Positions 1 through 64,000 of a DNA stretch of 64,000 nucleotides are shown here, piece by piece; the first letter of the stretch is position 1; every line of letters starts with the position of its first letter. The stretch is from the IMG/VR virus record IMGVR_UViG_3300032782_000001, positions 1 through 64,000 of that record. The stretch is one strand, 5' to 3'. A program made the position numbers and the translations under genes. Under the pieces are notes generated by a model. That model did not search any database. It worked only from the letters and a program-made list of their open reading frames with translations, and was not told the DNA's origin.

Positions 1-117
1 CAACACCTTGAAACCTTCTCCGAGCTCCGTCCCTCCGTCTTCGGCCATCGCGCTCATCGCATCCGCAACGGCGTCCGCAACTTCGAAATTTTGCAAACGT
101 CCAGCAGATCGGCCCAT
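1..117 (-). CDS. hypothetical protein, runs off the window edge
   Basis: ATG at 117 after promoter cassette and GGAGG; MGRSAGRLQNFEV... open to position 1. Confidence 0.6.
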   Translation of the reverse strand, partial: MGRSAGRLQNFEVADAVADAMSAMAEDGGTELGEGFKVL

Positions 118-120
118 GGT

Positions 121-164
121 CGTCGCCTCCGTCCGCCAATACGACGGACGGAGGCGAATTTCCG
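121..164 (-). promoter_or_regulatory. promoter/RBS cassette with spacer complementary to its RBS
   Basis: CGGAAATTC-N12-CGTAT...GGAGGCGAC; TCGCCTCCGTCCG/CGGACGGAGGCGA inverted repeat. Confidence 0.7.
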
Positions 165-165
165 A

Positions 166-393
166 TCACCCGTCGTCTTGCGCGTCCGCGGTCGCCTCTT
201 CTTCCGTGTCGAAGGGACCGTTCGGCGTCCCGTCAGGCACGCACCCGGGGAAGCAGGCCCACCAGTACCAGCCTGCAGCGAGCTTCTCGCCGTCTTCGGC
301 CTCCAGCTCACCTTCCGGGGCGTAGAAGACCTCGGCGTTCGGCAGAGCCGTCTCTTCGGTCTCACGGCTCTTGTCGGTGTAAATCTGCGGCAT
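166..393 (-). CDS. acidic hypothetical protein
   Basis: ORF track; ATG after GGAGGTGAC cassette. Confidence 0.8.
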   Translation of the reverse strand: MPQIYTDKSRETEETALPNAEVFYAPEGELEAEDGEKLAAGWYWWACFPGCVPDGTPNGPFDTEEEATADAQDDG

Positions 394-395
394 TG

Positions 396-440
396 TCGTC
401 ACCTCCGATCTAGAGTACGACCGGAGGTGACGAACTTACG
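396..440 (-). promoter_or_regulatory. promoter/RBS cassette with anti-SD spacer
   Basis: CGTAAGTTC-GTCACCTCCGGT-CGTAC...GGAGGTGAC. Confidence 0.75.
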
Positions 441-443
441 GCC

Positions 444-704
444 TTACGGCACCTGCCAAGTCCCGTCGCCTTCGTAGTAGAAGACAGACGCGCCGCTCGG
501 CAGCTCGACGAACGGGCAGTAACCGCCGCGGTCTGACCCTTCTGGGTGTTCGTCCACGTAGCCCTTGCACCCTTCCGGCAAGGGTACGTCCTGGTCTTCG
601 ACCCAGCCCTCCCCGCGGGCCACTTCCTTCGTCAAAGTCACCACGCCCTTGTGGACAGACGGGGTGCAGCCTTCGAGGTACTTGAGAAGCTCAGTCCTGT
701 TCAC
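444..704 (-). CDS. hypothetical protein
   Basis: GTG start after cassette at 706-749. Confidence 0.8.
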   Translation of the reverse strand: MNRTELLKYLEGCTPSVHKGVVTLTKEVARGEGWVEDQDVPLPEGCKGYVDEHPEGSDRGGYCPFVELPSGASVFYYEGDGTWQVP

Positions 705-757
705 GTCGTCACCTCCGCACCTGAGTACGCGCGGAGGTGACGAACTTGCCCTTTGTT

Positions 758-1012
758 TTACTTGGACTGGACAACCGTCACTTGGAACTCCGATCCGTCC
801 GTGAGACGGAGGACGAATCCGGCGTTGTTCGTGAGGACCATGGCCTCCTCGAAGGAGCGAAGGTCTGCACCGACCAGCACAGCCCCATCGTCCAAGCCGG
901 ACTCCACCTCGGTCGAAAGACCGATGGTCTCCTGAAGCAGAGTCGCCATTTCCATCTCGTCCATCGTAGCGATGACCTCACCGATCCGGGCCGTGTGTAC
1001 GCTCTTCGCCAT
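758..1012 (-). CDS. hypothetical protein
   Basis: MAKSVHT... after cassette at 1014-1059. Confidence 0.8.
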   Translation of the reverse strand: MAKSVHTARIGEVIATMDEMEMATLLQETIGLSTEVESGLDDGAVLVGADLRSFEEAMVLTNNAGFVLRLTDGSEFQVTVVQSK

Positions 1013-1073
1013 CGTCGTCACCTCCGACTCTGGATACGACGATGGCCGGCGGATTTTCGCTCCGCCGGCCATC

Positions 1074-1427
1074 GAGACTGCACACCCGCGCTTGCCGGTT
1101 CTCCGGCTCTCAGCAAAGTTTGGAGGCGGCCACCAGCCGCCCGCTTTGACCCTTCCTCATCGGCCTCCTCACTTTCTGCGCCAGACCTCCGGTCTGGGAG
1201 AGCGTTGACCTCACCTATCCACGCCGTGCGAGTTGTCTCTTAACTGGGGGCCGGAGAACGGCAGCTTCGATCTCCCACCGCTAGCTGACGATCTTACCCC
1301 ACCCGGCGGCCGCAAGCCGCGCGATATAACGCAATCGGACTGCCTTTCCTTCGTAGGAGGTTGGTTTCTAGGACCTGTATGCCGCCGCGCGGTGGCCGGC
1401 CACCGCGCTCTCCCCGCTTGCGATCTC
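1074..1427 (-). ncRNA. candidate structured ncRNA (~354 nt)
   Basis: own promoter motif at 1430-1455 with no canonical RBS/ORF; 5'/3' closing stem, two interleaved long-range stems, several local hairpins. Confidence 0.6.
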
Positions 1428-1450
1428 CGGTACGCCGCGCGTCGCCGAAC

Positions 1451-1585
1451 TTACGACCGGAGCAACGAGCCGATCGCCTCGCGCGTCTCCAGACAGATCG
1501 CCAGCTGCGCCTCGGTGATCTTGCCCTCGTCGTACCACGCGAGGATCTTCTTCACGCTGCTGAACCGCACGCTCTTCTTCGCCAT
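1451..1585 (-). CDS. small hypothetical protein (44 aa, MAKKSVRFSSVKK...)
   Basis: manual translation; preceded by cassette at 1590-1632. Confidence 0.7.
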   Translation of the reverse strand: MAKKSVRFSSVKKILAWYDEGKITEAQLAICLETREAIGSLLRS

Positions 1586-1644
1586 CGGTCTCACCTCCAC
1601 AACCGAATACGACGCGGATCGCCAGACTTACGACCGCGCCCACA

Positions 1645-1684
1645 ATTCCCCTTTAAAATTGAACTGGGAATTTTAAAGGGGAAT
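1645..1684. repeat. 16-bp AT-rich inverted repeat between divergent promoters
   Basis: ATTCCCCTTTAAAATT-N8-AATTTTAAAGGGGAAT. Confidence 0.8.
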
Positions 1685-1749
1685 CCCTCGCCCAGCGGGC
1701 GCCGCAAATCCGACAGGGCCCGTCGTATCCAGGGACGGAGGTGATGACG

Positions 1750-2115
1750 ATGACGACGAACAACGCAGCGAGCTACCCGTTCCTCAGCAAGGCCCAGATC
1801 AAGGATCGCCTGGCCCAAGACCCGGACTTCGTCCGGGAGTGCGCCCTGATCATGCAGGATCGCCAGACGGCCTACGAGCAGGCCACCCTCACCACGAAGG
1901 ACCGCAACCGCAAGGGCTGGATGAGCAGCCACGCCGTCAACGGCGGCAAGCTCACCGCCAAGCTCCGCCAGGGAGAGGCCCTCGAAGCCGAGGAGTGGCT
2001 CAAGCTCCAGGAGATGGTCTCGCACTACGGCAAGCAGCTCGCGAGCCACTTCCGGGAGGCGGCCATCGAAGCCAACCCGACCCTCAAGGCCGCGGCCGCG
2101 ATCTTCGGCGTCTGA
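1750..2115 (+). CDS. hypothetical phage protein
   Basis: GC3-rich ORF after cassette at 1703-1745. Confidence 0.85.
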   Translation: MTTNNAASYPFLSKAQIKDRLAQDPDFVRECALIMQDRQTAYEQATLTTKDRNRKGWMSSHAVNGGKLTAKLRQGEALEAEEWLKLQEMVSHYGKQLASHFREAAIEANPTLKAAAAIFGV

Positions 2116-2123
2116 TCCAACCA

Positions 2124-2153
2124 GGCCCCGCCCGGGTTCTTCCGGGCGGGGCC
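2124..2153 (+). terminator. GC hairpin, possible terminator
   Basis: GGCCCCGCCCGG-loop-CCGGGCGGGGCC after stop; no U-tract. Confidence 0.5.
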
Positions 2154-2214
2154 TGCCCGTCAAAGCGGCCGCAAATCTGATGCGGCCGCGCGTATTGACA
2201 TTCGGAGGGTAACG

Positions 2215-2463
2215 ATGATCGACACGAGCTGCACGCTCACCGTGGGCGACTTGCTGGAAGCATTGAAGGCCGGTCGCGTGACCCCGGACACCTGCCTGGG
2301 ATACGCCGTTCGAGGGTTCCCGTCCGATGGCGTGGAGTCCATCTCTGCCATCAGCTTCCACAAATACGAGGACGGGACCCGGGTCCTCATCTTCTTGAAC
2401 GACGTTAACTCCCCACAAGTCGCTCGCGACGTCGTACCGCTGGAAGCCGAAGATTTGACCTGA
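2215..2463 (+). CDS. hypothetical protein
   Basis: after cassette at 2170-2210. Confidence 0.75.
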   Translation: MIDTSCTLTVGDLLEALKAGRVTPDTCLGYAVRGFPSDGVESISAISFHKYEDGTRVLIFLNDVNSPQVARDVVPLEAEDLT

Positions 2464-2468
2464 CCCCT

Positions 2469-2501
2469 AAGGCCGGGCTCGCGAAAGCGGGTTCCGGCCT
2501 T
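2469..2501. terminator. hairpin between convergent genes
   Basis: AAGGCCGGGCTCGC-GAAA-GCGGGTTCCGGCCTT. Confidence 0.6.
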
Positions 2502-2509
2502 CGTCGTTC

Positions 2510-2731
2510 TTACTCTGATGGGATGTTAAATCCCTTGGGGTGACCTTCAGGAATATCTGCCAAGATATCTTTTGAAAGATCCCCTTTAAAAGCCAATCCA
2601 ATACACCCCTTTGAACAATAGTCCTTACGGATCGCCTTCAAAGACGAGTCCCCCTCTACTTTAAGGACTAGCCAGTTAGAAGGGATGGACTGCCCGACAA
2701 CCGATTTTCCGCAAGTATTACAAACCCACAT
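2510..2731 (-). CDS. small Cys-rich protein
   Basis: CNTC...YCSKGC. Confidence 0.55.
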   Translation of the reverse strand: MWVCNTCGKSVVGQSIPSNWLVLKVEGDSSLKAIRKDYCSKGCIGLAFKGDLSKDILADIPEGHPKGFNIPSE

Positions 2732-2744
2732 GAAGAACAATACT

Positions 2745-2771
2745 TGGCAGGGGATCGTCGATCCCCTGCCA
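2745..2771. repeat. TGGCA-N17-TGCCA palindrome, copy 1
   Basis: TGGCAGGGGATCGTCGATCCCCTGCCA. Confidence 0.8.
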
Positions 2772-2816
2772 AGTATTTGTTTCAACCAGGGAATTTGCCC
2801 GTGTCGGGCCGAGCTT

Positions 2817-3272
2817 TCAAGATGGGACGACGAAATTTCCGCTTGAAAGAGCTGCCTGAAGGGACTTCATCATCACTTCCGGCGGGACGACACGCACGTC
2901 TCCCTCGACATCCGCGGCCATCCCAACCAGATCTTCCCAAGTGGCCGGAGGCGTCTCACCCTCCTCCAAATCCCACCCGACTTGGTCCCAAACCCCCTCC
3001 ATGTCGTCGTAAAGACCCATGGAGCCCCTGGTCCCACCCCCATGGATTTTCTCGTCAGCCGCTTCCACCGCGGCAGCCATCTCCGGAGTCCCTCCACCCG
3101 GAACTTTGAAAGCCTGCCATCCCCACGGCCCACTAACCGCCACATACGCGTCGCTCATAGCCGCCAGTACGCGGCGCAGCGCCGCACTTACGCGGACGCG
3201 ACTCGGTTTTTGACTGCGGTCAATTTTATCCGCAATTTGGCGCAAAGAAGCAGCAACCCGAGAAGGCGTCAT
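2817..3272 (-). CDS. protein with PSRVAASLRxIADKID leader (paralog of 14874-15284)
   Basis: near-identical 39-aa N-terminus. Confidence 0.85.
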   Translation of the reverse strand: MTPSRVAASLRQIADKIDRSQKPSRVRVSAALRRVLAAMSDAYVAVSGPWGWQAFKVPGGGTPEMAAAVEAADEKIHGGGTRGSMGLYDDMEGVWDQVGWDLEEGETPPATWEDLVGMAADVEGDVRVVPPEVMMKSLQAALSSGNFVVPS

Positions 3273-3363
3273 GCTTCTCTCCGTCAAAGGAGTTTTAGAA
3301 TCACGTCGCCACTTGCGTCAGCGGACCAAATTTTTGCCCCGCTTGCGTACGCGCGCGCAGGTA

Positions 3364-3390
3364 TGGCAGGTATTTCTGCGATCCCTGCCA
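3364..3390. repeat. TGGCA-N17-TGCCA palindrome, copy 2
   Basis: TGGCAGGTATTTCTGCGATCCCTGCCA. Confidence 0.7.
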
Positions 3391-3659
3391 GGGATCGAGC
3401 CGATCCTTCTAGTTAGGTTCGCCTTTTTGGCGTTTCTTTACTGAAGAGCCAAGTCATTCCGAGCACGGTGGTCACCAACCCCACCAAGAAGTAAGGCGGC
3501 GGGTATTCGTAGAGAAGCGCACCCAGCAAAGTAAAGCTGAGTCCGGAGATCACCAGGGCGACGGGAAAAAGGCGAGGCTTCACGAGTAAAAACCGGACCC
3601 TGGAGCCGCATGGTCGCCGGTTGGAGGTGACGACGGTCGGCTCCAGGGTCCCAAGGTGT

Positions 3660-3845
3660 TCAGTCGATGCGCCGCGCCTCCAAGCCCTTCTTCGTCGGAC
3701 GAAGGGTTCCGTCCACCTCGACGATGAAACCCTTCTTGACGAGGGCGAATCGCCGTCGACCGTCGATGGCGTGGGCCGGACACGGCTCCTTCACGTCGTC
3801 GCAATAGACAATTGAGAGCAGGGCCATCCAGGTTTCGAAAGTCAC
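3660..3845 (-). CDS. hypothetical protein
   Basis: SD GGAGG; GTGA overlap with upstream gene. Confidence 0.65.
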   Translation of the reverse strand: MTFETWMALLSIVYCDDVKEPCPAHAIDGRRRFALVKKGFIVEVDGTLRPTKKGLEARRID

Positions 3846-4201
3846 GGCGATTCCTCCTTCTTAGAACGCTCTGCGTCAAGGACCTTCTTGGCCCGGACGA
3901 ACAACTCCCGCCAGTAGACGTGGCTGAAGTAAACGGAGATAGACGAGTTCTTCCCCGGATTGAGGCCCCGGAGGCACTCGAGCAAGTCAGCATCCGAAAG
4001 CCCGTTCGCCGTGGCGAACGCTGCCTCGTACTGCGCTTGAGGAACGAGATTGAAGAGCTGCTCCACGAGCGGAACCTTCTCAGGTAGGTCCGGCGGACCG
4101 TCGCTCGGAGCCGGCGCGTTGTCCTTCACCAGCTTGGCAATGGCCTGAAGCTGGGCCTTTGCCTCCTCGAGCTTGTGCTCAACTTTCTCGTCGGATCCCA
4201 T
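3842..4201 (-). CDS. hypothetical protein
   Basis: SD GGAGG; ORF track. Confidence 0.8.
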   Translation of the reverse strand: MGSDEKVEHKLEEAKAQLQAIAKLVKDNAPAPSDGPPDLPEKVPLVEQLFNLVPQAQYEAAFATANGLSDADLLECLRGLNPGKNSSISVYFSHVYWRELFVRAKKVLDAERSKKEESP

Positions 4202-4245
4202 TTAATCAAAACCTCCGACCGATCTTACGTTGAAAAGCAGAAGGT

Positions 4246-4473
4246 TTACGACGTTTCGTAGACCTTCAAACTCTCCCACGCCGGGATAGCAAACTGCTCG
4301 TCGTAGTCCCGCTCCGTGTCGTTCATGTCCTGCCGCCAGTCGATCTCGTGCTGATAGCAGGACTTGCAAACGATGGCATTGGAATCGCCACCCGTCGGCA
4401 GAAGCCGGACTTCACCTTCGACGCAGATCCCGAGCTGCTTGTCACAGCGAGGATTGTTGTAATGAGTCGCCAA
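4246..4473 (-). CDS. hypothetical protein
   Basis: TTG start after cassette at 4476-4520. Confidence 0.7.
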   Translation of the reverse strand: MATHYNNPRCDKQLGICVEGEVRLLPTGGDSNAIVCKSCYQHEIDWRQDMNDTERDYDEQFAIPAWESLKVYETS

Positions 4474-4528
4474 GTTCGTCACCTCCGGATCCAAATACGA
4501 CCGGAGGTGACGAACTTGCGCCGTCGCG

Positions 4529-4999
4529 TCAGTCCAGACGATCGTCCTGACCACAACGAGGGTCGCACTGGCCCGGAGGCGCCCCGCACTCCTCGCAATC
4601 GTCCGAGTGGTCTTCCGGGTCGGAATTGTCATCGCAGATGGGAGTCCCACCCAAGGCTTCGAGAACCGCCGTCACCGTCTTGCAAACGGACGTCTCGGCC
4701 GTCCGAGGAGAACAGAGGGTCTCGCAAATTTTCCAAGACCGGACGTATTGCCAACCGTCGACGTAAGGAAGGGACAATCCCTCCCAACGGTCGTGACGCC
4801 AAGGGATCTCCCCGTGGTTCTCCTTGTCGATGTGCTTCGCCAACAGGTCGCAGACGACCCGGGCAAGCTCCTCCGAAGCACACAGGACCAAATGGTCCGT
4901 GTCCGGAGCCTCCCCGTCGTAATCGCCGTAGATCGCCCAGCAAGGCACGGCCAGAATCGGCTTGGCCAACTCGTAGATCTTCTCGAGGTCCTCAGTCAC
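4529..4999 (-). CDS. hypothetical protein with Cys-rich C-terminus
   Basis: after cassette at 5001-5045. Confidence 0.8.
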   Translation of the reverse strand: MTEDLEKIYELAKPILAVPCWAIYGDYDGEAPDTDHLVLCASEELARVVCDLLAKHIDKENHGEIPWRHDRWEGLSLPYVDGWQYVRSWKICETLCSPRTAETSVCKTVTAVLEALGGTPICDDNSDPEDHSDDCEECGAPPGQCDPRCGQDDRLD

Positions 5000-5062
5000 G
5001 TCGTCACCTCCGCGATCGGATACGACGCGGCCCGGCGGATTTCTGCGATCGCGCCGAGTTCT

Positions 5063-5359
5063 TCAAAAACTCCCGGCGGTTGAGCTGCGGTCGAACGACA
5101 GGATCATGTCGTTCCCGAAGAGTTTCTCGGCCACCTTCCGGTTCTCCGTCGGAGTTCCTTCTTCCAAGGGATGGACTTTGGAAGCCGGCACCCGGACGTT
5201 CTCGTACATGGAGTGCCACTTCACGACGTACGTGACCCTTCCAATCCCCGGCTTCCGATTCGGGTCGAGCTCGTTGGAGACCACCTCGCCTTCCACGAGC
5301 CGTCCCTTGAGGACGAAACCGACCTTCGAACCCTTCGGAAGAACCTTGTAACCACTCAT
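5063..5359 (-). CDS. hypothetical protein
   Basis: after cassette at 5367-5409. Confidence 0.8.
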   Translation of the reverse strand: MSGYKVLPKGSKVGFVLKGRLVEGEVVSNELDPNRKPGIGRVTYVVKWHSMYENVRVPASKVHPLEEGTPTENRKVAEKLFGNDMILSFDRSSTAGSF

Positions 5360-5437
5360 CCGGCCATCACCTCCTGCCCCCGATACGCCGCGGAACCGCC
5401 AGATTTGCGCCCCGGCTTCAAAGGGGACCTTTAAAGA

Positions 5438-5638
5438 CTAACTCTTCATGACTTCAAGGATGATTTTCTCTTCGCAAGGGACCCACTCCGGAACGGGTCC
5501 AGTACCTTGGACTGGCACGTGGAGATTCCAAGGAGGCTTCCTGGAAGACCAGTGGACTCCTCCGCATTTGGAACACCTCCATTTTAGAGCTCCTTCGGGT
5601 TCTTCCTGGACCCAGACGTGCCCCGAATGTCTTCCCAT
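5438..5638 (-). CDS. VMES-tag protein, HxW/CxxC type
   Basis: ends EEKIILEVMKS. Confidence 0.8.
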   Translation of the reverse strand: MGRHSGHVWVQEEPEGALKWRCSKCGGVHWSSRKPPWNLHVPVQGTGPVPEWVPCEEKIILEVMKS

Positions 5639-5814
5639 AAGCTAAAACGTAAATTCGAACCGGTCAGACGTATCCGGAATCAACAAACATAAATGTACCG
5701 GAAGACGGGATCATTTCAACGAACGTCCGGTATTTCGGGGGGTTTGGAAGTTCCGGGTGATTGGGAGTTGGAGGTCCGGAAGTTCGGGGATTTGGAAGTT
5801 TCGGGAGGTTGGGG

Positions 5815-6105
5815 ATGTTCCGTCGGCTCGTCGGGGTATGGGGCTGGTTCAGGCGTCGATTTCGGTCTTTGCCTCCAGCTCCTCCCAGTCTTCTGGCATG
5901 TGATCACCAGGTTTTGAAAATCCCGTTGTTTTCTCGGGATGGTCGGTGGCAGTCTTGCGGGTGTCCGGCGGCTCATTGGTTCTTGAGGGAGTATGATGGG
6001 TGTTTGGTACCTGTCTGTTCCCGGCATTTCAGTCTTTGGATCCTGCATGGCTGGCATTCCGTCTCTTGGGACGAAGCCCTTGTAGCCCAAGTCATGTTCT
6101 CTTGA
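5815..6105 (+). CDS. VMES-tag protein, Zn-module type
   Basis: ends DEALVAQVMFS; SD GGGAGG. Confidence 0.7.
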   Translation: MFRRLVGVWGWFRRRFRSLPPAPPSLLACDHQVLKIPLFSRDGRWQSCGCPAAHWFLREYDGCLVPVCSRHFSLWILHGWHSVSWDEALVAQVMFS

Positions 6106-6432
6106 GTCTGGCCCTGGAACGGGTCCTTCTTGCGTTCCGTTGCCCCTTCCTTCGTCTCGAACCAGTCTGACGGTCCTCTTGGGCCCTAGAACCTCCCCGA
6201 CGCCACGGAAAAACCGCTCCCTTTCGCGGGCGCCCGCGCAGGTGTGCCATATATTGGCCGAACTCCTGTCATACATTTTCCTACATAATGAACAGGGATT
6301 CTGTTTTATGGTCTGTCGGGTCTATGTTAAGGCGTGTGGCCCTAGGGGTGTTGTTTTGAAATTTCCTTGTTGGACCGCCAAACTGGATTCCAACTTGTTA
6401 AAGGTGATCTTCCCCCTAGTCACCTTTCATTC

Positions 6433-6693
6433 TCAGCTCGACATGATGTTCCATACGACGAATTCGTTGAAGGAGATTTCACGGATGTCGGGTGGAAGAA
6501 TGGTTCCGTCGTCCATTCTTTTGTAGGTTTTGGAGACTCGTTGCCATTCTTCGGCGCAGGTTGGGCAGCAGCTGAAGGTGTTTTTGGTGGTCAGGCCTTG
6601 GAAGTAGACGGAGGTTGGGTTGGGGCAGGGTCCTTTGAAGGACAGGCAGGATTCTGGGTCCCAGGCGAAGTCTTTGGGGTTTCGGACGGTCAT
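6433..6693 (-). CDS. VMES-tag protein
   Basis: ends EFVVWNIMSS. Confidence 0.8.
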   Translation of the reverse strand: MTVRNPKDFAWDPESCLSFKGPCPNPTSVYFQGLTTKNTFSCCPTCAEEWQRVSKTYKRMDDGTILPPDIREISFNEFVVWNIMSS

Positions 6694-6947
6694 GCGTCCA
6701 TCACTTGGGCGACGAGGAATTCTGCTTCTGAGAGTTCTTCCACTTTAACCCATTGGCCAAGGAATTTCAGATATCGCGGTTTATCGGCGTGGGGGCTGAG
6801 GAATTGGAGTTTTCCGTGGGTGGGGCATCGGGCGAAGGTTCGGATGGTTCGTCCGAACAATGTACCTCGGAAGAATTTTGTGGCGGGTTCGCCGCATTCT
6901 TTTTCCGGGTCTAGCGGGTTTTCTGCGTAGTCGCAGGAGTTCTTCAC
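6690..6947 (-). CDS. VMES-tag protein, Zn-module type
   Basis: CGEPA...RCPTH; ends EFLVAQVMDA. Confidence 0.8.
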   Translation of the reverse strand: MKNSCDYAENPLDPEKECGEPATKFFRGTLFGRTIRTFARCPTHGKLQFLSPHADKPRYLKFLGQWVKVEELSEAEFLVAQVMDA

Positions 6948-7159
6948 GAGTCCATCACCTGTCGGCAGATGAATTCTTCTCGGGAGATTTCAATCGGCTC
7001 CATCGGAGCCCCGCGGATTTCCATCGGAAGCAGTCCGTTTAGGCAACATTGGTTACAAGTTCCCCATACGAACATTTTTCCTTCTTGGCGTTCGTACTGG
7101 AAGAATCGAGAGGCTTCGTTCTGGCAGTCGTCTATGCAGGGGATGGGTTCCGTTTTCAC
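6944..7159 (-). CDS. VMES-tag protein
   Basis: ends EEFICRQVMDS. Confidence 0.8.
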   Translation of the reverse strand: MKTEPIPCIDDCQNEASRFFQYERQEGKMFVWGTCNQCCLNGLLPMEIRGAPMEPIEISREEFICRQVMDS

Positions 7160-7956
7160 GAGTCCATCACTTGGGCGACCAGGTACTCTTCCAGGGAGAT
7201 TTCCTGGATGTCATGTCCTGAATCTCGGGCGTGGTATCCGCATCGGGCCACGTTCAGGCGGGCGATCCTTCCTGAGAATTCGAATTCATCTCGGAAGAAT
7301 CGGACGGCCGGGTTTTGGCATTGTCCGGGGTCCAGTTTTTCCCAGTCGCATGGAATTCGGGGGTTTTCCGCGTCCCAGAGTTTTTGAAGCCTCTCCATTT
7401 CTTTCTGGAGGAGTGCTTGTCCGTCGAGTCCGTAGATCTGGTTGTCGAATTCGATGATTTTTTTCCGGTGTTCGGAGGGTCGGCTTGGGAGGCCCAGCGG
7501 GTTGACCATGAGCCAGTGCAGTTCTTTCGGAATCCGGTTTCCGGGGGAGGTGTCCAGGATGACCGGTTGTGGTCCTTCTCCGTCTTTCGGGTCTCCGTAT
7601 TCTTGACCGTCGTAGACGACCACGGGGAATGCGCCTTGGAGGTTGGGGAAGTGTGGGGAGTATTGGAAGATGTCAATTCGTCCGCATTGGAGCGCCATCC
7701 ATCGGCAGATGGTCCAGATGTATTCCCTTTCCAGGGAGCTACAGTTGTAGTCGAAGCCGATCCTGCACGGTCCGTCGTCGTAGGATAGGCTTTCGTTCGT
7801 CGGCAGTCCGTCTTCCAGTGGACCTCGGTAGTAGACTGGTTGGTCTGCCGGTTTTCCCAGGAGTTCGGGGAATTTCCGCAGGTTCTTTTCCAGGAAGGCG
7901 AGCATTCGCTTTTTGGCGATTTCGCTAGCCATTGGCGCAGTAATGCTGTAGCCCAC
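7156..7956 (-). CDS. VMES-tag protein; unknown domain fused to a Zn module
   Basis: ends CQNPA...RCGYH...EEYLVAQVMDS. Confidence 0.85.
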   Translation of the reverse strand: MGYSITAPMASEIAKKRMLAFLEKNLRKFPELLGKPADQPVYYRGPLEDGLPTNESLSYDDGPCRIGFDYNCSSLEREYIWTICRWMALQCGRIDIFQYSPHFPNLQGAFPVVVYDGQEYGDPKDGEGPQPVILDTSPGNRIPKELHWLMVNPLGLPSRPSEHRKKIIEFDNQIYGLDGQALLQKEMERLQKLWDAENPRIPCDWEKLDPGQCQNPAVRFFRDEFEFSGRIARLNVARCGYHARDSGHDIQEISLEEYLVAQVMDS

Positions 7957-7959
7957 CGT

Positions 7960-8163
7960 TTAGCTCTCCATGACTTGTCGGACGACGAATTCTTCCAGGG
8001 TAACAAGTTTAGATTCCCATCCCTGGATGGAGTGAACTCGACATCTTGAAATGAATAGACGGGATGCTTTGAAGTAGTAGAAGTAAATGGATCTTTTACC
8101 GCACCTCGGTTCCTCGACAAGCCGGTCGGCTCCAGCATCGCACGGAATGAATTCGTCTCTCAT
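7960..8163 (-). CDS. VMES-tag protein, Zn-module type
   Basis: ends EEFVVRQVMES; ATGA overlap. Confidence 0.8.
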   Translation of the reverse strand: MRDEFIPCDAGADRLVEEPRCGKRSIYFYYFKASRLFISRCRVHSIQGWESKLVTLEEFVVRQVMES

Positions 8164-8348
8164 GATTCCATGACTTGTCGGATGACGAATTCTTCTCGTG
8201 AAATTTCTTTCGTATATTTTTCTCGCCGGCAGGTCGGGCAGTGTGAAGCGCAGCGTCCTTTCAATTTCCGGAATTTGGAGATTTGGAAGAATCGGATAGC
8301 TGGCAGTCCGCAGACGTATCCCGGTTGTGTGTAGTCGCAGGTGATCAC
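8160..8348 (-). CDS. VMES-tag protein, Zn-module type
   Basis: ends EEFVIRQVMES; GTGA overlap. Confidence 0.8.
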   Translation of the reverse strand: MITCDYTQPGYVCGLPAIRFFQISKFRKLKGRCASHCPTCRREKYTKEISREEFVIRQVMES

Positions 8349-8650
8349 GGGTTTTCCGGCAGGAATTGCACGTCCACCAGGATGTCCGGGTCCACCCGAG
8401 CGTAGTACCCGTATTCGGCTTTGTCCAACCGATCGTCTCGAATCCCGATATCGCCAAAGCGGCTCACCGACGCGATCAGCACTTTGGAGCCGGCTTTCGC
8501 CATCCGCGTCGTCGTGTGTTCTTCCACCGGATGGGATCCATCCCAGATATGCATTTGGCAGTCCACCAGGAGGGTCGCGGTGGCGAAGTAGCCTTTGACT
8601 TCGAAAGTCGCCTTTCGCCGATACATCTCTTCCAAGATCTTCGCGTCCAT
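8345..8650 (-). CDS. hypothetical protein
   Basis: after cassette at 8652-8695. Confidence 0.8.
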   Translation of the reverse strand: MDAKILEEMYRRKATFEVKGYFATATLLVDCQMHIWDGSHPVEEHTTTRMAKAGSKVLIASVSRFGDIGIRDDRLDKAEYGYYARVDPDILVDVQFLPENP

Positions 8651-8698
8651 CGTCGCCTCCAGATCGCAATACGTCTCGACCTTTCGGATTTCCGTCGA

Positions 8699-8947
8699 TC
8701 AGGAATCCATGACTTCGTGGATTACAAATTCTTCCAGGGTCACCTCGGTCCATCCGCTAACGCCATGTTCATCACATCTGGCGTTGCAGCCCGATCGGAA
8801 GACGTAAAACCTCGTCGCGTCTCGTCCGCACGTCTTATTCACGAGCCACGGATAAGACGTGCGGACGAGACGCGACGAGGTTTTACGTCTTCCGCACGTC
8901 TTATCCGTGGCTCGTGAATAGTGGTCACAAGGGATGAGCCTTGTCAC
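8699..8947 (-). CDS. VMES-tag protein with in-frame inverted duplication
   Basis: ends EEFVIHEVMDS. Confidence 0.75.
   Translation of the reverse strand: MTRLIPCDHYSRATDKTCGRRKTSSRLVRTSYPWLVNKTCGRDATRFYVFRSGCNARCDEHGVSGWTEVTLEEFVIHEVMDS
8796..8894. repeat. 43-bp perfect inverted repeat
   Basis: arms 8796-8838 and 8852-8894. Confidence 0.9.
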
Positions 8948-9291
8948 TCCTGGTTGTACGGGTCCACTCGACATTCCAGCCTCGTCCACACGTCTTGGAA
9001 CCAGGTTTCCATCTTCTCGACCGAATCTCCCTCCCTCAACGATCGGGAGATGTCGAAAAAGTCGTCTTGGTTCCTTCGATAGAACCGGGCTTCGGCAGAG
9101 AAGGCGGTGTCTCCGCCGTAAGGCCGATGATCCCACCAATACACGTGAATGCAGTACAACTTCTTGACGTAGGTCGTGTCTTGGTCGAGGAAACTTCCTC
9201 GGATCCATTTGGACCACAAGCCGTCCGCCTTGTGAGGCTTGGATTCCCGGTACCCGGCTTTTTCGAGATCTGCTTCGGTGATCATCGTCAA
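8944..9291 (-). CDS. hypothetical protein
   Basis: ORF track; overlaps both neighbours by 4 nt. Confidence 0.75.
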   Translation of the reverse strand: MTMITEADLEKAGYRESKPHKADGLWSKWIRGSFLDQDTTYVKKLYCIHVYWWDHRPYGGDTAFSAEARFYRRNQDDFFDISRSLREGDSVEKMETWFQDVWTRLECRVDPYNQE

Positions 9292-9950
9292 ACCTCCACC
9301 ACTTGATATCCGATCTCGCGCGGTTGCCTTTCCTCGTCCAGATAAGCTGAATTGCAGAACTCCATCTCTTGGATGGTTTGGCGACCGAATCCGCCGTGCA
9401 CGTGTCCACTGAGCACGGCTTTCACTCGATGATCCGACTCGTAGAACAGGAAGTTGTACAGGTGAATGTTCCCCCTTTGCAGATCCAGGATCATGCTGGG
9501 CGGACAGTGGGCGAGCAACACGTCCGCCATTTTCAGCTCATCTTGGATCCAACGGAACTCTTGCCACATGTCTTGTGACCGACGTTCCCAGTTCCACTCC
9601 CCTTGAAGGTACGGGATGAAAGGGATCCCGTAGAACGTTCGGTCTTCCCACGTGATCAACTTCTTCGTCACGTTGACGGCGCGGATCCCGCCGGCTTTCA
9701 ACAGATCCTCGACGCGTTCCGGTTCCAGAAAGTCGTGATTTCCCGCCACGAACAGGAACGGCCGGTCTCCAAGCCATTCCTTCAATTTCTTCATCCTCCT
9801 CCGGAGCCAGTCCTCTTGGAACTTGGGCTCGACGGACCAGTCTCCACGCGTCTCGTTCGGCATGAAATCCCCCGAATGGACGACAGGCGCATCCAAATCC
9901 GGCAAATCCGGGAGCCTCCCATGCGTGTCAGAAACGTGGATGAGTTTCAT
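9288..9950 (-). CDS. calcineurin-like metallophosphoesterase
   Basis: motifs SDTH, HSGD, GNHD, GHVH. Confidence 0.9.
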   Translation of the reverse strand: MKLIHVSDTHGRLPDLPDLDAPVVHSGDFMPNETRGDWSVEPKFQEDWLRRRMKKLKEWLGDRPFLFVAGNHDFLEPERVEDLLKAGGIRAVNVTKKLITWEDRTFYGIPFIPYLQGEWNWERRSQDMWQEFRWIQDELKMADVLLAHCPPSMILDLQRGNIHLYNFLFYESDHRVKAVLSGHVHGGFGRQTIQEMEFCNSAYLDEERQPREIGYQVVEV

Positions 9951-9982
9951 CTCACCAACCAATACGGCTCGACCCGTCGAAT

Positions 9983-10225
9983 TTACGCCGACATCACTTC
10001 CCAGACGAGGAATTCTTCTTCAGTTATCCGGATCCATTTGTCTCCCAGGAACCCTGGTTTAAATCTGAGTGAATACTGATGTAGATTGCAAACAGCTGCG
10101 GCCCGATTCCCCGTAGGGCTCAATAGGAAGAAGTGTCTTGCAGGCCCGTTCGGCATCGACCCTTCTTCGCGTCTCTGCGCTTCGCACATCTCGCATTTTC
10201 GGACGCCACTTGTAAAATCTTCCAT
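9983..10225 (-). CDS. VMES-tag protein
   Basis: ends EEEFLVWEVMSA. Confidence 0.75.
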   Translation of the reverse strand: MEDFTSGVRKCEMCEAQRREEGSMPNGPARHFFLLSPTGNRAAAVCNLHQYSLRFKPGFLGDKWIRITEEEFLVWEVMSA

Positions 10226-10442
10226 GTCGTCTGACAATCGGAAAGTTTGTCAGTCTAAACAACCACCCTGCAATGATCCGGCGGTCTTTGTCTATCACTA
10301 CTGGGATCCGCCTCCAGACCATCCCGGCTTGTCTCACCTGCCAAAAGACGACGAGGCCGCATTATGCGCGCGGTTACTGCAATCCCTGCTACCAGCGCGC
10401 CAAGCGGCCTTCAAGAGCTAAGTCGGCTTTCCGTGAGGAATT

Positions 10443-10724
10443 TCAAACCCACTCGAAGCCGAGACAGGAAAGGACGCTGGAAAGCCAGTCTCCGATGAGC
10501 TCCGGGTCCTGATCGGTGTCTCCCTCGAGGAGCTCGCCGTACTCCTTGTTGGCCTTTTGGATCTCCTCCCAGAGCTCGAACTTGTTGAGGGCGTCCGTGC
10601 CGATGCGCTTGTCGTTTCCGAAGTGGAACTTCCCGCCTCGGAGTTCTCCTTCCGCTTCCAGCTCATCCCAAGCCGCGTCGTACTGCTCGAACGTGGGGAG
10701 CTCGCCGTAGGTCATCGAGATCAT
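10443..10724 (-). CDS. acidic hypothetical protein
   Basis: after cassette at 10728-10770. Confidence 0.8.
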   Translation of the reverse strand: MISMTYGELPTFEQYDAAWDELEAEGELRGGKFHFGNDKRIGTDALNKFELWEEIQKANKEYGELLEGDTDQDPELIGDWLSSVLSCLGFEWV

Positions 10725-10792
10725 CGCGTCACCTCCGCGATCGGATACGCCGTGACTCGTTGGATTTACGATCGCGTTGTACGGTTCCCTAA

Positions 10793-11032
10793 GTGATCGT
10801 CCTTGACGATATTCCGACTTGCACTGCGGACCTCGGCGGTCTTTGGGATGATGAACCTCTTTGCAAGAATCCGGTCCGGTGGGTATTAGTGACACCCAAC
10901 GCTTGCCGACACTCCATGGATGATTTTCCAGAGGGAGTTTGTGATGAGCATAAGATGCATCTGCGCCCAAGAGATGATCAAGTCATCCTGAGCGTAGAAG
11001 AATTCATCTGCTACGACGTCTCTACCTCTTGA
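10793..11032 (+). CDS. Zn-module protein with divergent tag
   Basis: CKNPV...CDEH; ends EEFICYDVSTS. Confidence 0.7.
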   Translation: MIVLDDIPTCTADLGGLWDDEPLCKNPVRWVLVTPNACRHSMDDFPEGVCDEHKMHLRPRDDQVILSVEEFICYDVSTS

Positions 11033-11035
11033 AAT

Positions 11036-11251
11036 TTATTCGCCGTGACGCGTGCTTTTCAGCTCCTGCATCTCGACATTGAGCGCCTTGAGTTCCTTGT
11101 AGAACCCGAGCTTCTTGGCGAGTGCTGCGATCTTCTTGAGATCCGATCGCTTCACGACCACGTGAGCTCGCATCCACTTCCGAGCGTCTTCTTCTCGGAA
11201 GATATCCTCGGTGTTGTTGATGTAGATCATTCGCCCTCCATCAACGTACAC
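11036..11251 (-). CDS. hypothetical protein
   Basis: ORF track; start may be 11230. Confidence 0.6.
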   Translation of the reverse strand: MYVDGGRMIYINNTEDIFREEDARKWMRAHVVVKRSDLKKIAALAKKLGFYKELKALNVEMQELKSTRHGE

Positions 11252-11270
11252 TTCTTTCCGGCTGAACCCT

Positions 11271-11297
11271 TGTAGGCGTGAAGGGAGTCGAACCCTT
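11271..11297 (-). pseudogene. orphan tRNA 3' fragment (T-arm plus acceptor strand)
   Basis: AAGGG-TTCGACT-CCCTT-CACGCCT-ACA; no matching 5' half. Confidence 0.55.
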
Positions 11298-11514
11298 AAG
11301 ACATCATTACTTCATGGACGATGAACTCTGCTCGAGTGAGTTCCTGGACGAATCCCTTCTTGATTTCTTCCAAGAAAGTCGGATCCTCCGCGACGCATCG
11401 TTTGCAGCGGATAATGGGTCGCTTGCTGATGGTTCCTACAAAGAACCGGACGTCCTTGCTCATGCACATCGTGGTTTCCCACCCGAAGGGTACTTGGTTC
11501 TGGCAATAATCCAT
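11296..11514 (-). CDS. VMES-tag protein
   Basis: ends EFIVHEVMMS. Confidence 0.8.
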   Translation of the reverse strand: MDYCQNQVPFGWETTMCMSKDVRFFVGTISKRPIIRCKRCVAEDPTFLEEIKKGFVQELTRAEFIVHEVMMS

Positions 11515-11592
11515 ACTAGTCCCGGAAACCAGCCAATACGACGACCGGCGAATTTGCGCTATTGCCAAGTATGGCTGAGGACAGTTTACAGG

Positions 11593-11667
11593 TGGACCGG
11601 AAGGGATTCGAACCCTCAGTTAGGAAGTTTTTAAAACCTCTGTGTCTGCCTTTTCCACCACCGGTCC
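11593..11667 (-). tRNA. tRNA-Leu(UAA) with short variable loop
   Basis: acceptor GGACCGG/CCGGTCC, Leu-type D arm, anticodon loop TTTAAAA, T loop TTCGAAT, discriminator A. Confidence 0.85.
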
Positions 11668-11867
11668 GGATTGGTTCCTTCTTCGGTTCAGTTTTCTTTG
11701 AGCCAATTACGATGACTGGCTGCTCGGAGTTTTTCCAGTTTTCGCAGTTCTTTTAATTCTCGTAGCCATTTTGCTAGTTGCTTATGATCTCTTCCGCAAG
11801 GAGTGTCCTCGGAGGATTTTTCTTCCGCATGTTTAATAGCTTCTTCGAGTCTCATCCAGTGTATCCT

Positions 11868-12098
11868 TTACGCTTCCGGCAGCTTCACATGGATCCAGCC
11901 GAGAGACTTCGAGTTGTTGAGGCTCGGCTTCCTCTCACCTTCTCGAGCTGGCTGAGTATCCCCGGCCTTACGTTCCAGAACATCGAAGTTCGTGGCAGCC
12001 GTGTTCTTCTGACGAATCTCGTTGAAGGCCATCTGAGCGGCCTCTTCCGGCGAATTGGCCTCGAAGTCCATGTCCCAGCGCACGCGGTAATTCTTCAT
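11868..12098 (-). CDS. hypothetical protein
   Basis: MKNYRVRW...; ATGA overlap. Confidence 0.7.
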   Translation of the reverse strand: MKNYRVRWDMDFEANSPEEAAQMAFNEIRQKNTAATNFDVLERKAGDTQPAREGERKPSLNNSKSLGWIHVKLPEA

Positions 12099-12469
12099 CG
12101 CTTCTCCTTCGGAGCCTTCTTTGCTGGACGAACACTCGCCTTGTTGAACCTTCCTGAGACGAGGCTGATGACGCCAAGGAGCGTGGCCTCCCCACAAAGG
12201 ATGGAGCCTTCCGCAGCGTCGTAGAGGTAAATGCCCTCGAAAGGGTGACTCACCAACCCGAGGTAATCCTCTTCGTATTCCTGGACGACCTTCCGGTCCT
12301 TCCAGAACTGTTGGGCGCGTTTGGTGGCGAGTTGGATGTCGGAGTATGCTCCGAGGATGACATCCGTTGTCTCGTCATCTTGGACGATGACGTCCGGATC
12401 TCCTTCACCGTCTTGGTCCGTCACCACGTCGTAGTTGTTCCAAACGGTTCCCAGGATCACAACTGCCAT
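12095..12469 (-). CDS. hypothetical protein
   Basis: after cassette at 12472-12516. Confidence 0.8.
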   Translation of the reverse strand: MAVVILGTVWNNYDVVTDQDGEGDPDVIVQDDETTDVILGAYSDIQLATKRAQQFWKDRKVVQEYEEDYLGLVSHPFEGIYLYDAAEGSILCGEATLLGVISLVSGRFNKASVRPAKKAPKEKR

Positions 12470-12520
12470 CGTCGTCACCTCCAGATCAGGATACGACGTG
12501 ATCCGCCGAATTTGCGCTGG

Positions 12521-12709
12521 TCAGGCCGACATCACTTCGTACACGAGCCACGAGTTTCTCTCTTCGGGGGACATGGACTGAATAACTTCATCCAAGTTTG
12601 CCTGAAGCCTTTGCCGAAAGACTTCACGTTTCTCTTCGGACCTGGTGTCGTTCGTCAGCACATCTTGCAGTTGAGCGCTGATCCAGAACGCATCTTGAAC
12701 TTTGCTCAT
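12521..12709 (-). CDS. VMES-tag protein
   Basis: ends WLVYEVMSA. Confidence 0.8.
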   Translation of the reverse strand: MSKVQDAFWISAQLQDVLTNDTRSEEKREVFRQRLQANLDEVIQSMSPEERNSWLVYEVMSA

Positions 12710-13029
12710 GATGCATGGACCGCCAAGATGGTCATCTGACGCTTCACACGTTCTTTGATTTCCTCGAGGGGTCCGAAGAAGATGCGAAACCCGACGCCAT
12801 CCTTCGTGTACCAGATCTCACGACCATTGGCCTCTTGGGCGATGTTCATCCCGATCTGGATGTACTCGTGGGGCTCCAAATCCTGCCCCACATAATCGAA
12901 ATCCGTGAGTCCACCCTCGGTGAAATCCCCATTATCCAACGGGAAGATCTCGGCGTCGTTCTCTCGAGCGACAATGAACTCGGCGACAAGCGCCTGGAGT
13001 TCCTCATCCTCCTTGAATTTCAGCTCCAT
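12706..13029 (-). CDS. VMES-tag protein (variant)
   Basis: ends TILAVHAS. Confidence 0.75.
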   Translation of the reverse strand: MELKFKEDEELQALVAEFIVARENDAEIFPLDNGDFTEGGLTDFDYVGQDLEPHEYIQIGMNIAQEANGREIWYTKDGVGFRIFFGPLEEIKERVKRQMTILAVHAS

Positions 13030-13229
13030 GAGCCATCCTCCAGCTTCTTCAGCTCCACGAGCGCCTTGGCATATGCCTCTTCGATCATCGACCGACGAGC
13101 CAATGCGAGGTGAGCTTTTTCGTGGTCGACGACTGCCTTCCGCTCGGACGCCGTGAGCTTCCGGATCATGCCGGGGTCCCAACAGACAGAACAGGTTCCA
13201 GCCTTGTAAACCATCTTAGGTTCGGCCAT
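13020..13229 (-). CDS. hypothetical protein
   Basis: after cassette at 13233-13276. Confidence 0.75.
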   Translation of the reverse strand: MAEPKMVYKAGTCSVCWDPGMIRKLTASERKAVVDHEKAHLALARRSMIEEAYAKALVELKKLEDGSWS

Positions 13230-13277
13230 TATCGTCACCTCCAGATCTGAGTACGTCGGCGACCGGCGAATTTACGA

Positions 13278-13841
13278 TCACGCCTCCATCACGTCGAACA
13301 CATAACATAACTGAAGGGCTTTTTCCTTGGAAATTTCCTCGAATTTCTTGACCTCTTTGGCAAGTATGCAGACTTCACAAAGTCCAAATGGAGGTTCTCC
13401 CTGGAAGAACTTCTTAGCCGGCTTCCGCTCGGCGGTTTTCCCGAGGTCTCTACCTTTGGAATCGTATTTTGAATGCATGTTCCTGCAAAACATCAGCATC
13501 CCGGAAGGAGGAAGTGGAGTTGATGATAAGAAGGCTTCTTGTTCGGGTAGTCCTGTGAGGTCGGATTTATTTATCGCTCCCGCTCCAAGCGCTCTTACCT
13601 GGTCGAGGACGTGCATGACCGATTGGTACTTGGTGAGACGCAGATCCTGAATGATTTCTGTACTGAGACCACTTTTGAGTAGCCTTTGAACCGAGCCCAC
13701 AGGCACGTGTTCCATCATGGAGCACACTTGCACATAACGCTCCGTGGCGTACCGCTTGTAGCCCTTTTCGTAAAGCCCTTTCGCCTCCAGCATGGCTTGA
13801 CGAATTTTGTCCATCAAAGCATTCAACGATATGTCGTCCAT
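13278..13841 (-). CDS. VMES-tag protein
   Basis: ends CYVFDVMEA. Confidence 0.8.
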   Translation of the reverse strand: MDDISLNALMDKIRQAMLEAKGLYEKGYKRYATERYVQVCSMMEHVPVGSVQRLLKSGLSTEIIQDLRLTKYQSVMHVLDQVRALGAGAINKSDLTGLPEQEAFLSSTPLPPSGMLMFCRNMHSKYDSKGRDLGKTAERKPAKKFFQGEPPFGLCEVCILAKEVKKFEEISKEKALQLCYVFDVMEA

Positions 13842-13849
13842 GATTCGAC

Positions 13850-14170
13850 CTAGCTATACATGACCGTCCAGACAGTCCACTCTTCGTCCGAAAGCTTGCG
13901 GATTTTCCCATGGAAGATGGTGTCTTCTCCCATAAAGCCCTTGTTCATGCACGACTTGCAGACGAGGAACATGGTGGCCCGGATCTTATCCAGCTTATCC
14001 AGACTCCCTACATTGGAATGCTGTTGAAGGTATTCTTCGGCGAAGACGAAAGCTGCAATGGGCTTCCCTGACTGAGTCCCCATGTGATTGGAACATGATG
14101 GGTCGCAGCAACGACCAGCTGTACCCCTCTTGGCCCTGGCCAGAAGCACCATCAGCTCTCGGTCGTTCAT
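13850..14170 (-). CDS. VMES-tag protein
   Basis: ends SDEEWTVWTVMYS. Confidence 0.8.
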   Translation of the reverse strand: MNDRELMVLLARAKRGTAGRCCDPSCSNHMGTQSGKPIAAFVFAEEYLQQHSNVGSLDKLDKIRATMFLVCKSCMNKGFMGEDTIFHGKIRKLSDEEWTVWTVMYS

Positions 14171-14172
14171 AT

Positions 14173-14325
14173 CTACTCCCAGTTCTCGACTTTCCAAGCG
14201 GACTGGCGCTCCTTGGCGCGTCGATCCGCTCGATGACGCATCTTCGCAGCCTTGCAGTTAAGAATGGCCGTAAGGCATTCGATGGAACGGGGCTTTTTAG
14301 GCTGCCGAGCCTTGCGAATCTTCAT
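14173..14325 (-). CDS. small basic protein (50 aa, MKIRKARQPKK...)
   Basis: manual translation; cassette at 14328-14372. Confidence 0.7.
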   Translation of the reverse strand: MKIRKARQPKKPRSIECLTAILNCKAAKMRHRADRRAKERQSAWKVENWE

Positions 14326-14372
14326 CGTCGTCACCTCCAGGCGAAAATACGCCGGGGGCTGACGGACTTCCG

Positions 14373-14787
14373 CTATGCGACTTGCACCTGCTGGACAATC
14401 CTCTTAGCGAGGTATACGTTGCATTCCGCGATGAAGGCATCGTTGATGGCGTAATATCGATTGTCGAGATCATCGGTATCCTCACCAGACACCGCGTCCG
14501 GGTCGAATTTCATCGCCAGTTGGACGAGCCGCAGAACTTTCGCGGACAGGTCCGTGTTCATCTGATTCAGGGCGAACTTCAGGAACGGAAACCCGACGTC
14601 GTAGCGGTTGCCGAGCCACTGGGAGAAGCCCCCCGTTTTGAACCTGATGGTTCAATTGCCCGAGAACGGCGGCGTCCCTTTGCAGAGGCTCGAGACTCAT
14701 GAGGAAGGTCTCCGTCGACCAATCACTGTGGTCTCGCCACAGGTCGTATGCCTCGTTCATGAGCCTCTGGTGCACGGAATCCGGCAT
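14373..14787 (-). pseudogene. DMP19/DUF4375-like gene frameshifted in a G6 run
   Basis: removing one G at 14629-14634 restores LNHQVQNGGFSQW and joins two ORFs. Confidence 0.7.
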
Positions 14788-14873
14788 ATGTCGCCTCCGG
14801 CACCGAATACGACGCGGCCCGGCGGACTTACGACCGGCCGGGCCCTAGACTTTCAAGCGTAATTGCTTTAACG

Positions 14874-15284
14874 TCAGCTTACGCCGAGGAAATCGGCGAC
14901 GGCATCCATTACGATCTGCTGGATCCCTTCGGGATCTTGCGTAATATCGAAACCCGGTTTCCCCTCAATGCTCCCGTTCTTCCAATCCCAACCGCCGACG
15001 TTGCCCGCATCGTCCAGCATCAAAATCATGACGCCAGCAACAGGGTTCCCATCGACCAGTCCTTGAAACTTGGCTGCAGGTTCATTTGGTTTCTTTGTAA
15101 CTTCCGTCATCTCTAGACGGTATCCGCCAGGCTGCATCGGATCGCCGGATTCCGCCTCGCCTTCGTTCATACTCGCGAGTACGACGCGGATCGCCGAACT
15201 TACGCGGACGCGACTCGGATTGGAAGATCGGTCAATTTTATCGGCGATCTCTCGCAAGGAGGCGGCAACCCGAGAAGGTATCAT
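14874..15284 (-). CDS. protein with PSRVAASLRxIADKID leader
   Basis: N-terminus paralogous to 2817-3272. Confidence 0.85.
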   Translation of the reverse strand: MIPSRVAASLREIADKIDRSSNPSRVRVSSAIRVVLASMNEGEAESGDPMQPGGYRLEMTEVTKKPNEPAAKFQGLVDGNPVAGVMILMLDDAGNVGGWDWKNGSIEGKPGFDITQDPEGIQQIVMDAVADFLGVS

Positions 15285-15311
15285 GCCTCAATCCCTCAAA
15301 AGAGGGCTAGT

Positions 15312-15509
15312 TCAGTGAGGCCAGAGCGGAACCGAGAAGTATGCTTCAGGCGGAATACCAGGAACCGTTGCGGGGATGGGATCCACAATCGTGTTCGTGG
15401 GCTTCGGCACGTATTTGACGGGGTTATTGGTGGGTACGTATGAAGCCGGGTCAACCTTCGTCGACTGGGCCGTGAGCTGTCCGAGATCGGTGTATGCGAC
15501 GGTTGCCAT
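15312..15509 (-). CDS. Pro/Thr-rich small protein
   Basis: ORF track. Confidence 0.6.
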   Translation of the reverse strand: MATVAYTDLGQLTAQSTKVDPASYVPTNNPVKYVPKPTNTIVDPIPATVPGIPPEAYFSVPLWPH

Positions 15510-15524
15510 ACAACCTTATCGCAA

Positions 15525-15749
15525 TTAAAGACCTTGCGATGCAACGAAAGACTCTTGGACGTCTTCCTTCCGAAGGACCATTCCACCCCCGTTCCAGCCG
15601 AGACTGTATGGGTGGTCTTCATGCCACTTCGTCCATCTTCCTTCACCTCCGTGAGGTGGGTGCTCTGTGATGGATAGTTTGAGAGTTAGTGGCAGTTCCA
15701 ACTCGGGAGAAAGCTTGGAAAGCACTTCCATGAGTTCACATACTTTCAT
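15525..15749 (-). CDS. hypothetical protein
   Basis: MKVCELMEVLSKL...; SD GGAG. Confidence 0.65.
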   Translation of the reverse strand: MKVCELMEVLSKLSPELELPLTLKLSITEHPPHGGEGRWTKWHEDHPYSLGWNGGGMVLRKEDVQESFVASQGL

Positions 15750-15767
15750 GGGTTCTCCACAGAATAA

Positions 15768-15844
15768 GAAGGCGCCTCGAGAAAGGGACCGTTCCTGAAC
15801 CATTTCTCAGATCCAGCTCCGGGTCCCTTTCTCGAGGCGCCTTC
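15768..15844. repeat. 23-bp perfect inverted repeat with 31-nt loop
   Basis: GAAGGCGCCTCGAGAAAGGGACC and its reverse complement. Confidence 0.85.
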
Positions 15845-15849
15845 CTCCG

Positions 15850-16017
15850 TCAGTCCTTGTAACCGGTCGATACCTTCGGAATCGTTTCATCTCCGATGCG
15901 GAGCAGCTTCTTCGAGATGCGGCGGAACTCCTTGTGAGCCCGGCGCTTGTGCTCCCCCTTGGTTGCAGAGGATGCACGCTTGCACTGACGACAATTGCAC
16001 GAGTAGTAGACCTTCAT
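15850..16017 (-). CDS. small basic Cys-containing protein (55 aa)
   Basis: MKVYYSCNCRQCKR...; SD AAGGAGG. Confidence 0.75.
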   Translation of the reverse strand: MKVYYSCNCRQCKRASSATKGEHKRRAHKEFRRISKKLLRIGDETIPKVSTGYKD

Positions 16018-16148
16018 CGAGAACCTCCTTCAATTCATCGCCAGCCTCCTTTCCGTGAGCTAGTTTAGCACTGTGTTTCACAGGTCAGCTCACTTCCACC
16101 TGTTTAGATCATTGTACTAGGCGTGGGCACTGATCTATTACCTGGGAA

Positions 16149-16358
16149 TCATCGTTTGGTCGTTCCAGTCGAGGACTCTAGATGAGCCCTAATAGCCGCA
16201 GCCCAATCCCGGAGTGCTGACGTATGAACGACTGAGAGATGCCCGGTGGCCGTATAAATGAGGTGGTTCTGTCCTTGTGGTAGAACCCAGCCGCCGCCAT
16301 CTCCGGTTTTGGCAGCTTCTTCGATACACTCGAGAACCTCATCTAACGGTCGGGTCAT
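16149..16358 (-). CDS. hypothetical protein
   Basis: ORF track. Confidence 0.6.
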   Translation of the reverse strand: MTRPLDEVLECIEEAAKTGDGGGWVLPQGQNHLIYTATGHLSVVHTSALRDWAAAIRAHLESSTGTTKR

Positions 16359-16359
16359 T

Positions 16360-16611
16360 TCAATCGTCCCAACCTTCCGGCATCTTCTCTGAGACGTCCA
16401 GTCCTGCTTTCTCGAGGCTATCCTCGATGGACTGGTAGATTTCGTTGGCCGTCAACAAGGCCTTCCCCTCTCGAATCGAGAGAACGACATCTTCGAGGAG
16501 CGCGCGGACCTCCGCTTCGGAGAGATCCGCGATCGTCTTCTGGGCGACCGACTGCTTCTGAGCGGCTTTCTTCTGAGCGGCTTTCTTCTGAGCGGCTTTC
16601 TTGGTTGCCAT
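16360..16611 (-). CDS. protein with (KKAAQ)3 basic N-terminal repeat
   Basis: 15-bp tandem repeat at about 16556-16602. Confidence 0.75.
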   Translation of the reverse strand: MATKKAAQKKAAQKKAAQKQSVAQKTIADLSEAEVRALLEDVVLSIREGKALLTANEIYQSIEDSLEKAGLDVSEKMPEGWDD

Positions 16612-16621
16612 TGTTCTCTCC

Positions 16622-16957
16622 TCAGTCGAACACACCGCGCTGGCAAGCCTCCTCGAGGCTGTAATCTTCCTCGTCTTCCTCGTCTTCCTCGTCCTCGTCG
16701 CTCTCGTAGGCGACTTGCGGAAAGTACACGATGACGTCGCGACCCATCGAATCGCTGTGGGCTCCTTGCAATTCCTCCGCGATCGTCTGCATGTCGCACG
16801 AGACGTCGGCGGCAGCCTGGAAAAGTGCCCCGTAGATCTCGGTGATGCTGGACCCCTCGATGCCGAGGCAATCCTTACCGAACATGAACCGGCCGGAATA
16901 CGACCGGACGTGGAGCTCCGCGGCCTCGGCCAAATCTTGCAATGCGCTCTTCGTCAT
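16622..16957 (-). CDS. hypothetical protein with acidic tail
   Basis: after anti-SD cassette at 16958-17003. Confidence 0.8.
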   Translation of the reverse strand: MTKSALQDLAEAAELHVRSYSGRFMFGKDCLGIEGSSITEIYGALFQAAADVSCDMQTIAEELQGAHSDSMGRDVIVYFPQVAYESDEDEEDEEDEEDYSLEEACQRGVFD

Positions 16958-17016
16958 TTCGTCACCTCCACGGTTCGATACGCGCGGAGGTGACGAATTT
17001 GCGCCGGCCGATCGAC

Positions 17017-17472
17017 TTATTCCTTCCGGATGCTCTGGATCATCTCCTTGGCATGCCGGTCGGCGTAGTTCGCGATGTGTCGCTGAATGTTGTCGAGGTC
17101 CCGGAAAGCCCGGTCCACCCGAGTGGCCAGGAAATCCTTCGTGGACTCCTTGGACTTGAAATCGATCTGGAGATCCTTTTTGATCGCCTCCATTCGATTG
17201 AGCGCGTCGACCAACATCTTCAGGCGCGCGTTGCAAACCTCATCGACCTTGGCGACCTGGCCGTTGAGCTCATCGATCCTCTCGGCCAACTTGATCACAT
17301 CGGGCTTCTGACGGGGTCGCTTGACGAGATACGCCCCGTGGAATCCGAACGGGCCCACGGAGGTCCGGTCGTCGACGAACTCCCATCCGTCAGACGTGTG
17401 CTTCTCGAGTTCGCTCCCGCGAACTTCCTTGAAAACGAAGCCTTCTCCGCTGGTCGCATTCGTGTCGGTCAT
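17017..17472 (-). CDS. coiled-coil hypothetical protein
   Basis: after cassette at 17475-17515. Confidence 0.8.
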   Translation of the reverse strand: MTDTNATSGEGFVFKEVRGSELEKHTSDGWEFVDDRTSVGPFGFHGAYLVKRPRQKPDVIKLAERIDELNGQVAKVDEVCNARLKMLVDALNRMEAIKKDLQIDFKSKESTKDFLATRVDRAFRDLDNIQRHIANYADRHAKEMIQSIRKE

Positions 17473-17529
17473 AACGCCTCCGACCTCCGATACGGCGCGA
17501 GCCGCCGAACTTGCGCCCGGCGGCTCGTA

Positions 17530-17644
17530 TTGAAGTGCAATAGTCTGGACCAGGTGATTGACTCCTGGATAGGAGCCGCGAAGATGGCCGAAATGGAGGT
17601 GACGACTTCTTCGAAGTCACCTGGTCCAGACTATTGCACTTCAA
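17530..17644. repeat. 28-bp inverted repeats flanking 59 nt
   Basis: TTGAAGTGCAATAGTCTGGACCAGGTGA / TCACCTGGTCCAGACTATTGCACTTCAA. Confidence 0.85.
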
Positions 17645-17797
17645 CCTGATGGAGTGGAAGCGGCACCCGATGCGCCAGACCCCGCCGAAAGGCGAGTTCC
17701 CCTGCCAGGGCGGACGGTTTCAGGGAATTCGGTGGCAGCCTCTTGTCCCTTTGTCGCCCCTTACTATGGTCTGCTATCAGGCGCCGCTTTCACTCCA

Positions 17798-18214
17798 CTA
17801 GGGCTTCCTCCACTTTCCCTCGTACTCATCCCAAACCGCAATTTGCGCGCGAGGTTCGCAGAACTTTGCCTCCCTCACCGTAGCAAAAAAGATAAGCGCT
17901 GCAAAATCATCTCCTTCAGGAGTCCAAGTTCCCGTGGCGACTGGGCCCAACTGCCTGAGGAGCTTGCCATCGGCAGAATACACCGAACCGCGCGCCATGA
18001 CTCTCGCTGAATCACAGTCAACAGGCGGCTCGGCTCGCACGGACTCGGGCCGGTCGGCGCGCGCCAAGGGCCGCGACGGGGCGAGGAAGGGCCGCGACGG
18101 GGCGAGGAAGGGCCGCGACGGGCCGACCGATGCGCGCTCCACACAGCCGATGAGCACTACGCCGATCACGACGAGTACAGCACTTCGACCAGATTGGCTC
18201 CACACCTGGGACAT
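17798..18214 (-). CDS. membrane-anchored protein with 21-bp tandem repeat
   Basis: hydrophobic N-terminus; (PSRPFLA)n repeat. Confidence 0.55.
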   Translation of the reverse strand: MSQVWSQSGRSAVLVVIGVVLIGCVERASVGPSRPFLAPSRPFLAPSRPLARADRPESVRAEPPVDCDSARVMARGSVYSADGKLLRQLGPVATGTWTPEGDDFAALIFFATVREAKFCEPRAQIAVWDEYEGKWRKP

Positions 18215-18465
18215 TTTCCTTCTTCCTCTACCTTCTCATCACAAAATTTCTCATGCCATCCACAGTGGAACCCCTGTGCGATCAGTATATGAACACAAGG
18301 ACCTGGCTCTTCTCGGAAGGCAGCACAATTGCATGCATACCCGAACGGGATTCCCAATCTCGGGTCTGTAGGAGTGATGAGTTGGACCTTATAGGTCCTC
18401 CCTTCATCCTCCACGTCCTGTGACCACTTGGTCCAAGTTTCACAGGCTTTAACCAGCTGCCTCAC
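18166..18465 (-). CDS. SWIM-type zinc-finger protein
   Basis: CNC...PCVH plus CPRC. Confidence 0.65.
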   Translation of the reverse strand: MRQLVKACETWTKWSQDVEDEGRTYKVQLITPTDPRLGIPFGYACNCAAFREEPGPCVHILIAQGFHCGWHEKFCDEKVEEEGKCPRCGANLVEVLYSS

Positions 18466-18514
18466 GTGAAAGTTTACATGGAATCTTGTAAAATTTACAA
18501 GATTTTACGCGTGT

Positions 18515-18814
18515 TCAGCGATATGGACTGTCGGCCTTCCTGTCGGGGAGTTCACGAATGGCTTGGACGACGAATCGATACTTGCCCTGGAAAATCAGGA
18601 TGGTCTGGTCATCTCCGTGCCACGTGAAATAAGTGAAATCCGTGTCCTTGTTCGCCCCGAGCTCCGCTCCCAGCTTGAAGAAGACAGCATCCCTTTTGCC
18701 GGCTCCAAGGTCTTGAGGTTGGATGACCCGGGTTGCTGCCTTGAAGAGCGCGTCGGCGTCCTTGGAGTATGCGATCTCTTCGAGGAAGGTGGAATATTCG
18801 AGCTTCGCATTCAT
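18515..18814 (-). CDS. hypothetical protein
   Basis: after degenerate cassette at 18822-18846. Confidence 0.7.
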   Translation of the reverse strand: MNAKLEYSTFLEEIAYSKDADALFKAATRVIQPQDLGAGKRDAVFFKLGAELGANKDTDFTYFTWHGDDQTILIFQGKYRFVVQAIRELPDRKADSPYR

Positions 18815-18822
18815 GGATCGGA

Positions 18823-19212
18823 CTACGCCGAGCGGCGGCGAATTTGATCCGTCTCTATCCAACTTTGTTCTGGCGTGCAACGAATCCACGAACGATAGAA
18901 TTCATCGCTTTCCACCAGGAGTTTATCTCCAGCACACTCAATTTCAATCAGACCGAGGAGCCCATAGAGACCTTCATGGATGCTCAGGAAGCCGCCTTTA
19001 GGCCTGGCTGCCAAGATTTCCGTGATGTGAGACACGGTTCCCGGTGCCAAAAACTTAATGACAGCCGGATTCTTCCAGGATCCTTCGATCTCTTTGCGAG
19101 AAAGGGGCCTCACCCGAATCCAAGAGTCACCTATCTCGGTGCGCTTTCTCCGGCGATTATGTTCCAGAACGAAATTTCCGACTTCTTCCGAGAAGTCCCA
19201 TTCTTCCTTCAT
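18823..19212 (-). CDS. hypothetical protein
   Basis: ORF track. Confidence 0.55.
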   Translation of the reverse strand: MKEEWDFSEEVGNFVLEHNRRRKRTEIGDSWIRVRPLSRKEIEGSWKNPAVIKFLAPGTVSHITEILAARPKGGFLSIHEGLYGLLGLIEIECAGDKLLVESDEFYRSWIRCTPEQSWIETDQIRRRSA

Positions 19213-19224
19213 AAGAAACGTTAC

Positions 19225-19428
19225 TCAGGACTCCATAGTATCTACGACGATTTCCAAGTTCCTGGCGATCTGTAGCGCTTCGCTGTCAGTGTCGCACCTG
19301 ACAACTACTTCACCTCCCCATGGTGAATCACTCATACTCTGGACCTTCATAGGAATGAACTGCGGCTTCCCAGATCCAGGTATCCTTACGACTGCGTAGA
19401 ATCCTACTTCTTGATCGGAATTTTTCAA
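19225..19428 (-). CDS. VMES-tag protein
   Basis: ends IVVDTMES. Confidence 0.75.
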   Translation of the reverse strand: MKNSDQEVGFYAVVRIPGSGKPQFIPMKVQSMSDSPWGGEVVVRCDTDSEALQIARNLEIVVDTMES

Positions 19429-19628
19429 GATTCCATGACCAAGAAGACCAAGAATTCTTCCTTGGTCATCTTTAGAGAGACGCTCTGACGATAAAGAGGA
19501 ATTCCCATCCCCTCATGTTCAGAACACCGGCTTTGAAAAGGGAACCCGGCAACGCCGCGGTAGAAGTGGGTCCCATCACGTCCGCATATGACGCATTGGC
19601 ACATTTCTTCATCAGTTAGTGTGCTCAT
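19425..19628 (-). CDS. VMES-tag protein, Zn-module type
   Basis: ends EEFLVFLVMES. Confidence 0.8.
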   Translation of the reverse strand: MSTLTDEEMCQCVICGRDGTHFYRGVAGFPFQSRCSEHEGMGIPLYRQSVSLKMTKEEFLVFLVMES

Positions 19629-20053
19629 GACTCCATGACTCCGCGCACCAGCTTTAGAGCTTTCCTCTTCTGCTTGATGGCTTTATCGTGCTTTTCGAAC
19701 CAATCGGTTCCCTTAATGATGAACCCGATTTCAGAATGCACTGCAGTCCAGAATTTCTCCCAGTCTACATGCCCATCCAACATTTTGTAGATATGGGCTG
19801 TGGCGCGATCTTCCAAGATATCTTCGAGAAACTTGTCTTTAGCCCAGGTTCCTTCCCCTACGAGGGTCAAGAACTCTTGGCCAATCGTGTGGGGGTTCTG
19901 ATTCAGGAACGCGCACGGATCGAGCGAAGGCAGTGTCTTGAGCACGAAATCTTTGGCCCAGAGAGCGAACCACCAGTCGATGAGACTGATGAAGACAGCT
20001 TCCGATCCGGAGATGATTCCCGAATGGATAGACCTCATTATTGCCTCCATCAT
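19625..20053 (-). CDS. VMES-tag protein
   Basis: ends LVRGVMES. Confidence 0.75.
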   Translation of the reverse strand: MMEAIMRSIHSGIISGSEAVFISLIDWWFALWAKDFVLKTLPSLDPCAFLNQNPHTIGQEFLTLVGEGTWAKDKFLEDILEDRATAHIYKMLDGHVDWEKFWTAVHSEIGFIIKGTDWFEKHDKAIKQKRKALKLVRGVMES

Positions 20054-20102
20054 CCAATACGCGCGACCGGACCAAACTTGCCCGGCGACGCCATATTGTC
20101 GC

Positions 20103-20291
20103 CTACGACTCCATGACCTCGTAGATGAGGCACATGGCGATGAACTCTTCTTGAGAAATGCGTAGATCCATCAAGTCAGGATCGTTATCGATTCGGTTCC
20201 CGAAACAGTCAGCACACCATGCAAACGGCTTCCCGTCGAAGACGAATTCTTCCGCTTCGCGGAGACATTGCCTACAAGGAATAGTGTTCAC
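20103..20291 (-). CDS. VMES-tag protein
   Basis: ends LIYEVMES. Confidence 0.8.
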   Translation of the reverse strand: MNTIPCRQCLREAEEFVFDGKPFAWCADCFGNRIDNDPDLMDLRISQEEFIAMCLIYEVMES

Positions 20292-20300
20292 GATTTCTAA

Positions 20301-20846
20301 TCAAGATTCGTGGACTTCACGCACGGGATCTTGCTTGTAGATGACCTCGGCCCACCCCTCACCGAGGTAGATCTGACCGTGACCGTCTTCTTCCGTTCCC
20401 TCGCAGAGGGGACACGGGAGGTGTTCGTCCGCGTCCTCACACCCCTCCCAAGAACAAGCAGTCTCGCCAGAACTTGTGAAGTGTGCCACGCGATACCACT
20501 TCCCGTCCTCGTCTTCGATGACTTCAGGTGGAAGACCCCAAGAGCAATCTTGGACGATGGTCCGATATGACACATCGTAGAAATCCGGATAATCCCGCTT
20601 GGCGAGATAATCCGGGATTCCTTCGAACCAGAAAATGTACTGAGCCTGTCCACTCACCGTGTGATTGTTCGGGTCTGACGGGGTGCTGGTCTCGATGACC
20701 ACCCAAGGCTCGTCTTCGAGCTCTCCGCCCGTCAGACCGAAGACTTGCTCCACCCGCTCACGCTCAATGGCTGCGTCTTGGGCCTGGCGCTTACGCTCCA
20801 GTTCCGCCTCGTGATCCTCCACAGCCTTCAAATCCAGCTGCTCCAT
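20301..20846 (-). CDS. VMES-tag protein
   Basis: cassette-led; ends VREVHES. Confidence 0.85.
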   Translation of the reverse strand: MEQLDLKAVEDHEAELERKRQAQDAAIERERVEQVFGLTGGELEDEPWVVIETSTPSDPNNHTVSGQAQYIFWFEGIPDYLAKRDYPDFYDVSYRTIVQDCSWGLPPEVIEDEDGKWYRVAHFTSSGETACSWEGCEDADEHLPCPLCEGTEEDGHGQIYLGEGWAEVIYKQDPVREVHES

Positions 20847-20888
20847 CGTCGTCACCTCCGCGATTGAATACGACGCCGACTGCTGAAT

Positions 20889-21170
20889 TTACGTCGCGAG
20901 CGCTCCGGCTGCCCAGTGGAGCGTATCTCGAAGCTTTTCGGCTTCCTCCTCGTCTTGCCTATTGTATCCCCACTTGTAAAGCTGACTGTCAATGGCCGCC
21001 GCGAGAGTACCAGCCTTGTCACCTGCTTCATCGAGAAGCTGCTGGAGCCCGGGGCCGGGCGGCAAGACCTCGCGATCCTGAAGCTCCTCCCAAGCCTTTT
21101 GGATGATCTCCTTGAGTTGTCCGTCCGAGAGACTTTCGTAATTGGGTTGACTGGCGTCCATATACTGCAC
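20889..21170 (-). CDS. hypothetical protein
   Basis: after cassette at 21167-21208. Confidence 0.75.
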   Translation of the reverse strand: MQYMDASQPNYESLSDGQLKEIIQKAWEELQDREVLPPGPGLQQLLDEAGDKAGTLAAAIDSQLYKWGYNRQDEEEAEKLRDTLHWAAGALAT

Positions 21171-21203
21171 CTCCGCGATCGAATACGACGCGGATGTGCG
21201 AAT

Positions 21204-21416
21204 TTACGCCGCTGCCGTGTCCAAGGTTGCAGCTTCTTCTTTTAGAAGCGATGCGGCTTTTTCTGCTATGGTGGCAAGTAAAAGCATTTGCTCGGACGAA
21301 ATTCTCTCAAACCCCTGATTCGAAATTTCGTCTATGTCCCGATCAGGTACTAGCTTCAATACATGACCGGCCAAAAGCATGATCCTGACAAGACACACTT
21401 TGGAATCAATGGTCAT
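21204..21416 (-). CDS. hypothetical protein
   Basis: SD GGAGG; ORF track. Confidence 0.6.
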   Translation of the reverse strand: MTIDSKVCLVRIMLLAGHVLKLVPDRDIDEISNQGFERISSEQMLLLATIAEKAASLLKEEAATLDTAAA

Positions 21417-21711
21417 GACTCCCCCTCCTAAATTACTTCAATATTCGCCATCATCGTCGAGGACGACTACCTCTCCGGGCCCCAATTTCTGATTCGGCGA
21501 GTATTGATTCACGGCGGGTTCGTGAACAATAGGTGACGAATCAGCGTCAACGGGGTCTGAGATTTCCGAATGTGTGGTCTCCATGAACTTACATCTCATT
21601 GAGAATTCACCAACGCCTTGCGCCGAGACTTAGGGAGAAGTATACTTTAGTAAAGGGACGAAACCACCGGCGGGAATCGGCATCCAATCAGACATCATCT
21701 GTAGGCAGACG

Positions 21712-22140
21712 ATGAAAGTTTCGCGGTCCGGAACGTACCAGATCCTGGAGGGCGTGCGTATGCGCCAGGAGATGAGAACGAAGCCGTCCGTGGAGGCCGG
21801 CATCAAGTCCGATTCCACGGACGGTCGAGCGCGTGTTGTCGACTACCAGCCGGGCAATGGTACGAGGTATGTCCTCGTTTTGACGAGCCTTTCAGGTCAT
21901 CCGAGCCAAGAGAAAGTTCTGACTCGAGAAGATCAGTGTGCTCTCGTCTGGGTTCAAAATTTCAAGCGTGGATGGATCGCTGGATTCGGCGGTACGAATC
22001 TCGTTCATTATTCTGACATCCAGAAGCATCTAGGTTGCTCCATCATGGATGCCGTCTCTTTGGCGGAAATTATTGGATTCCTTCTCAATCGACCGTGCGT
22101 TTCGGTAGATGATTTTCTCCGCGAAAAGAACGCCGTTTAG
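21712..22140 (+). CDS. hypothetical protein
   Basis: ORF track; start may be 21760 or 21772. Confidence 0.7.
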   Translation: MKVSRSGTYQILEGVRMRQEMRTKPSVEAGIKSDSTDGRARVVDYQPGNGTRYVLVLTSLSGHPSQEKVLTREDQCALVWVQNFKRGWIAGFGGTNLVHYSDIQKHLGCSIMDAVSLAEIIGFLLNRPCVSVDDFLREKNAV

Positions 22141-22142
22141 GG

Positions 22143-22169
22143 TGGCATACCCCGTTCTAATCCCTGCCA
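22143..22169. repeat. TGGCA-N17-TGCCA palindrome, copy 3
   Basis: TGGCATACCCCGTTCTAATCCCTGCCA. Confidence 0.7.
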
Positions 22170-22204
22170 GGGATTATGTAACCTGGTCCTAAGCTCCTTT
22201 TGAA

Positions 22205-22402
22205 ATGCTTAGGGCATGGCAGCTCAGACTGTTGCAATCACTTTCGGCACCACAGGACTCGGTCCGTATTGCAGGCCGTAAACATCGTTATGGGCTTAAC
22301 ATCCAAAGTGGAACAGAGTTTTATAAATATTTGAAACGAGAAAATTTCCCTGGAATCTTCCGGGTTCTTTGTTTTAATCATAACTGCGGCAAGCTTCACT
22401 AA
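22205..22402 (+). pseudogene. HNH-like endonuclease C-terminal remnant
   Basis: FYKYLKRENFP...RVLCFNHNCGK resembles phage HNH tails. Confidence 0.4.
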
Positions 22403-22425
22403 ACTCCTTTTGGGAATTTGGGTGT

Positions 22426-22830
22426 ATGGCCGCTCAAACGGTATCGATCTCGGTCGGATGTCAGTGGACGCCGCCTTTCGCGGTGCTCAACTCGGGCAAC
22501 AGCTCTTTCAACCTGAGCGCCCAGTACAACGCCCAAAATGTCGGGCAGATCGACATTCCTGGAGCAACGACTACGCCGACGGTCTTCCCGATTCCCTTTG
22601 GGACCGTGGCGAGTTGCAAGATGCTCATCATCAAGAACTGCATGTCGAGTGATATCGGCGTCCGATTCAATGGAGCAGTCGCAAATGAGTTCCAGGTGGC
22701 GCCTGGAGGTATGGTGATGGTTTCGATGCCGCAAGCACCTGTCACCAATCCTGTGACTTCAATTTCTGTCGTGACGACGTCCGTCCCCGGAGCGACCGAA
22801 TATGTCAGCTTCTGGGTTTTTGGCGACTGA
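22426..22830 (+). CDS. beta-rich protein, possibly virion-associated
   Basis: T/V/P/N-rich; no promoter cassette; CTAAACTCCTTTTG upstream. Confidence 0.7.
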   Translation: MAAQTVSISVGCQWTPPFAVLNSGNSSFNLSAQYNAQNVGQIDIPGATTTPTVFPIPFGTVASCKMLIIKNCMSSDIGVRFNGAVANEFQVAPGGMVMVSMPQAPVTNPVTSISVVTTSVPGATEYVSFWVFGD

Positions 22831-22844
22831 AGTAAAGTGGCAGA

Positions 22845-23090
22845 GTGAAAGATCCTGCCACTTGTAACCATTTCTTTGAATGGGAGTTCAACCCTCCTCC
22901 GAGGTCAACTCTCACGCGGAAGGAAATCCGCGACTTGGTTCGTTCGGAAGAGGCTTTGAAAGCCTATTGCGAAAAGGACGCTGCGGAGTTTAAAGCCCGG
23001 GGTCCAGCTGATCCGAAGGAATTCGGTCGGATTCTTTGCAGGTGGTGTCGGAAAGAACGTCAAGACTCCGATTTCCAACGGTTAGCGTAA
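22845..23090 (+). CDS. small Cys-containing protein
   Basis: CNH...CRWC. Confidence 0.6.
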   Translation: MKDPATCNHFFEWEFNPPPRSTLTRKEIRDLVRSEEALKAYCEKDAAEFKARGPADPKEFGRILCRWCRKERQDSDFQRLA

Positions 23091-23131
23091 ATTCGGCACT
23101 CCACCGCGTACTCGCGGTCCGGAGGTGACGA

Positions 23132-23731
23132 ATGTCACTTTCATGTGTGATAACTGTCAAAGGCCACGGACGAGATAAGCCTCAGCTGGGCTCGTTGAAG
23201 AACGACCAGACACGGGTTGTAAAGGACTTCATCAAGGGTGTCGATTCTTACTATCGGACCGTATTCAATCACGTCCAATCGTGCCCCAAATGCGACCCTC
23301 AAGAAGTCCTTGAGGCTTATCTCACGGATCGGAATCGTCCCAAGTTCGGCGGCCTGACTTCAGCGGGCTTGGCGAAACTTGCCCTGCGTTACGAGAAGAA
23401 TTTCGGCAACCGAGTGTCTCAAAAGACTGTGCGGGAATTCCTCTGGCGCGTCGGATCAGTTGACCGTTTGACAGAATTTGCATCCCGGCTCGAGCCAGAG
23501 GAAGTGGTCTCCGGCGTTTACCTCATGTTCCAGCGCTGGGTGAGTGAACCTAGCTCATTTAATGAGACTTGGGTTAACTCTTGTGTGGAGGCTTCCAAGA
23601 ATTTCCAGTGCCCCTACGCGCACATCTTCGAAAGTGTGTTCATTCTCAGGAAGAACGGGGTAACCGTGCTTCCACCCGAACGGGACGAGCTCATCAAGCT
23701 CGCGACCGTCGCTTTCGTCATGGACTGCTAG
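23132..23731 (+). CDS. VMES-tag protein
   Basis: cassette-led; ends VAFVMDC. Confidence 0.8.
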   Translation: MSLSCVITVKGHGRDKPQLGSLKNDQTRVVKDFIKGVDSYYRTVFNHVQSCPKCDPQEVLEAYLTDRNRPKFGGLTSAGLAKLALRYEKNFGNRVSQKTVREFLWRVGSVDRLTEFASRLEPEEVVSGVYLMFQRWVSEPSSFNETWVNSCVEASKNFQCPYAHIFESVFILRKNGVTVLPPERDELIKLATVAFVMDC

Positions 23732-24096
23732 TGGAGGGGGACTTCAGTCAGCTCTGACATCTGGAGACGCATCCGTTCTACGTGATCTGAAAATGCGAGG
23801 TAATCACCTCGAGAAGCTGCCCAGCAAGCAGCTTCTCCCCAAAAAGCGCATGCCTCAAGAGCGAGGCGCCAATGGCGAGATGCTCGAGGTGCTTCATGGA
23901 CACGAATCCTTTGAAGAATTCTACATGCTGCTGCGAGGGTCCGTCGACATTCTACGGGGCCAAGTGATCGAAGATGGCCACTCATTTCAGGGAGACCAGC
24001 CGCATCAGTCATACACGGCATGAGTTGACGGACAACCGAATCAGCTTCAGGCAAGAGCTCCATGCTTTGGGAAGCACGCGGGTACAAAGACTTCAT
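23728..24096 (-). CDS. hypothetical protein
   Basis: ORF track; convergent overlap. Confidence 0.5.
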   Translation of the reverse strand: MKSLYPRASQSMELLPEADSVVRQLMPCMTDAAGLPEMSGHLRSLGPVECRRTLAAACRILQRIRVHEAPRASRHWRLALEACAFWGEAACWAASRGDYLAFSDHVERMRLQMSELTEVPLH

Positions 24097-24174
24097 TCCA
24101 ACAAGTTACAACAGAGCCGCGAGCTCCGCAAATTCGACAGATCGGCACGTATGCAATTGTCAGGAGGTGCCGAC

Positions 24175-24801
24175 ATGTCGGACAACAAGAAGGGTTCGAG
24201 TTACGAGAGGATTTACCAAGCACTGCTGGACACGACGGAGGGCAAGGGGATCCAGGCGCGGGTGAAGCAGGCCATCGAGAACGTTCGGGTCACGGGCTAC
24301 CAGTTCAAGCTCAACAGCTCGGACGACGGACGGCCCGTCGCCGTGCCGCATTTCACGACGAACTGGGCGAAGGAACGGTCCTTCACGAAGAACAACATCT
24401 ACTGCAGCGTCTACGATCTCTTCACTACCGAAGAGTTCAATGCCATCGTGGAGGCCCACTTCGAGAAGGATGTGAAGACGTTCTTCTGCCGCAAGGACAC
24501 CGTGCTCAAGGGTTGCCGTGACGAGCGTGGCCGCAAGCACATCTCGTCGTTCGCTGCCTGGGCAGGGACTCAGATCGAAAATCTGACCGCCGACATCCGG
24601 GACGCAGCCGTCATCCGCCTCGAAAGTCAAGCTACGGAGCTTGCGTCCACCGCGGATTTCTTGCAGGACAGGCACAACGCGCTCCTGCGGTTCTGCCACG
24701 ACGAGGTGGTTCAGGTCATGTCGCGCTACGCGTTTCTCGGGACGGACGTCCTGAAGGGCGCACTCAAGGAGTTCTGCGTGGCAGATGTGATGGAGGCGTG
24801 A
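24175..24801 (+). CDS. VMES-tag protein
   Basis: cassette-led; ends EFCVADVMEA. Confidence 0.85.
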   Translation: MSDNKKGSSYERIYQALLDTTEGKGIQARVKQAIENVRVTGYQFKLNSSDDGRPVAVPHFTTNWAKERSFTKNNIYCSVYDLFTTEEFNAIVEAHFEKDVKTFFCRKDTVLKGCRDERGRKHISSFAAWAGTQIENLTADIRDAAVIRLESQATELASTADFLQDRHNALLRFCHDEVVQVMSRYAFLGTDVLKGALKEFCVADVMEA

Positions 24802-24802
24802 C

Positions 24803-25360
24803 ATGACACGGGAAGACGTCTTGATGAGTCTATCGGTCAAGGCTCTCCTGGCCGTCAACCCGAACTTGAGGAATTCTGACACCTGGAAGGAGGACGTACG
24901 CAAAACCATTCGGTACGTCCTCCAATGCCAGGTGTCAGGGTCCCATTTCAGCGACACTGTGCCTCCCCTCCCTGTTGTCGTGCTCAAGAGCGGCAAAGGA
25001 GACAAGAAGTGCCATGTCGTTCCAGGCTCGGCAGTGAAAGCCATTATCCACGGAGGCACATTCTTCGAACCGGTAGGCCCTATCCGTGATGCCTGTCTGG
25101 AGGCGCTGTATAAAGTCTTGGAACCGGACGGGAAACGTGTAGAAACGATGGTGGTGGAGGCCGCTCAAAAACTACTGAACGACCCGGTACGGGTTCAAAA
25201 GAAAAAGGACCAGATCGCCAGCCAGAGGGCCGCTTACAAGGCCAAAAAGACCGAGCAGCTCCGCGGCGCGTTTCGCGACTACTTGAAAGATGGATGGACG
25301 GAGGAGGAAATCCTCCGAATCCTGCATGAAGCACAAGTGGCGGAGGTCATGGATTCTTGA
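24803..25360 (+). CDS. VMES-tag protein
   Basis: ends AQVAEVMDS. Confidence 0.85.
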   Translation: MTREDVLMSLSVKALLAVNPNLRNSDTWKEDVRKTIRYVLQCQVSGSHFSDTVPPLPVVVLKSGKGDKKCHVVPGSAVKAIIHGGTFFEPVGPIRDACLEALYKVLEPDGKRVETMVVEAAQKLLNDPVRVQKKKDQIASQRAAYKAKKTEQLRGAFRDYLKDGWTEEEILRILHEAQVAEVMDS

Positions 25361-25414
25361 AGGACTTCTGGAGGCTCGTCCTCGCCATCGTCCGTTCGAA
25401 GGTGTCATGGAAGC

Positions 25415-25597
25415 ATGATTCATTGTTTTGAAGGCTGTGACAAACCAGTCATTGCTGGATATTCCGCTCAGGTTAACGATAGCCAGAGGCGCTTCCAATT
25501 TGTGTGTGAAGACCACGAAAAGCGATTCTTTCCGTGGGATGGTTGGATAAAACTGACCGATGAAGAGCTATTGGTTTACGAAGTCATGACATCATGA
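25415..25597 (+). CDS. VMES-tag protein, Zn-module type
   Basis: ends EELLVYEVMTS. Confidence 0.8.
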   Translation: MIHCFEGCDKPVIAGYSAQVNDSQRRFQFVCEDHEKRFFPWDGWIKLTDEELLVYEVMTS

Positions 25598-25794
25598 CCA
25601 CCGTTATTCATTGCGAATACATGGAACCCGGAAAGTGTAAGCGACAGGCTAGAGTCGCTTATTGGGTTCCTTCTAGCAATGAAGTCTGGTTCAGGTGTAA
25701 TCGACACAAGCTCCATGTTCGGACTACGGAGACTTTATGGGCACGAAAAATTCCAATTTCGGAAGGAATTGTTCTTTCTGTCATGGAGTCGTGA
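25594..25794 (+). CDS. VMES-tag protein, Zn-module type
   Basis: ends IVLSVMES. Confidence 0.8.
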   Translation: MTTVIHCEYMEPGKCKRQARVAYWVPSSNEVWFRCNRHKLHVRTTETLWARKIPISEGIVLSVMES

Positions 25795-25845
25795 TCGACT
25801 GTAAAGTGCTCGGCCCCAACTTCAAAAGCAGTGCGGCGCGCAGCC

Positions 25846-25887
25846 GCAAATTCGCCGCTGCTCCGCGTATCGGGCAGTGGAGGTGAC
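25846..25887 (+). promoter_or_regulatory. promoter/RBS cassette
   Basis: CGCAAATTC-N12-CGTAT-N8-GGAGGTGAC. Confidence 0.8.
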
Positions 25888-25891
25888 GCGA

Positions 25892-27001
25892 ATGCTCACG
25901 AACATCAACGAGATCGATCAAGAGACGCTCATGCGGGTTCTCCGCTTCACGATCAAGTCGGGGGGCAATCTCATGACCTTCGGGCCGGCCGGCATCGGCA
26001 AGACCGAGATGGCCATGCAGGCCTGCAAGGAGGAGGGTTACAGGTTCGTCTATCTGAACCTGTCCGTCCTCGAGGCTCCGGACATGGTGGGCCTGCCGCA
26101 GGTCCAGGATGGCAAGACGAGCTATGCTCCGCCGGAGACCATCCCGCTGCGCGACGACAACCAGAAGAAGGTGGTGCTGCTCGTGGATGAGGTCGACAAG
26201 GCCAAGCCCGAGCTGCAGAACCCCTGCCTCGAGCTCTTCCAGTTCCGCGCCATGAACGGTCGCGAGATGAACATCCACAGCGTCATCGCGACGGGCAACC
26301 TGCCCGACGAGGGCGCCTTCTCGCAGCCCGTCAGCCACGCGCTCACGAACCGGTGCCTCGTGTTCAGGGTCACTCACGCCTTCGATCCGTGGCTGCAGTG
26401 GGCGACCGGCCCCGCGGCGGTCCATCCTCTCATCGTGGGCTTCCTCAGCAAGAACCCGGAGTACCTGCTCATGCCGGATGCCTCGGGTGACACCACGGCT
26501 TACTGCCATCCGAGCCCTCGCCAGTGGACCCTCGCCGCGAAGGACCTGGAGCACACGTCGACGGCGGACCACATCGACTTCCAGACGCTCCTCATCGCGG
26601 GTCGCGTCGGGACGGCGGCCGCCGTCAAGTTCCGGGTCTGGCTGGAGCACTACCGCCACGTCGAGCCCCTCATCGAGGCGCTCGTCAAGAAGGGCGAGCA
26701 CCCGGACATCAAGAACATGGCGATCGACCGCCAGTTCGTTTGTGCCCTGAGCGCCGTGGGTGCCATCGCAGCCGAATGCCGCAAGACGCTCGCCCCTGGC
26801 AAGGACAAGGAAGAGCAGAAGAAGAAGACCCACAAGTACACGGAGAACGTCTTCACGTGGCTCGGGAAGCTCCCCTCGGAGTTCGTCATCGGGGCCGTCA
26901 AGACGGTCCTCAACATGAAGATGATCCAGGACTACGACCTCACGAAGATCGCTCCGTTCATGCAGGAGTACATGAAGGTCAGGCAGGCCTTCAAGGACTG
27001 A
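25892..27001 (+). CDS. MoxR-family AAA+ ATPase
   Basis: Walker A GPAGIGKT, Walker B LLVDE, sensor ATGN, Arg finger ALTNR. Confidence 0.88.
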   Translation: MLTNINEIDQETLMRVLRFTIKSGGNLMTFGPAGIGKTEMAMQACKEEGYRFVYLNLSVLEAPDMVGLPQVQDGKTSYAPPETIPLRDDNQKKVVLLVDEVDKAKPELQNPCLELFQFRAMNGREMNIHSVIATGNLPDEGAFSQPVSHALTNRCLVFRVTHAFDPWLQWATGPAAVHPLIVGFLSKNPEYLLMPDASGDTTAYCHPSPRQWTLAAKDLEHTSTADHIDFQTLLIAGRVGTAAAVKFRVWLEHYRHVEPLIEALVKKGEHPDIKNMAIDRQFVCALSAVGAIAAECRKTLAPGKDKEEQKKKTHKYTENVFTWLGKLPSEFVIGAVKTVLNMKMIQDYDLTKIAPFMQEYMKVRQAFKD

Positions 27002-27154
27002 TCTAGTATTCTCATAATCTTGACAAACCGAGTCTGCGTTAAGTTGATCTTATGGAAACAGAAGATCCTTCGCAGACTCGGATCGACGTCTAATTTCAGG
27101 AAGGGCAATCAAGGACTGGCACGGAATACTCCAGGTAAGATGAGATGTAATTGA

Positions 27155-27379
27155 ATGCCTCATGCCTGGATGAAGTATGAATCTGCAAACGCATACCGTC
27201 CTTACGGAGAAATGACTGGCACATACTTCCGTTTTGTATGTGCAAATTGTGGCCAAACCAAGATGCGAACAGATTCTCCCGAGTCTGATGAACGTCTTTG
27301 GACCAGCCCTTCTTGGTCCCCAAATGCCGTCCTGATGTCTTGCGAAGAAATCGTAGTTCTTGCAGTCATGGACTCTTGA
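27155..27379 (+). CDS. VMES-tag protein, HxW/CxxC type
   Basis: ends CEEIVVLAVMDS. Confidence 0.8.
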   Translation: MPHAWMKYESANAYRPYGEMTGTYFRFVCANCGQTKMRTDSPESDERLWTSPSWSPNAVLMSCEEIVVLAVMDS

Positions 27380-27465
27380 ATGGCAGACATTCAAGCCGTC
27401 AAGGATTGACTTAAATTCTGAGAGTCTCCACGTATGTAGGTTCCAGGCCTTAGGAGGGCCATCTA

Positions 27466-28428
27466 ATGACCAAGGCAGCCGCTAAGCAGTCCGTTGTCAC
27501 CAGCCTCAATCAACTCGAGCATCTCTTGAGGTCTCAGGAGACTTCCACTCCCATCACGGACGTAGCACTCTCGGCTGCCGCTGCCAGGGAGATCATCGAG
27601 AAGTGGGGCAAGGGAAACAGGCCTGTCTCGGATGTGACGGTCCAAAAATATAAGGGGGATATGGAGAACAACCGCTGGCGTTCCCATTCCCCCATCGGGT
27701 TCGGTGTGTTTCCGGACAAGATTCAGATTGGCGATGGGCAGCACAGGCTCATCGCACAGGACAAATCCTCCACCACGCAGGTCTACAGCGTTCAAGCATT
27801 CTCGGATAGTGACGAGTTCGAGGTCTTCGTCAAGACGGTGGACTCTGGGAAGCCCCGGAAGTTGTCGGATCTCTTCAGCATCCTCGAGACCTTCCCCCCG
27901 AATCAGTCCGCTCGGGCCCAGGCCATCACCAATTTCATGATGAAGTTTAGTGACATCAAGCTCACTACCGAATCTCAGCAGGACAAGGTGGACTATGCCA
28001 CTAGTCACCTCAAAGCCATCAGGTTCGCTTCCAGCCTGAACTCGAAGGAGTTCCAATCTCACGTCGCCGCGGCAATCGCCATCGCTCACAAGAAGCATCA
28101 GCGTGTTGTCGAAGCATTCGTGGATGCTGTTCACTCTGGTGTCGGCCTTGCAGCTGGTTCTCCAGCTCTCGTATTCAAGAATGCACTCAATGATTTGAAT
28201 TGTATCGCGCTGACCAACAAGAAGGAGGTCAAGCCTCGAGATCGTGCAATGGCAGTGACTTTGCGGGTGATTTACGACCACGCTCGCAACAAGAAGACTT
28301 CACACGTCAAAAAAACTCGCACGGACTCGAAGTACCTCCATGAGGTGATTACGTATTTCATCTCTTCGGATGTCGCTGACCAGTATCTGGCTCGGCATGC
28401 CAAAGAGGACACTTCTCACACTCCGTGA
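27466..28428 (+). CDS. ParB/Srx-fold protein with DGQHR motif
   Basis: IGDGQHRL. Confidence 0.7.
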   Translation: MTKAAAKQSVVTSLNQLEHLLRSQETSTPITDVALSAAAAREIIEKWGKGNRPVSDVTVQKYKGDMENNRWRSHSPIGFGVFPDKIQIGDGQHRLIAQDKSSTTQVYSVQAFSDSDEFEVFVKTVDSGKPRKLSDLFSILETFPPNQSARAQAITNFMMKFSDIKLTTESQQDKVDYATSHLKAIRFASSLNSKEFQSHVAAAIAIAHKKHQRVVEAFVDAVHSGVGLAAGSPALVFKNALNDLNCIALTNKKEVKPRDRAMAVTLRVIYDHARNKKTSHVKKTRTDSKYLHEVITYFISSDVADQYLARHAKEDTSHTP

Positions 28429-28435
28429 GGTATTG

Positions 28436-29365
28436 ATGGACATCAGGCATGTTCCGATTGAGGTCGACGACATCGTCGTCGACCATGACGTCATGATCCG
28501 GGATCGTTTGGATGAATCCTGGGTAAGGGAGCTCGCTGCCCTTTACGAAGATCGTCATCAGATCGATCCGATTCTTCTCATGAAAGACAAAGACGGAATC
28601 ATCCGCTTGGTGCACGGATTCTATCGGGTGGCCGCGCTGAAAATGTGCGGCCATTCCGGTACAACTGCAGAGATCCGCGAAGGTTCAAAGGATCAAGCCA
28701 TTCTTGCTGCATGCAGGGTGGACCATCATGGGTTGAGGAGGACTATTCAAGAGCAAAAGAAGGCAGTATTTCGGGTGAAAGAATCAGCCGAAATGAAGAA
28801 TTCAAGTAATAGGGCCATCGGAATTTATTGTGGTATTCCGGAGTGGGCCGTCGTCAAAATTCTTTTGGGCGAGGAACCTATCCTTGGTCCCAGGGTTTGC
28901 CATGTTTCAGTTCCTGGCGAACTCCCTTTGAAGAAGAACTTGACTGCCCTCTACGCGAAAATCGACTCGGCTCTCCGAGCTAATCCGAGCATGAATAGCA
29001 CGGAAATCAGCAAACTCTTGAAGTGCAACAGGGCGCTCGTTGCGAAGAGGCGGATTGAGATCGGAGTTCCTCAGGCTAACTTTCCGGGAAAGGCAAAACC
29101 TGAAGCTCGAGCCAGTATCATTGAATTACTGAAAAATAACCCCAAAAGGACTCTGGCTTCTATTGCTGAAGAGGTGGGAGTAGCCCCGTCCACTGTCAGT
29201 GGGATTAGGGACAAGCTACTAAAGGAGAAGAAGGAACAAGACGAGAAAAAGAAGGAACAAGCCCCGGCTCCCTCTGATGAAATGCCTTCGGCTCCCTTCA
29301 GGAAGGGAGCCCAACCCGATCCTCGCCTTACGTTCCAACAGTATAAGGTACGTTCAGGATCTTGA
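28436..29365 (+). CDS. ParB-like N-terminal domain plus HTH motifs
   Basis: PILL...LVHGFYRVAA; HTH-like SNRAIG and TLASIAEEVGVAPSTV. Confidence 0.75.
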   Translation: MDIRHVPIEVDDIVVDHDVMIRDRLDESWVRELAALYEDRHQIDPILLMKDKDGIIRLVHGFYRVAALKMCGHSGTTAEIREGSKDQAILAACRVDHHGLRRTIQEQKKAVFRVKESAEMKNSSNRAIGIYCGIPEWAVVKILLGEEPILGPRVCHVSVPGELPLKKNLTALYAKIDSALRANPSMNSTEISKLLKCNRALVAKRRIEIGVPQANFPGKAKPEARASIIELLKNNPKRTLASIAEEVGVAPSTVSGIRDKLLKEKKEQDEKKKEQAPAPSDEMPSAPFRKGAQPDPRLTFQQYKVRSGS

Positions 29366-29578
29366 TTCAAGACTGGTTGCAAATCAATGTATATCCGAAG
29401 TTACCGTCGATGGACGGTTCAAGGACTGACGATCCCCTGAGGATCGCAAAGGAGTGGCGTTCGCACGTCACCTCCGCTCGCCTCGGAAGGTCTGGAATGG
29501 GCCAGATCTTCCGAGGCTGAGCCTTGTCGTGTAAGATCGTTCCGATTATGCACAGGAGATTGTCTCCTCGGTGATGCC

Positions 29579-29833
29579 TTGAAGGTCTTTAGGGAGAAGG
29601 ACCCGAAATCGGTCCAATGTCACCACGTCTACACCACCTTTGAAGTGGTACGGGAACAAGGACGATGTAAATATAAGGCATCCCGGTTCTTCATGTTGAT
29701 AGCGCTGGGGGCGTACTACGGATTTTGTAGGAAACATTGGAATGATGGTGAGAGATTGAATTCACCAGGAGAAACTCGGGCCACGGAGATCACCCGAGAC
29801 CAATACGTCGTCCATGAAATCATGGACTCTTGA
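29579..29833 (+). CDS. VMES-tag protein, Zn-module type
   Basis: ends YVVHEIMDS. Confidence 0.75.
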   Translation: MKVFREKDPKSVQCHHVYTTFEVVREQGRCKYKASRFFMLIALGAYYGFCRKHWNDGERLNSPGETRATEITRDQYVVHEIMDS

Positions 29834-29899
29834 AAGGCAATTTGGCGTCGATCCGCAAATTCAGCGATCCGACGCGTATCGATCTGTGGAGGTGACGAA

Positions 29900-31387
29900 A
29901 TGCAGATGTCCGATGTCTCCAGGCTGAAAGACCCGAAGCGGGTCTGCACGAAGGAGGACGGGTCTTACGACCACGCCCGTCTCGCCCTCTTGCAAAAGAA
30001 GGTTTCCGACTGCATGACGAAGATGTTCCGCAAGCCCGAGGGCGGCGGAAACCCCTTCCTCTACGCCCTCACCCTGCCCAAGCCGCACGAGCTCGCCATC
30101 GAGCTCCCCGGGCCCAATGGGAAGGACTTCCACACGGCTGCCACCGACGGCAAGAAGTTCTGGTGGCACCCGGACTTCCTCGAGAAGCTGGACTCGGAAG
30201 AGGTGCCCACGGTCATGGAGCACGAGGGTTATCACGTGATCCTCTTCCATCCGCAACGTGGCGTGGGGACCAACCCCCGCATCTTCAACTGGGCGATCGA
30301 CTACGTTGTCAACGCCATCATCGAGACCAATCACAAGCAGCTCAACCGCAAGGGCAAGCTTTGGGGCGGGAACCTCGGCGAGCCGCTCTCGTTCGCGGAT
30401 CTTCTCTCGTACATCGATGGAAATTCGGAGCTCCCGAAGGACAAGAATTCCATCTTCGTGGACGTCTCGCTTCACGGACGGAGTCCGGAGTCGATCTACG
30501 AAGAGATCATGGATCATTGGGACAAGAGTCCGCGCAAGTGCTCTCTCTGTACGTGCCTGTCCATCGATCCGAAGACTGGCAAGCCCATCCACGCCCTTCA
30601 CGGCAAGAGCCCAGTGCCGCCGGAGAAACCGCACGACCCCCACTGCGACGGGACCTGCTGTCCCAAGTGTGGCGTCAAGTCGGACCCGCTCGGGTCGATG
30701 GACGCTCACATCCCGGGCGCCCTGACGAAAGATGAGGTCATGGCGGATATCATGCGCGCCAGGGACCAGTCGACGGCCATGAGGGGCACCGTTCCCTCCG
30801 AAGTGGAAGATGCGCTCAAAGAGCTGATGAAGCCTACGCTGAAGTTCACGGACATCGTCAAGTCCTGCTTCATGCGCAAGATCCAGGATGCTGGGATGAA
30901 GAACGACTGGAAGCGCTGCCGACGCCGGTGGTTGGCCTCCAATCCCAAGCAGTATCTCCCGAGGCGCCACACTCATCGGCCCCGGTGGCTTGCGATGGTG
31001 GACACCAGCGGCTCCATGCAGGACGATGATCTCCTCTACGGAATCTCTCAGCTCAAGGTTCTGGGAGACAACACGGAAGGTTACGTCATCCCCTGCGACG
31101 CATCTCCGAAATGGGATGCCATGCAGAAGATCGACAAGGCCACGGACCTGCAGAGGACCAAGATCGTCGGGCGCGGAGGAACGGTCTTCGATCAGTTCTT
31201 CCAGGACTTCCCGAAGAAGATCGGGACGGACTTCGACGTGGTGGTCATCATCACGGACGGAGACTGCGGGACGATCCCCCTGCACCTCAAGCCGCCGTGC
31301 GATGTCGTCTGGGTCATCACCCGGACCATGAAGGAGTATAAGCCCAGCTTCGGACGCGTGGCCCCGCTCCGCCCCTCTCGGATGTGA
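29900..31387 (+). CDS. DUF2201-type putative metallopeptidase with VWA domain
   Basis: TAATDG, HExxH (HEGYH), MIDAS DTSGS, GGT, ITDG; cassette-led. Confidence 0.88.
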   Translation: MQMSDVSRLKDPKRVCTKEDGSYDHARLALLQKKVSDCMTKMFRKPEGGGNPFLYALTLPKPHELAIELPGPNGKDFHTAATDGKKFWWHPDFLEKLDSEEVPTVMEHEGYHVILFHPQRGVGTNPRIFNWAIDYVVNAIIETNHKQLNRKGKLWGGNLGEPLSFADLLSYIDGNSELPKDKNSIFVDVSLHGRSPESIYEEIMDHWDKSPRKCSLCTCLSIDPKTGKPIHALHGKSPVPPEKPHDPHCDGTCCPKCGVKSDPLGSMDAHIPGALTKDEVMADIMRARDQSTAMRGTVPSEVEDALKELMKPTLKFTDIVKSCFMRKIQDAGMKNDWKRCRRRWLASNPKQYLPRRHTHRPRWLAMVDTSGSMQDDDLLYGISQLKVLGDNTEGYVIPCDASPKWDAMQKIDKATDLQRTKIVGRGGTVFDQFFQDFPKKIGTDFDVVVIITDGDCGTIPLHLKPPCDVVWVITRTMKEYKPSFGRVAPLRPSRM

Positions 31388-31399
31388 TTTGCTGATATA

Positions 31400-31426
31400 T
31401 GGCAGGGGTCGTTACGACCCCTGCCA
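31400..31426. repeat. TGGCA-N17-TGCCA palindrome, copy 4
   Basis: TGGCAGGGGTCGTTACGACCCCTGCCA. Confidence 0.8.
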
Positions 31427-31444
31427 TATACTGGGGAGGTAACC

Positions 31445-31741
31445 ATGGACGACGAAGAGGACTACAACTCGCAGCCTCCGCGTAATTTCCGTCAGCGTCT
31501 ATCGATGAAGATCGGTGCCTGGTCAGATGGGATGGACGGGATTCGGACTCGAATCTATCATTTCGAGTCTGGCTGTTTTCATAGACTGCCTTTGCCATCC
31601 AGGGCTGTAAGGTGGTTTCAGAACCTTCTCGTCCGAATTTCATTTGCAGTAGATGACATCTGCCCGGAGTGCCAATGTTCTCCGGGTCATTCACGCGAAT
31701 GTTCGAAATACTGCCCTGTCAAGTACGTGATGGAATCTTGA
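31445..31741 (+). CDS. VMES-tag protein
   Basis: ends CPVKYVMES. Confidence 0.75.
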   Translation: MDDEEDYNSQPPRNFRQRLSMKIGAWSDGMDGIRTRIYHFESGCFHRLPLPSRAVRWFQNLLVRISFAVDDICPECQCSPGHSRECSKYCPVKYVMES

Positions 31742-31743
31742 AC

Positions 31744-32070
31744 ATGAACCTTGCAGGATCTCCCAAGCTTGTCGCCAGCCAGCTGCGCAAATTCTTATCG
31801 TCGGCGCGTATCGTTGCGTCGGAAGTTACTGATCCTGTAATCTGGGAGGCGGTCTGTAAGGACCCGAGCTTTTCGGGTCTCATTGAGACGGGTGCAGTAG
31901 CAAGTGCTTACCGGGCTCGGACCCAATTTCTTGGTAGGGACCGGAGGGATTTAACGGTTTACGTCTTCGTCAACTCTCTTACCTTGGATATTGTCGTCCA
32001 TTTCCGGACGAAAAATGCCATGCAAACCATCGTCAACAATGCGGTTATCCAATCCGTAATGGAATCCTGA
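31744..32070 (+). CDS. VMES-tag protein
   Basis: ends VIQSVMES. Confidence 0.7.
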   Translation: MNLAGSPKLVASQLRKFLSSARIVASEVTDPVIWEAVCKDPSFSGLIETGAVASAYRARTQFLGRDRRDLTVYVFVNSLTLDIVVHFRTKNAMQTIVNNAVIQSVMES

Positions 32071-32072
32071 AC

Positions 32073-32426
32073 ATGACCATGAATCAAAGGGACTTCGCGA
32101 ATTCTGATCAACCCCAAGAGCCCCGGCTCCGTACCAGGGAGTACCAGCCCCGGGACCCCAACCGTCCTCAGGACGATCGTCCTCGTCCTCCTCGCAGGGA
32201 CAGCCAGATCATCCTCACCGCCCGCGCCATCGACACGCAAAACGGCGAGGCCATGGTGTTCGAGTTCAAGGTCTGGATGTTCAAGGTCTGCTGCATCGTG
32301 AACTTCCCTCGATACGAGGACGAGAAGACCGCTCCTGTGTACGTCCGGCTGAAGCCTCTTCATCGAATCGAAGCCGATGATGTGGTTCAGCCTTCGGACG
32401 AGTTCCACCTCGCTGAAAATGGCTGA
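32073..32426 (+). CDS. hypothetical protein
   Basis: GC3-rich ORF. Confidence 0.75.
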   Translation: MTMNQRDFANSDQPQEPRLRTREYQPRDPNRPQDDRPRPPRRDSQIILTARAIDTQNGEAMVFEFKVWMFKVCCIVNFPRYEDEKTAPVYVRLKPLHRIEADDVVQPSDEFHLAENG

Positions 32427-32958
32427 ACCCTCTTGTTCCATCCATCCCGACGAGAAAAACTTCTACCTCTATGAGGGGAAGAAACCTCGTTGCAAGTCTT
32501 GCGTTCGGGATGGACTCAAGAGGTCTCGTCTAAAGAGGAAGCAAGCCGCCGCGTCCGCGGGGGTCTCGGCGGCGCCGGCATCGGCCGACGCCCCGGCCCC
32601 CGTGGCGCGGGCGCCACGCGCGGAGAAGCCCAAGCCCGCGCCCGCGCGGCCCCATCCGGCGGCCCCGCGGGCGCGCGGCTCGGTCCAATATCAAACCAAG
32701 GACCGGAACGCTCCTAACTATTGGAGCGTCACTTGGGGTAGACCTCCTGGAGGATGGCAGGGTCCTCCTTCTACGTCTCCGGACGCGTGGGGTCCATTCA
32801 AAGGGATGACGGACGACGAGATCCGTTATCGGAAGACCCTGCGCGGCCAGCCTTATCTGGCTCGGGGGTCAGCGTGGGTGTCTAAGGATGAATGGGACGC
32901 CCACGACAAATGGCTTGAGGAGTACAAAGTCAACCTTGCCAATAAGCACAATCGGTGA
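32419..32958 (+). CDS. hypothetical protein with Ala/Pro linker
   Basis: ORF track. Confidence 0.7.
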   Translation: MAEPSCSIHPDEKNFYLYEGKKPRCKSCVRDGLKRSRLKRKQAAASAGVSAAPASADAPAPVARAPRAEKPKPAPARPHPAAPRARGSVQYQTKDRNAPNYWSVTWGRPPGGWQGPPSTSPDAWGPFKGMTDDEIRYRKTLRGQPYLARGSAWVSKDEWDAHDKWLEEYKVNLANKHNR

Positions 32959-33017
32959 GGTTGTAAAGCCGACAGAAATCGCCGGGCTCGGCGCGTATCA
33001 GACAGTGGAGGTGACAC

Positions 33018-33374
33018 ATGGCTCGTACGCATTCCGATCAGGCGAAGATGGCGGTGGTTCTCGACGTGATGGAGGTGTCGGATGCCTTGAAGGGCAAGTC
33101 CTTCTCCATCACCGGCCATCTCGGTCGTCCGCGCCCCGAAATCGTGGAGATCATCACGAGGGCGGGCGGTCGTTTCGAGGAGAGGCCCAAGAACCTCTGG
33201 GGTAAGGATGCCTATCTGGTCACCAACGCCGACTGGACGAAGAATTCCATCAAGGGGAAGGTCTCGTCCAAGTTCGATGAGGCCAGGCGCAACGGCATCA
33301 AGATCATCTCGGAGGACGAGCTCTACAAGATGATCATCGACAACGACCCCAACATGAAGGACGAAGCATCGTGA
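33018..33374 (+). CDS. stand-alone BRCT-domain protein
   Basis: GKSFSITG...GG...YLV...SSK..A...GIKIISEDEL, LigA-type BRCT pattern. Confidence 0.85.
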   Translation: MARTHSDQAKMAVVLDVMEVSDALKGKSFSITGHLGRPRPEIVEIITRAGGRFEERPKNLWGKDAYLVTNADWTKNSIKGKVSSKFDEARRNGIKIISEDELYKMIIDNDPNMKDEAS

Positions 33375-33745
33375 GACAATCCGATGCCGTCGCAGCAACT
33401 GTTTGCTGCTCGGTCGCCATCGGTTTCTTAGCGGGCACGTTCATCAATCTGGCAGGGAAGACCGACCGCGGCGATTTGCCTCCAGTGGCTTCGCACTTCG
33501 AAGTGCGAATCCATGTGGTCGTGGAGACTAATACCCACTACAAGAAACTGTGGGAGGAGGCTATGCGTGTCGTAGACGACTGCGTTGCTACTCCTCCGAA
33601 GAACAACCCGGTGAAGCTAGTTCTCATGGGAGACGGCGTACCGGAGAATCCTTGCGATAACGGGCGTCTTTACGGACGTCGGGACGGCAAGAAGGGCAGT
33701 TCTCTCTACATCTGCGAAGAAGGGAATTGGAGGCCAGTCAAATAA
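33371..33745 (+). CDS. membrane-anchored hypothetical protein
   Basis: N-terminal hydrophobic helix. Confidence 0.7.
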   Translation: MRQSDAVAATVCCSVAIGFLAGTFINLAGKTDRGDLPPVASHFEVRIHVVVETNTHYKKLWEEAMRVVDDCVATPPKNNPVKLVLMGDGVPENPCDNGRLYGRRDGKKGSSLYICEEGNWRPVK

Positions 33746-34012
33746 GCCTCAACTGACTTCCGCGAGGAGGACCGCGAGAACCCTCAACACCGCGAGGTTT
33801 GAGACTTAGAACCGGGTCAAGTCAAGAATACCGAACAACATCTACAGAGCATCGTAGGGGTCCGGTAAGTTGTTACGGCCAGCTAATTGTTGATGGCGGC
33901 CCGGTTAACTTGCATTGTGAAATGCAAGTTCCCTGTGACCTAATAAATAGTCCCAGGCGCCCGGCGTGACGTAAGTCCGCCGGGCTCGCGCGTATTCGGA
34001 TCCGGAGGTGAC

Positions 34013-34318
34013 GTGATGCGAGACACGACGCGAAGCTTCTTGATCATTGCGAAATGCGGGCGCTTCTATGCCTGGGACTACGGGTCCGGAAATACGCCCG
34101 AAGAAGCTGGAAAGGAATTCATCGGCATCCTCGAATGTGGGGGCGACATCTGGGAGACCGAAGACGGAAATCTTCCGGAATCTCTCATCAATGAGTTCTA
34201 CGAGATCATTGCTGAGGTAGACGTCACCAACCTCAGCCACGAGTCTATCGTGACTATGGCCGAATTTCTCAAGAAGATGTCTGACCTGAGCGTGGTCGAA
34301 CAGGTGATGGTGGCCTGA
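34013..34318 (+). CDS. VMES-tag protein
   Basis: cassette-led; ends VVEQVMVA. Confidence 0.8.
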   Translation: MMRDTTRSFLIIAKCGRFYAWDYGSGNTPEEAGKEFIGILECGGDIWETEDGNLPESLINEFYEIIAEVDVTNLSHESIVTMAEFLKKMSDLSVVEQVMVA

Positions 34319-34368
34319 TCGACGTAAATTCAACAGGCTCGTGCGTATTGACACTCGGAGGTGATGCG

Positions 34369-34809
34369 ATGGCGCAGCGGAGCTTCGTGGATTTCCGTCT
34401 CGGACTGTCCGGTCAAGCTTGGGCAGTGCTCCATTTGTTGGATGGGGAACCGAGCTTTGCTCCATTCAACCTGACCACCCACGAGTACGAGCTCGAAATC
34501 AAGACTTCGGCCTTCTACAACGGTCGGGAACGCGGATTTGTGTTGGATGTTCAACACAGCTTCCTCGACAATCGGGATCACCTCTACGTGGTGTGCGCAA
34601 ACCAGCGTAGCTCGGACAGTCTCGTCATCTACAAGTGGACGGGTCCTCTACGCATGAACCCTCCCACTGTTGCCGACCTGACGGAACAGGTTTACAACGT
34701 TTTCTTGAACTCGCCCGAGGAAGCTGCTAAGCGCATTCGGGAGATCATCGGCGACTACTTGGACCGAGAATCGAAAGAAAAGACCGTCGCATCCGTCATG
34801 GAATCGTGA
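34369..34809 (+). CDS. VMES-tag protein
   Basis: cassette-led; ends VASVMES. Confidence 0.85.
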   Translation: MAQRSFVDFRLGLSGQAWAVLHLLDGEPSFAPFNLTTHEYELEIKTSAFYNGRERGFVLDVQHSFLDNRDHLYVVCANQRSSDSLVIYKWTGPLRMNPPTVADLTEQVYNVFLNSPEEAAKRIREIIGDYLDRESKEKTVASVMES

Positions 34810-34810
34810 A

Positions 34811-35245
34811 ATGGTCTCCGAAAAGAACAGGTGGACTCTCGATTGGGTCCGTGAGAGAGTGCGACAGAAACACCATCGCATCCTTACAAAGTATCTTTTG
34901 CGTCGCGACCAGGCTGTAGCAGACGATCACCTTGCAGCAGGATGGTCGACCGATCGCATCGTGCGAGAGGGATTCGACGTAAAAGAAGGACAGACAGCAG
35001 TGCCGCAAGCGGCAATCAAGTGCTTGAGGAATTGTTCTGACCTTGATCCTCGCGTCGTACGAGACGTTGTCTTGCAAAGCAAAGATTTCAAACAGCATTT
35101 GGCGTTTGAGGCCGCGCTGAAGAAACTGTTGTTGCCCACTACCATCGACACACGAGGCTATTCACCCGAACGTGTCTCTCTTTTGAGGGAAACATGGATC
35201 GAGATTCGGAATCGGAACACGATTCTTGAAGTCATGGAATCATGA
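34811..35245 (+). CDS. VMES-tag protein
   Basis: ends TILEVMES. Confidence 0.8.
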   Translation: MVSEKNRWTLDWVRERVRQKHHRILTKYLLRRDQAVADDHLAAGWSTDRIVREGFDVKEGQTAVPQAAIKCLRNCSDLDPRVVRDVVLQSKDFKQHLAFEAALKKLLLPTTIDTRGYSPERVSLLRETWIEIRNRNTILEVMES

Positions 35246-35294
35246 CCGGCGTAAATTCGATCGATTGCGACGTATTGGATCGTGGAGGTGACGA

Positions 35295-36020
35295 ATGGAC
35301 CCCGATGCGGAACGTAAGTATTCGTTCGTCGTAGACAGTGACTCGTCTGAGGAAGGAGCGCGCGATGCGCTTCTGAGTCTACGTCGTACGATTAAGCTCG
35401 GCAAGCTCGCTGAGCGCGCCCTGCTCAACATCAAGACTCACGGTCACCATAATGGCCGCGTCCTTGTCATGTCCGGCAAGCCCGGCTATGGGTCGGATAT
35501 CTCGGAGTACAGGTTCCCTCAATATATCAAACCGACGCGTGAAACGGTCCCCGGATACGGTCAATACGAAGTTATCCTCGGCAATCTTCATAACGGCATC
35601 CATGGCGATGCTGTTACGAAGGAAGTTCTCGTCATTCTGAAATGCCAGGGGTGGAGTGCAGGATCATGGGATCCGGTTCACCTCAAAGTCGGAAACGCTC
35701 GCGTCAAGACTTCTGACGAAGTGGTCTTTGTCCATGACCGAACGTGGGGACCCGACCTCCCAAACAACAGGACCATCTCCAAGCTCTACACGCGAGCCAC
35801 AACCGAGAAGGCTTTGGAAGCATACAAGGAGATCGCCGTAACTTTGGCTTGCAATATCATTCGCTTCAATCAAAATGACATCAGGAACCAATCCGTTCCT
35901 CAGGTCATCTTCGACACCCGGAAAATTCTCAGCCAGTGGCTCATCGAAGATGGTTTCATCGAGGAGTTCTGTCAACGCCTCCGCCGCACGGCACATGTGG
36001 CAATGGTAATGGATTCATGA
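35295..36020 (+). CDS. VMES-tag protein
   Basis: cassette-led; ends VAMVMDS. Confidence 0.85.
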   Translation: MDPDAERKYSFVVDSDSSEEGARDALLSLRRTIKLGKLAERALLNIKTHGHHNGRVLVMSGKPGYGSDISEYRFPQYIKPTRETVPGYGQYEVILGNLHNGIHGDAVTKEVLVILKCQGWSAGSWDPVHLKVGNARVKTSDEVVFVHDRTWGPDLPNNRTISKLYTRATTEKALEAYKEIAVTLACNIIRFNQNDIRNQSVPQVIFDTRKILSQWLIEDGFIEEFCQRLRRTAHVAMVMDS

Positions 36021-36310
36021 AACCGATACACAAACTCCACGGTCCTCGCCTAGAACGTCGTCAAGCCGAGAATCGGAAGTCGCTTCACAAGTTTCTGTCC
36101 AAACAACATCGGCCGATCCGTCGATATTTGACGGATGTATCCCCGGAACTTCTCTTCAAGGTCATCCGGTTCTTTGCATTGCATCCGGACCTGGCTTCTT
36201 CTTTCTCCGATTTCGTGAAGGAGGAGAAGCAACTCGTTAAAGATCTGGACGTGGAAGACGTAAAACACGTCCAGATGCTCATCATCGTGGAAGAAGTTCA
36301 GGAGTCCTGA
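36017..36310 (+). CDS. VMES-tag protein
   Basis: ends IVEEVQES. Confidence 0.8.
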   Translation: MKPIHKLHGPRLERRQAENRKSLHKFLSKQHRPIRRYLTDVSPELLFKVIRFFALHPDLASSFSDFVKEEKQLVKDLDVEDVKHVQMLIIVEEVQES

Positions 36311-36311
36311 A

Positions 36312-36599
36312 ATGTCAGACGTCCCGAAACCAATCCGAAATGCGTGGAAGCGGATCAAGCAGGCTTGGGAATCCAGCCGCATCCACAGGCAAAGTCAACC
36401 GGGCGTCTGGACAATCTTCCATGTCGGAAAGAGGACTTATCGTTGTACGCAAACTGGCCTGAATACCATCGAGATCCAGTTTTTCGACAGCGGTGCCTTC
36501 AAGCAAGAAGTAGCCGGTCGTCTTCCGGAGAAGATCGATCTGCACGGCCTCCAGAAGGCTTTGGACCTTCTGGAGGTCGAACGTGTGATGACTGCCTAA
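36312..36599 (+). CDS. VMES-tag protein
   Basis: ends VERVMTA. Confidence 0.8.
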   Translation: MSDVPKPIRNAWKRIKQAWESSRIHRQSQPGVWTIFHVGKRTYRCTQTGLNTIEIQFFDSGAFKQEVAGRLPEKIDLHGLQKALDLLEVERVMTA

Positions 36600-36862
36600 G
36601 CAGCGTGCGCTTCCAGCCCGATGGCCTTCTTCATCGCCTTGGTCATCCAAGGAGCAGAGGCCAGATATGCCTGGAGTGCTTCGTTACTCGGCAGGTCCTT
36701 CACCTTACCTTCGCCCTTGATGATAGAGAGCACGATGCTATGAATCCTAGCATCATGTCCAGGTGCGAACCTGGAGCTCGTCTGCGCCTTGCAGCCACAG
36801 AGACAATGCTTGGAAGTCGCCTTGGTCGCAGTGACCTTGGTCGCAGTCTTCTTGGTCTTCAT
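36596..36862 (-). CDS. small protein with CLCGC...PGHDAR motif
   Basis: SD GGAGG; Lys/Thr-rich N-terminus. Confidence 0.75.
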   Translation of the reverse strand: MKTKKTATKVTATKATSKHCLCGCKAQTSSRFAPGHDARIHSIVLSIIKGEGKVKDLPSNEALQAYLASAPWMTKAMKKAIGLEAHAA

Positions 36863-36943
36863 ATGGGTATTTCCTCCCTTGAGGAAACTAAACCCATCTT
36901 GGAATTCGCACAAGTTCGGAGAATCCCGAACCCGACGTCGGAC

Positions 36944-37336
36944 TCACCCGAGGTCGTCCATGTCGGGCGGACCCGCCGGTGCTGGGTGTGTGCCGGCGTC
37001 GGCGGGCTCGGGCGCGGGCTCGGCGCCCAGCTCCTCCTCACCTCGCGCCTCCTCGATCGACCCCGCCAGCTCCGCCGCCTCTTCGGCAAGCTTCTCAAGC
37101 GCTGCCTTTCCGAAAATGACTTTGAAAGCTTCGGCGTCCACTTCTTGAGCCGTGTCAACCCGAGTCACCTTTTGGACGTCGAAGGTCTCCACTGAACATT
37201 CTACTTCGTATTCTACGGCCTCTCCCGATCCATCAGCTAGGACAGCCATAACCTTCACCTCGGAAGGTGCGCCAGTCTCAGCCGCACGACGCGACTTGGC
37301 GGCGAGGATGTCCCTAGCGATCTTCAGGAAATTCAT
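36944..37336 (-). CDS. acidic protein with basic leader (MNFLKIARDILAA)
   Basis: SD AAGGAG. Confidence 0.75.
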   Translation of the reverse strand: MNFLKIARDILAAKSRRAAETGAPSEVKVMAVLADGSGEAVEYEVECSVETFDVQKVTRVDTAQEVDAEAFKVIFGKAALEKLAEEAAELAGSIEEARGEEELGAEPAPEPADAGTHPAPAGPPDMDDLG

Positions 37337-37409
37337 ACTCCTTGAAGGTTACCAAAGTCTTAGACTGGCTTCAAGGATTCCCTGTATTTGCTATCCCAGG
37401 CGTGAGGTT

Positions 37410-37661
37410 TCATGATTCCATGACCTCTTGAACGACGGCCTCTTCCAGTGACATGACGACGTAAGTCCTCGGGAAGATGAAGTCCCCGGCGCACAATCGA
37501 CACACGGGATATGCCTTCTTTTGGGATGCGTTGAATAACGCGGAATGAACTTGTCTTGGACAATCGAATCCGAACCGGACCTCAGTATAACTGATCGAAT
37601 TGAATTCGCGGACTTCATGAAGGCTCGGGTGAGCGCATTTCATGTGGTCTTGAATGGACAT
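37410..37661 (-). CDS. VMES-tag protein
   Basis: ends EEAVVQEVMES. Confidence 0.75.
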   Translation of the reverse strand: MSIQDHMKCAHPSLHEVREFNSISYTEVRFGFDCPRQVHSALFNASQKKAYPVCRLCAGDFIFPRTYVVMSLEEAVVQEVMES

Positions 37662-37665
37662 GGAG

Positions 37666-37935
37666 TCATGACTCCATGACTTCTCGGACGAGAGCTTCCT
37701 CCGGATCCATTGGGGTAAATAGACTACCGAGAATAGCAGACTTGTCACATTGGAAACAGAGGAAATATGCCTTCTTTTCTTCTTCGTGGTATACGGCTGA
37801 GAACACAGGGTTGTAGCAACCGGAAAGCATCCTGATCCTGTTATGGATCACGGTTGGTTGACAACACTTCAGATGGTGAAGCCGACGCTTCTGAATCCTG
37901 ACGCACTCCTTTTCAGACTTTCCTACGAGTTCCAT
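37666..37935 (-). CDS. VMES-tag protein
   Basis: ends EEALVREVMES. Confidence 0.75.
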   Translation of the reverse strand: MELVGKSEKECVRIQKRRLHHLKCCQPTVIHNRIRMLSGCYNPVFSAVYHEEEKKAYFLCFQCDKSAILGSLFTPMDPEEALVREVMES

Positions 37936-37972
37936 CTGAGTGGTTGCCTCCGTAGATGACAATCTCAAATAA

Positions 37973-38443
37973 CTAGGATTCGTGGACGTCCCGACATTTA
38001 TTGAGTTGACACTCCGTCCCATGTCCTGGGTTGGCATGACGGTTCTTGTTCTCAGCGTGTCGCCCACACCGAGGGCAAATACCGCTTTTGTTGATGCCCC
38101 TCTTCCCGAACCGACGGTAACTCGTCGACGGAACATTCGGCCTCGTTGCAGGTGGAGGGGACTGCCGGCGAATGATATAGGTCGTTCCAACCAATCGGAG
38201 GTGCTCGTAATGCACCAATTCTTCGATGGTGGCTTCAGCGTCATTCATGCTTGCCGTTGGCCAAGCTTGCTGGAGAATGAAGAACACTTGCTCCGTGGAG
38301 ATCTTCTCGATGTGACTCCATCGCGAATCCCCGAATGTGGAGAATCCAAGACCCTTGGGTCGAGCGTGCTTGCCGAATGGATCGACCGTGCACATGATGA
38401 GAGCCGGCATGTCCGTTCGATGCGACTCCTTTCGAAATTCCAT
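37973..38443 (-). CDS. VMES-tag protein with GICPRCG module
   Basis: ends CRDVHES; shares its C-terminal module with the next gene. Confidence 0.8.
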   Translation of the reverse strand: MEFRKESHRTDMPALIMCTVDPFGKHARPKGLGFSTFGDSRWSHIEKISTEQVFFILQQAWPTASMNDAEATIEELVHYEHLRLVGTTYIIRRQSPPPATRPNVPSTSYRRFGKRGINKSGICPRCGRHAENKNRHANPGHGTECQLNKCRDVHES

Positions 38444-38444
38444 A

Positions 38445-38945
38445 CTAGCTCTCCATCACCTGCCTAACGCGATTCAATTTGCACTCCGTCCCATGCCCCG
38501 AATTTGCATGACGGTTCTTGTTTTTGGAATATTCACCGCATCGGGGACAAATTCCGGCGTGCGGATTTTGACTGTTGTATCGAGATGGGATCAACGGAGT
38601 TTCTGGGAGATCCGGGAGACTGAAGGCCCGGAAACTGTCTTCTCGAAGGAACCCCTCTGCAAGAAGGATTTCGACGGTGGACTGGACTTCCTCTTGGGAG
38701 ATCTTCTCCCATTTCTCTTCCAAAACCTTGGTGATTTCGGCGAGAGTGACCTTCGAAAGCCGAGCTCGTCGCATCCTTTCATCTTCACGCCTGAGATTTT
38801 CTTCCCAGGGCAGGCGCATTTTGTTTGTCTCTCGATACCTGGCACGACGCTGCGCCGCGGTCGGCCGGAAGGTTACACGAACGTGCTCCGGCATGTCAAA
38901 CTGATGCTGAAGTTTGCGAAAAGCCACAACATCCTCACAATACAC
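38445..38945 (-). CDS. VMES-tag protein with GICPRCG module
   Basis: ends VRQVMES. Confidence 0.8.
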   Translation of the reverse strand: MYCEDVVAFRKLQHQFDMPEHVRVTFRPTAAQRRARYRETNKMRLPWEENLRREDERMRRARLSKVTLAEITKVLEEKWEKISQEEVQSTVEILLAEGFLREDSFRAFSLPDLPETPLIPSRYNSQNPHAGICPRCGEYSKNKNRHANSGHGTECKLNRVRQVMES

Positions 38946-38988
38946 GAGAGCCCGGAAGATTTGGCCTCCGGGCTCTCGGGAAGTGGAA

Positions 38989-39957
38989 CTACTTGGTGGA
39001 CTTCACGGTCACCCGGACGCAACCCTTCGGCGTCTTGGCGAAATAGTCCTTGTAGTGCCGAAGGAGCAGGTTCCAAATGATCCGCTTGTGCGTCTCTTGC
39101 TCGCCGGTCGTCGGGTCACGACCCATCAGAGGGCGCTGCTCCTCCCGCACCTCACTCCCGATGTCCACCCGGACAATCTTGTGGAGGGGAACGACCGTCG
39201 CGCGCAGCGGCTTGCTGAAGAAGGCACCCTGGAGGTACTTCAGGGAGTTCGTGAACTGCCACTTCCAATCGGCCTTCTTGCACCAGATCTCGACCGAGCC
39301 GGGGTATTTCTCCGACTCCTTGATCTCGACGACGCAGAGGCTCTCGCGCAGGAGGGAGGCCAGCATCCTGTAGCCGAGGCTCTCGATGGCGTCGGTGCAC
39401 GCCTTGTGGACCTCGCTCTTGCGATTGAGGCTGCAGACGCGGACCAGACCGTTGACCATGCCCCGAATGCCCTGCGGCTTGTAATTCTGGACCAGGAACT
39501 CCACGAGTTCCGGGTACTCCGCCAGATCGATCATGGCCTGCATCTCGTCGCCGTCCTTCGGCTCCTCGAAGTAGCCCTTCTTGCTGCAGATCGGCCCGAG
39601 ACCGCGCTCCACGGACTCGGAGTCCGTCAGCTTCAGCGCGCAGTGGGCGCAATGCGTGCACACGCCCTCGAGGATGAGCTGCCCATGGCGCTGCTTCTGC
39701 TTCAGGACGCCGCCGACGATGCCGTTCTGGGGCAGGTTCAACTGCGCCATCTGCGAGACCAGGACGGGCTTGGGGCCGCTTTCGGGCGCGGGCTCCTCCT
39801 TCGCGGGGTTGCCATCGTTCGACTCGGACGGGTACTCGTCCCGAGCCGAATCCGGCTCGGAATCCATCTCGGCCTGGTAAGCCGCTCGCTCTTGCTCGGC
39901 CTCCTGGCGACCGAATTCGTTCTTCATCGCGATCCAATCTTGCGCTGCTTGATCCAT
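38989..39957 (-). CDS. DUF6011-like zinc-ribbon protein
   Basis: CAHCALKLTDSESVERGLGPIC; cassette-led. Confidence 0.75.
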   Translation of the reverse strand: MDQAAQDWIAMKNEFGRQEAEQERAAYQAEMDSEPDSARDEYPSESNDGNPAKEEPAPESGPKPVLVSQMAQLNLPQNGIVGGVLKQKQRHGQLILEGVCTHCAHCALKLTDSESVERGLGPICSKKGYFEEPKDGDEMQAMIDLAEYPELVEFLVQNYKPQGIRGMVNGLVRVCSLNRKSEVHKACTDAIESLGYRMLASLLRESLCVVEIKESEKYPGSVEIWCKKADWKWQFTNSLKYLQGAFFSKPLRATVVPLHKIVRVDIGSEVREEQRPLMGRDPTTGEQETHKRIIWNLLLRHYKDYFAKTPKGCVRVTVKSTK

Positions 39958-40055
39958 CGTGTCACCTCCATCGTCCGATACGCCGGGAGGCGCCGAATTT
40001 GCGGCTCGCCTGTCGGCTTCTTCTTCAATGCGAAGGAGGAATTCCTTGAGTTTGC

Positions 40056-40745
40056 TCATGACGACATCACTACTTCCGTAAGGGCTTCACGTAGGATGGT
40101 GACCATCTCATCGAAGTCACCTCCGTGTTGGAATGCGTGAATTGCGCCTTCCTTCAAGACGCTGTATGCACGTTTGGTCTGATGCTTGGAGAATTTCTTG
40201 TTCAGGCCGCCGTTTTGAATGAATTGGAATGCTTCGGATACGGCAGCATCAATTGCGTTTGGCTTTCCTGCAAGTAGAACTTCCAGATCCATCAGGAAAC
40301 GAACTTCCCAAGAGACATGGTGAATGTACACAGTCAAACCTAACTTGGATTCAACATGATTTTTCTCAACTGCTGCAGTCTTTAGGAATTGAGCAATCAA
40401 GTCATTCTTTTGGAAGAAGCTCTTAGCGAATGACTTCATGGCCTCTTCTTTCATGAGGCCAATAGTCCGGGGCTCACGTCGGCCTTCGTACGGACAGAAA
40501 TGAAGTGTGTACTTGACGTCCCCTACTTTCACCTGTACGTCTGCTTTATTTCCTGTAGGATTGGGACGCGCTCGACCAGGAACCGCTTTCATGAGTGCAG
40601 TCGCAGCCGATTGCACGGAATCTGCCCAAAGAGGCTTCCTAAAGACGGATTGGATGACAAACTCCGCCGCCCGTTCATAATCAGAAGCCGGCGGGGAGGT
40701 ATGTTGGTAAGTCCGGAGATAACAAGCAGGTTTCGTGCTGTTCAT
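40056..40745 (-). CDS. VMES-tag protein
   Basis: ends LTEVVMSS. Confidence 0.8.
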   Translation of the reverse strand: MNSTKPACYLRTYQHTSPPASDYERAAEFVIQSVFRKPLWADSVQSAATALMKAVPGRARPNPTGNKADVQVKVGDVKYTLHFCPYEGRREPRTIGLMKEEAMKSFAKSFFQKNDLIAQFLKTAAVEKNHVESKLGLTVYIHHVSWEVRFLMDLEVLLAGKPNAIDAAVSEAFQFIQNGGLNKKFSKHQTKRAYSVLKEGAIHAFQHGGDFDEMVTILREALTEVVMSS

Positions 40746-40892
40746 TCCTTACCCTCCATCCGGTCTATACGCCGGGAGGCGCCGGATTTGCGGCTCGCCT
40801 GTTGGACTCTTCAATTCGAATTCTTTGAATTTCCCCAAAGCGGTGTACGCTGGGATTAGCTCATCTGCGAAAATTTCAAGTCAAAGGCGATC

Positions 40893-41723
40893 ATGGCGAA
40901 GATTGACGACATTTTGAAAGAAATTCAAAAAAATTTCGATAAAAGTATTTTTGGACCCCCTGAACCTGGATCGCTCCGACTGGGAAGGAAACCAATGGTT
41001 TCTACCTACGAAGCCATGCAACCATTGGTTCAAGTTCGGTCTAACTGGGATGCCTTTGTCAGTTTTATTCGGAAAGCAGAAGTAGTCGTCAGGGCACCCA
41101 AGTTTCTCAGGAAATCTAAAGGTATTTATTATGGCCACATCAACGTTGGAACCGGACGAGGGATTTTTCCTCAAGTGTTCTTGAAAGTCGGGACTAATGA
41201 AATCCAAGTCCCAACTCCAACTAGCCTTGACACATCCTTGATGCGTTCCGATAAATTGGTTGTCTACCAACTACCGGGGATTGGATGGCTTCATGGATGC
41301 AAGCTCCAGTTGGGTCACATTCCGGAAGGTGTCAGCGGCGACCATAAACAGAAGATTTGCGAACTTCTCGTTGAAGATTGTGGGGAGGAGAAATATGCGT
41401 CCTTGAAGGCGCGGATTCAGTTCGAATGGGATGCGGTTCAAAAGAATGCCGATGAGCTAATGAAGGCCCACCTTTCAGGCAGTCAGTCTCATAAAGAACG
41501 GGATAGCTTCGTAACGAAGCTATCCAACCTTTTAGCAAAAAGTCCAGATCTAATTGAAGTCGACCCTGACGTTGTATTGACCATCTTCCAAATGGATCCG
41601 AAGGAATTGGAAAAGATGATCGGATTTATGAAGCGGAATGTGGCAGATATTGACGTGATCGTAGAAGAGGATGTGAAGAAAGCCCAAGACTTGGCGAAAG
41701 TGCAATCTGTCATGGAGAGTTGA
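40893..41723 (+). CDS. VMES-tag protein
   Basis: ends KVQSVMES. Confidence 0.85.
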   Translation: MAKIDDILKEIQKNFDKSIFGPPEPGSLRLGRKPMVSTYEAMQPLVQVRSNWDAFVSFIRKAEVVVRAPKFLRKSKGIYYGHINVGTGRGIFPQVFLKVGTNEIQVPTPTSLDTSLMRSDKLVVYQLPGIGWLHGCKLQLGHIPEGVSGDHKQKICELLVEDCGEEKYASLKARIQFEWDAVQKNADELMKAHLSGSQSHKERDSFVTKLSNLLAKSPDLIEVDPDVVLTIFQMDPKELEKMIGFMKRNVADIDVIVEEDVKKAQDLAKVQSVMES

Positions 41724-41788
41724 AGATAATATGACAACACGGCGCAAATTCATCTGATCACGGCGTATCGGCCGGTGGAGGTGACGCC

Positions 41789-42097
41789 ATGATGAATTCC
41801 GAGCAGATGGTGAACACGTTGAAGAACGTCCCTGAGGGAGCGCTCCTCTTCGTCAGTTACATCGCCGGCCGTGAGCCCACCGAGCGCGCCATCCAGGAGG
41901 CGAAGCCTCACACGGAGAACCCTGCGCGCAGTCGACGCCACTTCGTCGGCACCCTTTCGCGCGTCTGGACTGCCCGCAACGGTGACCCCATTCTCACTAT
42001 TCACGCACACAACCGCAACACGGGCGACAAAGCCGGGGGTTACCGGTCTTTCAATCCGAGCCTCGGTCAACTGCTCGCCGTGCAGGTTCTCTCATGA
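41789..42097 (+). CDS. hypothetical protein
   Basis: cassette-led. Confidence 0.8.
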   Translation: MMNSEQMVNTLKNVPEGALLFVSYIAGREPTERAIQEAKPHTENPARSRRHFVGTLSRVWTARNGDPILTIHAHNRNTGDKAGGYRSFNPSLGQLLAVQVLS

Positions 42098-42480
42098 AAT
42101 TCATCCGCCAACAGGTCAGTGATAAGGGAATCGTTACGGACTTCTACTGGAAGACGTGGCGGCATCACAAGATCATCGTGGCATTCGAGTATGAGCTCTC
42201 ATGCGATGCCCACTGGGATGGCGACGAACCTATTCCTGATCATTACGAGTGCTACGATATCCTCGTGAAGGCCAGGTTCCAAGGTCACGAAGGAACTGCC
42301 AGTCTCTGCAATAGTTGGATTGATCCACGCACGGAAGGTCGGCGCGGCTCCAACTATCTCTATACTGTGGCCTGCGACCTCCTGGAGGAAGCTATCCACG
42401 AAATGGGAAAAAAGCTCATCCAGAGCGGTCACGTCTGCAAGAACAAACTCTGCATCGTCGAGTCCGTTCACGAATCTTAA
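42094..42480 (+). CDS. VMES-tag protein
   Basis: ends IVESVHES. Confidence 0.8.
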   Translation: MKFIRQQVSDKGIVTDFYWKTWRHHKIIVAFEYELSCDAHWDGDEPIPDHYECYDILVKARFQGHEGTASLCNSWIDPRTEGRRGSNYLYTVACDLLEEAIHEMGKKLIQSGHVCKNKLCIVESVHES

Positions 42481-42505
42481 TAGGACCCGGCCAGTAGAGT
42501 CCTTC

Positions 42506-42670
42506 ATGGGACTCTGGACGATCTATTGTCATACTGTATGTCGGGTTGACAAAACAAACTTTGGCGAAGAGGTGGAAGAACCACGTCAACGCAGCCAAGT
42601 TGTCCAAAGGACGATGGCATTTCCCGAATGCCATTCGAAAATATGGAGATGTGGCGTTCTCGCATGAAGT
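42506..42670 (+). pseudogene. GIY-YIG homing endonuclease remnant
   Basis: WTIYCHT then, in another frame, YVGLTKQTLAKRWKNH...NAIRKYG. Confidence 0.65.
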
Positions 42671-42852
42671 GCTGCTTCACGCTTTGTCCCCGAGATGCTT
42701 GTCTGGTCTTTCATGACTCAAATCATGAGTGGCCTATGTGCAAAGAGCACGAGGAAGAAGGAGAAAAGGACCTGAAAGCTCAATTTGAGGACAATCCTAT
42801 TCAGGTTATTTCCGGTCCTGAATTTCTTGTTTGGGAAGTCATGGAGTCATGA
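42664..42852 (+). CDS. VMES-tag protein, Zn-module type
   Basis: ends EFLVWEVMES. Confidence 0.8.
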   Translation: MKCCFTLCPRDACLVFHDSNHEWPMCKEHEEEGEKDLKAQFEDNPIQVISGPEFLVWEVMES

Positions 42853-42853
42853 A

Positions 42854-43063
42854 GTGAAATGCGGATTCGGAACCGAGAAGGACCCGGAATTCTCTTGCCC
42901 AAAAGCAGCCACTGTCGGGTTGCAATCTCGAACGCATAGAAATCACATTTTTATTCGTTGCAAAGAGCACTCCCTGGAACTTATCCTTCGGGGATTGTAC
43001 GACGTCATCGACCTGGAAGATGCCGAAAATTTCACTGTCGTCTATGAGATCATGAAGTCCTGA
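42854..43063 (+). CDS. VMES-tag protein, Zn-module type
   Basis: ends VVYEIMKS. Confidence 0.75.
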   Translation: MKCGFGTEKDPEFSCPKAATVGLQSRTHRNHIFIRCKEHSLELILRGLYDVIDLEDAENFTVVYEIMKS

Positions 43064-43139
43064 TCTGTTGTAAATTCTGCAAGGCCCGTCGGATCCGCAA
43101 ATTCGGCGGGCCGCGACGTATCTGGATCTGGAGGTGACT

Positions 43140-44084
43140 GTGCGCGATCTATCGAGGCTCAGGTATTTGCTTAGGTGGGCCCAACTCAATAAGACCTTCG
43201 AAAGGGTCCCGGCCAGTGGAATCCATGTTCCGCTTCGCGACAGTGTGACCCGGTATCAAATCCCAGTGGCCGGGGCCGAATTCCGTCGTGTGAACAATCC
43301 GCACGGGAATCCCGTCGCCAAGCTCCTCGTGGGCTCTCAGGAGATCCAGATCGGAGCCGAGGGATTGGACGACGCCGAGAAGCTGGAAATTGCCCTGGAA
43401 ACTCTCTTCCAGGAGAGGCCGCCAGTGTGGGAATCTCCAGATCTTTCGGACGCCATTCAGCAGGCGTTGTCCCACGCTCGACGAGATGACGTCAAATCCC
43501 GTTTCAATAAGGTCGTCACCGGTCCCATGGACACCGATGAATATACCCATTGGATGAATTTCACCCTTGGTTTGGCTGAGGGGGAGTGTTCGAAAGAATC
43601 TCGAACGGAAATGGTCCTGGGCCATTACATCACCACGACTTATATCTTCAAAGGAACGGAAGCTCAAGCCATTTCCAGCTTGGAAGGACTCCGCGACGTC
43701 AAGCGAATGCCGACTCCGCGTCGTGTGCTCGTCAAAATGGTGCATCTCCGGATGTCGAAGATGCGCAAGGAAGTGGAAGAAGAGAACAATCGTCGGAGGA
43801 AGCAAAGGGCCGAAGACGCATTGCAAGCCAGCCTTCCTCCCAATGATCCGAACAAGCAGAAGAATTACCACCCTAGTGGTAAACCCGACGTCATTATTGG
43901 AGATCTGGATAACCGCGCCAATTGCAAGATGTCAGCATCCAAAGCCAACTATGACGCTGGGTACTGGACCATCCGGCGGGAAGCTGAAAACCTGATGAAA
44001 TGTCTGCAGCGAGAAGACATTGACGATAGCATTATTCACGATGCTTGGAAATTGTATCTCGTCGGCGATGTGATGCAATCATAA
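43140..44084 (+). CDS. VMES-tag protein (314 aa)
   Basis: cassette-led; ends LVGDVMQS. Confidence 0.85.
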   Translation: MRDLSRLRYLLRWAQLNKTFERVPASGIHVPLRDSVTRYQIPVAGAEFRRVNNPHGNPVAKLLVGSQEIQIGAEGLDDAEKLEIALETLFQERPPVWESPDLSDAIQQALSHARRDDVKSRFNKVVTGPMDTDEYTHWMNFTLGLAEGECSKESRTEMVLGHYITTTYIFKGTEAQAISSLEGLRDVKRMPTPRRVLVKMVHLRMSKMRKEVEEENNRRRKQRAEDALQASLPPNDPNKQKNYHPSGKPDVIIGDLDNRANCKMSASKANYDAGYWTIRREAENLMKCLQREDIDDSIIHDAWKLYLVGDVMQS

Positions 44085-44085
44085 C

Positions 44086-44112
44086 TGGCAGGGGTTTACT
44101 AAACCCCTGCCA
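44086..44112. repeat. TGGCA-N17-TGCCA palindrome, copy 5
   Basis: TGGCAGGGGTTTACTAAACCCCTGCCA. Confidence 0.8.
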
Positions 44113-44128
44113 CATATCTGGAGAAATT

Positions 44129-44581
44129 ATGTACGGGAGTGGCTCTTCCAATGAGCAGATGAATACGTTGCTGGCCGAGCGCATCTTCAAGTGGTTGCTC
44201 GACCGTGGTGATTTCATTGAATGGCTGGACCGCCAGCTCATGGACCAAGGATTGGAACTCTTCGCTCAATTGGACTCTCTCACCGCCATGGATGTTGGCC
44301 GAGTCCTTCTCGGCATGCCCGAATGGATTAAAACGAGGTACCGGACCGTTGGAGGTGGTGGCTCCGACGTCCCAACTTTCTTCACGGAGCGCGTGAAGGA
44401 AGAAGTGGCGAAAGATTCCTTCCTCGAGTCATGTGTTGGTAAGTCCGTCCCTGTGACCGCCGCCTGTTTGTCGATGGTCGGTGAGGCTGTCAAACGGACG
44501 AGGTTCTACACGGAGAATGCAACCGAGATGCGACGTCGGATCCGCCATACTAAGGTTGTCCGCCACGTCATGGACTCATGA
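44129..44581 (+). CDS. VMES-tag protein
   Basis: ends VVRHVMDS. Confidence 0.8.
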   Translation: MYGSGSSNEQMNTLLAERIFKWLLDRGDFIEWLDRQLMDQGLELFAQLDSLTAMDVGRVLLGMPEWIKTRYRTVGGGGSDVPTFFTERVKEEVAKDSFLESCVGKSVPVTAACLSMVGEAVKRTRFYTENATEMRRRIRHTKVVRHVMDS

Positions 44582-44919
44582 GCGTACTTTCCCTCGTGAG
44601 CAATCCATTCCAAAGCCTCGACGAGGCCTGTACGCGAGTTCTTGAACACCTATTTCCGGAGAACAACCGGACTGAAATCGTCATGGACTTATCCTATGAT
44701 GAGCAGGAACTCCTCAAGAGTGGCTGGGTCCGAGGTCTCAACGATTGGTGGCGTCATCCTGATGCTCCACTGGATGAGAGCATGAGTCTCTTCTTTGCGA
44801 AGAAGGTGCAAAGGAAGATCGCTCAGTACGACATGCGGAAAGACCAGGAATGGCGGAAAGACTACACGTCCTACCGCATGGCCGTGTCTTCAGTCCACTT
44901 CGACACCTTTACTGACTAA
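44578..44919 (+). CDS. hypothetical protein
   Basis: ATGA overlap. Confidence 0.75.
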   Translation: MSVLSLVSNPFQSLDEACTRVLEHLFPENNRTEIVMDLSYDEQELLKSGWVRGLNDWWRHPDAPLDESMSLFFAKKVQRKIAQYDMRKDQEWRKDYTSYRMAVSSVHFDTFTD

Positions 44920-45016
44920 ACACCCCGCTTTCAAACAGACCGAAAGGCCCCGATAGAGCATGCCGTGGCGGCGTAAATTCCCATCGATCGGCCGTACCGA
45001 TCGGTGGAGGTGACAC

Positions 45017-46285
45017 GTGTCCGATCTCATCGAAGGTCAGATCCAATACGTCCAAGGGAGTGGGAAGAAGCCTTATGAGCTCCAGCTCAAAGGCGGCGTC
45101 TACAGCTGCTCTTGCATGGCTTGGCGCAACCAGAGCATCCCCATCAACAAGAGGACGTGCAAGCATCTCAAAATGGTGCGCGGAGACGCCGCCGAACAAG
45201 TGCGCGTCTCCGGAACTTTCCATCAAGCCGGCGTCACGTCGGGCCGCATTCAAACGGCAGTTCCCAACCAGACCAAGCCGCCACGCACCGACCCTGATTA
45301 TGAATTCACGCCGCAAGAAGACGGCCGCATCCCGATCATGACGTCGGACGAGTACGTGGCGGCGCAGCGACAGGCATTGACCCTTCTTGCAGAAGGGTCC
45401 TTTCGGGACAAGGAGTCCGTTCTCGCAGACGCCGAGCTGAAGGCCGGTCGCAAGCTTCGCCCCGACGAGAAGACCAAGCTCTTCGGGCCGCCCGTGCTCC
45501 TCGCGCATCCGTTCGAGGACGCCGAGGGCGTGGACCCGACGGGCTGGTGGATGTCCGAGAAGCTGGATGGGGTGCGCGCTTACTGGGACGGCAAGCAGTT
45601 CCTCTCGCGCCAGGGCAATGTCTTCCACGCGCCAGATTGGTTCAAGGCGGGTCTGCCGGACCATCCGCTCGATGGCGAACTCTGGACGGACCGTCGATCC
45701 TTCCAGCAGACCATCAGCATCGTCAAGTCGATTGATGCGGGTGAGAGGTGGAAGGCCATCAAGTACATGGTCTTCGATCTCCCGCACCTGACCACGCATT
45801 TCGAGCACCGGTACGAGCAGCTCGACAATCTCATGCTCGCCTCCACGAGCAAAGTGCTCAAGATGGTACAGCAGCGCTCATGCACGAGTCTGAACGACCT
45901 CAAGCAGGAACTCGAAAGGGTCGTCAAGCTTGGAGCCGAAGGGCTCATGATCCGCAAGCCCAAAAGCATGTACGAAGCGGGCCGAAGTTGGTCCATCCTG
46001 AAGGTGAAGCCATGGCGTGATTCCGAAGCCACCGTCGTTGGCTATGAGGCCGGAAAGGGTCGTCACAAGGGCAGGACGGGCGGGCTTATCGTCCGGCTCG
46101 ATGTCCCCTTCACCGACCCTCGTCTGAAGCGCGGCGCTGAATTCAATATCGGCACGGGCCTCTCGGACGAAGACCGCCGCAACCCTCCGGCCATTGGGAA
46201 GGTAGTCACGTTCCGCTACATGGACACCACCGATGCGGGGGTCCCGAAGGGCGCCAGCTTCGTCTCAGTGCGGGATTACGAATGA
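45017..46285 (+). CDS. lig: ATP-dependent DNA ligase with N-terminal SWIM finger
   Basis: motif I SEKLDGVR, III LDGEL, IV EGLMIR, V LKVK, OB domain; CSC...CKH at N-terminus. Confidence 0.92.
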   Translation: MSDLIEGQIQYVQGSGKKPYELQLKGGVYSCSCMAWRNQSIPINKRTCKHLKMVRGDAAEQVRVSGTFHQAGVTSGRIQTAVPNQTKPPRTDPDYEFTPQEDGRIPIMTSDEYVAAQRQALTLLAEGSFRDKESVLADAELKAGRKLRPDEKTKLFGPPVLLAHPFEDAEGVDPTGWWMSEKLDGVRAYWDGKQFLSRQGNVFHAPDWFKAGLPDHPLDGELWTDRRSFQQTISIVKSIDAGERWKAIKYMVFDLPHLTTHFEHRYEQLDNLMLASTSKVLKMVQQRSCTSLNDLKQELERVVKLGAEGLMIRKPKSMYEAGRSWSILKVKPWRDSEATVVGYEAGKGRHKGRTGGLIVRLDVPFTDPRLKRGAEFNIGTGLSDEDRRNPPAIGKVVTFRYMDTTDAGVPKGASFVSVRDYE

Positions 46286-46512
46286 CTATGGGCAGTCAAA
46301 AAGCCCCTACCGTGAAATCGACTATTAGGTCCTCTCCACGAGGAGGGAATCAGAACAAGACCAGCACGTTCGTCAACGAACCGGCTGTGGAGATCACCTT
46401 GGCGAATTACCGGCATTCTCAGGTGCTATCCATCAAACAGGCGGAAGTTCTCGCCAAGAAACTCATGAAACTCGTCAACGAACACAAGGTCCGGGAGGTC
46501 ATGGAATCATGA
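46282..46512 (+). CDS. VMES-tag protein
   Basis: ends KVREVMES. Confidence 0.8.
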   Translation: MTMGSQKAPTVKSTIRSSPRGGNQNKTSTFVNEPAVEITLANYRHSQVLSIKQAEVLAKKLMKLVNEHKVREVMES

Positions 46513-46660
46513 GGCGCGAAGAAGACTGTTACCACGACTGGGAGCTCACCTACGCCGACGGCCCGCTCGATACTTCCGACTGGAAGTGCAAATGCTGTGG
46601 GAAGCATGTCGTCGGACAACGAGGGCAAGAGCCTCCTCCTGCCCGCGACAACGAGGAGTC

Positions 46661-46897
46661 ATGAAAGCGATTGCTCCCGAGAGCCTCACGGAGTCTCTCA
46701 ACGAGATCATCTCTACATGCATTCACGGACCTGGAGGTGACCCTGACCGTTGCCATATGAGGGCCGCCGCTAAAGCATTCGTCCTCCTGCGGCGCATGGG
46801 ACTCCCCATCCATGGGGAGGAGGATTATGAAGATCAGCTGAGGAAGTGCAATGCCTCGGAAGTTGACTTCCTGGCAGAAGAAGGGCTCCCCGAATGA
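46661..46897 (+). CDS. hypothetical protein
   Basis: SD GAGGAG; ATGA overlaps. Confidence 0.7.
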   Translation: MKAIAPESLTESLNEIISTCIHGPGGDPDRCHMRAAAKAFVLLRRMGLPIHGEEDYEDQLRKCNASEVDFLAEEGLPE

Positions 46898-47328
46898 AAT
46901 TCTTCGTTCCTGCCTGCGGAGATCGCATCATCCTCATGAAGCCATGGACCTTCCCTCTCTATCTGGAGAAGCGGAACATGCAATTCGCCAAAGTCCGCGG
47001 CTTGGTGGACGCCAAGGCGGATAATTGGATGGGCGTCAGGGAAGGTGATCGTTGGACTGGCAAGTACAAATCTGTAAGCATCACGCTCGGAGCCGGCACG
47101 ATCATCGAGTGTGATCGCATTTATATCCGCACTTTCAACAAGTCCCGGATCCATCTGGAAGAGGATTACGACAGCATTACCTGGAAAGTGACTAATAACG
47201 GGAAAGCCGTTCGACATGGTCGTTTCTGGGTGAAACTCCCAGATTGCTACAATATTGAATTCGAGCTCCAGGTAGACTCTCTCTATCGAGATCGGGTCAA
47301 GGTTGTCAAGGAGGTTATGGAATCGTGA
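46894..47328 (+). CDS. VMES-tag protein
   Basis: ends VVKEVMES. Confidence 0.85.
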   Translation: MKFFVPACGDRIILMKPWTFPLYLEKRNMQFAKVRGLVDAKADNWMGVREGDRWTGKYKSVSITLGAGTIIECDRIYIRTFNKSRIHLEEDYDSITWKVTNNGKAVRHGRFWVKLPDCYNIEFELQVDSLYRDRVKVVKEVMES

Positions 47329-47603
47329 AGCTGTTTCTCCCAACGGGTCGGAGATGCAACTTCAAGGTAGCTCGTGATTCCTCCAATCCACCTTCGAAAC
47401 ATGACGTAAAACTTTGCGGTGAACCAACCATTGCGTATTGGTTAACTAAACCAGATGTTATACCGTTTGACGAACATCATCAATTGGTTAAACGGTGTGA
47501 GGAGCATACTCCTAATACTCGCCATTGGATGAGCTCTCGAGGAGAGTGGTGGTCCGAGATTTCTGAACAAGAACTGATCGTATTGGAGGTGATGGAATCA
47601 TGA
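47325..47603 (+). CDS. VMES-tag protein, Zn-module type
   Basis: ends ELIVLEVMES. Confidence 0.8.
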   Translation: MKLFLPTGRRCNFKVARDSSNPPSKHDVKLCGEPTIAYWLTKPDVIPFDEHHQLVKRCEEHTPNTRHWMSSRGEWWSEISEQELIVLEVMES

Positions 47604-47830
47604 TCAAAGGCAGCCAAATCAATACCGCGTCTCAAGTCGCCCGAGATCTGGAAGAGATCAAGATGAAGATCCGTGATCTCCAGAAGAAACTCGGTTCTGC
47701 GCAGTTGAACGACGACGCGTCGAAGCTTGGCGGTCTTGCCGAGCACTGTTGGGAAATTTCTCATGGTCTCGAACGCAAGGCTCTTGAATCGTTCTTGGCA
47801 GCTCGTCGTGGAGAGGAGCTGCCGCAATGA
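47600..47830 (+). CDS. hypothetical protein
   Basis: ATGA overlaps. Confidence 0.7.
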   Translation: MIKGSQINTASQVARDLEEIKMKIRDLQKKLGSAQLNDDASKLGGLAEHCWEISHGLERKALESFLAARRGEELPQ

Positions 47831-48009
47831 CCAGGAGCCGTCTAGATGATGCTAATGCCTCAAGGCAACGAATGAGTGATGCTGCCAAGAAGGCATTTCT
47901 CGCACGCTTCCGGAAAGAGTGTGTTCGAGGTCTCCGAGGTGGAGTGACCTCAGAAGAGCTGCAACAAGCTCTCGACATGGCCCTTGTCCAAGACGTCCAC
48001 GAATCATGA
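47827..48009 (+). CDS. VMES-tag protein
   Basis: ends LVQDVHES. Confidence 0.8.
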   Translation: MTRSRLDDANASRQRMSDAAKKAFLARFRKECVRGLRGGVTSEELQQALDMALVQDVHES

Positions 48010-48242
48010 GCGATTCCGATAATGTCCACTACGTCTATCGACTGGAGGATGTGTATTATTCAGATCGGATCTTTCATCCTGAGATTCTCGTAGAGAGGAA
48101 GGACGGTCTTTACGTCTACAATGGTGACACCTGCATCCAATCCCACTTCTTGGCTGAACTCTGCGGTCGAGATCTGACTTGCCGAGAAGCCAACATAATG
48201 AAATCTCGACTCCAACAGGTTGCTGACGTTCAGGATGCCTGA
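48006..48242 (+). CDS. VMES-tag protein (variant)
   Basis: ends VADVQDA. Confidence 0.75.
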   Translation: MSDSDNVHYVYRLEDVYYSDRIFHPEILVERKDGLYVYNGDTCIQSHFLAELCGRDLTCREANIMKSRLQQVADVQDA

Positions 48243-48326
48243 TGTATGGCATGGATCAGCTTTATCCTTGTCATATATTTTGTAAAGCTATGTCATAGAT
48301 CTTGGAAATTATGAGATTCTGAACCC

Positions 48327-48557
48327 ATGTCGAATTCCAAAAAATCTCACCCATTTTACGTCGCTCGGAGAGCGTACATATATGAGCCAGGGAAACGCTC
48401 TCTACCTGAATATCTCGTAATTCATACCTCTCAGGAATATTGCATCGGGTGTTTCACGCGATCAGGTTATGAAATTGTCAGCGTGAAGCTCGGAATGCGA
48501 CACGCAAAAAGATTAGCTGGCAAGCTAAACGACGTTCGGAAAATCATGGATTCCTGA
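48327..48557 (+). CDS. VMES-tag protein
   Basis: ends VRKIMDS. Confidence 0.75.
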   Translation: MSNSKKSHPFYVARRAYIYEPGKRSLPEYLVIHTSQEYCIGCFTRSGYEIVSVKLGMRHAKRLAGKLNDVRKIMDS

Positions 48558-48977
48558 ATGGATGATCTGGAGATTCAATCAAGAATAACTTCTCTTCAAG
48601 AATCCAAGCGGATCACATCTGCGGTGGAGGCCATATTGAATGAGGTAAATCTTGGAGAGATATTCCAGTTTATCCAATTGGGAGTCATGGAATCTGTCGA
48701 TCAAGGGCCGCTTTTAACTGCCATCTGGTCTGTGCCTAATGCGGATGACTTGAGCACGACAATGAAATTCCGGGCTGTCACTGAAATTATGGTCAAACCG
48801 GAAGACTCGGATTTCGTTCCAACAATCCATAAAACGTGTCGAGCCTTAGTGTTTCATGTATTGGCTCATGAACTACATGAATTTTATCAGTACCAAGGGA
48901 AAAGAGTATTTGAGCCTCATCCCACAGGCAACGTGAGCCCATTCATCATCCGATGGATGATGATACCTATACCATGA
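48558..48977 (+). CDS. protein with internal GVMES and an HELHE motif
   Basis: ORF track. Confidence 0.7.
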   Translation: MDDLEIQSRITSLQESKRITSAVEAILNEVNLGEIFQFIQLGVMESVDQGPLLTAIWSVPNADDLSTTMKFRAVTEIMVKPEDSDFVPTIHKTCRALVFHVLAHELHEFYQYQGKRVFEPHPTGNVSPFIIRWMMIPIP

Positions 48978-49029
48978 AGTAGCAGGAATTCTTACGATTC
49001 TGACGTACAGATATGTGGAGGCAATTCGA

Positions 49030-49725
49030 ATGAAGGACAACGAGGAACGGAGCACGCACGAGAGTTACGGGATGGTGAGCTTCAGCCGGCGCACCGGGAA
49101 CCCGGGACGCTTGTTTGGTTCTCCACTCAATCAGCACGAAAGTTACGTTTGCCTCTCCATCCGCAAGTCGGAACTCATCCGAGATGGCCTCCATGATAGG
49201 ACATACGGCTCGATTCGGGGTGACCTCATTGAGGTGGACATGTCGGCAGCGCAGTTTGCCGAACTTCTGACGACCATGAACGTTGGCATGGGAGTCCCAT
49301 GCACGATTTCCAGTTTCAACGGGCGTCAAATGGAAAGGCCCCCGGAGATCGAGCATGAAGTGGAGAAGGTTCGCACGACCTTCAAGAAGGAACTTTCCAA
49401 TCTTGTCGCAGAGACCAAGAAGAACACCAAAGAAATTTGGGACCTTTTGGACACGAAAGGTTCTCTCTCGAAGGCTGACCGCGAGAAGATCAAAGCTCAT
49501 TTGAGTCACATCAGTATGGAGCTGGAAGCCAACATGCCTTACACGTTGGATATGTTCCGAGAAGCGACCGAAAAGGTCGTCGTTCACGCGAAAGCTGAAG
49601 TGGACGCGTTTGTGACGGCAAACGTCGTCCAAACCGGTCTTCGGACCCTCATCGAACAATCCCAGAAATCTCAGACTCCAGCACTGCCTGCACCGGAGGA
49701 CGATGAGACGGCCGGAGACCGTTGA
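49030..49725 (+). CDS. hypothetical phage protein
   Basis: SD GGAGG; long ORF. Confidence 0.85.
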   Translation: MKDNEERSTHESYGMVSFSRRTGNPGRLFGSPLNQHESYVCLSIRKSELIRDGLHDRTYGSIRGDLIEVDMSAAQFAELLTTMNVGMGVPCTISSFNGRQMERPPEIEHEVEKVRTTFKKELSNLVAETKKNTKEIWDLLDTKGSLSKADREKIKAHLSHISMELEANMPYTLDMFREATEKVVVHAKAEVDAFVTANVVQTGLRTLIEQSQKSQTPALPAPEDDETAGDR

Positions 49726-49950
49726 GATCTAATCTTCCCAACGTACGTTCGGTTCATGGCTAAAAAATCTAAGCCTTGTTGCCCCAAGTGCAAGTCGAAG
49801 GACTTGAAGGTATATCAAGTCGTCCACAACGTCCCGCACTATCGCTGCCAGGGATGCAACTGGGAAGGCCGACCGAAGAAGTAAATGGGAGACAAGATAA
49901 TAGTCTTGTCTCCCATTTCCGTATTTGTATGCATTTGTGTTTGTTCGGCC

Positions 49951-50169
49951 CTAACGAACGTGAACAGGTCCAATGACTGGGCCTCCCCCAATCCCTCCAA
50001 GGATTGAGACGAGCCATATAATCAAAAAAATCGCGCAGATAACCAGAACCGCGATCCGTGCAAAATTCTTGATAGCCGGATCGATGGGCAGGAGAGATAC
50101 TACGTAGAGCAAAAGCCCTACGATAATCGCAATCACGATGGCGTAGATTAGCAACGCAACAAGCGACAT
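49951..50169 (-). CDS. small two-TM membrane protein (Thivi_2564-like)
   Basis: two hydrophobic helices around LPIDP; SD AGGAGG. Confidence 0.75.
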   Translation of the reverse strand: MSLVALLIYAIVIAIIVGLLLYVVSLLPIDPAIKNFARIAVLVICAIFLIIWLVSILGGIGGGPVIGPVHVR

Positions 50170-50217
50170 AACTCAACCTCCTAGGGAACGGGGCTGTTAG
50201 TGTGGCGCTTGTGTTGG

Positions 50218-50448
50218 CTAGGCTGCCACGGGTGGGACGATCTTGTATTCCCGCTCGGGATGAACGATTTTGAGTTCGTCCACTTTGGCAGTGGCTTCTT
50301 CAGCAGTCGCGAACTCTCCCTTCAACGTCTTGTACTCAGACTGGCCTGCGGTGTTGTCACGCCATTGGATGACGAACAGGAGCCGATGTTTCCCGGATTC
50401 GGGGGCATTCGTATCTTCTACGTTGGACTGGGTGTTGTGCTTTGCCAT
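50218..50448 (-). CDS. hypothetical protein
   Basis: ORF track. Confidence 0.65.
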   Translation of the reverse strand: MAKHNTQSNVEDTNAPESGKHRLLFVIQWRDNTAGQSEYKTLKGEFATAEEATAKVDELKIVHPEREYKIVPPVAA

Positions 50449-50733
50449 AAGAATACTTTTAGCAATATTTGTTCCATATTGGTGAATTCATTCTAACGGT
50501 TAAGTGTGCCAACCTGTATCAGGTTGAATATGACTAATAATAATGTATATCATGATTCTTCCAAGAACACTCGTTCCGACCGATGGAAATTCTGGTGTCA
50601 GCAGGGTACCGATTTTAGGAACAGACCTCAGGAATCCTGGTAGGTTACGCTAAATGGCACCTCTCCGAGGTACTATTTAATAGCCCCGGTTCTTGAGAAG
50701 GTCCGGCTTTTTAGGATCGGGGCTGTTAAATAC

Positions 50734-51120
50734 ATGTCGGACTGTCCCAAAGACTTGGTGTTTCCGTTCCATTATGAGAGCGGTGGAATTTCTTGGCACT
50801 TGGAACGGCCCCTCCGTGAAGGTGGTCGGTTTTCAACATCGGTCAACGGGATAACATCTGAATTCTGGCTGACGGGATCTGAACGTTGGTCCGGCCGACG
50901 CCGGATTCTTCCTGGTTTAATCCGTCGTTTTGTTCGAAAATGCCGGAAACTTCGGCCTGGTCACATATGGTCAGTCCAGTCTCTAGATTTCGGGACTTGG
51001 GGAGTCTCGTGTGTCCATTGTGGACTCAATCAACATTGGGTTCCAAGATTCCGTGATGTCCCTGATCTCGGTACCCTGAATTGCAGAATGCGTCAGGTAT
51101 CTCAAGTGATGGAGAGTTGA
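50734..51120 (+). CDS. VMES-tag protein
   Basis: ends VSQVMES (Ser codon AGT). Confidence 0.8.
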   Translation: MSDCPKDLVFPFHYESGGISWHLERPLREGGRFSTSVNGITSEFWLTGSERWSGRRRILPGLIRRFVRKCRKLRPGHIWSVQSLDFGTWGVSCVHCGLNQHWVPRFRDVPDLGTLNCRMRQVSQVMES

Positions 51121-51130
51121 CGGAGGGCTA

Positions 51131-51415
51131 ATGACCTCTGTAATCGGAATCGAACAAGTTATTGCTTGCCTCTGTCAAAGGAAAATTTCTTTGGTCGATG
51201 AAATTCATCAGCGGGACGAAGCCGATATGGCTCTGGCGGATCTCTTCGGGGGATCCGAAATCATGTTGGACCTTTCTAAAGAATTCCGATCAGATGGTGC
51301 CTGGTTGATTGTCACCTGGTGGTTAGAAACTGAAATGGAACAATCTCAATTTGAGGTTCCTGTGGAAATGCTTTGTCCTGGAAACGAATCTGTTTTGATT
51401 GTTATGCTTTCTTAA
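51131..51415 (+). CDS. VMES-tag protein (variant)
   Basis: ends VLIVMLS. Confidence 0.65.
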   Translation: MTSVIGIEQVIACLCQRKISLVDEIHQRDEADMALADLFGGSEIMLDLSKEFRSDGAWLIVTWWLETEMEQSQFEVPVEMLCPGNESVLIVMLS

Positions 51416-51496
51416 ATATATGGCATATATTAAAACGACCCTTCTGCCATATATTCACGGTATGCCACATATTTAAACGATCCCTGCCATGCGTCC

Positions 51497-51925
51497 ATGC
51501 GATTTCAGTTCTTGAGCGTAAGATCTGACGTGGGGCAATATCGTATTGACCCGTCTCTCTTACCGGATTTGAGTGAGTTTGATACTACTAAGCCCGAACT
51601 TCAAACCCCTGCTCTTCCATCAGAGCACGTTTCGATCGTCTCAGACGGTATATTAGGTGAAGAATTCGGTGGTTGTTGGACGGTCGTTGACCGAGGGGAG
51701 CGGAGACCTCCAGGACAAAAACGATATGGGGTTGTGTCGTTTGATCATCAGCCGGCTAGGGTAATCATTCGCCCAGATCCATGGCGAGCAAAGAACGGAG
51801 CCAAGATCACTGTCGATCCCTCATCTCCTCCTGTTATTCTTTCTGAAGGAGGCCCTATGACGTATGAAGAAGCGTGCGAATCTGCTCGCCGCATGAATGA
51901 GATTTTGGAAGTTCACGAGTCTTAA
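51497..51925 (+). CDS. VMES-tag protein
   Basis: ends ILEVHES. Confidence 0.8.
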   Translation: MRFQFLSVRSDVGQYRIDPSLLPDLSEFDTTKPELQTPALPSEHVSIVSDGILGEEFGGCWTVVDRGERRPPGQKRYGVVSFDHQPARVIIRPDPWRAKNGAKITVDPSSPPVILSEGGPMTYEEACESARRMNEILEVHES

Positions 51926-52134
51926 TGCAATTTGAACGCTTCTGTACTCATTATTCCACTAATGACGCCCGGGCTCCTTGCGGTTCTCTAGCGATTTGGG
52001 CTTATGTGAATATGGATGCACCACACCCTTTACGAACTGTCAGTTTCCGCTGTGGTCTACATCTTGTGGATAATACGTTTTTCAGAAAACTTTCCATGGA
52101 AGAATGGCTGATTTTGGAAGTCCACGAATCCTGA
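51925..52134 (+). CDS. VMES-tag protein, Zn-module type
   Basis: ends EEWLILEVHES. Confidence 0.8.
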   Translation: MQFERFCTHYSTNDARAPCGSLAIWAYVNMDAPHPLRTVSFRCGLHLVDNTFFRKLSMEEWLILEVHES

Positions 52135-52400
52135 TGGGCCGATATAACCTTCGCAGCTTTTCTCCGGACGTTCCTGCTTGCTGCGGGGCTCCAGATGACG
52201 ATCCTTGCGGAGAACCATCTTCCGCATTCTTTATTCAAGAAGTTCCTTTAAGGAGTTTTTCTCCTAGGACCACTGCATGGTTCGGTGTATGCGCCGTTTG
52301 TTCATTCAAATGGCGACGCCTGATCGAGAATGAGAAAAAGCTTCGAATTAAAGAAATTTCCTACGAAGAATATATTGTCTACGAGGTCATGGCGTCATGA
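52134..52400 (+). CDS. VMES-tag protein, Zn-module type
   Basis: ends EEYIVYEVMAS. Confidence 0.8.
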   Translation: MGRYNLRSFSPDVPACCGAPDDDPCGEPSSAFFIQEVPLRSFSPRTTAWFGVCAVCSFKWRRLIENEKKLRIKEISYEEYIVYEVMAS

Positions 52401-52430
52401 AATTCGTGACTTTCTGACGTATGATCTTGA

Positions 52431-52643
52431 ATGGAGCTGACGTGTGTTAAGCGATTCCCTGATGGTACACGCTGCGGTGCAAAAGCCACCCTCGCGTATT
52501 TGACGACTGAAGGCAAACGGTTCGTCTATCGATGCGAGCAACATCCCATCAACAACAAGAAGCGGGCTTGGAATCAAGAATATATGCAGTGCCGCAAGAT
52601 TCCAATCGAAGAGGCTATCATCATGGAAGTCATGACTGCATGA
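52431..52643 (+). CDS. VMES-tag protein, Zn-module type
   Basis: ends EEAIIMEVMTA. Confidence 0.8.
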   Translation: MELTCVKRFPDGTRCGAKATLAYLTTEGKRFVYRCEQHPINNKKRAWNQEYMQCRKIPIEEAIIMEVMTA

Positions 52644-52849
52644 GTCCGGTCGAAGATTTCGAATGCGTCGTGAATGTGGAGGGAAGGGCCGCTTGCGACA
52701 AGATTGTCAGCGCTGTCCTGTTCCCCACTGACGGTTCCGAGGATCCGTGGCCCGTATGTAAGGACCACATAGATATTAATCTGTACGGCTACGGCCGGCG
52801 TGTGGGGACAATTGAAGAGTTGATCATATTTGAAGTAATGAACTCATGA
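52640..52849 (+). CDS. VMES-tag protein, Zn-module type
   Basis: ends EELIIFEVMNS. Confidence 0.8.
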   Translation: MSPVEDFECVVNVEGRAACDKIVSAVLFPTDGSEDPWPVCKDHIDINLYGYGRRVGTIEELIIFEVMNS

Positions 52850-53205
52850 CTCGGACGATGCACGGGAAGAATCTCAGTGATGATGGGTTTGACTCATACA
52901 TTCAGACCCTTCTCCGTGCAAAATCCCAACCTGACCGAATGCGAACGCTGGAATGGATTATTGAAATCCAGACTTCACGAATACGTGGTATTATCATCCG
53001 GTTCACGTTATACTTTATTCTGAACATTTGTGGGATCTGGTATCTTGGAACCAATTTCGTCAAAGAACCATGCTGGGGTTCTGGAACCGAGTTCGCATTC
53101 CTGGCCATTTTCGGAGGTGTCGTCCTCGTCCATGACTTGTCCAAAATTCGGAACATCAGGAAATCATTGCGGGAAGCAATCGTGGCTTCCGTGATGGAAT
53201 CATGA
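52846..53205 (+). CDS. VMES-tag membrane protein (2 TM)
   Basis: two hydrophobic segments; ends IVASVMES. Confidence 0.8.
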   Translation: MTRTMHGKNLSDDGFDSYIQTLLRAKSQPDRMRTLEWIIEIQTSRIRGIIIRFTLYFILNICGIWYLGTNFVKEPCWGSGTEFAFLAIFGGVVLVHDLSKIRNIRKSLREAIVASVMES

Positions 53206-53208
53206 TTC

Positions 53209-53430
53209 ATGACTGTCCTTTGTACTGAGCCTCGGCTTCCAGGAGAGACTCCGAGTCACGACTGGCAGAAAAAACGTGATTGGCACGGGGACTGGACTGG
53301 AAAATGGATTTGTTCTAATTGCAAGGAAATTCGAACTAACTGTAAACATGCGAATGGCGATTGGACGGGTCTCTTCATGGAAGATTGTCAAGAGCCCGAA
53401 TGTGTAGTTCGTAGTGTGATGGAATCATGA
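53209..53430 (+). CDS. VMES-tag protein, HxW/CxxC type
   Basis: ends VVRSVMES. Confidence 0.8.
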   Translation: MTVLCTEPRLPGETPSHDWQKKRDWHGDWTGKWICSNCKEIRTNCKHANGDWTGLFMEDCQEPECVVRSVMES

Positions 53431-53678
53431 GGACTCTCGATATGGACATCGTCACGCAACGAGAGCACGTAAAAACTTGGTGTGTTATTCGGGTGGATGA
53501 GAAAACCGACGCATATCCTTCTAGGTATGAAGTATTTGGCCTCGGAGATGGACAGACGGCGGAGAGACTAAGGGAAACTGGCTATGCCGAAGAAGTCCTG
53601 ATCGGTTTTCCGGATGAAGAATCGGCTACGGCAGTGGCAGAAAAACTAAACATGATCACCGAAATCATGGAATCATGA
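53427..53678 (+). CDS. VMES-tag protein
   Basis: ends ITEIMES. Confidence 0.8.
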   Translation: MRTLDMDIVTQREHVKTWCVIRVDEKTDAYPSRYEVFGLGDGQTAERLRETGYAEEVLIGFPDEESATAVAEKLNMITEIMES

Positions 53679-53884
53679 GTTTTGTCCGATGCAGCCACAC
53701 TCGGACCGAGAAGGTATTCGAGGGGACTTTCTCTAATGTTGTCCATATCGAACGTTATCAATGCGAAGCTAATGCCATCGTATTCTTCACTCGTGGTGCT
53801 TTCTGCAAAGATCACGAACCGGAATCACTGGATGGTCAAATTTCCTTACAAGAATATGTCGTTCTCGAAGTCATGCGTTCATAA
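53675..53884 (+). CDS. VMES-tag protein, Zn-module type
   Basis: ends EYVVLEVMRS. Confidence 0.8.
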   Translation: MSFVRCSHTRTEKVFEGTFSNVVHIERYQCEANAIVFFTRGAFCKDHEPESLDGQISLQEYVVLEVMRS

Positions 53885-53938
53885 GTTTGGCGTTGACGCC
53901 GGTACAATAGGAAGCCACCCCATTCCCCACGGAGAATC

Positions 53939-54466
53939 ATGAGCATCTCGCATCTCATCGAGCAGAACGCGCAGCAGGATCATTCCAAGCCGGCTTGGAA
54001 GCCCGAATATCCGGCAGTCGGTTACCTCATCGCTACGGTCAAGGATGACCGCACCGAGATCGTCGAGGTCATGGCTTGGGATGAAGAGTATCCCGATATG
54101 CCCAATCGGGATCTTCTCAAGTACCCGAATCACTACGCCGTGCAGCTGTGCAAGAGCACGCACCGTCCGTTCCGGTACCACCGATTCTTCATTGGCACCA
54201 TCCTGGCCAATGGCAAGTTCGTTTTCTCTGTGGCGCCGCGCGTCGATGACTGGAAGTCCGGATCTCCCAAGGTCGATTCTGGGTCGTGGGATGCCCTCCA
54301 CAAGCTCCTCGAAGCGGCTGAGTCGTGGCAAGGTGGGGACGCATCGTTCCAGACCGATGGCTACGTCGAACGGTCTTCGGGCCCGCCTCAAACCTCTGGA
54401 TTCCGAAAGACTGGAAAGACTGAGCGTGCTCGAGCTCGAGGCAAGGCCAAGCCCAAGTCGGACTAG
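53939..54466 (+). CDS. hypothetical protein
   Basis: GC3-rich; preceded by sigma70-like TTGACG...TACAAT but with very short spacing. Confidence 0.8.
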   Translation: MSISHLIEQNAQQDHSKPAWKPEYPAVGYLIATVKDDRTEIVEVMAWDEEYPDMPNRDLLKYPNHYAVQLCKSTHRPFRYHRFFIGTILANGKFVFSVAPRVDDWKSGSPKVDSGSWDALHKLLEAAESWQGGDASFQTDGYVERSSGPPQTSGFRKTGKTERARARGKAKPKSD

Positions 54467-54472
54467 TCGATC

Positions 54473-55039
54473 GTGTCGCCGGAGATCAAATGCGATCGCG
54501 CCCTCTGGTCTACGGGAGGGAAGATCAGCACATGCGAAAAACCGGCGCATCGCTTTGTAAGCTACTCGGGTCCCCCTGGGGACCCGAGAGCTATGGCGGT
54601 TTGTGACCGCCATGCAGTAGATACAACCCGAATTGGTCCGACCAAGACTCTGACCCGCGAAGAGTTCTTCGTGTTGGCAATTTTAGGTGTTGCGGTGCTT
54701 CCTGAAGAAACCCTTGAAGAAGTTTTCGGCTTCCTTCCATCGGCTTACGATGGGCACCCTATTCTTGAAGATGAAGCTCGAGAAGCCTTGGACTGGTTGA
54801 GAAATCACCGTCAGGCTGCGCTTCGTCCTTCCGAAGAGACCAAAGAAATTTTGTTTTCTTTGACTTCCTCTCCTGGTTATGTCGAAGCCAGAGCCACGTG
54901 GCGAGATCCTCCATATCACGCAATCGAAGATTCCGAGCGTGTTGGCTTCTGGCATGGGATTCCATCGGTTGAGCAACTCTGTGAGGTCCTTCGACGCGTT
55001 TTAAAGACTGCCATCGTAATGCGAGTCATGGAATCATGA
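54473..55039 (+). CDS. VMES-tag fusion protein
   Basis: Zn module, internal TREEFFVLAIL, second domain; ends MRVMES. Confidence 0.8.
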   Translation: MSPEIKCDRALWSTGGKISTCEKPAHRFVSYSGPPGDPRAMAVCDRHAVDTTRIGPTKTLTREEFFVLAILGVAVLPEETLEEVFGFLPSAYDGHPILEDEAREALDWLRNHRQAALRPSEETKEILFSLTSSPGYVEARATWRDPPYHAIEDSERVGFWHGIPSVEQLCEVLRRVLKTAIVMRVMES

Positions 55040-55272
55040 GCTTGAATTACTGCAGTGCTTCCTTCGCTGAAGATCGAACGTTCGGGCCTGTGGTAGGTAG
55101 TCAGATCAAATTCTGCGGTCAGCTTGCCGTTCGTTGGTACATGAGCCGTAGGACCGGTCACATTGCTCAGTTTTGCAATTGTCATGCGAAAGAATATGGA
55201 GACGATGATCCAATTTGGCTTCCTCTATCATCTCAAGATGAAGCCATTGTTGCCGAAGTGATGAATTCATGA
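55036..55272 (+). CDS. VMES-tag protein, Zn-module type
   Basis: ends EAIVAEVMNS. Confidence 0.8.
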   Translation: MSLNYCSASFAEDRTFGPVVGSQIKFCGQLAVRWYMSRRTGHIAQFCNCHAKEYGDDDPIWLPLSSQDEAIVAEVMNS

Positions 55273-55514
55273 ACGCGAACGAACTCATTGCTAAGGCAAA
55301 ACAAGATCTTACCTGCATGCATGCGACCACTTGCATACACACTAAAAACCAGGTCACTTGCGGGAAGCCTGCCACTCGTGCGTTCCGTTTCCCGTTCGGA
55401 AGAATCAAGTGGTATTTGGCCTGTCCAGATCATTCCGAAGGTTCTTGGTGTGATAACGGATGGGAAGAAGTCCCTCTCGGTGAATTCGTAACTTGGGAAA
55501 TTCACGAGTTGTGA
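55269..55514 (+). CDS. VMES-tag protein, Zn-module type
   Basis: ends EFVTWEIHEL. Confidence 0.8.
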   Translation: MNANELIAKAKQDLTCMHATTCIHTKNQVTCGKPATRAFRFPFGRIKWYLACPDHSEGSWCDNGWEEVPLGEFVTWEIHEL

Positions 55515-55738
55515 CAGAACGACCTCCCTGCTCTTGTTTCATCGGAGTAGAGAAATCTCCCGATAGAATGGGATTCTGCATGGAACCTTCCATTCGTTTT
55601 TATCGAGACGGGAGAACAGTCGTTGGCATAATCTCCCGGTGTGGAAATCACCCAATTCCTGTCGATTATCTGCGTGATAATAAAATGGAAGAGGTCACTT
55701 TCGAAGAATATATCGTTAACGAAGTGATGCGTTCGTGA
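55511..55738 (+). CDS. VMES-tag protein, Zn-module type
   Basis: ends EEYIVNEVMRS. Confidence 0.8.
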   Translation: MTERPPCSCFIGVEKSPDRMGFCMEPSIRFYRDGRTVVGIISRCGNHPIPVDYLRDNKMEEVTFEEYIVNEVMRS

Positions 55739-55998
55739 AGTTACTTCACGGAGATACTGAATTCATAGAATGCCGTGGGTCACGGTGGGCACGGGTTGGC
55801 CCTCCGTGTGAAAGTTCCGGGACAATATTTGTAAAGTCGAGAGATTGGGTGGGACCCGGAACGGAAATGGCCAATGTTGAATGGCATGTTTACTGTAAAC
55901 CATGCTGGAATGCTCACAGAAAGAATATGAAGGGACTTGATGAGTTCCAGGTCATGAGTTTCGAAGAATGGATTGTGTCCATAGTGATGGAATCGTGA
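55735..55998 (+). CDS. VMES-tag protein, Zn-module type
   Basis: ends EEWIVSIVMES. Confidence 0.8.
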   Translation: MKLLHGDTEFIECRGSRWARVGPPCESSGTIFVKSRDWVGPGTEMANVEWHVYCKPCWNAHRKNMKGLDEFQVMSFEEWIVSIVMES

Positions 55999-56053
55999 AA
56001 GCTGAAAAGCTGAAACAGTTCCTTTCCGATGTGATTCCACTTATCTGAACTGT

Positions 56054-56356
56054 ATGATCGAACACCTTTGGCGGAGGTCTATTCCGCAAGACGGTGTTTG
56101 GAAATGTATTCGTTGCGGAATTGAAATCTTTTGGATCCCTGACGGGGATCAATTCACCCCATTAGACGATCCATTCTACGACAGACGTCCGTTTCCTCAC
56201 GAATCCGGTCCGGTCGTGTCTGTTTTGGATGGGGCGTATATGAACGTATCTGTTTTGGATGGGGCGTATATGAACGGGTACGACGCGTGGGAAGCTCCAT
56301 GCGGAGCTCCCAGAGATTGTGGGCTTCTGATCGTACAAAAGATTATGGAGTCTTGA
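56054..56356 (+). CDS. VMES-tag protein, HxW/CxxC type, with a 27-bp internal duplication
   Basis: VSVLDGAYMN twice; ends VQKIMES. Confidence 0.8.
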   Translation: MIEHLWRRSIPQDGVWKCIRCGIEIFWIPDGDQFTPLDDPFYDRRPFPHESGPVVSVLDGAYMNVSVLDGAYMNGYDAWEAPCGAPRDCGLLIVQKIMES

Positions 56357-56359
56357 CTT

Positions 56360-56668
56360 ATGATCTCACCGCGAAGTGCTGCGAAAATTCGTGATTTCGG
56401 ACAGGTCTACGGAGTCAGAGGCCCTCGTATGACCAAGCATCGGCTTCTGACTGATGAACTCCGTGTCCGATGTTCCATTCCCGGATGTTTGGAACCGGCT
56501 TGTTATTTTTGGGTTTGTGAGAAGGCTTCTCCGCTCCAAGGCTTGGATATTTGTACGTGGTGTCGAAATCACGTGTTGAAGGTATACCAACCTTCAACCA
56601 ATCATGTTTGGATGTCTGAATCCGTACTCATCGACATCCTGATCGTAATGGAGATCATGGAATCATGA
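56360..56668 (+). CDS. VMES-tag protein, Zn-module type
   Basis: ends IVMEIMES. Confidence 0.75.
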   Translation: MISPRSAAKIRDFGQVYGVRGPRMTKHRLLTDELRVRCSIPGCLEPACYFWVCEKASPLQGLDICTWCRNHVLKVYQPSTNHVWMSESVLIDILIVMEIMES

Positions 56669-56892
56669 AGCAGCGCGTAATCGCGAACGAAGAAAGGTGT
56701 GAATGGCTCGGCCCTTTCCGATTTCATGGCTATCAGGAGAAATGTGGTCGCAGGGCTGTTCGCTTCTATCTTTGCCATGACGGCACTGTCTCTGCTCGTT
56801 GCAAGGGCCACGTTCCTCCTGGCGTTCCCGAATCTATTTCCCAGGAGGATTGGTCTCGTTTGAAAATTGTGTCGGAAATCATGACCGCATGA
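56665..56892 (+). CDS. VMES-tag protein, Zn-module type
   Basis: ends IVSEIMTA. Confidence 0.8.
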   Translation: MKQRVIANEERCEWLGPFRFHGYQEKCGRRAVRFYLCHDGTVSARCKGHVPPGVPESISQEDWSRLKIVSEIMTA

Positions 56893-57356
56893 ACCGTTTG
56901 ATTTGTGATTTGCGGATTTGGACTGATGAGTATCAGTCCAAGAAGTGTGGTCGCGCTGCAGCCTTTTTCTTTGCCGGGTTTGACGTCCACGGCAGACTAA
57001 AAGTTCTCATCCGTTGCCGGTGGTGTGGCGATGTCCAAAAGCATTGGATCCTGGGATCACCTCCCAATCCCGGATTACGATTTCGACAAATTCCTGCATC
57101 ACAAGTTCCTGTTCTTTTGGCAATTTCCGAAATAATTAACACCACGATCGTCCAGGAAATTGCTCGGCCAATCATGCATCGATGGCGCCGGATTCGGAAA
57201 ACTGTCAAAAAACCTGCACATTATAAATGCGATCGATGTGACCGCGTGTGTGAAGGTAATGCCCGACCAACGGATTCTATCATGATGAGAGACCCTGTGA
57301 CAGGTGTCCGGCGAACCTGTGATGAAGAAATTATCGCGGCGGTTATGGAATCATGA
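56889..57356 (+). CDS. VMES-tag protein with two fused modules
   Basis: ends CDEEIIAAVMES. Confidence 0.8.
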   Translation: MNRLICDLRIWTDEYQSKKCGRAAAFFFAGFDVHGRLKVLIRCRWCGDVQKHWILGSPPNPGLRFRQIPASQVPVLLAISEIINTTIVQEIARPIMHRWRRIRKTVKKPAHYKCDRCDRVCEGNARPTDSIMMRDPVTGVRRTCDEEIIAAVMES

Positions 57357-57562
57357 GTAGGACTCGAGATTCAAGCCGGTGTGAACATCGATTTTCTCAG
57401 GAGTCTGCTGCATATAGACTAAAGAATGTCACAGTTCAATCTTGTGATCGATGCAAACTGAATATCTTCCGTTGTTCCCGGTGCAAGCAATTGGTTTTGA
57501 AGGCTCAAAAGTTCCAATGCATCAATAATCTTTGCATTGTAGCCGATATTATGGAATCATGA
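57353..57562 (+). CDS. VMES-tag Cys-rich protein
   Basis: ends IVADIMES. Confidence 0.8.
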   Translation: MSRTRDSSRCEHRFSQESAAYRLKNVTVQSCDRCKLNIFRCSRCKQLVLKAQKFQCINNLCIVADIMES

Positions 57563-57723
57563 GTAACAATGTAATGTCTATGGTGATCAATGGCATGCTC
57601 GGAATTTTCGCAGCAGTTGGATGGGCCCTAGCAATACTGGAACTTGGCGTCATTGTCTTATTTTTCAGTTGGTTCATGAGCGGGGCTTGGTATCGATGGA
57701 AGCATCGAATCCCAAAGTCATAG
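57559..57723 (+). CDS. small membrane protein
   Basis: hydrophobic; ATGA overlap. Confidence 0.65.
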   Translation: MSNNVMSMVINGMLGIFAAVGWALAILELGVIVLFFSWFMSGAWYRWKHRIPKS

Positions 57724-57935
57724 GAGAATGTCCATGGTCCCTTTGGGACGGTCAACATGATTTCCAAGCGGGGGTTCTCGTAAGTCTAGCCCCGGGAGCC
57801 GTCCGGATTTCTTGTTGCTTTTGCGGATTGGAATGGCACCAGTGTCCACACGGTTGGCTTTGGGATTTTGCCACTGATGGCTCTCTTTGTCCCATCTGCG
57901 GACTGAAGATAGTGGAAACGATCATGGAATCATGA
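57696..57935 (+). CDS. VMES-tag Cys-rich protein
   Basis: ends IVETIMES. Confidence 0.7.
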   Translation: MEASNPKVIGECPWSLWDGQHDFQAGVLVSLAPGAVRISCCFCGLEWHQCPHGWLWDFATDGSLCPICGLKIVETIMES

Positions 57936-58159
57936 ACAGTTTTCTTCGAGATCCCAATTCTCCACCTCACCATTGGAAGCGTGTTCCAGGTGATTGGGGT
58001 CGATGGAAATGTGAAAAATGTGAGTCTCTTTACCCGGGTTCACAGAATCCGCATCCTGATCCAAATGCGGACACTCCAGATCCTTACATGAAGTCCTGGT
58101 GTGGAGGTAAATTCTTGAGTTGCGACGAGATTGTAGTCTGGGCAGTCCAAGAAGAATGA
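57932..58159 (+). CDS. VMES-tag protein, HxW/CxxC type (variant)
   Basis: ends CDEIVVWAVQEE. Confidence 0.75.
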   Translation: MNSFLRDPNSPPHHWKRVPGDWGRWKCEKCESLYPGSQNPHPDPNADTPDPYMKSWCGGKFLSCDEIVVWAVQEE

Positions 58160-58365
58160 GAATTACCTGCGAATGGGTAGTAGCTGACTTGACATTTCGT
58201 TGTCCTGAGGACGCCGTAATTGGAATAGTCGGATCCTTTCCTGGTGGGACGATTAGGGAAGTTTACTGTCAGGCTCATTACGAATGTGTGGTCGGTATTC
58301 TCGACAGCTGTTTGGAGACTATGTCTGTAGGTGAGTTTTTGGTTCGAGAAATTCATGATTCTTGA
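58156..58365 (+). CDS. VMES-tag protein, Zn-module type
   Basis: ends EFLVREIHDS. Confidence 0.8.
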   Translation: MRITCEWVVADLTFRCPEDAVIGIVGSFPGGTIREVYCQAHYECVVGILDSCLETMSVGEFLVREIHDS

Positions 58366-58385
58366 TTTCGGCGTAAAATGGGTCT

Positions 58386-58610
58386 GTGATTCCGTCCCAT
58401 AAATGCAATAATTCAGTTCAATTCGGATGGGATGCCGCACTTTGCGGAAGTCTCGCAATTCGAGTCTTCAGGGACCTTCGTCCGCATTCCACTAACGTGA
58501 AATATCTATGCGAACGTTGTTTCAAAGAAGAGCGTGAGAGGCTTCAAAAAGCTGGAATGACCGAAATGTCTTTAGAAGAAGACGTCGTTTATGGGGTCAT
58601 GGAATCATGA
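58386..58610 (+). CDS. VMES-tag protein, Zn-module type
   Basis: ends EEDVVYGVMES. Confidence 0.8.
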   Translation: MIPSHKCNNSVQFGWDAALCGSLAIRVFRDLRPHSTNVKYLCERCFKEERERLQKAGMTEMSLEEDVVYGVMES

Positions 58611-58912
58611 CTGTCCCGGATGTTCGAAACCAGACGGAAGTAGAAGCAGGATCCAATTACCATAAGTCTTGGATATACGTCCTACACTCATCTCTTGATC
58701 GCGTTAGTGATAGTCCTTTCCGATCTATTTGTCCTGCTTGTGATCGAGGACTCTTACTAGTCAAGCGAGATCACACACTAGAATACTGTTTTCGGATCGA
58801 CAATTGTTCCTTGTGCGGTCAAATCGTTGTTTACGAAGATGACAATATTGGTGGAATCAGCCTCCACCCATCCCTCAATGAATGTTTGGTTGCGGAGGTA
58901 ATGGATTCATGA
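58607..58912 (+). CDS. VMES-tag zinc-ribbon protein
   Basis: CPAC...CSLC; ends LVAEVMDS. Confidence 0.8.
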   Translation: MTVPDVRNQTEVEAGSNYHKSWIYVLHSSLDRVSDSPFRSICPACDRGLLLVKRDHTLEYCFRIDNCSLCGQIVVYEDDNIGGISLHPSLNECLVAEVMDS

Positions 58913-59193
58913 ACGACGGTTTCATTTATGAGTTCATTGCAAAGGAACGAGAGATTATCAGGAAAACACAGTTAGAAGTCAGGATTGTAGGAACACTTTC
59001 TATTTGTGCAGGAATAGCTGGCGTTGTTGGACATGCCACCATTCGCATCTATGGAGTGGAATGGTGGAGAGGAATATTCACTGTTGTATGCATTGTGTTG
59101 TGTCCTCATTTCGCTAAATGGTGGTGGGATGAGCGGAACCACGTTAAGCAATTGGAGAAGAATTTGTTGGTGTTTGAGGTCATGGAATCATGA
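58909..59193 (+). CDS. VMES-tag membrane protein (2 TM)
   Basis: ends LVFEVMES. Confidence 0.8.
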   Translation: MNDGFIYEFIAKEREIIRKTQLEVRIVGTLSICAGIAGVVGHATIRIYGVEWWRGIFTVVCIVLCPHFAKWWWDERNHVKQLEKNLLVFEVMES

Positions 59194-59378
59194 TCGAACA
59201 CCAGTGGCTTTGGAAGAGAATGAGTAAGACGGGGAGTGATAATATCTGGGTTTGTGAAAGATGCGGAACAGAATTTCCCGTAGGTACTAGTGGGTATAGG
59301 CCTGAAGTCTATATACCAACGTCCCAAACTTCGGAAGACTGTGACGTAGAAATGATTCGTCAAGTGATGGAATCATGA
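59190..59378 (+). CDS. VMES-tag protein, HxW/CxxC type
   Basis: ends MIRQVMES. Confidence 0.8.
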   Translation: MIEHQWLWKRMSKTGSDNIWVCERCGTEFPVGTSGYRPEVYIPTSQTSEDCDVEMIRQVMES

Positions 59379-59602
59379 AACTCACGAAATCCGAAATCAA
59401 GGCTCTTCTCCAGCTTTGGGAAGCTGGAATCCATAATGCTGTCGCTCCCAGCTCCAATGAGCGTCGGTTCTTCCAATCCCTCCGGCAAAAAGGGTATGCC
59501 ATTACTTTCAGTGTAAACAGAAATTTCCGAATCACTGAGAATGGAATTCTTCGAATCGAAGATCCGGCCAAACTCTTCGTGAAGGAAGTAATGGAATCAT
59601 GA
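59375..59602 (+). CDS. VMES-tag protein, winged-helix-like
   Basis: L..KGY...ITENG pattern; ends FVKEVMES. Confidence 0.8.
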   Translation: MKLTKSEIKALLQLWEAGIHNAVAPSSNERRFFQSLRQKGYAITFSVNRNFRITENGILRIEDPAKLFVKEVMES

Positions 59603-59904
59603 GTGATAGTAAGTATAGCGTACCCAAATTAGACATCGGGGACGGAGAGGTCTTCTGGTCCGATGGAGGTCAACAAGTCCGGGTCTTCGGACCGACTTCC
59701 AGTCTTCGTGGTCCATGGCGCATCATGGAGAAAGTCGCCATGAGGATTCTCCACCTCGTGGACCGACATGGCGGATATTACGATGAGTCGGACGATAAAT
59801 GTGTCAAATGTCGCATGATTCGGGCCTTCCGTCAACAATTTGGAGGAGCTCTTGTTATGAAACAAGAGACAATTGACCACATGGTCCAAAATCCGAACGC
59901 CTGA
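59599..59904 (+). CDS. hypothetical protein
   Basis: ATGA overlap. Confidence 0.7.
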   Translation: MSDSKYSVPKLDIGDGEVFWSDGGQQVRVFGPTSSLRGPWRIMEKVAMRILHLVDRHGGYYDESDDKCVKCRMIRAFRQQFGGALVMKQETIDHMVQNPNA

Positions 59905-59922
59905 CTTGCACCGGGGGCTCAC

Positions 59923-60327
59923 GTGCCCACCCATCTTCCACAACCTGAAGGATCTAGTCTATGTGGTCATTGCTGCATAGCTATGATTCTCGGTATTAAC
60001 CTGGAAAAAGCCATATCCATCGTTGGACACCAACGTGGTTCGAAGAATTCGGAGTTAATATCAGCACTGGGTTCTTATGCTAAAACCACCAAGAGTATTC
60101 GAATATCCGGCAACCCTTTGGATCCATCCATACTCCGGATCAAAGGGCAAACAGGACGACATCATGTAGTGTTGCTACATGATCGGTTAATCTACGATCC
60201 TGGCGTTCCCCGATTTGTTCCATACTATGCTTGGGAACATTGGGTATTGGGTCGCGGATGGCGCATCGTAAGTCAAATCCCACTCCACTCGAATTCACCG
60301 GGGTTCAAACTAACGAATCTTGGATGA
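59923..60327 (+). CDS. peptidase C39-like protein
   Basis: Q...CGHCCIAM, HVVL, IYDP pattern. Confidence 0.65.
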   Translation: MPTHLPQPEGSSLCGHCCIAMILGINLEKAISIVGHQRGSKNSELISALGSYAKTTKSIRISGNPLDPSILRIKGQTGRHHVVLLHDRLIYDPGVPRFVPYYAWEHWVLGRGWRIVSQIPLHSNSPGFKLTNLG

Positions 60328-60799
60328 TTTCCATTTCCCCTTTCGGGATTCCATTTTTGGCAAGAGAAGAATTGGAATATCTTCCATCGAAGGTAACTTC
60401 TTGTCCCACCCAAGAAGGAAGTTCAAATGACTCATTGGGGGAAACAAGTTCAATTTCCGCAGTCCACAGTCCCTGAAGGTCCCCGAGATATTGATCCACT
60501 TCCCATTTGTGCCCGGAATGTTCGATAACGAATCGATTCTTTTCGAGTTTATGCTGACATAGAAGGAGAAGGTCTTCGCCATCTTTGACTGGAATTTCAT
60601 ACTCGAATTCTTGGCGCGACATTTTTCCAGGTCCCTTAATGGTGAGGAATGCGCTGGTATACGCCAACCTCACGCGTACGGTGGCCGTCCCTGAATCCGA
60701 CAAATACCCTTGTCGGAACCAAAGCCCGGTAGGGAGTGGCGGAAGTGCATTGATTTGAATAAGAAATTTTCGCTCGATCTCGAGATTTCCGGGCTTCAT
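60305..60799 (-). CDS. CYTH-domain triphosphate tunnel metalloenzyme
   Basis: EIERKFL, VRVR, EFEYEI, EK.R, WEVD, AEIE, YSN. Confidence 0.9.
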   Translation of the reverse strand: MKPGNLEIERKFLIQINALPPLPTGLWFRQGYLSDSGTATVRVRLAYTSAFLTIKGPGKMSRQEFEYEIPVKDGEDLLLLCQHKLEKNRFVIEHSGHKWEVDQYLGDLQGLWTAEIELVSPNESFELPSWVGQEVTFDGRYSNSSLAKNGIPKGEMEIIQDSLV

Positions 60800-60831
60800 G
60801 CCTGAAACTACAGTGAGCGTACGATCATGTC

Positions 60832-61143
60832 GTGGTCCAAACGCATTCAATCCCAGATGCTTGCCCTATTTGTGAACGCCCGAATTATCGGCCGTCAGAT
60901 CACCACATGATCCCGCGGAGTCGTGGGGGAAGATCCACTGAGACAATTTGCGGTGACTGTCATAAGGCCGTTCATGCCACTTTCACCAATAAGCAACTTG
61001 AACGCGAGTTCCACACAGTAGAAGCGCTCATGGGCCACGATGGCTTTTCTCGTATGGTGGCTTTCATCAGGAAACAAGATCCTATGAGAAAAATTACGAC
61101 CAAACGATCCAGGGATACCCGTCGTCGCGGCAGGTCCGGATGA
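60832..61143 (+). CDS. HNH endonuclease-like protein
   Basis: CPIC...DHHMIPRSRGG...ICGDCHKAVH. Confidence 0.8.
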   Translation: MVQTHSIPDACPICERPNYRPSDHHMIPRSRGGRSTETICGDCHKAVHATFTNKQLEREFHTVEALMGHDGFSRMVAFIRKQDPMRKITTKRSRDTRRRGRSG

Positions 61144-61358
61144 CTCCTCCTTTCAACGTAGTAATTTTATACGCATTTGGATCCGTTGTAACGGCCGCGA
61201 TTCTCATGAACATGGTGTCGGATGAACCTTCCGACCCTGGACCGTGGCCTTTGCATCTAAGGATCTTTTTCTTTATTGTATTTCTGCTCTGGCCATTACC
61301 GTGGCTTTTCGTGATTGCTCTAGCTTTACTCGGTCATACTAAACGACGCAAGTTCTGA
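61140..61358 (+). CDS. small membrane protein
   Basis: two hydrophobic helices. Confidence 0.7.
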   Translation: MTPPFNVVILYAFGSVVTAAILMNMVSDEPSDPGPWPLHLRIFFFIVFLLWPLPWLFVIALALLGHTKRRKF

Positions 61359-61383
61359 TGATTCCTCGGTACATAGAGGCAGA

Positions 61384-61608
61384 ATGGCACCGTTGTCTCT
61401 CCGCATGAGTAAGTTCCTTTTGAATGTTGCTGCCATGCCTGGCGCAAAAGGGGAGTTCCGCGACGGATGGGGAAGTGCGAAAGGACTTGCTCGCCGAGGG
61501 CTCTCCACATTCCCGAAGATGTTCAATTCTCGGGAGTTTTCCGTTTCGCTCACCGAAGCGGGAGTGGAATTCGCCAAAACCCTGGATTTCCCAAATCCCA
61601 ATGGGTAA
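61384..61608 (+). CDS. small winged-helix-like protein
   Basis: L.RRGL...LTEAG pattern. Confidence 0.6.
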   Translation: MAPLSLRMSKFLLNVAAMPGAKGEFRDGWGSAKGLARRGLSTFPKMFNSREFSVSLTEAGVEFAKTLDFPNPNG

Positions 61609-61870
61609 GCCTGAAACTTTTGCCGGTGAGAAAGTTCTGAACCGAGCTGTCGCTAGGTTCAGGACCGGAGTCCGTAAACCATTCCAATTCAATGGGAAAA
61701 CTTTTGAATTGACAAATGGAGTGTCAGAAGACGGATTCCTATCTGTTCGAGTACAAACTCAATCTAATTCACCACCATTTTCGAAGTGGATGCAGTTGCG
61801 AACCTTGGATGCTTCTGGTCTGCTTGAAGCAATCAATATGTTCGTCATTTCCGAAGTCATGGAGTCCTGA
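61601..61870 (+). CDS. VMES-tag protein
   Basis: ends VISEVMES. Confidence 0.8.
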   Translation: MGKPETFAGEKVLNRAVARFRTGVRKPFQFNGKTFELTNGVSEDGFLSVRVQTQSNSPPFSKWMQLRTLDASGLLEAINMFVISEVMES

Positions 61871-61880
61871 ACGGGACTCT

Positions 61881-62168
61881 ATGTTCGCAAACTACGGTGC
61901 CTCAGGAGTATCGAAATCCATGACGCCTGACGAGATCCGGTCGAAGGTAGTTGTCTTGCTCTCCAAGAGCCATCCGGGGGAAGATGTAAAGGTGGACGTT
62001 GGAAACGTCCCTTACGGACTCTTCGTATGGGAAGAAGGCGATCATAAGCACGTGCCCTTGAAGACTGGCGATCTATTCAAGTCGCTTGGCTTCTCCCCTG
62101 ATGTCCGTGATTGGGCCCATTCCCTTCCTATTGTTGCACTTGAATTGTCAGCACTGAAGGCGTCATAA
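61881..62168 (+). CDS. hypothetical protein
   Basis: ORF track, start trimmed to MFANY. Confidence 0.65.
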   Translation: MFANYGASGVSKSMTPDEIRSKVVVLLSKSHPGEDVKVDVGNVPYGLFVWEEGDHKHVPLKTGDLFKSLGFSPDVRDWAHSLPIVALELSALKAS

Positions 62169-62169
62169 T

Positions 62170-62358
62170 TTGCCATACGACAACGCTGGCTCAGCAATTT
62201 TCCCCTTTACAGACGTTAAATGTTGGACATCCGTAGGTCCAATATTTTGCAAACGATGCGGCGGAAGTTACTGGATTGTAGATCAGCAAACCCAAGAAGA
62301 GGCCCACACGCAACAAAAATGTGATTTGGCGATTGTGGAAGCGGTGATGGAATCATGA
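62170..62358 (+). CDS. VMES-tag protein
   Basis: ends IVEAVMES. Confidence 0.75.
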   Translation: MPYDNAGSAIFPFTDVKCWTSVGPIFCKRCGGSYWIVDQQTQEEAHTQQKCDLAIVEAVMES

Positions 62359-62687
62359 CCGTTAATGAATTGAAGAAGGCGATCATTAAGGCTAGTTGGA
62401 AACAAATTATCGATTGGACCCTCCTTATCGACACTCTCCACGAACTCAAAGACACGACTAAAGGTCGTCGCTATGCTCGTACTGGATGGAAAGACCGTCA
62501 CATCCGTCGGGGAGCCGTTCTAGCAGCTCTTTTCAGGACTTATATTCCGTTCGACTTCCAAGTGGAAGAAGCTCGCAAGCTTCTGAAGTATTACGCTGGC
62601 CAAATCCGAGCGTATGAGGGGAAAGTCCCCATGAAGACTCGTGAAGCCATTTTCAATGAATCTGCCAAAAAGTGGCAAGCGGCATGA
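62355..62687 (+). CDS. hypothetical basic protein
   Basis: ATGA overlaps. Confidence 0.75.
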   Translation: MTVNELKKAIIKASWKQIIDWTLLIDTLHELKDTTKGRRYARTGWKDRHIRRGAVLAALFRTYIPFDFQVEEARKLLKYYAGQIRAYEGKVPMKTREAIFNESAKKWQAA

Positions 62688-63013
62688 AACAAGAAGAATC
62701 CAATTGTGACTCCGAAGAATCTGAATGCCCTGGAGATGGCAAGTGTCATGGGCCTATGCGTTGGTGCACGAGGTGCGGAGAAGTCGATCTGGTCTGCGAT
62801 TTCCCGGAATGCGATTCTCATCCGAGAATTGGAGTAATTCAAAAGATTGTAGAATCATCGAGACGTGAAGTCCAAAGACTGGAATCTGAACTTCGACTCG
62901 CTCGAAAAGAACTGGATGAAGCGGAGGAAAAGCTTTACCACTATCTTCGTGGTCCTTACCGGATGACTAAAGAATCTCGTCTGGATGTTATCCGAACCGT
63001 CATGGATTCATGA
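62684..63013 (+). CDS. VMES-tag Cys-rich/coiled-coil protein
   Basis: ends IRTVMDS. Confidence 0.8.
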   Translation: MKQEESNCDSEESECPGDGKCHGPMRWCTRCGEVDLVCDFPECDSHPRIGVIQKIVESSRREVQRLESELRLARKELDEAEEKLYHYLRGPYRMTKESRLDVIRTVMDS

Positions 63014-63014
63014 G

Positions 63015-63233
63015 ATGAAACAGTTCAAGTTAGGCATTGGGCTTCACGGGATAGTGAAAAAACATCGTTGGATTCGGACGTCTGAGTCTCAACGTCAACC
63101 TGGCGATGCTTATTATTTCAAATGGAAATGTCGGCGTTGCGATACTACAACGAGTTTCCGACGCAAGAAACCCAAGTCTCCTGAGTTCGGAGACTGTGCA
63201 GAAGCTATCATCCGTCAGGTGATGGACTCGTAG
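63015..63233 (+). CDS. VMES-tag protein, HxW/CxxC type
   Basis: ends CAEAIIRQVMDS. Confidence 0.8.
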   Translation: MKQFKLGIGLHGIVKKHRWIRTSESQRQPGDAYYFKWKCRRCDTTTSFRRKKPKSPEFGDCAEAIIRQVMDS

Positions 63234-63266
63234 AGATCGGGCCTTTTATTCCGTAATGACATCGAG

Positions 63267-63893
63267 ATGAAACTCTCTAGGGTCATCCCATTCTTCCTGT
63301 TGTTCAATCTCGGATCCTGTTTCCAGGATCGGACGCCACAGAGTTCGAAGGAGATGCCTGCGCTATCTTCTCCGAGTCCGTCTGTTGTCGAATCCGTAGC
63401 GGCACCCGCGGCTACTCGCGCTCCCGTTGTGGAGACTTACTTTTCGCCGAAAGGTGGATGTACCGACGCCATCGTAGCTCGAATTGAGAAGTCCAAAAGC
63501 ATTCGGGTCCTCGCCTATTCTTTCACGTCTAAACCCATCATTGCCGCGCTCATTGTATCTCAACAGAAATATGGAGACGTCAAAGTTGTTCTGGATCGGG
63601 AGGACGAGGATTCGGATCAATCCAAACAGTTAATGGATGCGGGGATCCCTGTTTGGATCGATAAAATGCACGCCATCGCTCACCAGAAAGTCATGATCTT
63701 CGATGGTGAGATTACCGAAGAAGGTAGTTTCAATTACACGCAACAGGCAGAAACTAGTAACTCCGAGAATTGCAATTTCATCCACATTGGAGCAGTGTCT
63801 CAGGACTACCTCTCGAATTGGGAACTTCATCAATCCCATTCAGTAGTCCCGGGGACTACGCCCGTCTCCACGAAAAAGAAACGGTTCAAATAA
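63267..63893 (+). CDS. phospholipase D-family (Nuc-like) nuclease with lipoprotein-like signal
   Basis: FSP.GG, AYSFT, HQKxxxxD, GSFN...N.E; LGSC lipobox-like. Confidence 0.85.
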   Translation: MKLSRVIPFFLLFNLGSCFQDRTPQSSKEMPALSSPSPSVVESVAAPAATRAPVVETYFSPKGGCTDAIVARIEKSKSIRVLAYSFTSKPIIAALIVSQQKYGDVKVVLDREDEDSDQSKQLMDAGIPVWIDKMHAIAHQKVMIFDGEITEEGSFNYTQQAETSNSENCNFIHIGAVSQDYLSNWELHQSHSVVPGTTPVSTKKKRFK

Positions 63894-64000
63894 TGGTAGA
63901 GAAGATTAAGGATTGTCCTTGCTATTCATGTCTGGATGACCCGGATGCTGGATTAGAAAATCCAGTCTTCCAGAGAATGGTTCTTTGCCCTATATGCGGA

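What the first reader, a model, noticed from the sequence alone, without database searches (positions are those of the whole stretch)
25846..31387. MoxR AAA+ ATPase plus metallopeptidase/VWA protein as candidate receptor machine for the tag
Seen: a MoxR-type ATPase (25892-27001) and a HExxH plus MIDAS (DTSGS) VWA protein (29900-31387), each with a consensus copy of the promoter cassette and flanked by tagged genes. Established: MoxR ATPases work with VWA partners (RavA-ViaA, CbbQ-CbbO), and MIDAS sites bind ligands via an acidic residue. Inference: the penultimate E/D or terminal carboxylate of the tag could complete the MIDAS, delivering tagged proteins or their bound targets to an unfoldase/peptidase. 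This pair is also common in phages without any known tag, so the link is a hypothesis.
Basis: partly seen in the sequence, partly recalled or inferred. Interest (0 to 1): 0.75.

Follow-up and report, generated by a model that had tools for sequence, protein, structure and literature searches.

The report
Phage MoxR–VWA pair, tag link unproven
The two genes are a real AAA+ ATPase and a zinc-peptidase/VWA partner of a kind already known from N4-like and jumbo phages, but the pair is older and more widespread than the striking C-terminal "VMES" tag around it, so nothing yet shows that it reads that tag.

Summary
Window 25892-27001 encodes a MoxR-like AAA+ ATPase (AAA_5, phrog_1297; nearest folds NorQ and CbbQ). 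Window 29900-31387 encodes a DUF2201 protein: HExxH zincin, CxxC…CxxC ribbon, and a VWA domain with a complete, invariant MIDAS. Each gene has its own promoter/SD cassette, and C-terminally tagged genes lie on both sides.

The window is the first 64 kb of a 436-kb wetland megaphage with terminal repeats. Both the tag (…[VI]-x-x-[VI]-[MH]-x-S-stop) and the cassette are far above chance.

The receptor idea is not supported:
- The pair is a distant relative of N4 gp24/gp25, which are core middle genes of tag-less phages.
- Three tag-less megaphages (one 96% complete) keep both genes, HExxH and MIDAS.
- The penultimate tag residue is acidic in only 51-69% of tags. The conserved positions are hydrophobic, plus the terminal Ser.
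- Flanking by tagged genes carries no information, because about 13 of 21 genes in this block are tagged.
- A complex prediction gave no verdict.

The idea is not refuted either:
- All five complete tag-bearing genomes keep the pair.
- Their VWA proteins alone carry the zinc-ribbon insert.

Best reading: an ordinary phage remodelling and protease module. Its link to the tag remains an open, testable long shot.

The parts
25848..25891 (+). Promoter/SD cassette in front of the ATPase gene (AAATTC, 12-nt spacer, CGTAT, 7 nt, TGGAGGTGACG, ATG).
   Evidence: Cassette-like sequence also precedes MoxR orthologues in tag-bearing relatives.
25892..27001 (+). MoxR-like AAA+ ATPase, 369 aa. Motifs: Walker A GPAGIGKT, Walker B LLVDEVDK, sensor-1 N136, R154, and sensor-2 R210 in SPRxW. 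It has an extra helical C-terminal part of about 100 aa. It carries no tag (ends ...QAFKD).
   Evidence: Pfam AAA_5 and phrog_1297. Alignment A2. AlphaFold model pLDDT 79. The best-superposing solved chains are NorQ (TM by target 0.57-0.61) and CbbQ2 (0.55).
25594..25794 (+). Small tagged ORF (66 aa, Cys/His-rich, ends ...IVLSVMES) directly upstream of the ATPase cassette.
27155..27379 (+). Small tagged ORF (74 aa, ends ...VVLAVMDS) downstream of the ATPase.
27466..28428 (+). Untagged 320-aa ORF (phrog_5931, function unknown) with its own cassette-like site at 27413. It is an insertion between the pair that was not found in the relatives' loci.
28370..29365 (+). Untagged 331-aa ORF with a weak ParB-like N-terminal match (phrog_1033) and a winged-helix HTH. 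It was also not found in the relatives' loci.
29579..29833 (+). Small tagged ORF (84 aa, ends ...VVHEIMDS) upstream of the VWA gene's cassette.
29857..29899 (+). Promoter/SD cassette in front of the VWA gene.
   Evidence: Conserved in front of VWA orthologues of G001, G002, L073, L076 and L085.
29900..30529 (+). N-terminal putative zincin peptidase domain of the DUF2201 protein (residues 1-210). H108, E109, H112, H117 and D134 are invariant, including in the N4-like homologue.
   Evidence: Pfam DUF2201_N E 2.5e-21. Alignments A1 and A3. Model pLDDT mostly above 88 here. The fold was not matched separately.
30530..30685 (+). CxxC…CxxC zinc-ribbon insert (C214, C217, C254, C257) with a variable, often G/Q-rich loop. 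It is present in every tag-clade homologue and absent from tag-less relatives.
   Evidence: The loop has low confidence in the model.
30971..31387 (+). VWA domain (residues 358-495) with a complete MIDAS (D368-T-S370-G-S372, T428, D453) and a conserved C-terminal tail, FGRVAPLR. It carries no tag.
   Evidence: Pfam DUF2201. VIA-align Z 10-12 to integrin I, CLCA1, Rea1-MIDAS and NorD VWA domains. Invariant columns.
31445..31741 (+). Tagged ORF (ends ...VKYVMES) downstream of the VWA gene.

Best explanation
The pair is the megaphage version of the N4 gp24/gp25-type module. It consists of a MoxR-like AAA+ ATPase, presumably a hexamer, and a DUF2201 adaptor that combines a zincin peptidase, a zinc ribbon and a MIDAS-bearing VWA domain.

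By analogy with CbbQ-CbbO, NorQ-NorD, RavA-ViaA and Rea1, the inferred mechanism has three steps:
- The VWA domain grips an acidic group on a target protein through its Mg2+ site.
- The ATPase ring, docked to the adaptor, pulls on or remodels that target.
- The HExxH domain may then cut it.

The target is most likely one conserved phage or host protein complex handled in the early-to-middle phase of infection. It is probably not the hundred-odd fast-evolving tagged proteins.

Shown: domain make-up, motif conservation, ancestral operon linkage, distribution, and own cassette promoters. Inferred: hexamer, adaptor docking, MIDAS-ligand grip, proteolysis, and timing.
For: Identity:
- Pfam, PHROG and fold results for both proteins.
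- Invariant Walker, sensor, HExxH and MIDAS residues.

Linkage:
- The ATPase gene ends directly before the VWA gene in the tag-less relatives G011, G012 and G014.
- It lies 0.6-4 kb upstream in nine tag-clade loci.

Breadth:
- Homologues occur in N4-like phages (JWAlpha gp33/gp36, annotated as like N4 gp24/gp25) and in rV5-like phages.
- gp24 and gp25 are among the 14 core genes of N4-like phages and are middle transcripts (PMC4193335).
- A MoxR-vWA pair with an N-terminal metallopeptidase has been described in jumbo phages (PMC7824862).
- MoxR and VWA are by far the best-conserved proteins between this phage and the tag-less 409-kb phage G011 (E 2e-96 and 3e-110), and only 41 ORFs are shared at all.

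Mechanism precedent:
- CbbO MIDAS mutants lose substrate sensing, and an acidic Rubisco residue is needed (PMC4660213).

Timing:
- The cassettes are confined to the genome ends, next to the terminal repeat.
Against: - No substrate is identified, and no expression data exist (no RNA run was listed).
- Calling the cassette region early is an inference from its position.
- Within the tag clade the pair has been pulled apart by tagged genes, each gene has gained its own cassette, and the VWA protein has gained a zinc ribbon. The module did change when the tag arose, so it could have acquired a new clientele.
- The peptidase fold was not verified by structure comparison.
Confidence: 0.65

Rival explanations
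1. One reading: the pair is the receptor and processing machine for the C-terminal tag. The MIDAS Mg2+ is completed by the tag's penultimate E/D or by its terminal carboxylate, and tagged proteins (or what they hold) are handed to the ATPase and peptidase.
For: - All five complete tag-bearing genomes (G000, G001, G002, G006, G007) and every tag-bearing contig that covers the region keep both genes. The one exception is L071, where no ATPase match lies within 10 kb of the VWA gene.
- The pair sits inside tagged-gene arrays in the relatives too and shares their cassette promoter.
- The VWA proteins of tag-bearing phages, and only those, carry the CxxC…CxxC insert.
- The phage genome has no ClpP, Lon or PDZ_2 match that could offer a classical tag reader.
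- A C-terminal carboxylate can complete a MIDAS (C3b with factor B; from my own knowledge).
Against: - The pair, with invariant HExxH and MIDAS, exists in tag-less megaphages. G011 is 96% complete, has 0 tag matches and has no enriched C-terminal motif of any kind; G012 and G014 also lack the tag. N4-like phages have the pair too. MIDAS is therefore ancestral, not an adaptation to the tag.
- The penultimate residue is E/D in only 69%, 51% and 60% of tags in G000, G001 and G002. K, N, Q, R and S are tolerated.
- The best-conserved tag positions are V/I at -7 and -4, M/H at -3 and S at -1. This looks like the face of an amphipathic helix fitting a groove rather than a metal contact.
- Co-presence within one clade is a single evolutionary event. 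144 other ORFs show the same pattern against G011.
Confidence: 0.12
2. Virion-assembly chaperone and protease, as proposed for the MoxR-vWA-metallopeptidase pair of jumbo phages and for the MoxR/VWA pair of Acidianus two-tailed virus. On this reading the module matures or processes structural proteins.
For: - The published proposal (PMC7824862).
- The pair is conserved as strongly as, or more strongly than, structural genes across very divergent megaphages.
Against: - Here the genes lie far from the large structural block (about 180-400 kb) and sit in the cassette-driven terminal region among small accessory genes.
- In N4 the homologues are middle, not late, transcripts.
- No prohead or structural neighbours were seen. 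The conserved downstream neighbour is a BRCT-domain protein.
Confidence: 0.15
3. The tag is read by something else, and the pair is a bystander. Candidates are a host factor or another clade-specific phage protein, for example the Cdc48/VAT-like classical AAA+ ATPase at genome 261,100-262,605.
For: - That ATPase matches Cdc48, p97 and VAT unfoldases at E 2.5e-48.
- It has full-length orthologues (56-61% identity) in all four other complete tag-bearing genomes and in the tag-bearing fragment G003.
- Tag-less genomes give only weak partial AAA-domain hits.
- A cluster of tagged ORFs lies at 260-270 kb.
- Tagged proteins are poorly conserved ORFans, as expected of host-directed accessory proteins that may use a host hub.
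Against: - The Cdc48-like gene was not found in the incomplete tag-bearing contigs G008, G009, G010 and G013.
- The pattern rests on the same single-clade confounding.
- No binding evidence of any kind exists.
- The host is unknown. Binned relatives carry conflicting labels, a Lentisphaeria MAG and a Methylobacter MAG.
Confidence: 0.3

Closest known systems
Phage N4 gp24 (ATPase) / gp25 (vWFA, DUF2201) and their homologues in N4-like and rV5-like phages (phrog_1297 / phrog_1314)
   Same: - Same two families.
- Same gene order, ATPase upstream of the HExxH + VWA protein.
- Both lie in a pre-late gene region.
- HExxH, H117, D134 and all MIDAS residues are shared.
   Different: - Only about 24% identity.
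- The megaphage protein is about 110 aa longer and has a CxxC…CxxC insert.
- The two genes are separated and each has its own promoter cassette.
- The function of the N4 pair is itself unknown.
MoxR-vWA pair with an N-terminal metallopeptidase in group 2.2 jumbo phages (Iyer et al. 2021, PMC7824862)
   Same: The same three-part architecture was described as a chaperone/co-chaperone pair.
   Different: That proposal (virion assembly and processing) is untested. I did not compare sequences with the accessions named there. Here the genomic setting is the terminal accessory-gene region.
CbbQ-CbbO, NorQ-NorD and RavA-ViaA (cellular MoxR/VWA remodelling systems)
   Same: - The ATPase fold is closest to NorQ and CbbQ.
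- The VWA domain has a complete MIDAS.
- The two genes are linked in an operon in the outgroups.
- The MIDAS-to-acidic-residue mechanism is shown for CbbO.
   Different: - The adaptors share no similarity outside the VWA domain.
- None of the cellular adaptors has the zincin domain.
- The substrates (Rubisco, NO reductase, respiratory complexes) are irrelevant here.
CLCA1-type proteins (zincin metalloprotease fused to a MIDAS VWA domain)
   Same: The CLCA1 VWA domain is among the best structural matches (Z 12.1). The general protease-plus-VWA layout is alike (the layout is from my own knowledge).
   Different: CLCA1 is a eukaryotic secreted protein with no AAA+ partner. This is an analogy of architecture only.

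Membership tests
MoxR-like AAA+ ATPases (AAA_5 / CbbQ-NorQ-GvpN group) | AAA+ core with Walker A, Walker B, sensor 1, Arg finger and sensor 2 | tested here: met
   GxAGxGKT, hhhhDExDK, N136, R154 and R210 are invariant in 11 orthologues. Pfam AAA_5 scores 30.3 bits against a cut-off of 22.
MoxR-like AAA+ ATPases (AAA_5 / CbbQ-NorQ-GvpN group) | Fold closest to solved MoxR-family members, with a helix-2 insert and a pre-sensor-1 hairpin | tested here: inconclusive
   NorQ and CbbQ2 superpose best (TM by target 0.55-0.61, rmsd about 6 Å). However, dynein, RuvB and RFC have similar Foldseek E-values. The presumed helix-2 insert (residues 60-80) has pLDDT about 40. Pfam AAA_3 (MoxR proper) did not match.
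MoxR-like AAA+ ATPases (AAA_5 / CbbQ-NorQ-GvpN group) | Genomic linkage to a VWA-domain partner | tested here: met
   Directly adjacent in G011, G012 and G014, and within 0.6-4 kb in nine tag-clade loci.
DUF2201 (putative metallopeptidase + VWA-like) proteins | Both Pfam domains over their cut-offs, in order | tested here: met
   PF13203 scores 77 bits (cut-off 23.2) and PF09967 scores 39.2 bits (cut-off 26.4). phrog_1314 E 4.6e-53.
DUF2201 (putative metallopeptidase + VWA-like) proteins | Zincin active site (HExxH plus a third ligand) in a peptidase fold | tested here: inconclusive
   H108-E109-x-x-H112, H117 and D134 are invariant. The fold searches were dominated by the VWA domain, so no peptidase match was obtained. 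No catalysis is shown.
VWA domains with MIDAS | DxSxS … T … D motif on a VWA (Rossmann-like) fold | tested here: met
   D368, S370, S372, T428 and D453 are invariant. Z is 10-12 to integrin I, CLCA1, Rea1 and NorD VWA domains.
   The pair is present in all tag-bearing genomes, but also in the tag-less G011 (96% complete), G012, G014 and N4-like phages.
   E/D at -2 occurs in 69% (G000), 51% (G001) and 60% (G002) of tags, and is highly variable in G009. The terminal carboxylate alternative cannot be tested with these tools.
   The single complex prediction returned 'no answer'. That is not evidence either way.

The most novel reading that the evidence does not exclude
When the tag arose in this megaphage clade, the old gp24/gp25-type module was re-purposed. 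Its VWA/zincin adaptor gained a clade-specific zinc-ribbon insert, and the module now recognises the C-terminal helix or carboxylate of over 100 accessory proteins per genome. It would then dock, remodel or remove them on schedule. That would be a virus-encoded, peptide-addressed protein-handling system.
Probability: 0.1. Interest if true: 0.8.

Novelty: new member of a known kind. Interest (0 to 1): 0.3.

Why it matters
The gp24/gp25-type ATPase/VWA-peptidase pair is a core module of several large groups of lytic phages, and its function is unknown. It is also the most conserved protein pair found here between very divergent megaphages. Finding its substrate would matter for phage biology in general.

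The surrounding tag is the truly unusual feature of this genome. It is a conserved 12-residue C-terminal peptide on roughly a fifth of the ORFs. If the pair turned out to read that tag, it would define a new viral protein-addressing system.

The present evidence says the two features are neighbours, not demonstrated partners. The pair should not be taken as the tag's explanation.

Tried and rejected
- Complex prediction: the VWA protein (41-row alignment) plus Mg plus Zn plus a 67-aa tagged protein (window 19428-19628, minus strand) scored 0.00. The tool's verdict was 'no answer', so this is not evidence for or against binding.
- Expression data: no RNA run was listed for the VWA gene. Only two wetland DNA runs hold the region, so cassette timing stays inferred.
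- Classical C-terminal tag readers: the phage genome has no match to ClpP, PDZ_2 or Lon_C.
- Defence families: PADLOC gave only marginal AAA hits, and NCBIfam gave nothing useful.
- Nature of tagged proteins: the ten largest tagged proteins of the window have no Pfam match.
- Host inference: two MAG-binned relatives carry conflicting labels, Lentisphaeria and Methylobacter, so this was dropped.
- Literature: 'VMES' with 'phage' returned nothing relevant, and DUF2201 has almost no literature.
- Phyletic profiling against the tag-less G011: 144 ORFs share the pattern 'in G001 and G002 but not in G011', which is too many to single out a receptor.
- A DNA-level origin of the tag was considered and rejected. 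Ser uses both TCN and AGY codons, Val uses all four codons, and the tag persists across relatives from about 40% to 65% GC.
Full report
**Setting**

The window is the first 64 kb of a 436,316-bp IMG/VR virus record with direct terminal repeats. The record was recovered from a wetland metagenome.

Two features dominate this end of the genome.

- **The C-terminal tag.**
  - About 75 stop-to-stop ORFs in the window, and 120-150 in the genome, end in the motif ...[ED]-E-x-[ILV]-[VI]-x-x-[VI]-[MH]-x-S-stop. The endings VMES, VMDS and IMES occur 58, 16 and 12 times.
  - The motif is selected at the protein level. Ser is written with both TCN and AGY codons, and Val with all four codons.
  - The tag recurs in relatives with 40%, 50%, 60% and 65% G+C.
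  - The strict DNA form occurs 64 times in the genome, against 0 for the reversed control.
- **The promoter/SD cassette.**
  - Its form is (C)G(C/T)-AA(A/G)T(T/C)C, about 12 nt, CGTA(T/C), about 7 nt, (T)GGAGGTGACG, ATG.
  - Roughly 60 full copies are confined to 429.8-436.3 kb and 0-45 kb, on both sides of the terminal repeat.

**The observation**

- *ATPase.*
  - The ORF is 25877-27001. Its real start is the ATG at 25892, because all orthologues begin MLT and the SD lies 5 nt upstream.
  - It matches Pfam AAA_5 above the cut-off and phrog_1297 at E 4e-49.
- *VWA protein.*
  - The ORF 29900-31387 matches DUF2201_N (E 2.5e-21), DUF2201 (E 9e-10) and phrog_1314 (E 5e-53). That PHROG is mislabelled 'HNH endonuclease'.
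- *Cassettes.* Consensus copies start at 25848 and 29857.
- *Tagged neighbours.* They lie at 25594-25794, 27155-27379, 29579-29833 and 31445-31741.

Neither the flanking nor the cassette distinguishes the pair. In the plus-strand block from 23 to 36 kb, about 13 of 21 genes are tagged and about a third have their own cassette. Neither protein of the pair is itself tagged.

**What the two proteins are**

*ATPase.*

- Eleven orthologues share an intact Walker A, Walker B, sensor 1, a conserved Arg154 and a sensor-2 arginine.
- The AlphaFold model has pLDDT 79.
- It superposes best on NorQ (TM by target 0.57-0.61) and CbbQ2 (0.55). Both are MoxR-family partners of the VWA proteins NorD and CbbO.
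- Other AAA+ folds reach similar Foldseek E-values, so the MoxR assignment is supported rather than proven.

*VWA partner.* The model has pLDDT 84. The protein has four parts:

- A helical N-terminal domain in which H108-E109-x-x-H112, H117 and D134 are invariant, even in the N4-like homologue.
- A CxxC…CxxC element (C214, C217, C254, C257) with a variable, often G/Q-rich loop.
- A helical linker.
- A C-terminal VWA fold, residues 358-495.
  - It matches integrin I, CLCA1, Rea1-MIDAS and NorD VWA domains at Z 10-12.
  - Its MIDAS is complete and invariant: D368, S370, S372, T428 and D453.

I could not confirm the peptidase fold by structure comparison, because the VWA domain dominated both searches.

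**Relatives and distribution**

- Among cultured phages only distant homologues exist, at 25% identity or less. They are in N4-like and rV5-like phages.
- In Achromobacter phage JWAlpha the ATPase (gp33) and the DUF2201 protein (gp36) are annotated as similar to N4 gp24 and gp25.
- gp24 and gp25 are two of the 14 core genes of N4-like phages and are middle transcripts (PMC4193335).
- Iyer et al. described a MoxR-vWA pair with an N-terminal metallopeptidase in jumbo phages. They proposed a role in virion assembly (PMC7824862).
- In uncultured data the VWA protein has several hundred close relatives, 47-73% identical, many on contigs of 200-400 kb.

**Testing the link to the tag by co-occurrence**

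I fetched or scanned 14 related virus records. Counts below are matches to the strict tag pattern.

| Record | Tag matches | Note |
|---|---|---|
| G000 | 64 | own genome, complete |
| G001 | 26 | complete |
| G002 | 18 | complete |
| G013 | 9 | 45% complete |
| G008 | 7 | 44% complete |
| G006 | 6 | complete |
| G007 | 4 | complete |
| G003 | 4 | 30% complete fragment |
| G009, G010 | 1 each | incomplete |
| G011 | 0 | 409 kb, 96% complete |
| G012, G014, G015 | 0 | tag-less |

- G009 does have the tag, mostly with His in place of Met at -3, which the strict pattern misses.
- G011 has no enriched C-terminal motif of any kind.
- The tag-less G011, G012 and G014 all encode both proteins, with VWA 33-38% identical and MoxR up to 41% identical. 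They keep HExxH and DxSxS, and the two genes are directly adjacent.
- MoxR and VWA are by far the best-conserved proteins between G000 and G011 (E 2e-96 and 3e-110). Only 41 ORFs are shared at all.

The pair is therefore older and more widespread than the tag, and its MIDAS is ancestral. In the other direction, all five complete tag-bearing genomes keep the pair. This co-presence is a single phylogenetic event: 144 other ORFs are also present in G001 and G002 but absent from G011.

**What the tag itself says**

The regex that defined the tags left position -2 free. At that position E/D occurs in 69% of tags in G000, 51% in G001 and 60% in G002. N, K, Q, S, T and R are tolerated.

The most conserved positions are:

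- V/I at -7 and -4
- I/L/V at -8
- M (or H) at -3
- S at -1
- An [ST]-x-[ED]-E start that looks like a helix cap

Cys is enriched at -12. This pattern suggests a short amphipathic helix that fits a groove. It argues against the penultimate acid as an obligatory metal ligand. It does not exclude the terminal carboxylate.

Tagged ORFs are short (median 103 aa) and poorly conserved. Only 7-9% have a homologue in G001 or G002, against 38-45% of untagged ORFs. The ten largest in the window have no Pfam match.

**What does change with the tag**

- In tag-bearing phages the two genes are separated by 0.6-4 kb of small, often tagged genes.
- Each of the two genes has its own cassette.
- Every tag-clade VWA protein carries the CxxC…CxxC insert. 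This holds for 41 of 41 sequences in alignment A1 and for the tag-bearing loci examined. G011, G012, G014 and JWAlpha lack it.

It too rests on one evolutionary split.

**Other candidates for reading the tag**

- The phage has no ClpP, Lon_C or PDZ_2 match.
- It does encode two classical-clade AAA ATPases similar to the Cdc48, p97, VAT and Mpa unfoldases.
- The one at 313,359-314,855 is essentially private to this genome.
- The one at 261,100-262,605 has full-length orthologues (56-61% identity) in all four other complete tag-bearing genomes and in fragment G003. Tag-less genomes give only weak AAA-domain hits. It was not found in four incomplete tag-bearing contigs.
- By co-occurrence it is at least as good a candidate as the MoxR/VWA pair. 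A host factor is equally possible.

**Conclusion**

The pair is best explained as a gp24/gp25-type MoxR-like ATPase with a zincin-VWA adaptor. By analogy with CbbQO, NorQD, RavA-ViaA and Rea1, the VWA/MIDAS domain would grip an acidic group on a specific target, the ATPase ring would remodel it, and the peptidase might cut it. The cassette suggests that expression comes with the terminal-region genes.

The identity is shown. The mechanism and the timing are inferred. The receptor-for-the-tag reading is unsupported but not refuted; I put it at about 0.1.

As a finding, the pair is a new member of a known kind. The remarkable object in this window is the tag, not the pair.

Noticed in passing
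Relative G009 (IMGVR_UViG_3300032233_002382), about 34-58 kb and 259-266 kb; also window 20301-20855 (-), which ends VHES: Lineage-specific tag variant. In G009 most tags have His instead of Met at -3 ([ST]-C-[DE]-E-x-x-[VA]-x-x-[VI]-H-x-S) and a very variable -2. G002 has 24% His and G000 has 9%. Met and His codons are not one mutation apart, so this looks like a selected alternative. It offers a handle for covariation with a receptor.
   Followed up: partly
Window 30530-30685 (residues 211-262 of the VWA protein): A CxxC…CxxC zinc-ribbon-like insert with a variable G/Q-rich loop. It is present in all tag-clade VWA homologues and absent from tag-less relatives and from the N4-like homologue.
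   Followed up: partly
Window 1-45000 and genome 429,800-436,316: The promoter/SD cassette is confined to both sides of the terminal repeat (roughly 60 copies). Its AAATTC…CGTAT layout resembles ECF-sigma-type -35/-10 elements (from my own knowledge). It is conserved in front of orthologous genes in relatives with 40-55% G+C.
   Followed up: partly
Window 4517 (-), 17000 (-), 437 (-), 747 (-), 161 (-); genome 432434 (-): In several cassettes the spacer between the two promoter-like boxes is the reverse complement of the cassette's own SD region (…TTCGTCACCTCCGG … CCGGAGGTGACGAA…). This gives a long inverted repeat with CGTAT in the loop. It could be a DNA hairpin promoter or an SD-sequestering RNA hairpin. 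GATC often follows CGTAT.
   Followed up: no
Whole genome G000: Tagged ORFs (about 100-150, median 103 aa) are fast-evolving ORFans. Only 7-9% have a homologue in G001 or G002, against 38-45% of untagged ORFs. 37% of them end in an ATGA stop/start overlap, against 16% of untagged ORFs. Many small ones carry CxxC…CxxH/C patterns, and Cys is enriched at tag position -12.
   Followed up: partly
Genome 261,100-262,605 (-) and 313,359-314,855 (+): Two classical-clade AAA ATPases resembling the Cdc48, p97, VAT and Mpa unfoldases (E 2.5e-48 and 4.6e-87 to solved chains). The first is conserved full-length in all complete tag-bearing relatives. The second is nearly private to this phage.
   Followed up: partly
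Window 27466-29365: Two untagged ORFs lie between the ATPase and VWA genes only in this genome. One is phrog_5931 (function unknown). The other has a weak ParB-like N-terminal match plus a winged-helix HTH. No matches to either were found in the relatives' loci.
   Followed up: partly
Window 33018-33374 and relatives' loci L071-L085: A small BRCT-domain protein is a conserved downstream neighbour of the VWA gene across the tag clade (41-59% identity). A DUF6011 protein also recurs nearby in relatives.
   Followed up: no
G000 versus G011: MoxR and VWA (41% and 38% identity, full length) are much better conserved between these two megaphages than any structural or replication protein (mostly 22-36% over parts). 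This means either unusually strong constraint or horizontal exchange of the module.
   Followed up: no

What the first reader, a model, noticed from the sequence alone, without database searches (positions are those of the whole stretch)
50734..63233. Cassette-like arrays: the tag's last codons double as the next gene's start (GTCATGGAATCATGA)
Seen: in long runs (6433-8348, 46282-48242, 51497-59904) the junction is ...(G)TNATGGA(A/T)TC-ATGA/GTGA. Ser TCA/TCG plus TGA supplies an overlapping start codon, and GAGG/GGA in the tag codons can act as an RBS. The junction GTCATG-GAAT-CATGAC is also quasi-palindromic, and a perfect 20-bp palindrome CATGGAGTCATGACTCCATG lies at 37659-37678. I found no copy of the promoter cassette in 50.7-64 kb. 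Inference: the tag DNA provides translational coupling and microhomology, so genes can be inserted, swapped or deleted as units.
Basis: partly seen in the sequence, partly recalled or inferred. Interest (0 to 1): 0.7.

Follow-up and report, generated by a model that had tools for sequence, protein, structure and literature searches.

The report
Overlapping small-gene array in jumbo phage
The repeated string GTCATGGAATCATGA is the coding sequence for the last residues (Val-Met-Glu-Ser-stop) of dozens of small jumbo-phage proteins that share a C-terminal helix, with the final Ser codon chosen so that stop and next start overlap (ATGA); this is ordinary translational coupling, and I found no sign that the DNA acts as a recombination cassette site.

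Summary
ATGGAWTCRTGA occurs 24 times in the window against 0.11 expected. In 50.7-63.2 kb, 20 of 32 tagged genes share a 4-nt ATGA/GTGA overlap with the next ORF. The window is the first 64 kb of a 436-kb jumbo-phage genome.

The "tag" is selected at protein level. It is a strictly C-terminal helix, roughly [ST]xEE-Φ-[IV]VxE[VI]M[ED]S. When no gene overlaps, the last Ser uses all six codons and the stop can be TAA or TAG. Two related phages of about 400 kb, one with 40% GC, keep the tag, as do hundreds of metagenomic small proteins. Many array genes belong to an undescribed 60-90 aa family with conserved Cys3-His (possibly zinc-binding); in its model the helix ends the fold (AF2 pLDDT 88).

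Synonymous sites in the tags match plain codon usage everywhere except the last Ser codon. So the DNA carries nothing beyond the protein sequence plus the overlapping start. Shared exact runs are short (median 6 nt, maximum 17).

- Coupling: plausible, inferred.
- RBS role: weak.
- Cassette mobility through tag microhomology: no supporting evidence; the decisive breakpoint test could not be run because no close relative is public.

The junction is ordinary. The tag and the protein family are the more interesting part.

The parts
50524..50553 (+). Sigma-70-like promoter candidate (TTGAAT-18-TATCAT) in the AT-rich gap before the array
   Evidence: Consensus scan only. Function is inferred. No promoter cassette of the 12-43 kb type lies here.
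50734..51415 (+). Two genes. 50734-51120 ends ..QVMES with Ser = AGT. 51131-51415 ends in the degenerate tag ..IVMLS. A 10-nt gap separates them.
51497..52400 (+). Three genes (tags VHES, VHES, VMAS) joined by 1-nt overlaps TAATG and TGATG
   Evidence: 51925-52134 is a type-1 family member.
52431..53205 (+). Three tagged genes (VMTA, VMNS, VMES) joined by two ATGA overlaps
   Evidence: 52431 and 52640 are type-1 family members.
53209..53884 (+). Three tagged genes (VMES, IMES, VMRS with a TAA stop) joined by two ATGA overlaps
   Evidence: The start at 53675 is the only one possible.
53939..54466 (+). Untagged 175-aa gene inside the array
   Evidence: No Pfam match.
54473..55998 (+). Five tagged genes joined by four overlaps (2 ATGA, 2 GTGA). 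54473-55039 has an internal type-1 domain that lacks the terminal motif, plus a second tag at its true C-terminus.
56054..57562 (+). Five tagged genes. 56054-56356 is followed by a 3-nt gap. 56360, 56665, 56889 and 57353 are joined by three ATGA overlaps.
57621..58365 (+). Three genes (IMES, VQEE, IHDS) joined by two ATGA overlaps
58386..59904 (+). Six genes joined by five consecutive ATGA overlaps. The first five are tagged; the last (59599-59904) is not.
59923..61358 (+). Untagged block, including a Cys/His-rich 103-aa protein at 60832-61143 that has an orthologue in G002
61424..63233 (+). Tagged genes 61424-61870, 62170-62358, 62684-63013 and 63015-63233 (TAG stop), interleaved with untagged 61881-62168 and 62355-62687. 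ATGA overlaps lie at 62355 and 62684.
37659..37678 (.). Perfect 20-bp palindrome at the end of the minus-strand tagged gene 37666-38244. The centre TCATGA (Ser-stop) is self-complementary.
   Evidence: The plus strand holds only a 5-codon mini-ORF here. In G001:121434-121457 the same palindrome is formed by two convergent tagged genes that share TCATGA.
6690..9409 (-).
   Evidence: (families D5, D15).
46282..47603 (+). Tagged genes after the DNA ligase. The ligase stop overlaps the start at 46282, and 46894-47328 overlaps 47325-47603.

Best explanation
The region is a tightly packed, probably polycistronic array of about 40 small genes of unknown function in a 436-kb jumbo phage. Most of the encoded proteins end in one conserved, strictly C-terminal amphipathic helix (..[ST]xEE-Φ-[IV]VxE[VI]M[ED]S).

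The repeated DNA string is the coding sequence of that ending. Its only extra DNA-level feature is the third base of the last Ser codon. TCA or TCG followed by TGA makes the ATGA or GTGA stop-start overlap of classical translational coupling. Ribosomes that terminate on one gene would restart on the next gene, which has no strong Shine-Dalgarno of its own.

Many array genes are very diverged paralogues of an undescribed 60-90 aa family with conserved Cys3-His (possibly zinc-binding), predicted as three strands plus the C-terminal helix. The junction format probably recurs because such genes were multiplied and kept head to tail. Nothing suggests the tag DNA is a recombination site.

**Shown:** the motif statistics, protein-level selection, the overlaps, the family and its predicted fold.
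**Inferred:** coupling, the operon structure, zinc binding, and origin by duplication.
For: **Genome type.** Jumbo phage: tail fibre, baseplate and DNA polymerase PHROGs; a virus record of 436,316 bp.

**Protein-level selection.**
- Where no overlap is used, the last Ser takes all six codons at background frequency (AGY 22% against 24%), and stops include TAA and TAG.
- Variants such as VHES, VMNS, VMTA and IHDS occur.
- The tag is kept in G002 (50% GC) and G001 (40% GC, where TAA stops, 33, are nearly as common as TGA, 37).
- Orthologues keep the tag while their bodies are only 23-55% identical.
- The motif is terminal 62 times and internal 4 times, with 3.4 expected by composition.

**No DNA-level excess.** Synonymous identity matches expectation except at the last Ser, where it is 0.47 against 0.19.

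**Overlaps.** 20 of 32 in the focal array. The overlap is also a general habit of this genome: 16% of untagged genes use it. Several starts are forced.

**Shine-Dalgarno.** The own strong SD, GGAGGTGA, is seen only at cassette-led genes.

**Protein family.**
- Profile search gives 414 hits at E <= 1e-3, nearly all 60-90 aa and ending [VI]M.S.
- AF2 gives pLDDT 87.7 with strands followed by helix 58-68.
- The second sequence type has the same topology, at low confidence.
- Related contigs hold the same overlapping arrays.
Against: - Only about 19-24 of the 104 tagged proteins in this genome are recognisable type-1 members. About 28 have no Cys/His cluster at all. The tag is therefore not merely the end of one domain family, and how unrelated bodies acquired it is unexplained.
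- Adjacent paralogues are no more alike than distant ones, so duplication is not directly visible.
- Tagged orthologues are displaced more often than untagged ones: 3/5 against 0/8.
- There are no expression or ribosome data. Gene calls are ORF-based.
Confidence: 0.75

Rival explanations
1. The tag DNA is a microhomology or recombination site that lets genes be inserted, swapped or deleted as cassettes. This would resemble PeSL-mediated shuffling in T4-type phages.
For: - The focal array (50.7-60.8 kb) has no orthologue in the 393-kb relative G002. 3 of 5 tagged orthologues, against 0 of 8 untagged backbone genes, lie at different relative positions (hypergeometric p about 0.035, my own arithmetic).
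- Bodies unrelated by BLAST share the tag: 218 of 234 are singletons.
- Some tag pairs reach 31/36 nt identity (record 3).
Against: - Synonymous sites in the tags are randomised to codon-usage expectation.
- In-register exact runs have a median of 6 nt and a maximum of 17 nt.
- No joints or indels appear in the public runs (contigs only, so this is weak evidence).
- No tyrosine recombinase, and no recent duplicates.
- The relocated gene 40893-41723 is flanked by non-coding promoter cassettes, which are better recombination substrates.
- Paralogue confusion could mimic displacement.
Confidence: 0.12
2. The junction is incidental. The C-terminal helix is an autonomous recognition signal (docking, targeting or degradation tag) read from the free C-terminus by one common partner. 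It is shared by about 100 otherwise different phage proteins, probably early ones.
For: - The motif is strictly terminal: 62 terminal against 4 internal.
- Bodies are heterogeneous, including ones with no Cys/His cluster.
- 54473-55039 lost the motif on its internal domain and carries a fresh one at its real end.
- M(-3) and S(-1) are kept while the -2 residue varies freely in L160.
- The tag is kept while bodies diverge to 22-28% identity.
Against: - In the type-1 model the helix is a confident part of the fold, so structural conservation may be enough.
- No partner has been identified and no experiment exists.
- The conserved last Ser could partly reflect the overlapping start.
Confidence: 0.3
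3. The motif is an RNA- or DNA-level signal (processing site, hairpin or terminator) that merely happens to lie in frame.
For: There are a few palindromic instances (37659-37678; the 16-mer at 35234 and 58599).
Against: - Variation is concentrated at third codon positions, and both Ser codon families are used.
- The motif is always in frame and terminal.
- It is conserved across a 40% and a 50% GC genome.
- No Rfam match. Terminator-like sites are not above the shuffle expectation.
Confidence: 0.03

Closest known systems
Translational coupling through 4-nt stop-start overlaps (ATGA), as in trpB-trpA of E. coli and in many phage operons (my own knowledge)
   Same: The stop of the upstream gene overlaps the start of the downstream gene. 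The downstream genes lack a strong SD. Long same-strand runs occur.
   Different: The four bases before the stop are fixed by a conserved protein ending (..M-E-S), so the junction looks like a 12-15 nt repeat. Coupling itself was not measured.
PeSL mobile regulatory cassettes in hyperplastic regions of T4-type phages (PMC2839356, PMC4122927)
   Same: Arrays of small ORFan genes in a variable genome region, punctuated by a short repeated sequence.
   Different: PeSLs are non-coding promoter plus stem-loop units of tens of bases, and recombination and circles were demonstrated. Here the repeat is coding, shows no DNA-level conservation beyond the protein, and has no evidence of exchange. The window's non-coding AAATTC..GGAGGTGAC cassettes (12-43 kb) are the nearer analogue.
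Virus multigene families with a variable body and a conserved C-terminal docking module, e.g. poxvirus ankyrin/PRANC (F-box-like) proteins (my own knowledge)
   Same: Many diverged paralogues share a short conserved C-terminal element.
   Different: There is no sequence or fold relation. No partner is known here. This is analogy only.
Small zinc-ribbon, B-box or ZZ-type zinc fingers
   Same: Conserved Cys3-His ligand pattern and a small beta-rich fold. The best structural neighbours are B-box and ZZ domains.
   Different: The matches are insignificant (VIA Z <= 4.2; Foldseek E > 1). There are no Pfam or PHROG hits.

Membership tests
Translationally coupled overlapping genes | Stop codon of the upstream gene overlaps the start codon of a downstream gene on the same strand | tested here: met
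   20 of 32 junctions in the focal region. The starts are forced at 53675, 55269, 55735, 56665 and 57353.
Translationally coupled overlapping genes | Translation of the downstream gene depends on translation and termination of the upstream gene | not testable with these tools
   No RNA or ribosome data; only DNA contigs are public. The weak SD at the junctions (-6.2 against -15.7 kcal/mol) is consistent with this but is not proof.
PeSL-like mobile regulatory cassettes | Non-coding promoter plus stem-loop unit between genes | tested here: not met
   The repeat lies entirely in coding sequence, and the overlapping junctions leave no intergenic bases. Promoter-like and terminator-like sites do not exceed the shuffle expectation.
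PeSL-like mobile regulatory cassettes | Indel or replacement breakpoints between close relatives fall at the repeats; mini-circles occur | tested here: inconclusive
   No close relative exists. L161 is 100% identical to L160. No joints were found in contig-only runs.
Integron gene cassettes | attC recombination sites between cassettes, and an IntI tyrosine recombinase | tested here: not met
   The 4-nt overlaps leave no space for attC. PF00589 is absent from the 436-kb genome, and the controls were positive.
C-terminal recognition tags (degron or targeting peptide) | Short conserved peptide at the extreme C-terminus of otherwise unrelated proteins | tested here: met
   62 terminal against 4 internal occurrences. 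218 of 234 bodies are singletons by BLAST. Bodies fall into heterogeneous classes.
C-terminal recognition tags (degron or targeting peptide) | A receptor, protease or transporter that recognises the tag; the tag is sufficient to confer the fate | not testable with these tools
   No partner was identified. The neighbouring MoxR-like AAA+ and DUF2201 genes are only a positional lead.
Zinc-ribbon-like small proteins | Four conserved metal ligands and a zinc-ribbon or treble-clef fold | tested here: inconclusive
   C, C, C and H are each conserved in at least 137 of the 143 representatives. AF2 gives a three-stranded sheet plus helix. There is no significant structural match. Metal binding was not tested.

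The most novel reading that the evidence does not exclude
The strictly C-terminal helix ..[IV]Vx[EQ][VI]M[ED]S-COOH is a transferable recognition signal (docking, targeting or timed degradation) required by about 100 otherwise unrelated small proteins in a clade of ~400-kb phages. The stop-start junction built on its last codon is the standard socket by which new ORFs are added to, or lost from, coupled arrays. Tag and junction together would form a plug-in gene format.
Probability: 0.2. Interest if true: 0.75.

Novelty: new variant of a known kind. Interest (0 to 1): 0.4.

Why it matters
The junction itself is textbook translational coupling, and showing this removes a tempting "mobile cassette" reading.

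What remains notable is the context. A clade of ~400-kb phages devotes tens of kilobases to up to about 100 tiny proteins that differ almost everywhere except a strictly terminal 13-residue helix. At least part of them form an undescribed Cys3-His family with hundreds of metagenomic members.

If the helix is a common address label, it would be a handle for finding the hub these proteins act through, and for identifying a large class of phage small proteins.

Tried and rejected
- **Phage database.** blastn of the array against 50,697 phage records gave no match.
- **Family libraries.** Pfam and PHROGs on 10 small array proteins, plus Pfam on 20 larger proteins (17 tagged, 3 untagged), gave nothing except a PLD-like domain in the untagged 63267-63893.
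- **Fold searches** on the type-1 model (PDB Foldseek, VIA wide, AFDB clusters, ESM Atlas) gave no significant or informative match.
- **Strain-level test.** Only two wetland runs hold the sequence, both kept as contigs. One is the likely source; the other has about 2-5x fragments at ~99% identity. No indels or joints were seen.
- **Close relative for breakpoint mapping.**
  - The 188-aa array protein finds only itself among 5.8 billion clusters.
  - No fetched locus aligns to the array at DNA level.
  - L161 is identical to L160.
  - The 16-kb and 27-kb relatives could not be fetched.
- **Tandem-duplication signal.** Adjacent type-1 genes are no more similar than non-adjacent ones in G000 (p = 0.80) or in L160 (p = 0.41).
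- **Literature.** Four searches found no description of this tag or family.
- **Not run.** I did not run a complex prediction, because I make no binding claim about any specific partner.
- **Rejected ideas.**
  - An alternative genetic code: nothing suggests one.
  - An RNA motif: no Rfam match.
  - An integron: not met.
Full report
**What the window is.** The window is the first 64 kb of a single 436,316-bp contig with 50% GC. Large ORFs elsewhere on the contig match tail-fibre, baseplate-wedge and DNA-polymerase PHROGs. The tool labels it a complete virus record. The contig ends repeat over about 127 nt. It is therefore a jumbo phage. The source is probably a wetland metagenome.

**Checking the observation.** ATGGAWTCRTGA occurs 24 times against 0.11 expected. 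The relaxed form ATGGANTCNTGA occurs 45 times on the two strands. At protein level, 48 window ORFs end in M[ED]S.

Genome-wide, about 104 ORFs end in [VI][MH][EDNKQ]S, and most lie between 0 and 100 kb. In 50,734-63,233 I count 32 genes with the tag or a near variant (VHES, VMNS, VMRS, VMTA, VMAS, IHDS, IHEL, VQEE). Twenty of them overlap the next ORF by 4 nt; three further junctions are 1-nt overlaps or 1-3-nt gaps.

For 53675, 55269, 55735, 56665 and 57353, the junction codon is the only candidate start between the upstream in-frame stop and the first Cys.

**Protein signal or DNA signal.** The evidence points clearly to a protein signal.
- Where no downstream gene overlaps, the last Ser uses all six codons at about background frequency (AGY 22% against 24%). 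Stops there are TGA, TAA and TAG in near-background proportions.
- TCA and TCG dominate only where the overlap exists, as they must.
- For pairs of tags with the same residue at a position, the chance of the same codon equals the genome's codon-usage expectation at every position except the last Ser. There it is 0.47 against 0.19 in the focal array.
- The tag is kept in two other complete phages: G002 (393 kb, 50% GC) and G001 (427 kb, 40% GC, with 33 TAA stops against 37 TGA).
- Orthologue pairs between G000 and G002 keep the tag while their bodies are 23-55% identical.
- The motif [VI]M[ED]S is terminal 62 times and internal 4 times, with 3.4 expected by composition.

**What the tagged proteins are.** BLAST of the bodies with the tag removed leaves 218 of 234 as singletons. 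Inspection and profile methods show more structure than that.

Many array genes belong to one family, which I call type 1. Its consensus is M-x4-C-x12-CGxPATxFY-x11-ARCxxH-x10-EISxEEYxVxEVMES, with C, C, C and H nearly invariant in 143 representatives.
- A profile search of 1.84 billion representatives gives 414 hits at E <= 1e-3. Nearly all are 60-90 aa and most end [VI]M.S.
- All the members I looked up are unnamed metagenomic proteins.
- AlphaFold2 on the family alignment gives pLDDT 87.7, with three strands followed by a C-terminal helix at residues 58-68, which is the tag.
- No Pfam, PHROG or structural match is significant.

A second sequence type (HxW..CxRCG..[ED]CDxx[IV]VRxVMES) models with the same topology at low confidence, pLDDT 60.

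Not all tagged proteins fit these two types. A rough classification of the 104 gives about 19 type-1-like, 26 type-2-like, 31 other Cys/His-rich and 28 with no Cys/His cluster. The protein 54473-55039 has an internal type-1 domain without the terminal motif, plus a new tag at its real end.

**The junction in relatives.** A 20.7-kb contig (L160) carries about 20 type-1 genes ending ..EE[FY][IL]VWEVM-x-S. The -2 residue is hypervariable and the junction is GTNATGNNNTC[AG]TGA, almost always with a 4-nt overlap. A 16-kb contig shows 13 consecutive 4-nt overlaps between genes of 65-95 aa, close to (one gene from) an AAA+ ATPase. The head-to-tail overlapping format is thus a conserved habit of this phage clade.

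**Coupling and the RBS idea.** The phage has its own strong SD, GGAGGTGA, placed mostly 6-8 nt before starts. It forms part of a repeated non-coding cassette (AAATTC..CGTATC..GGAGGTGAC) with 12 exact-pattern copies between 12 and 43 kb and none after 45 kb.

Anti-SD duplex energies of the 20 nt before different starts:

| Context | Mean energy (kcal/mol) |
|---|---|
| Tag-junction starts | -6.2 |
| Untagged overlap junctions | -5.9 |
| Random 20-mers | -4.0 |
| Cassette-led genes | -15.7 |

GAG rather than GAA at position -5 is slightly enriched where a gene overlaps: 11/24 against 9/44, p = 0.05. The tag therefore gives at most a weak SD, and termination-reinitiation is the likelier mode. This is an inference.

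4-nt overlaps are also common at untagged genes (16%). They are enriched 2.7-fold at tagged genes overall and more strongly in the focal array.

**The cassette hypothesis.**

Points against it:
- No DNA-level conservation beyond the coding requirement.
- In-register exact identity between focal tags has a median of 6 nt, a 90th percentile of 12 nt and a maximum of 17 nt.
- No recent duplicates, and no neighbour effect among paralogues.
- No tyrosine recombinase in the genome.
- No joints or indels in the public runs, though these are contigs only.

Points for it:
- The array at 50.7-60.8 kb is lineage-specific.
- Three of five tagged orthologues (40893, 46894, 38445) lie at different relative positions in G002, while eight untagged backbone genes are collinear.
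- The tag sits on heterogeneous bodies.

The displaced gene 40893-41723 is flanked by the non-coding promoter cassettes. These are longer and better PeSL-like candidates for recombination (PMC2839356). The decisive breakpoint test could not be run because no close relative is public.

**The palindromes.** TCATGA (Ser-stop) is its own reverse complement.
- In G001, the 24-bp palindrome at 121434-121457 is formed by two convergent tagged genes that share those six bases.
- In the window, 37659-37678 lies at the end of the minus-strand gene 37666-38244. The plus-strand half encodes only a 5-codon mini-ORF, possibly a relic.
- The 16-mer quasi-palindrome is present at only two junctions.

**Verdict.** The junction is an ordinary stop-start overlap written on top of a conserved protein ending. 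Coupling is plausible, the RBS role is weak, and cassette mobility through tag microhomology has no supporting evidence but is not excluded. The interesting residue is the strictly C-terminal helix shared by about 100 small proteins, together with the undescribed Cys3-His family.

Noticed in passing
window 12476-43136, both strands (e.g. 25848-25885, 35253-35290, 41746-41783): A repeated non-coding cassette, AAATTC-N-CGTATC-N-GGAGGTGAC, sits directly before gene starts. There are 12 exact-pattern copies and up to 18 looser ones. It looks like a phage-specific promoter joined to a perfect Shine-Dalgarno. It is the nearest PeSL-like element and flanks the relocated gene 40893-41723.
   Followed up: partly
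window 25877-27001 and 29900-31387: A MoxR-like AAA+ ATPase and a DUF2201 metallopeptidase/VWA protein lie among the tagged genes. The same pair lies within the tagged-gene region of G002 (346380-349598). On a 16-kb JGI contig a similar AAA+ ATPase gene followed by an unannotated 477-aa gene lies close to such an array. This makes the pair a positional candidate for a partner of the tag.
   Followed up: partly
window 54473-55039: This 188-aa protein has an N-terminal type-1 domain whose helix has lost the terminal motif (..TREEFFVLAILG..). It then has about 100 more residues and a new tag at the true C-terminus.
   Followed up: partly
L160:1-8007 (JGI 3300053058 contig): In this related array the residue before the last Ser is hypervariable (A, T, F, V, S, M, L, I, Y, C, E). 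W-E-V-M and the final Ser are invariant.
   Followed up: no
window 49883-49918: A 16-bp-stem hairpin followed by T-rich sequence looks like a strong intrinsic terminator. It ends the gene block before the array. A short minus-strand block and an AT-rich gap follow.
   Followed up: no
window 63267-63893 and 60832-61143: Two untagged genes: a PLD-like (PLDc_2) protein with a hydrophobic N-terminus, and a Cys/His-rich 103-aa protein with a 58%-identical orthologue in G002.
   Followed up: partly
window 11591-11667 (-): tRNA-Leu (anticodon TAA). It is the only Rfam or ARAGORN hit in the window.
   Followed up: no
G000 whole contig; window 48000-64000: GC falls from 0.52-0.58 (window 0-48 kb) to 0.46-0.51 in the array region. 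The relative G001 has 40% GC yet carries the same tag. The first 40 nt of the contig recur about 127 nt from its end (closure or terminal repeat).
   Followed up: no
G000:260000-272000 (L007): A second, smaller cluster of tagged type-2-like genes lies on the minus strand, far from the main 0-100 kb region.
   Followed up: no
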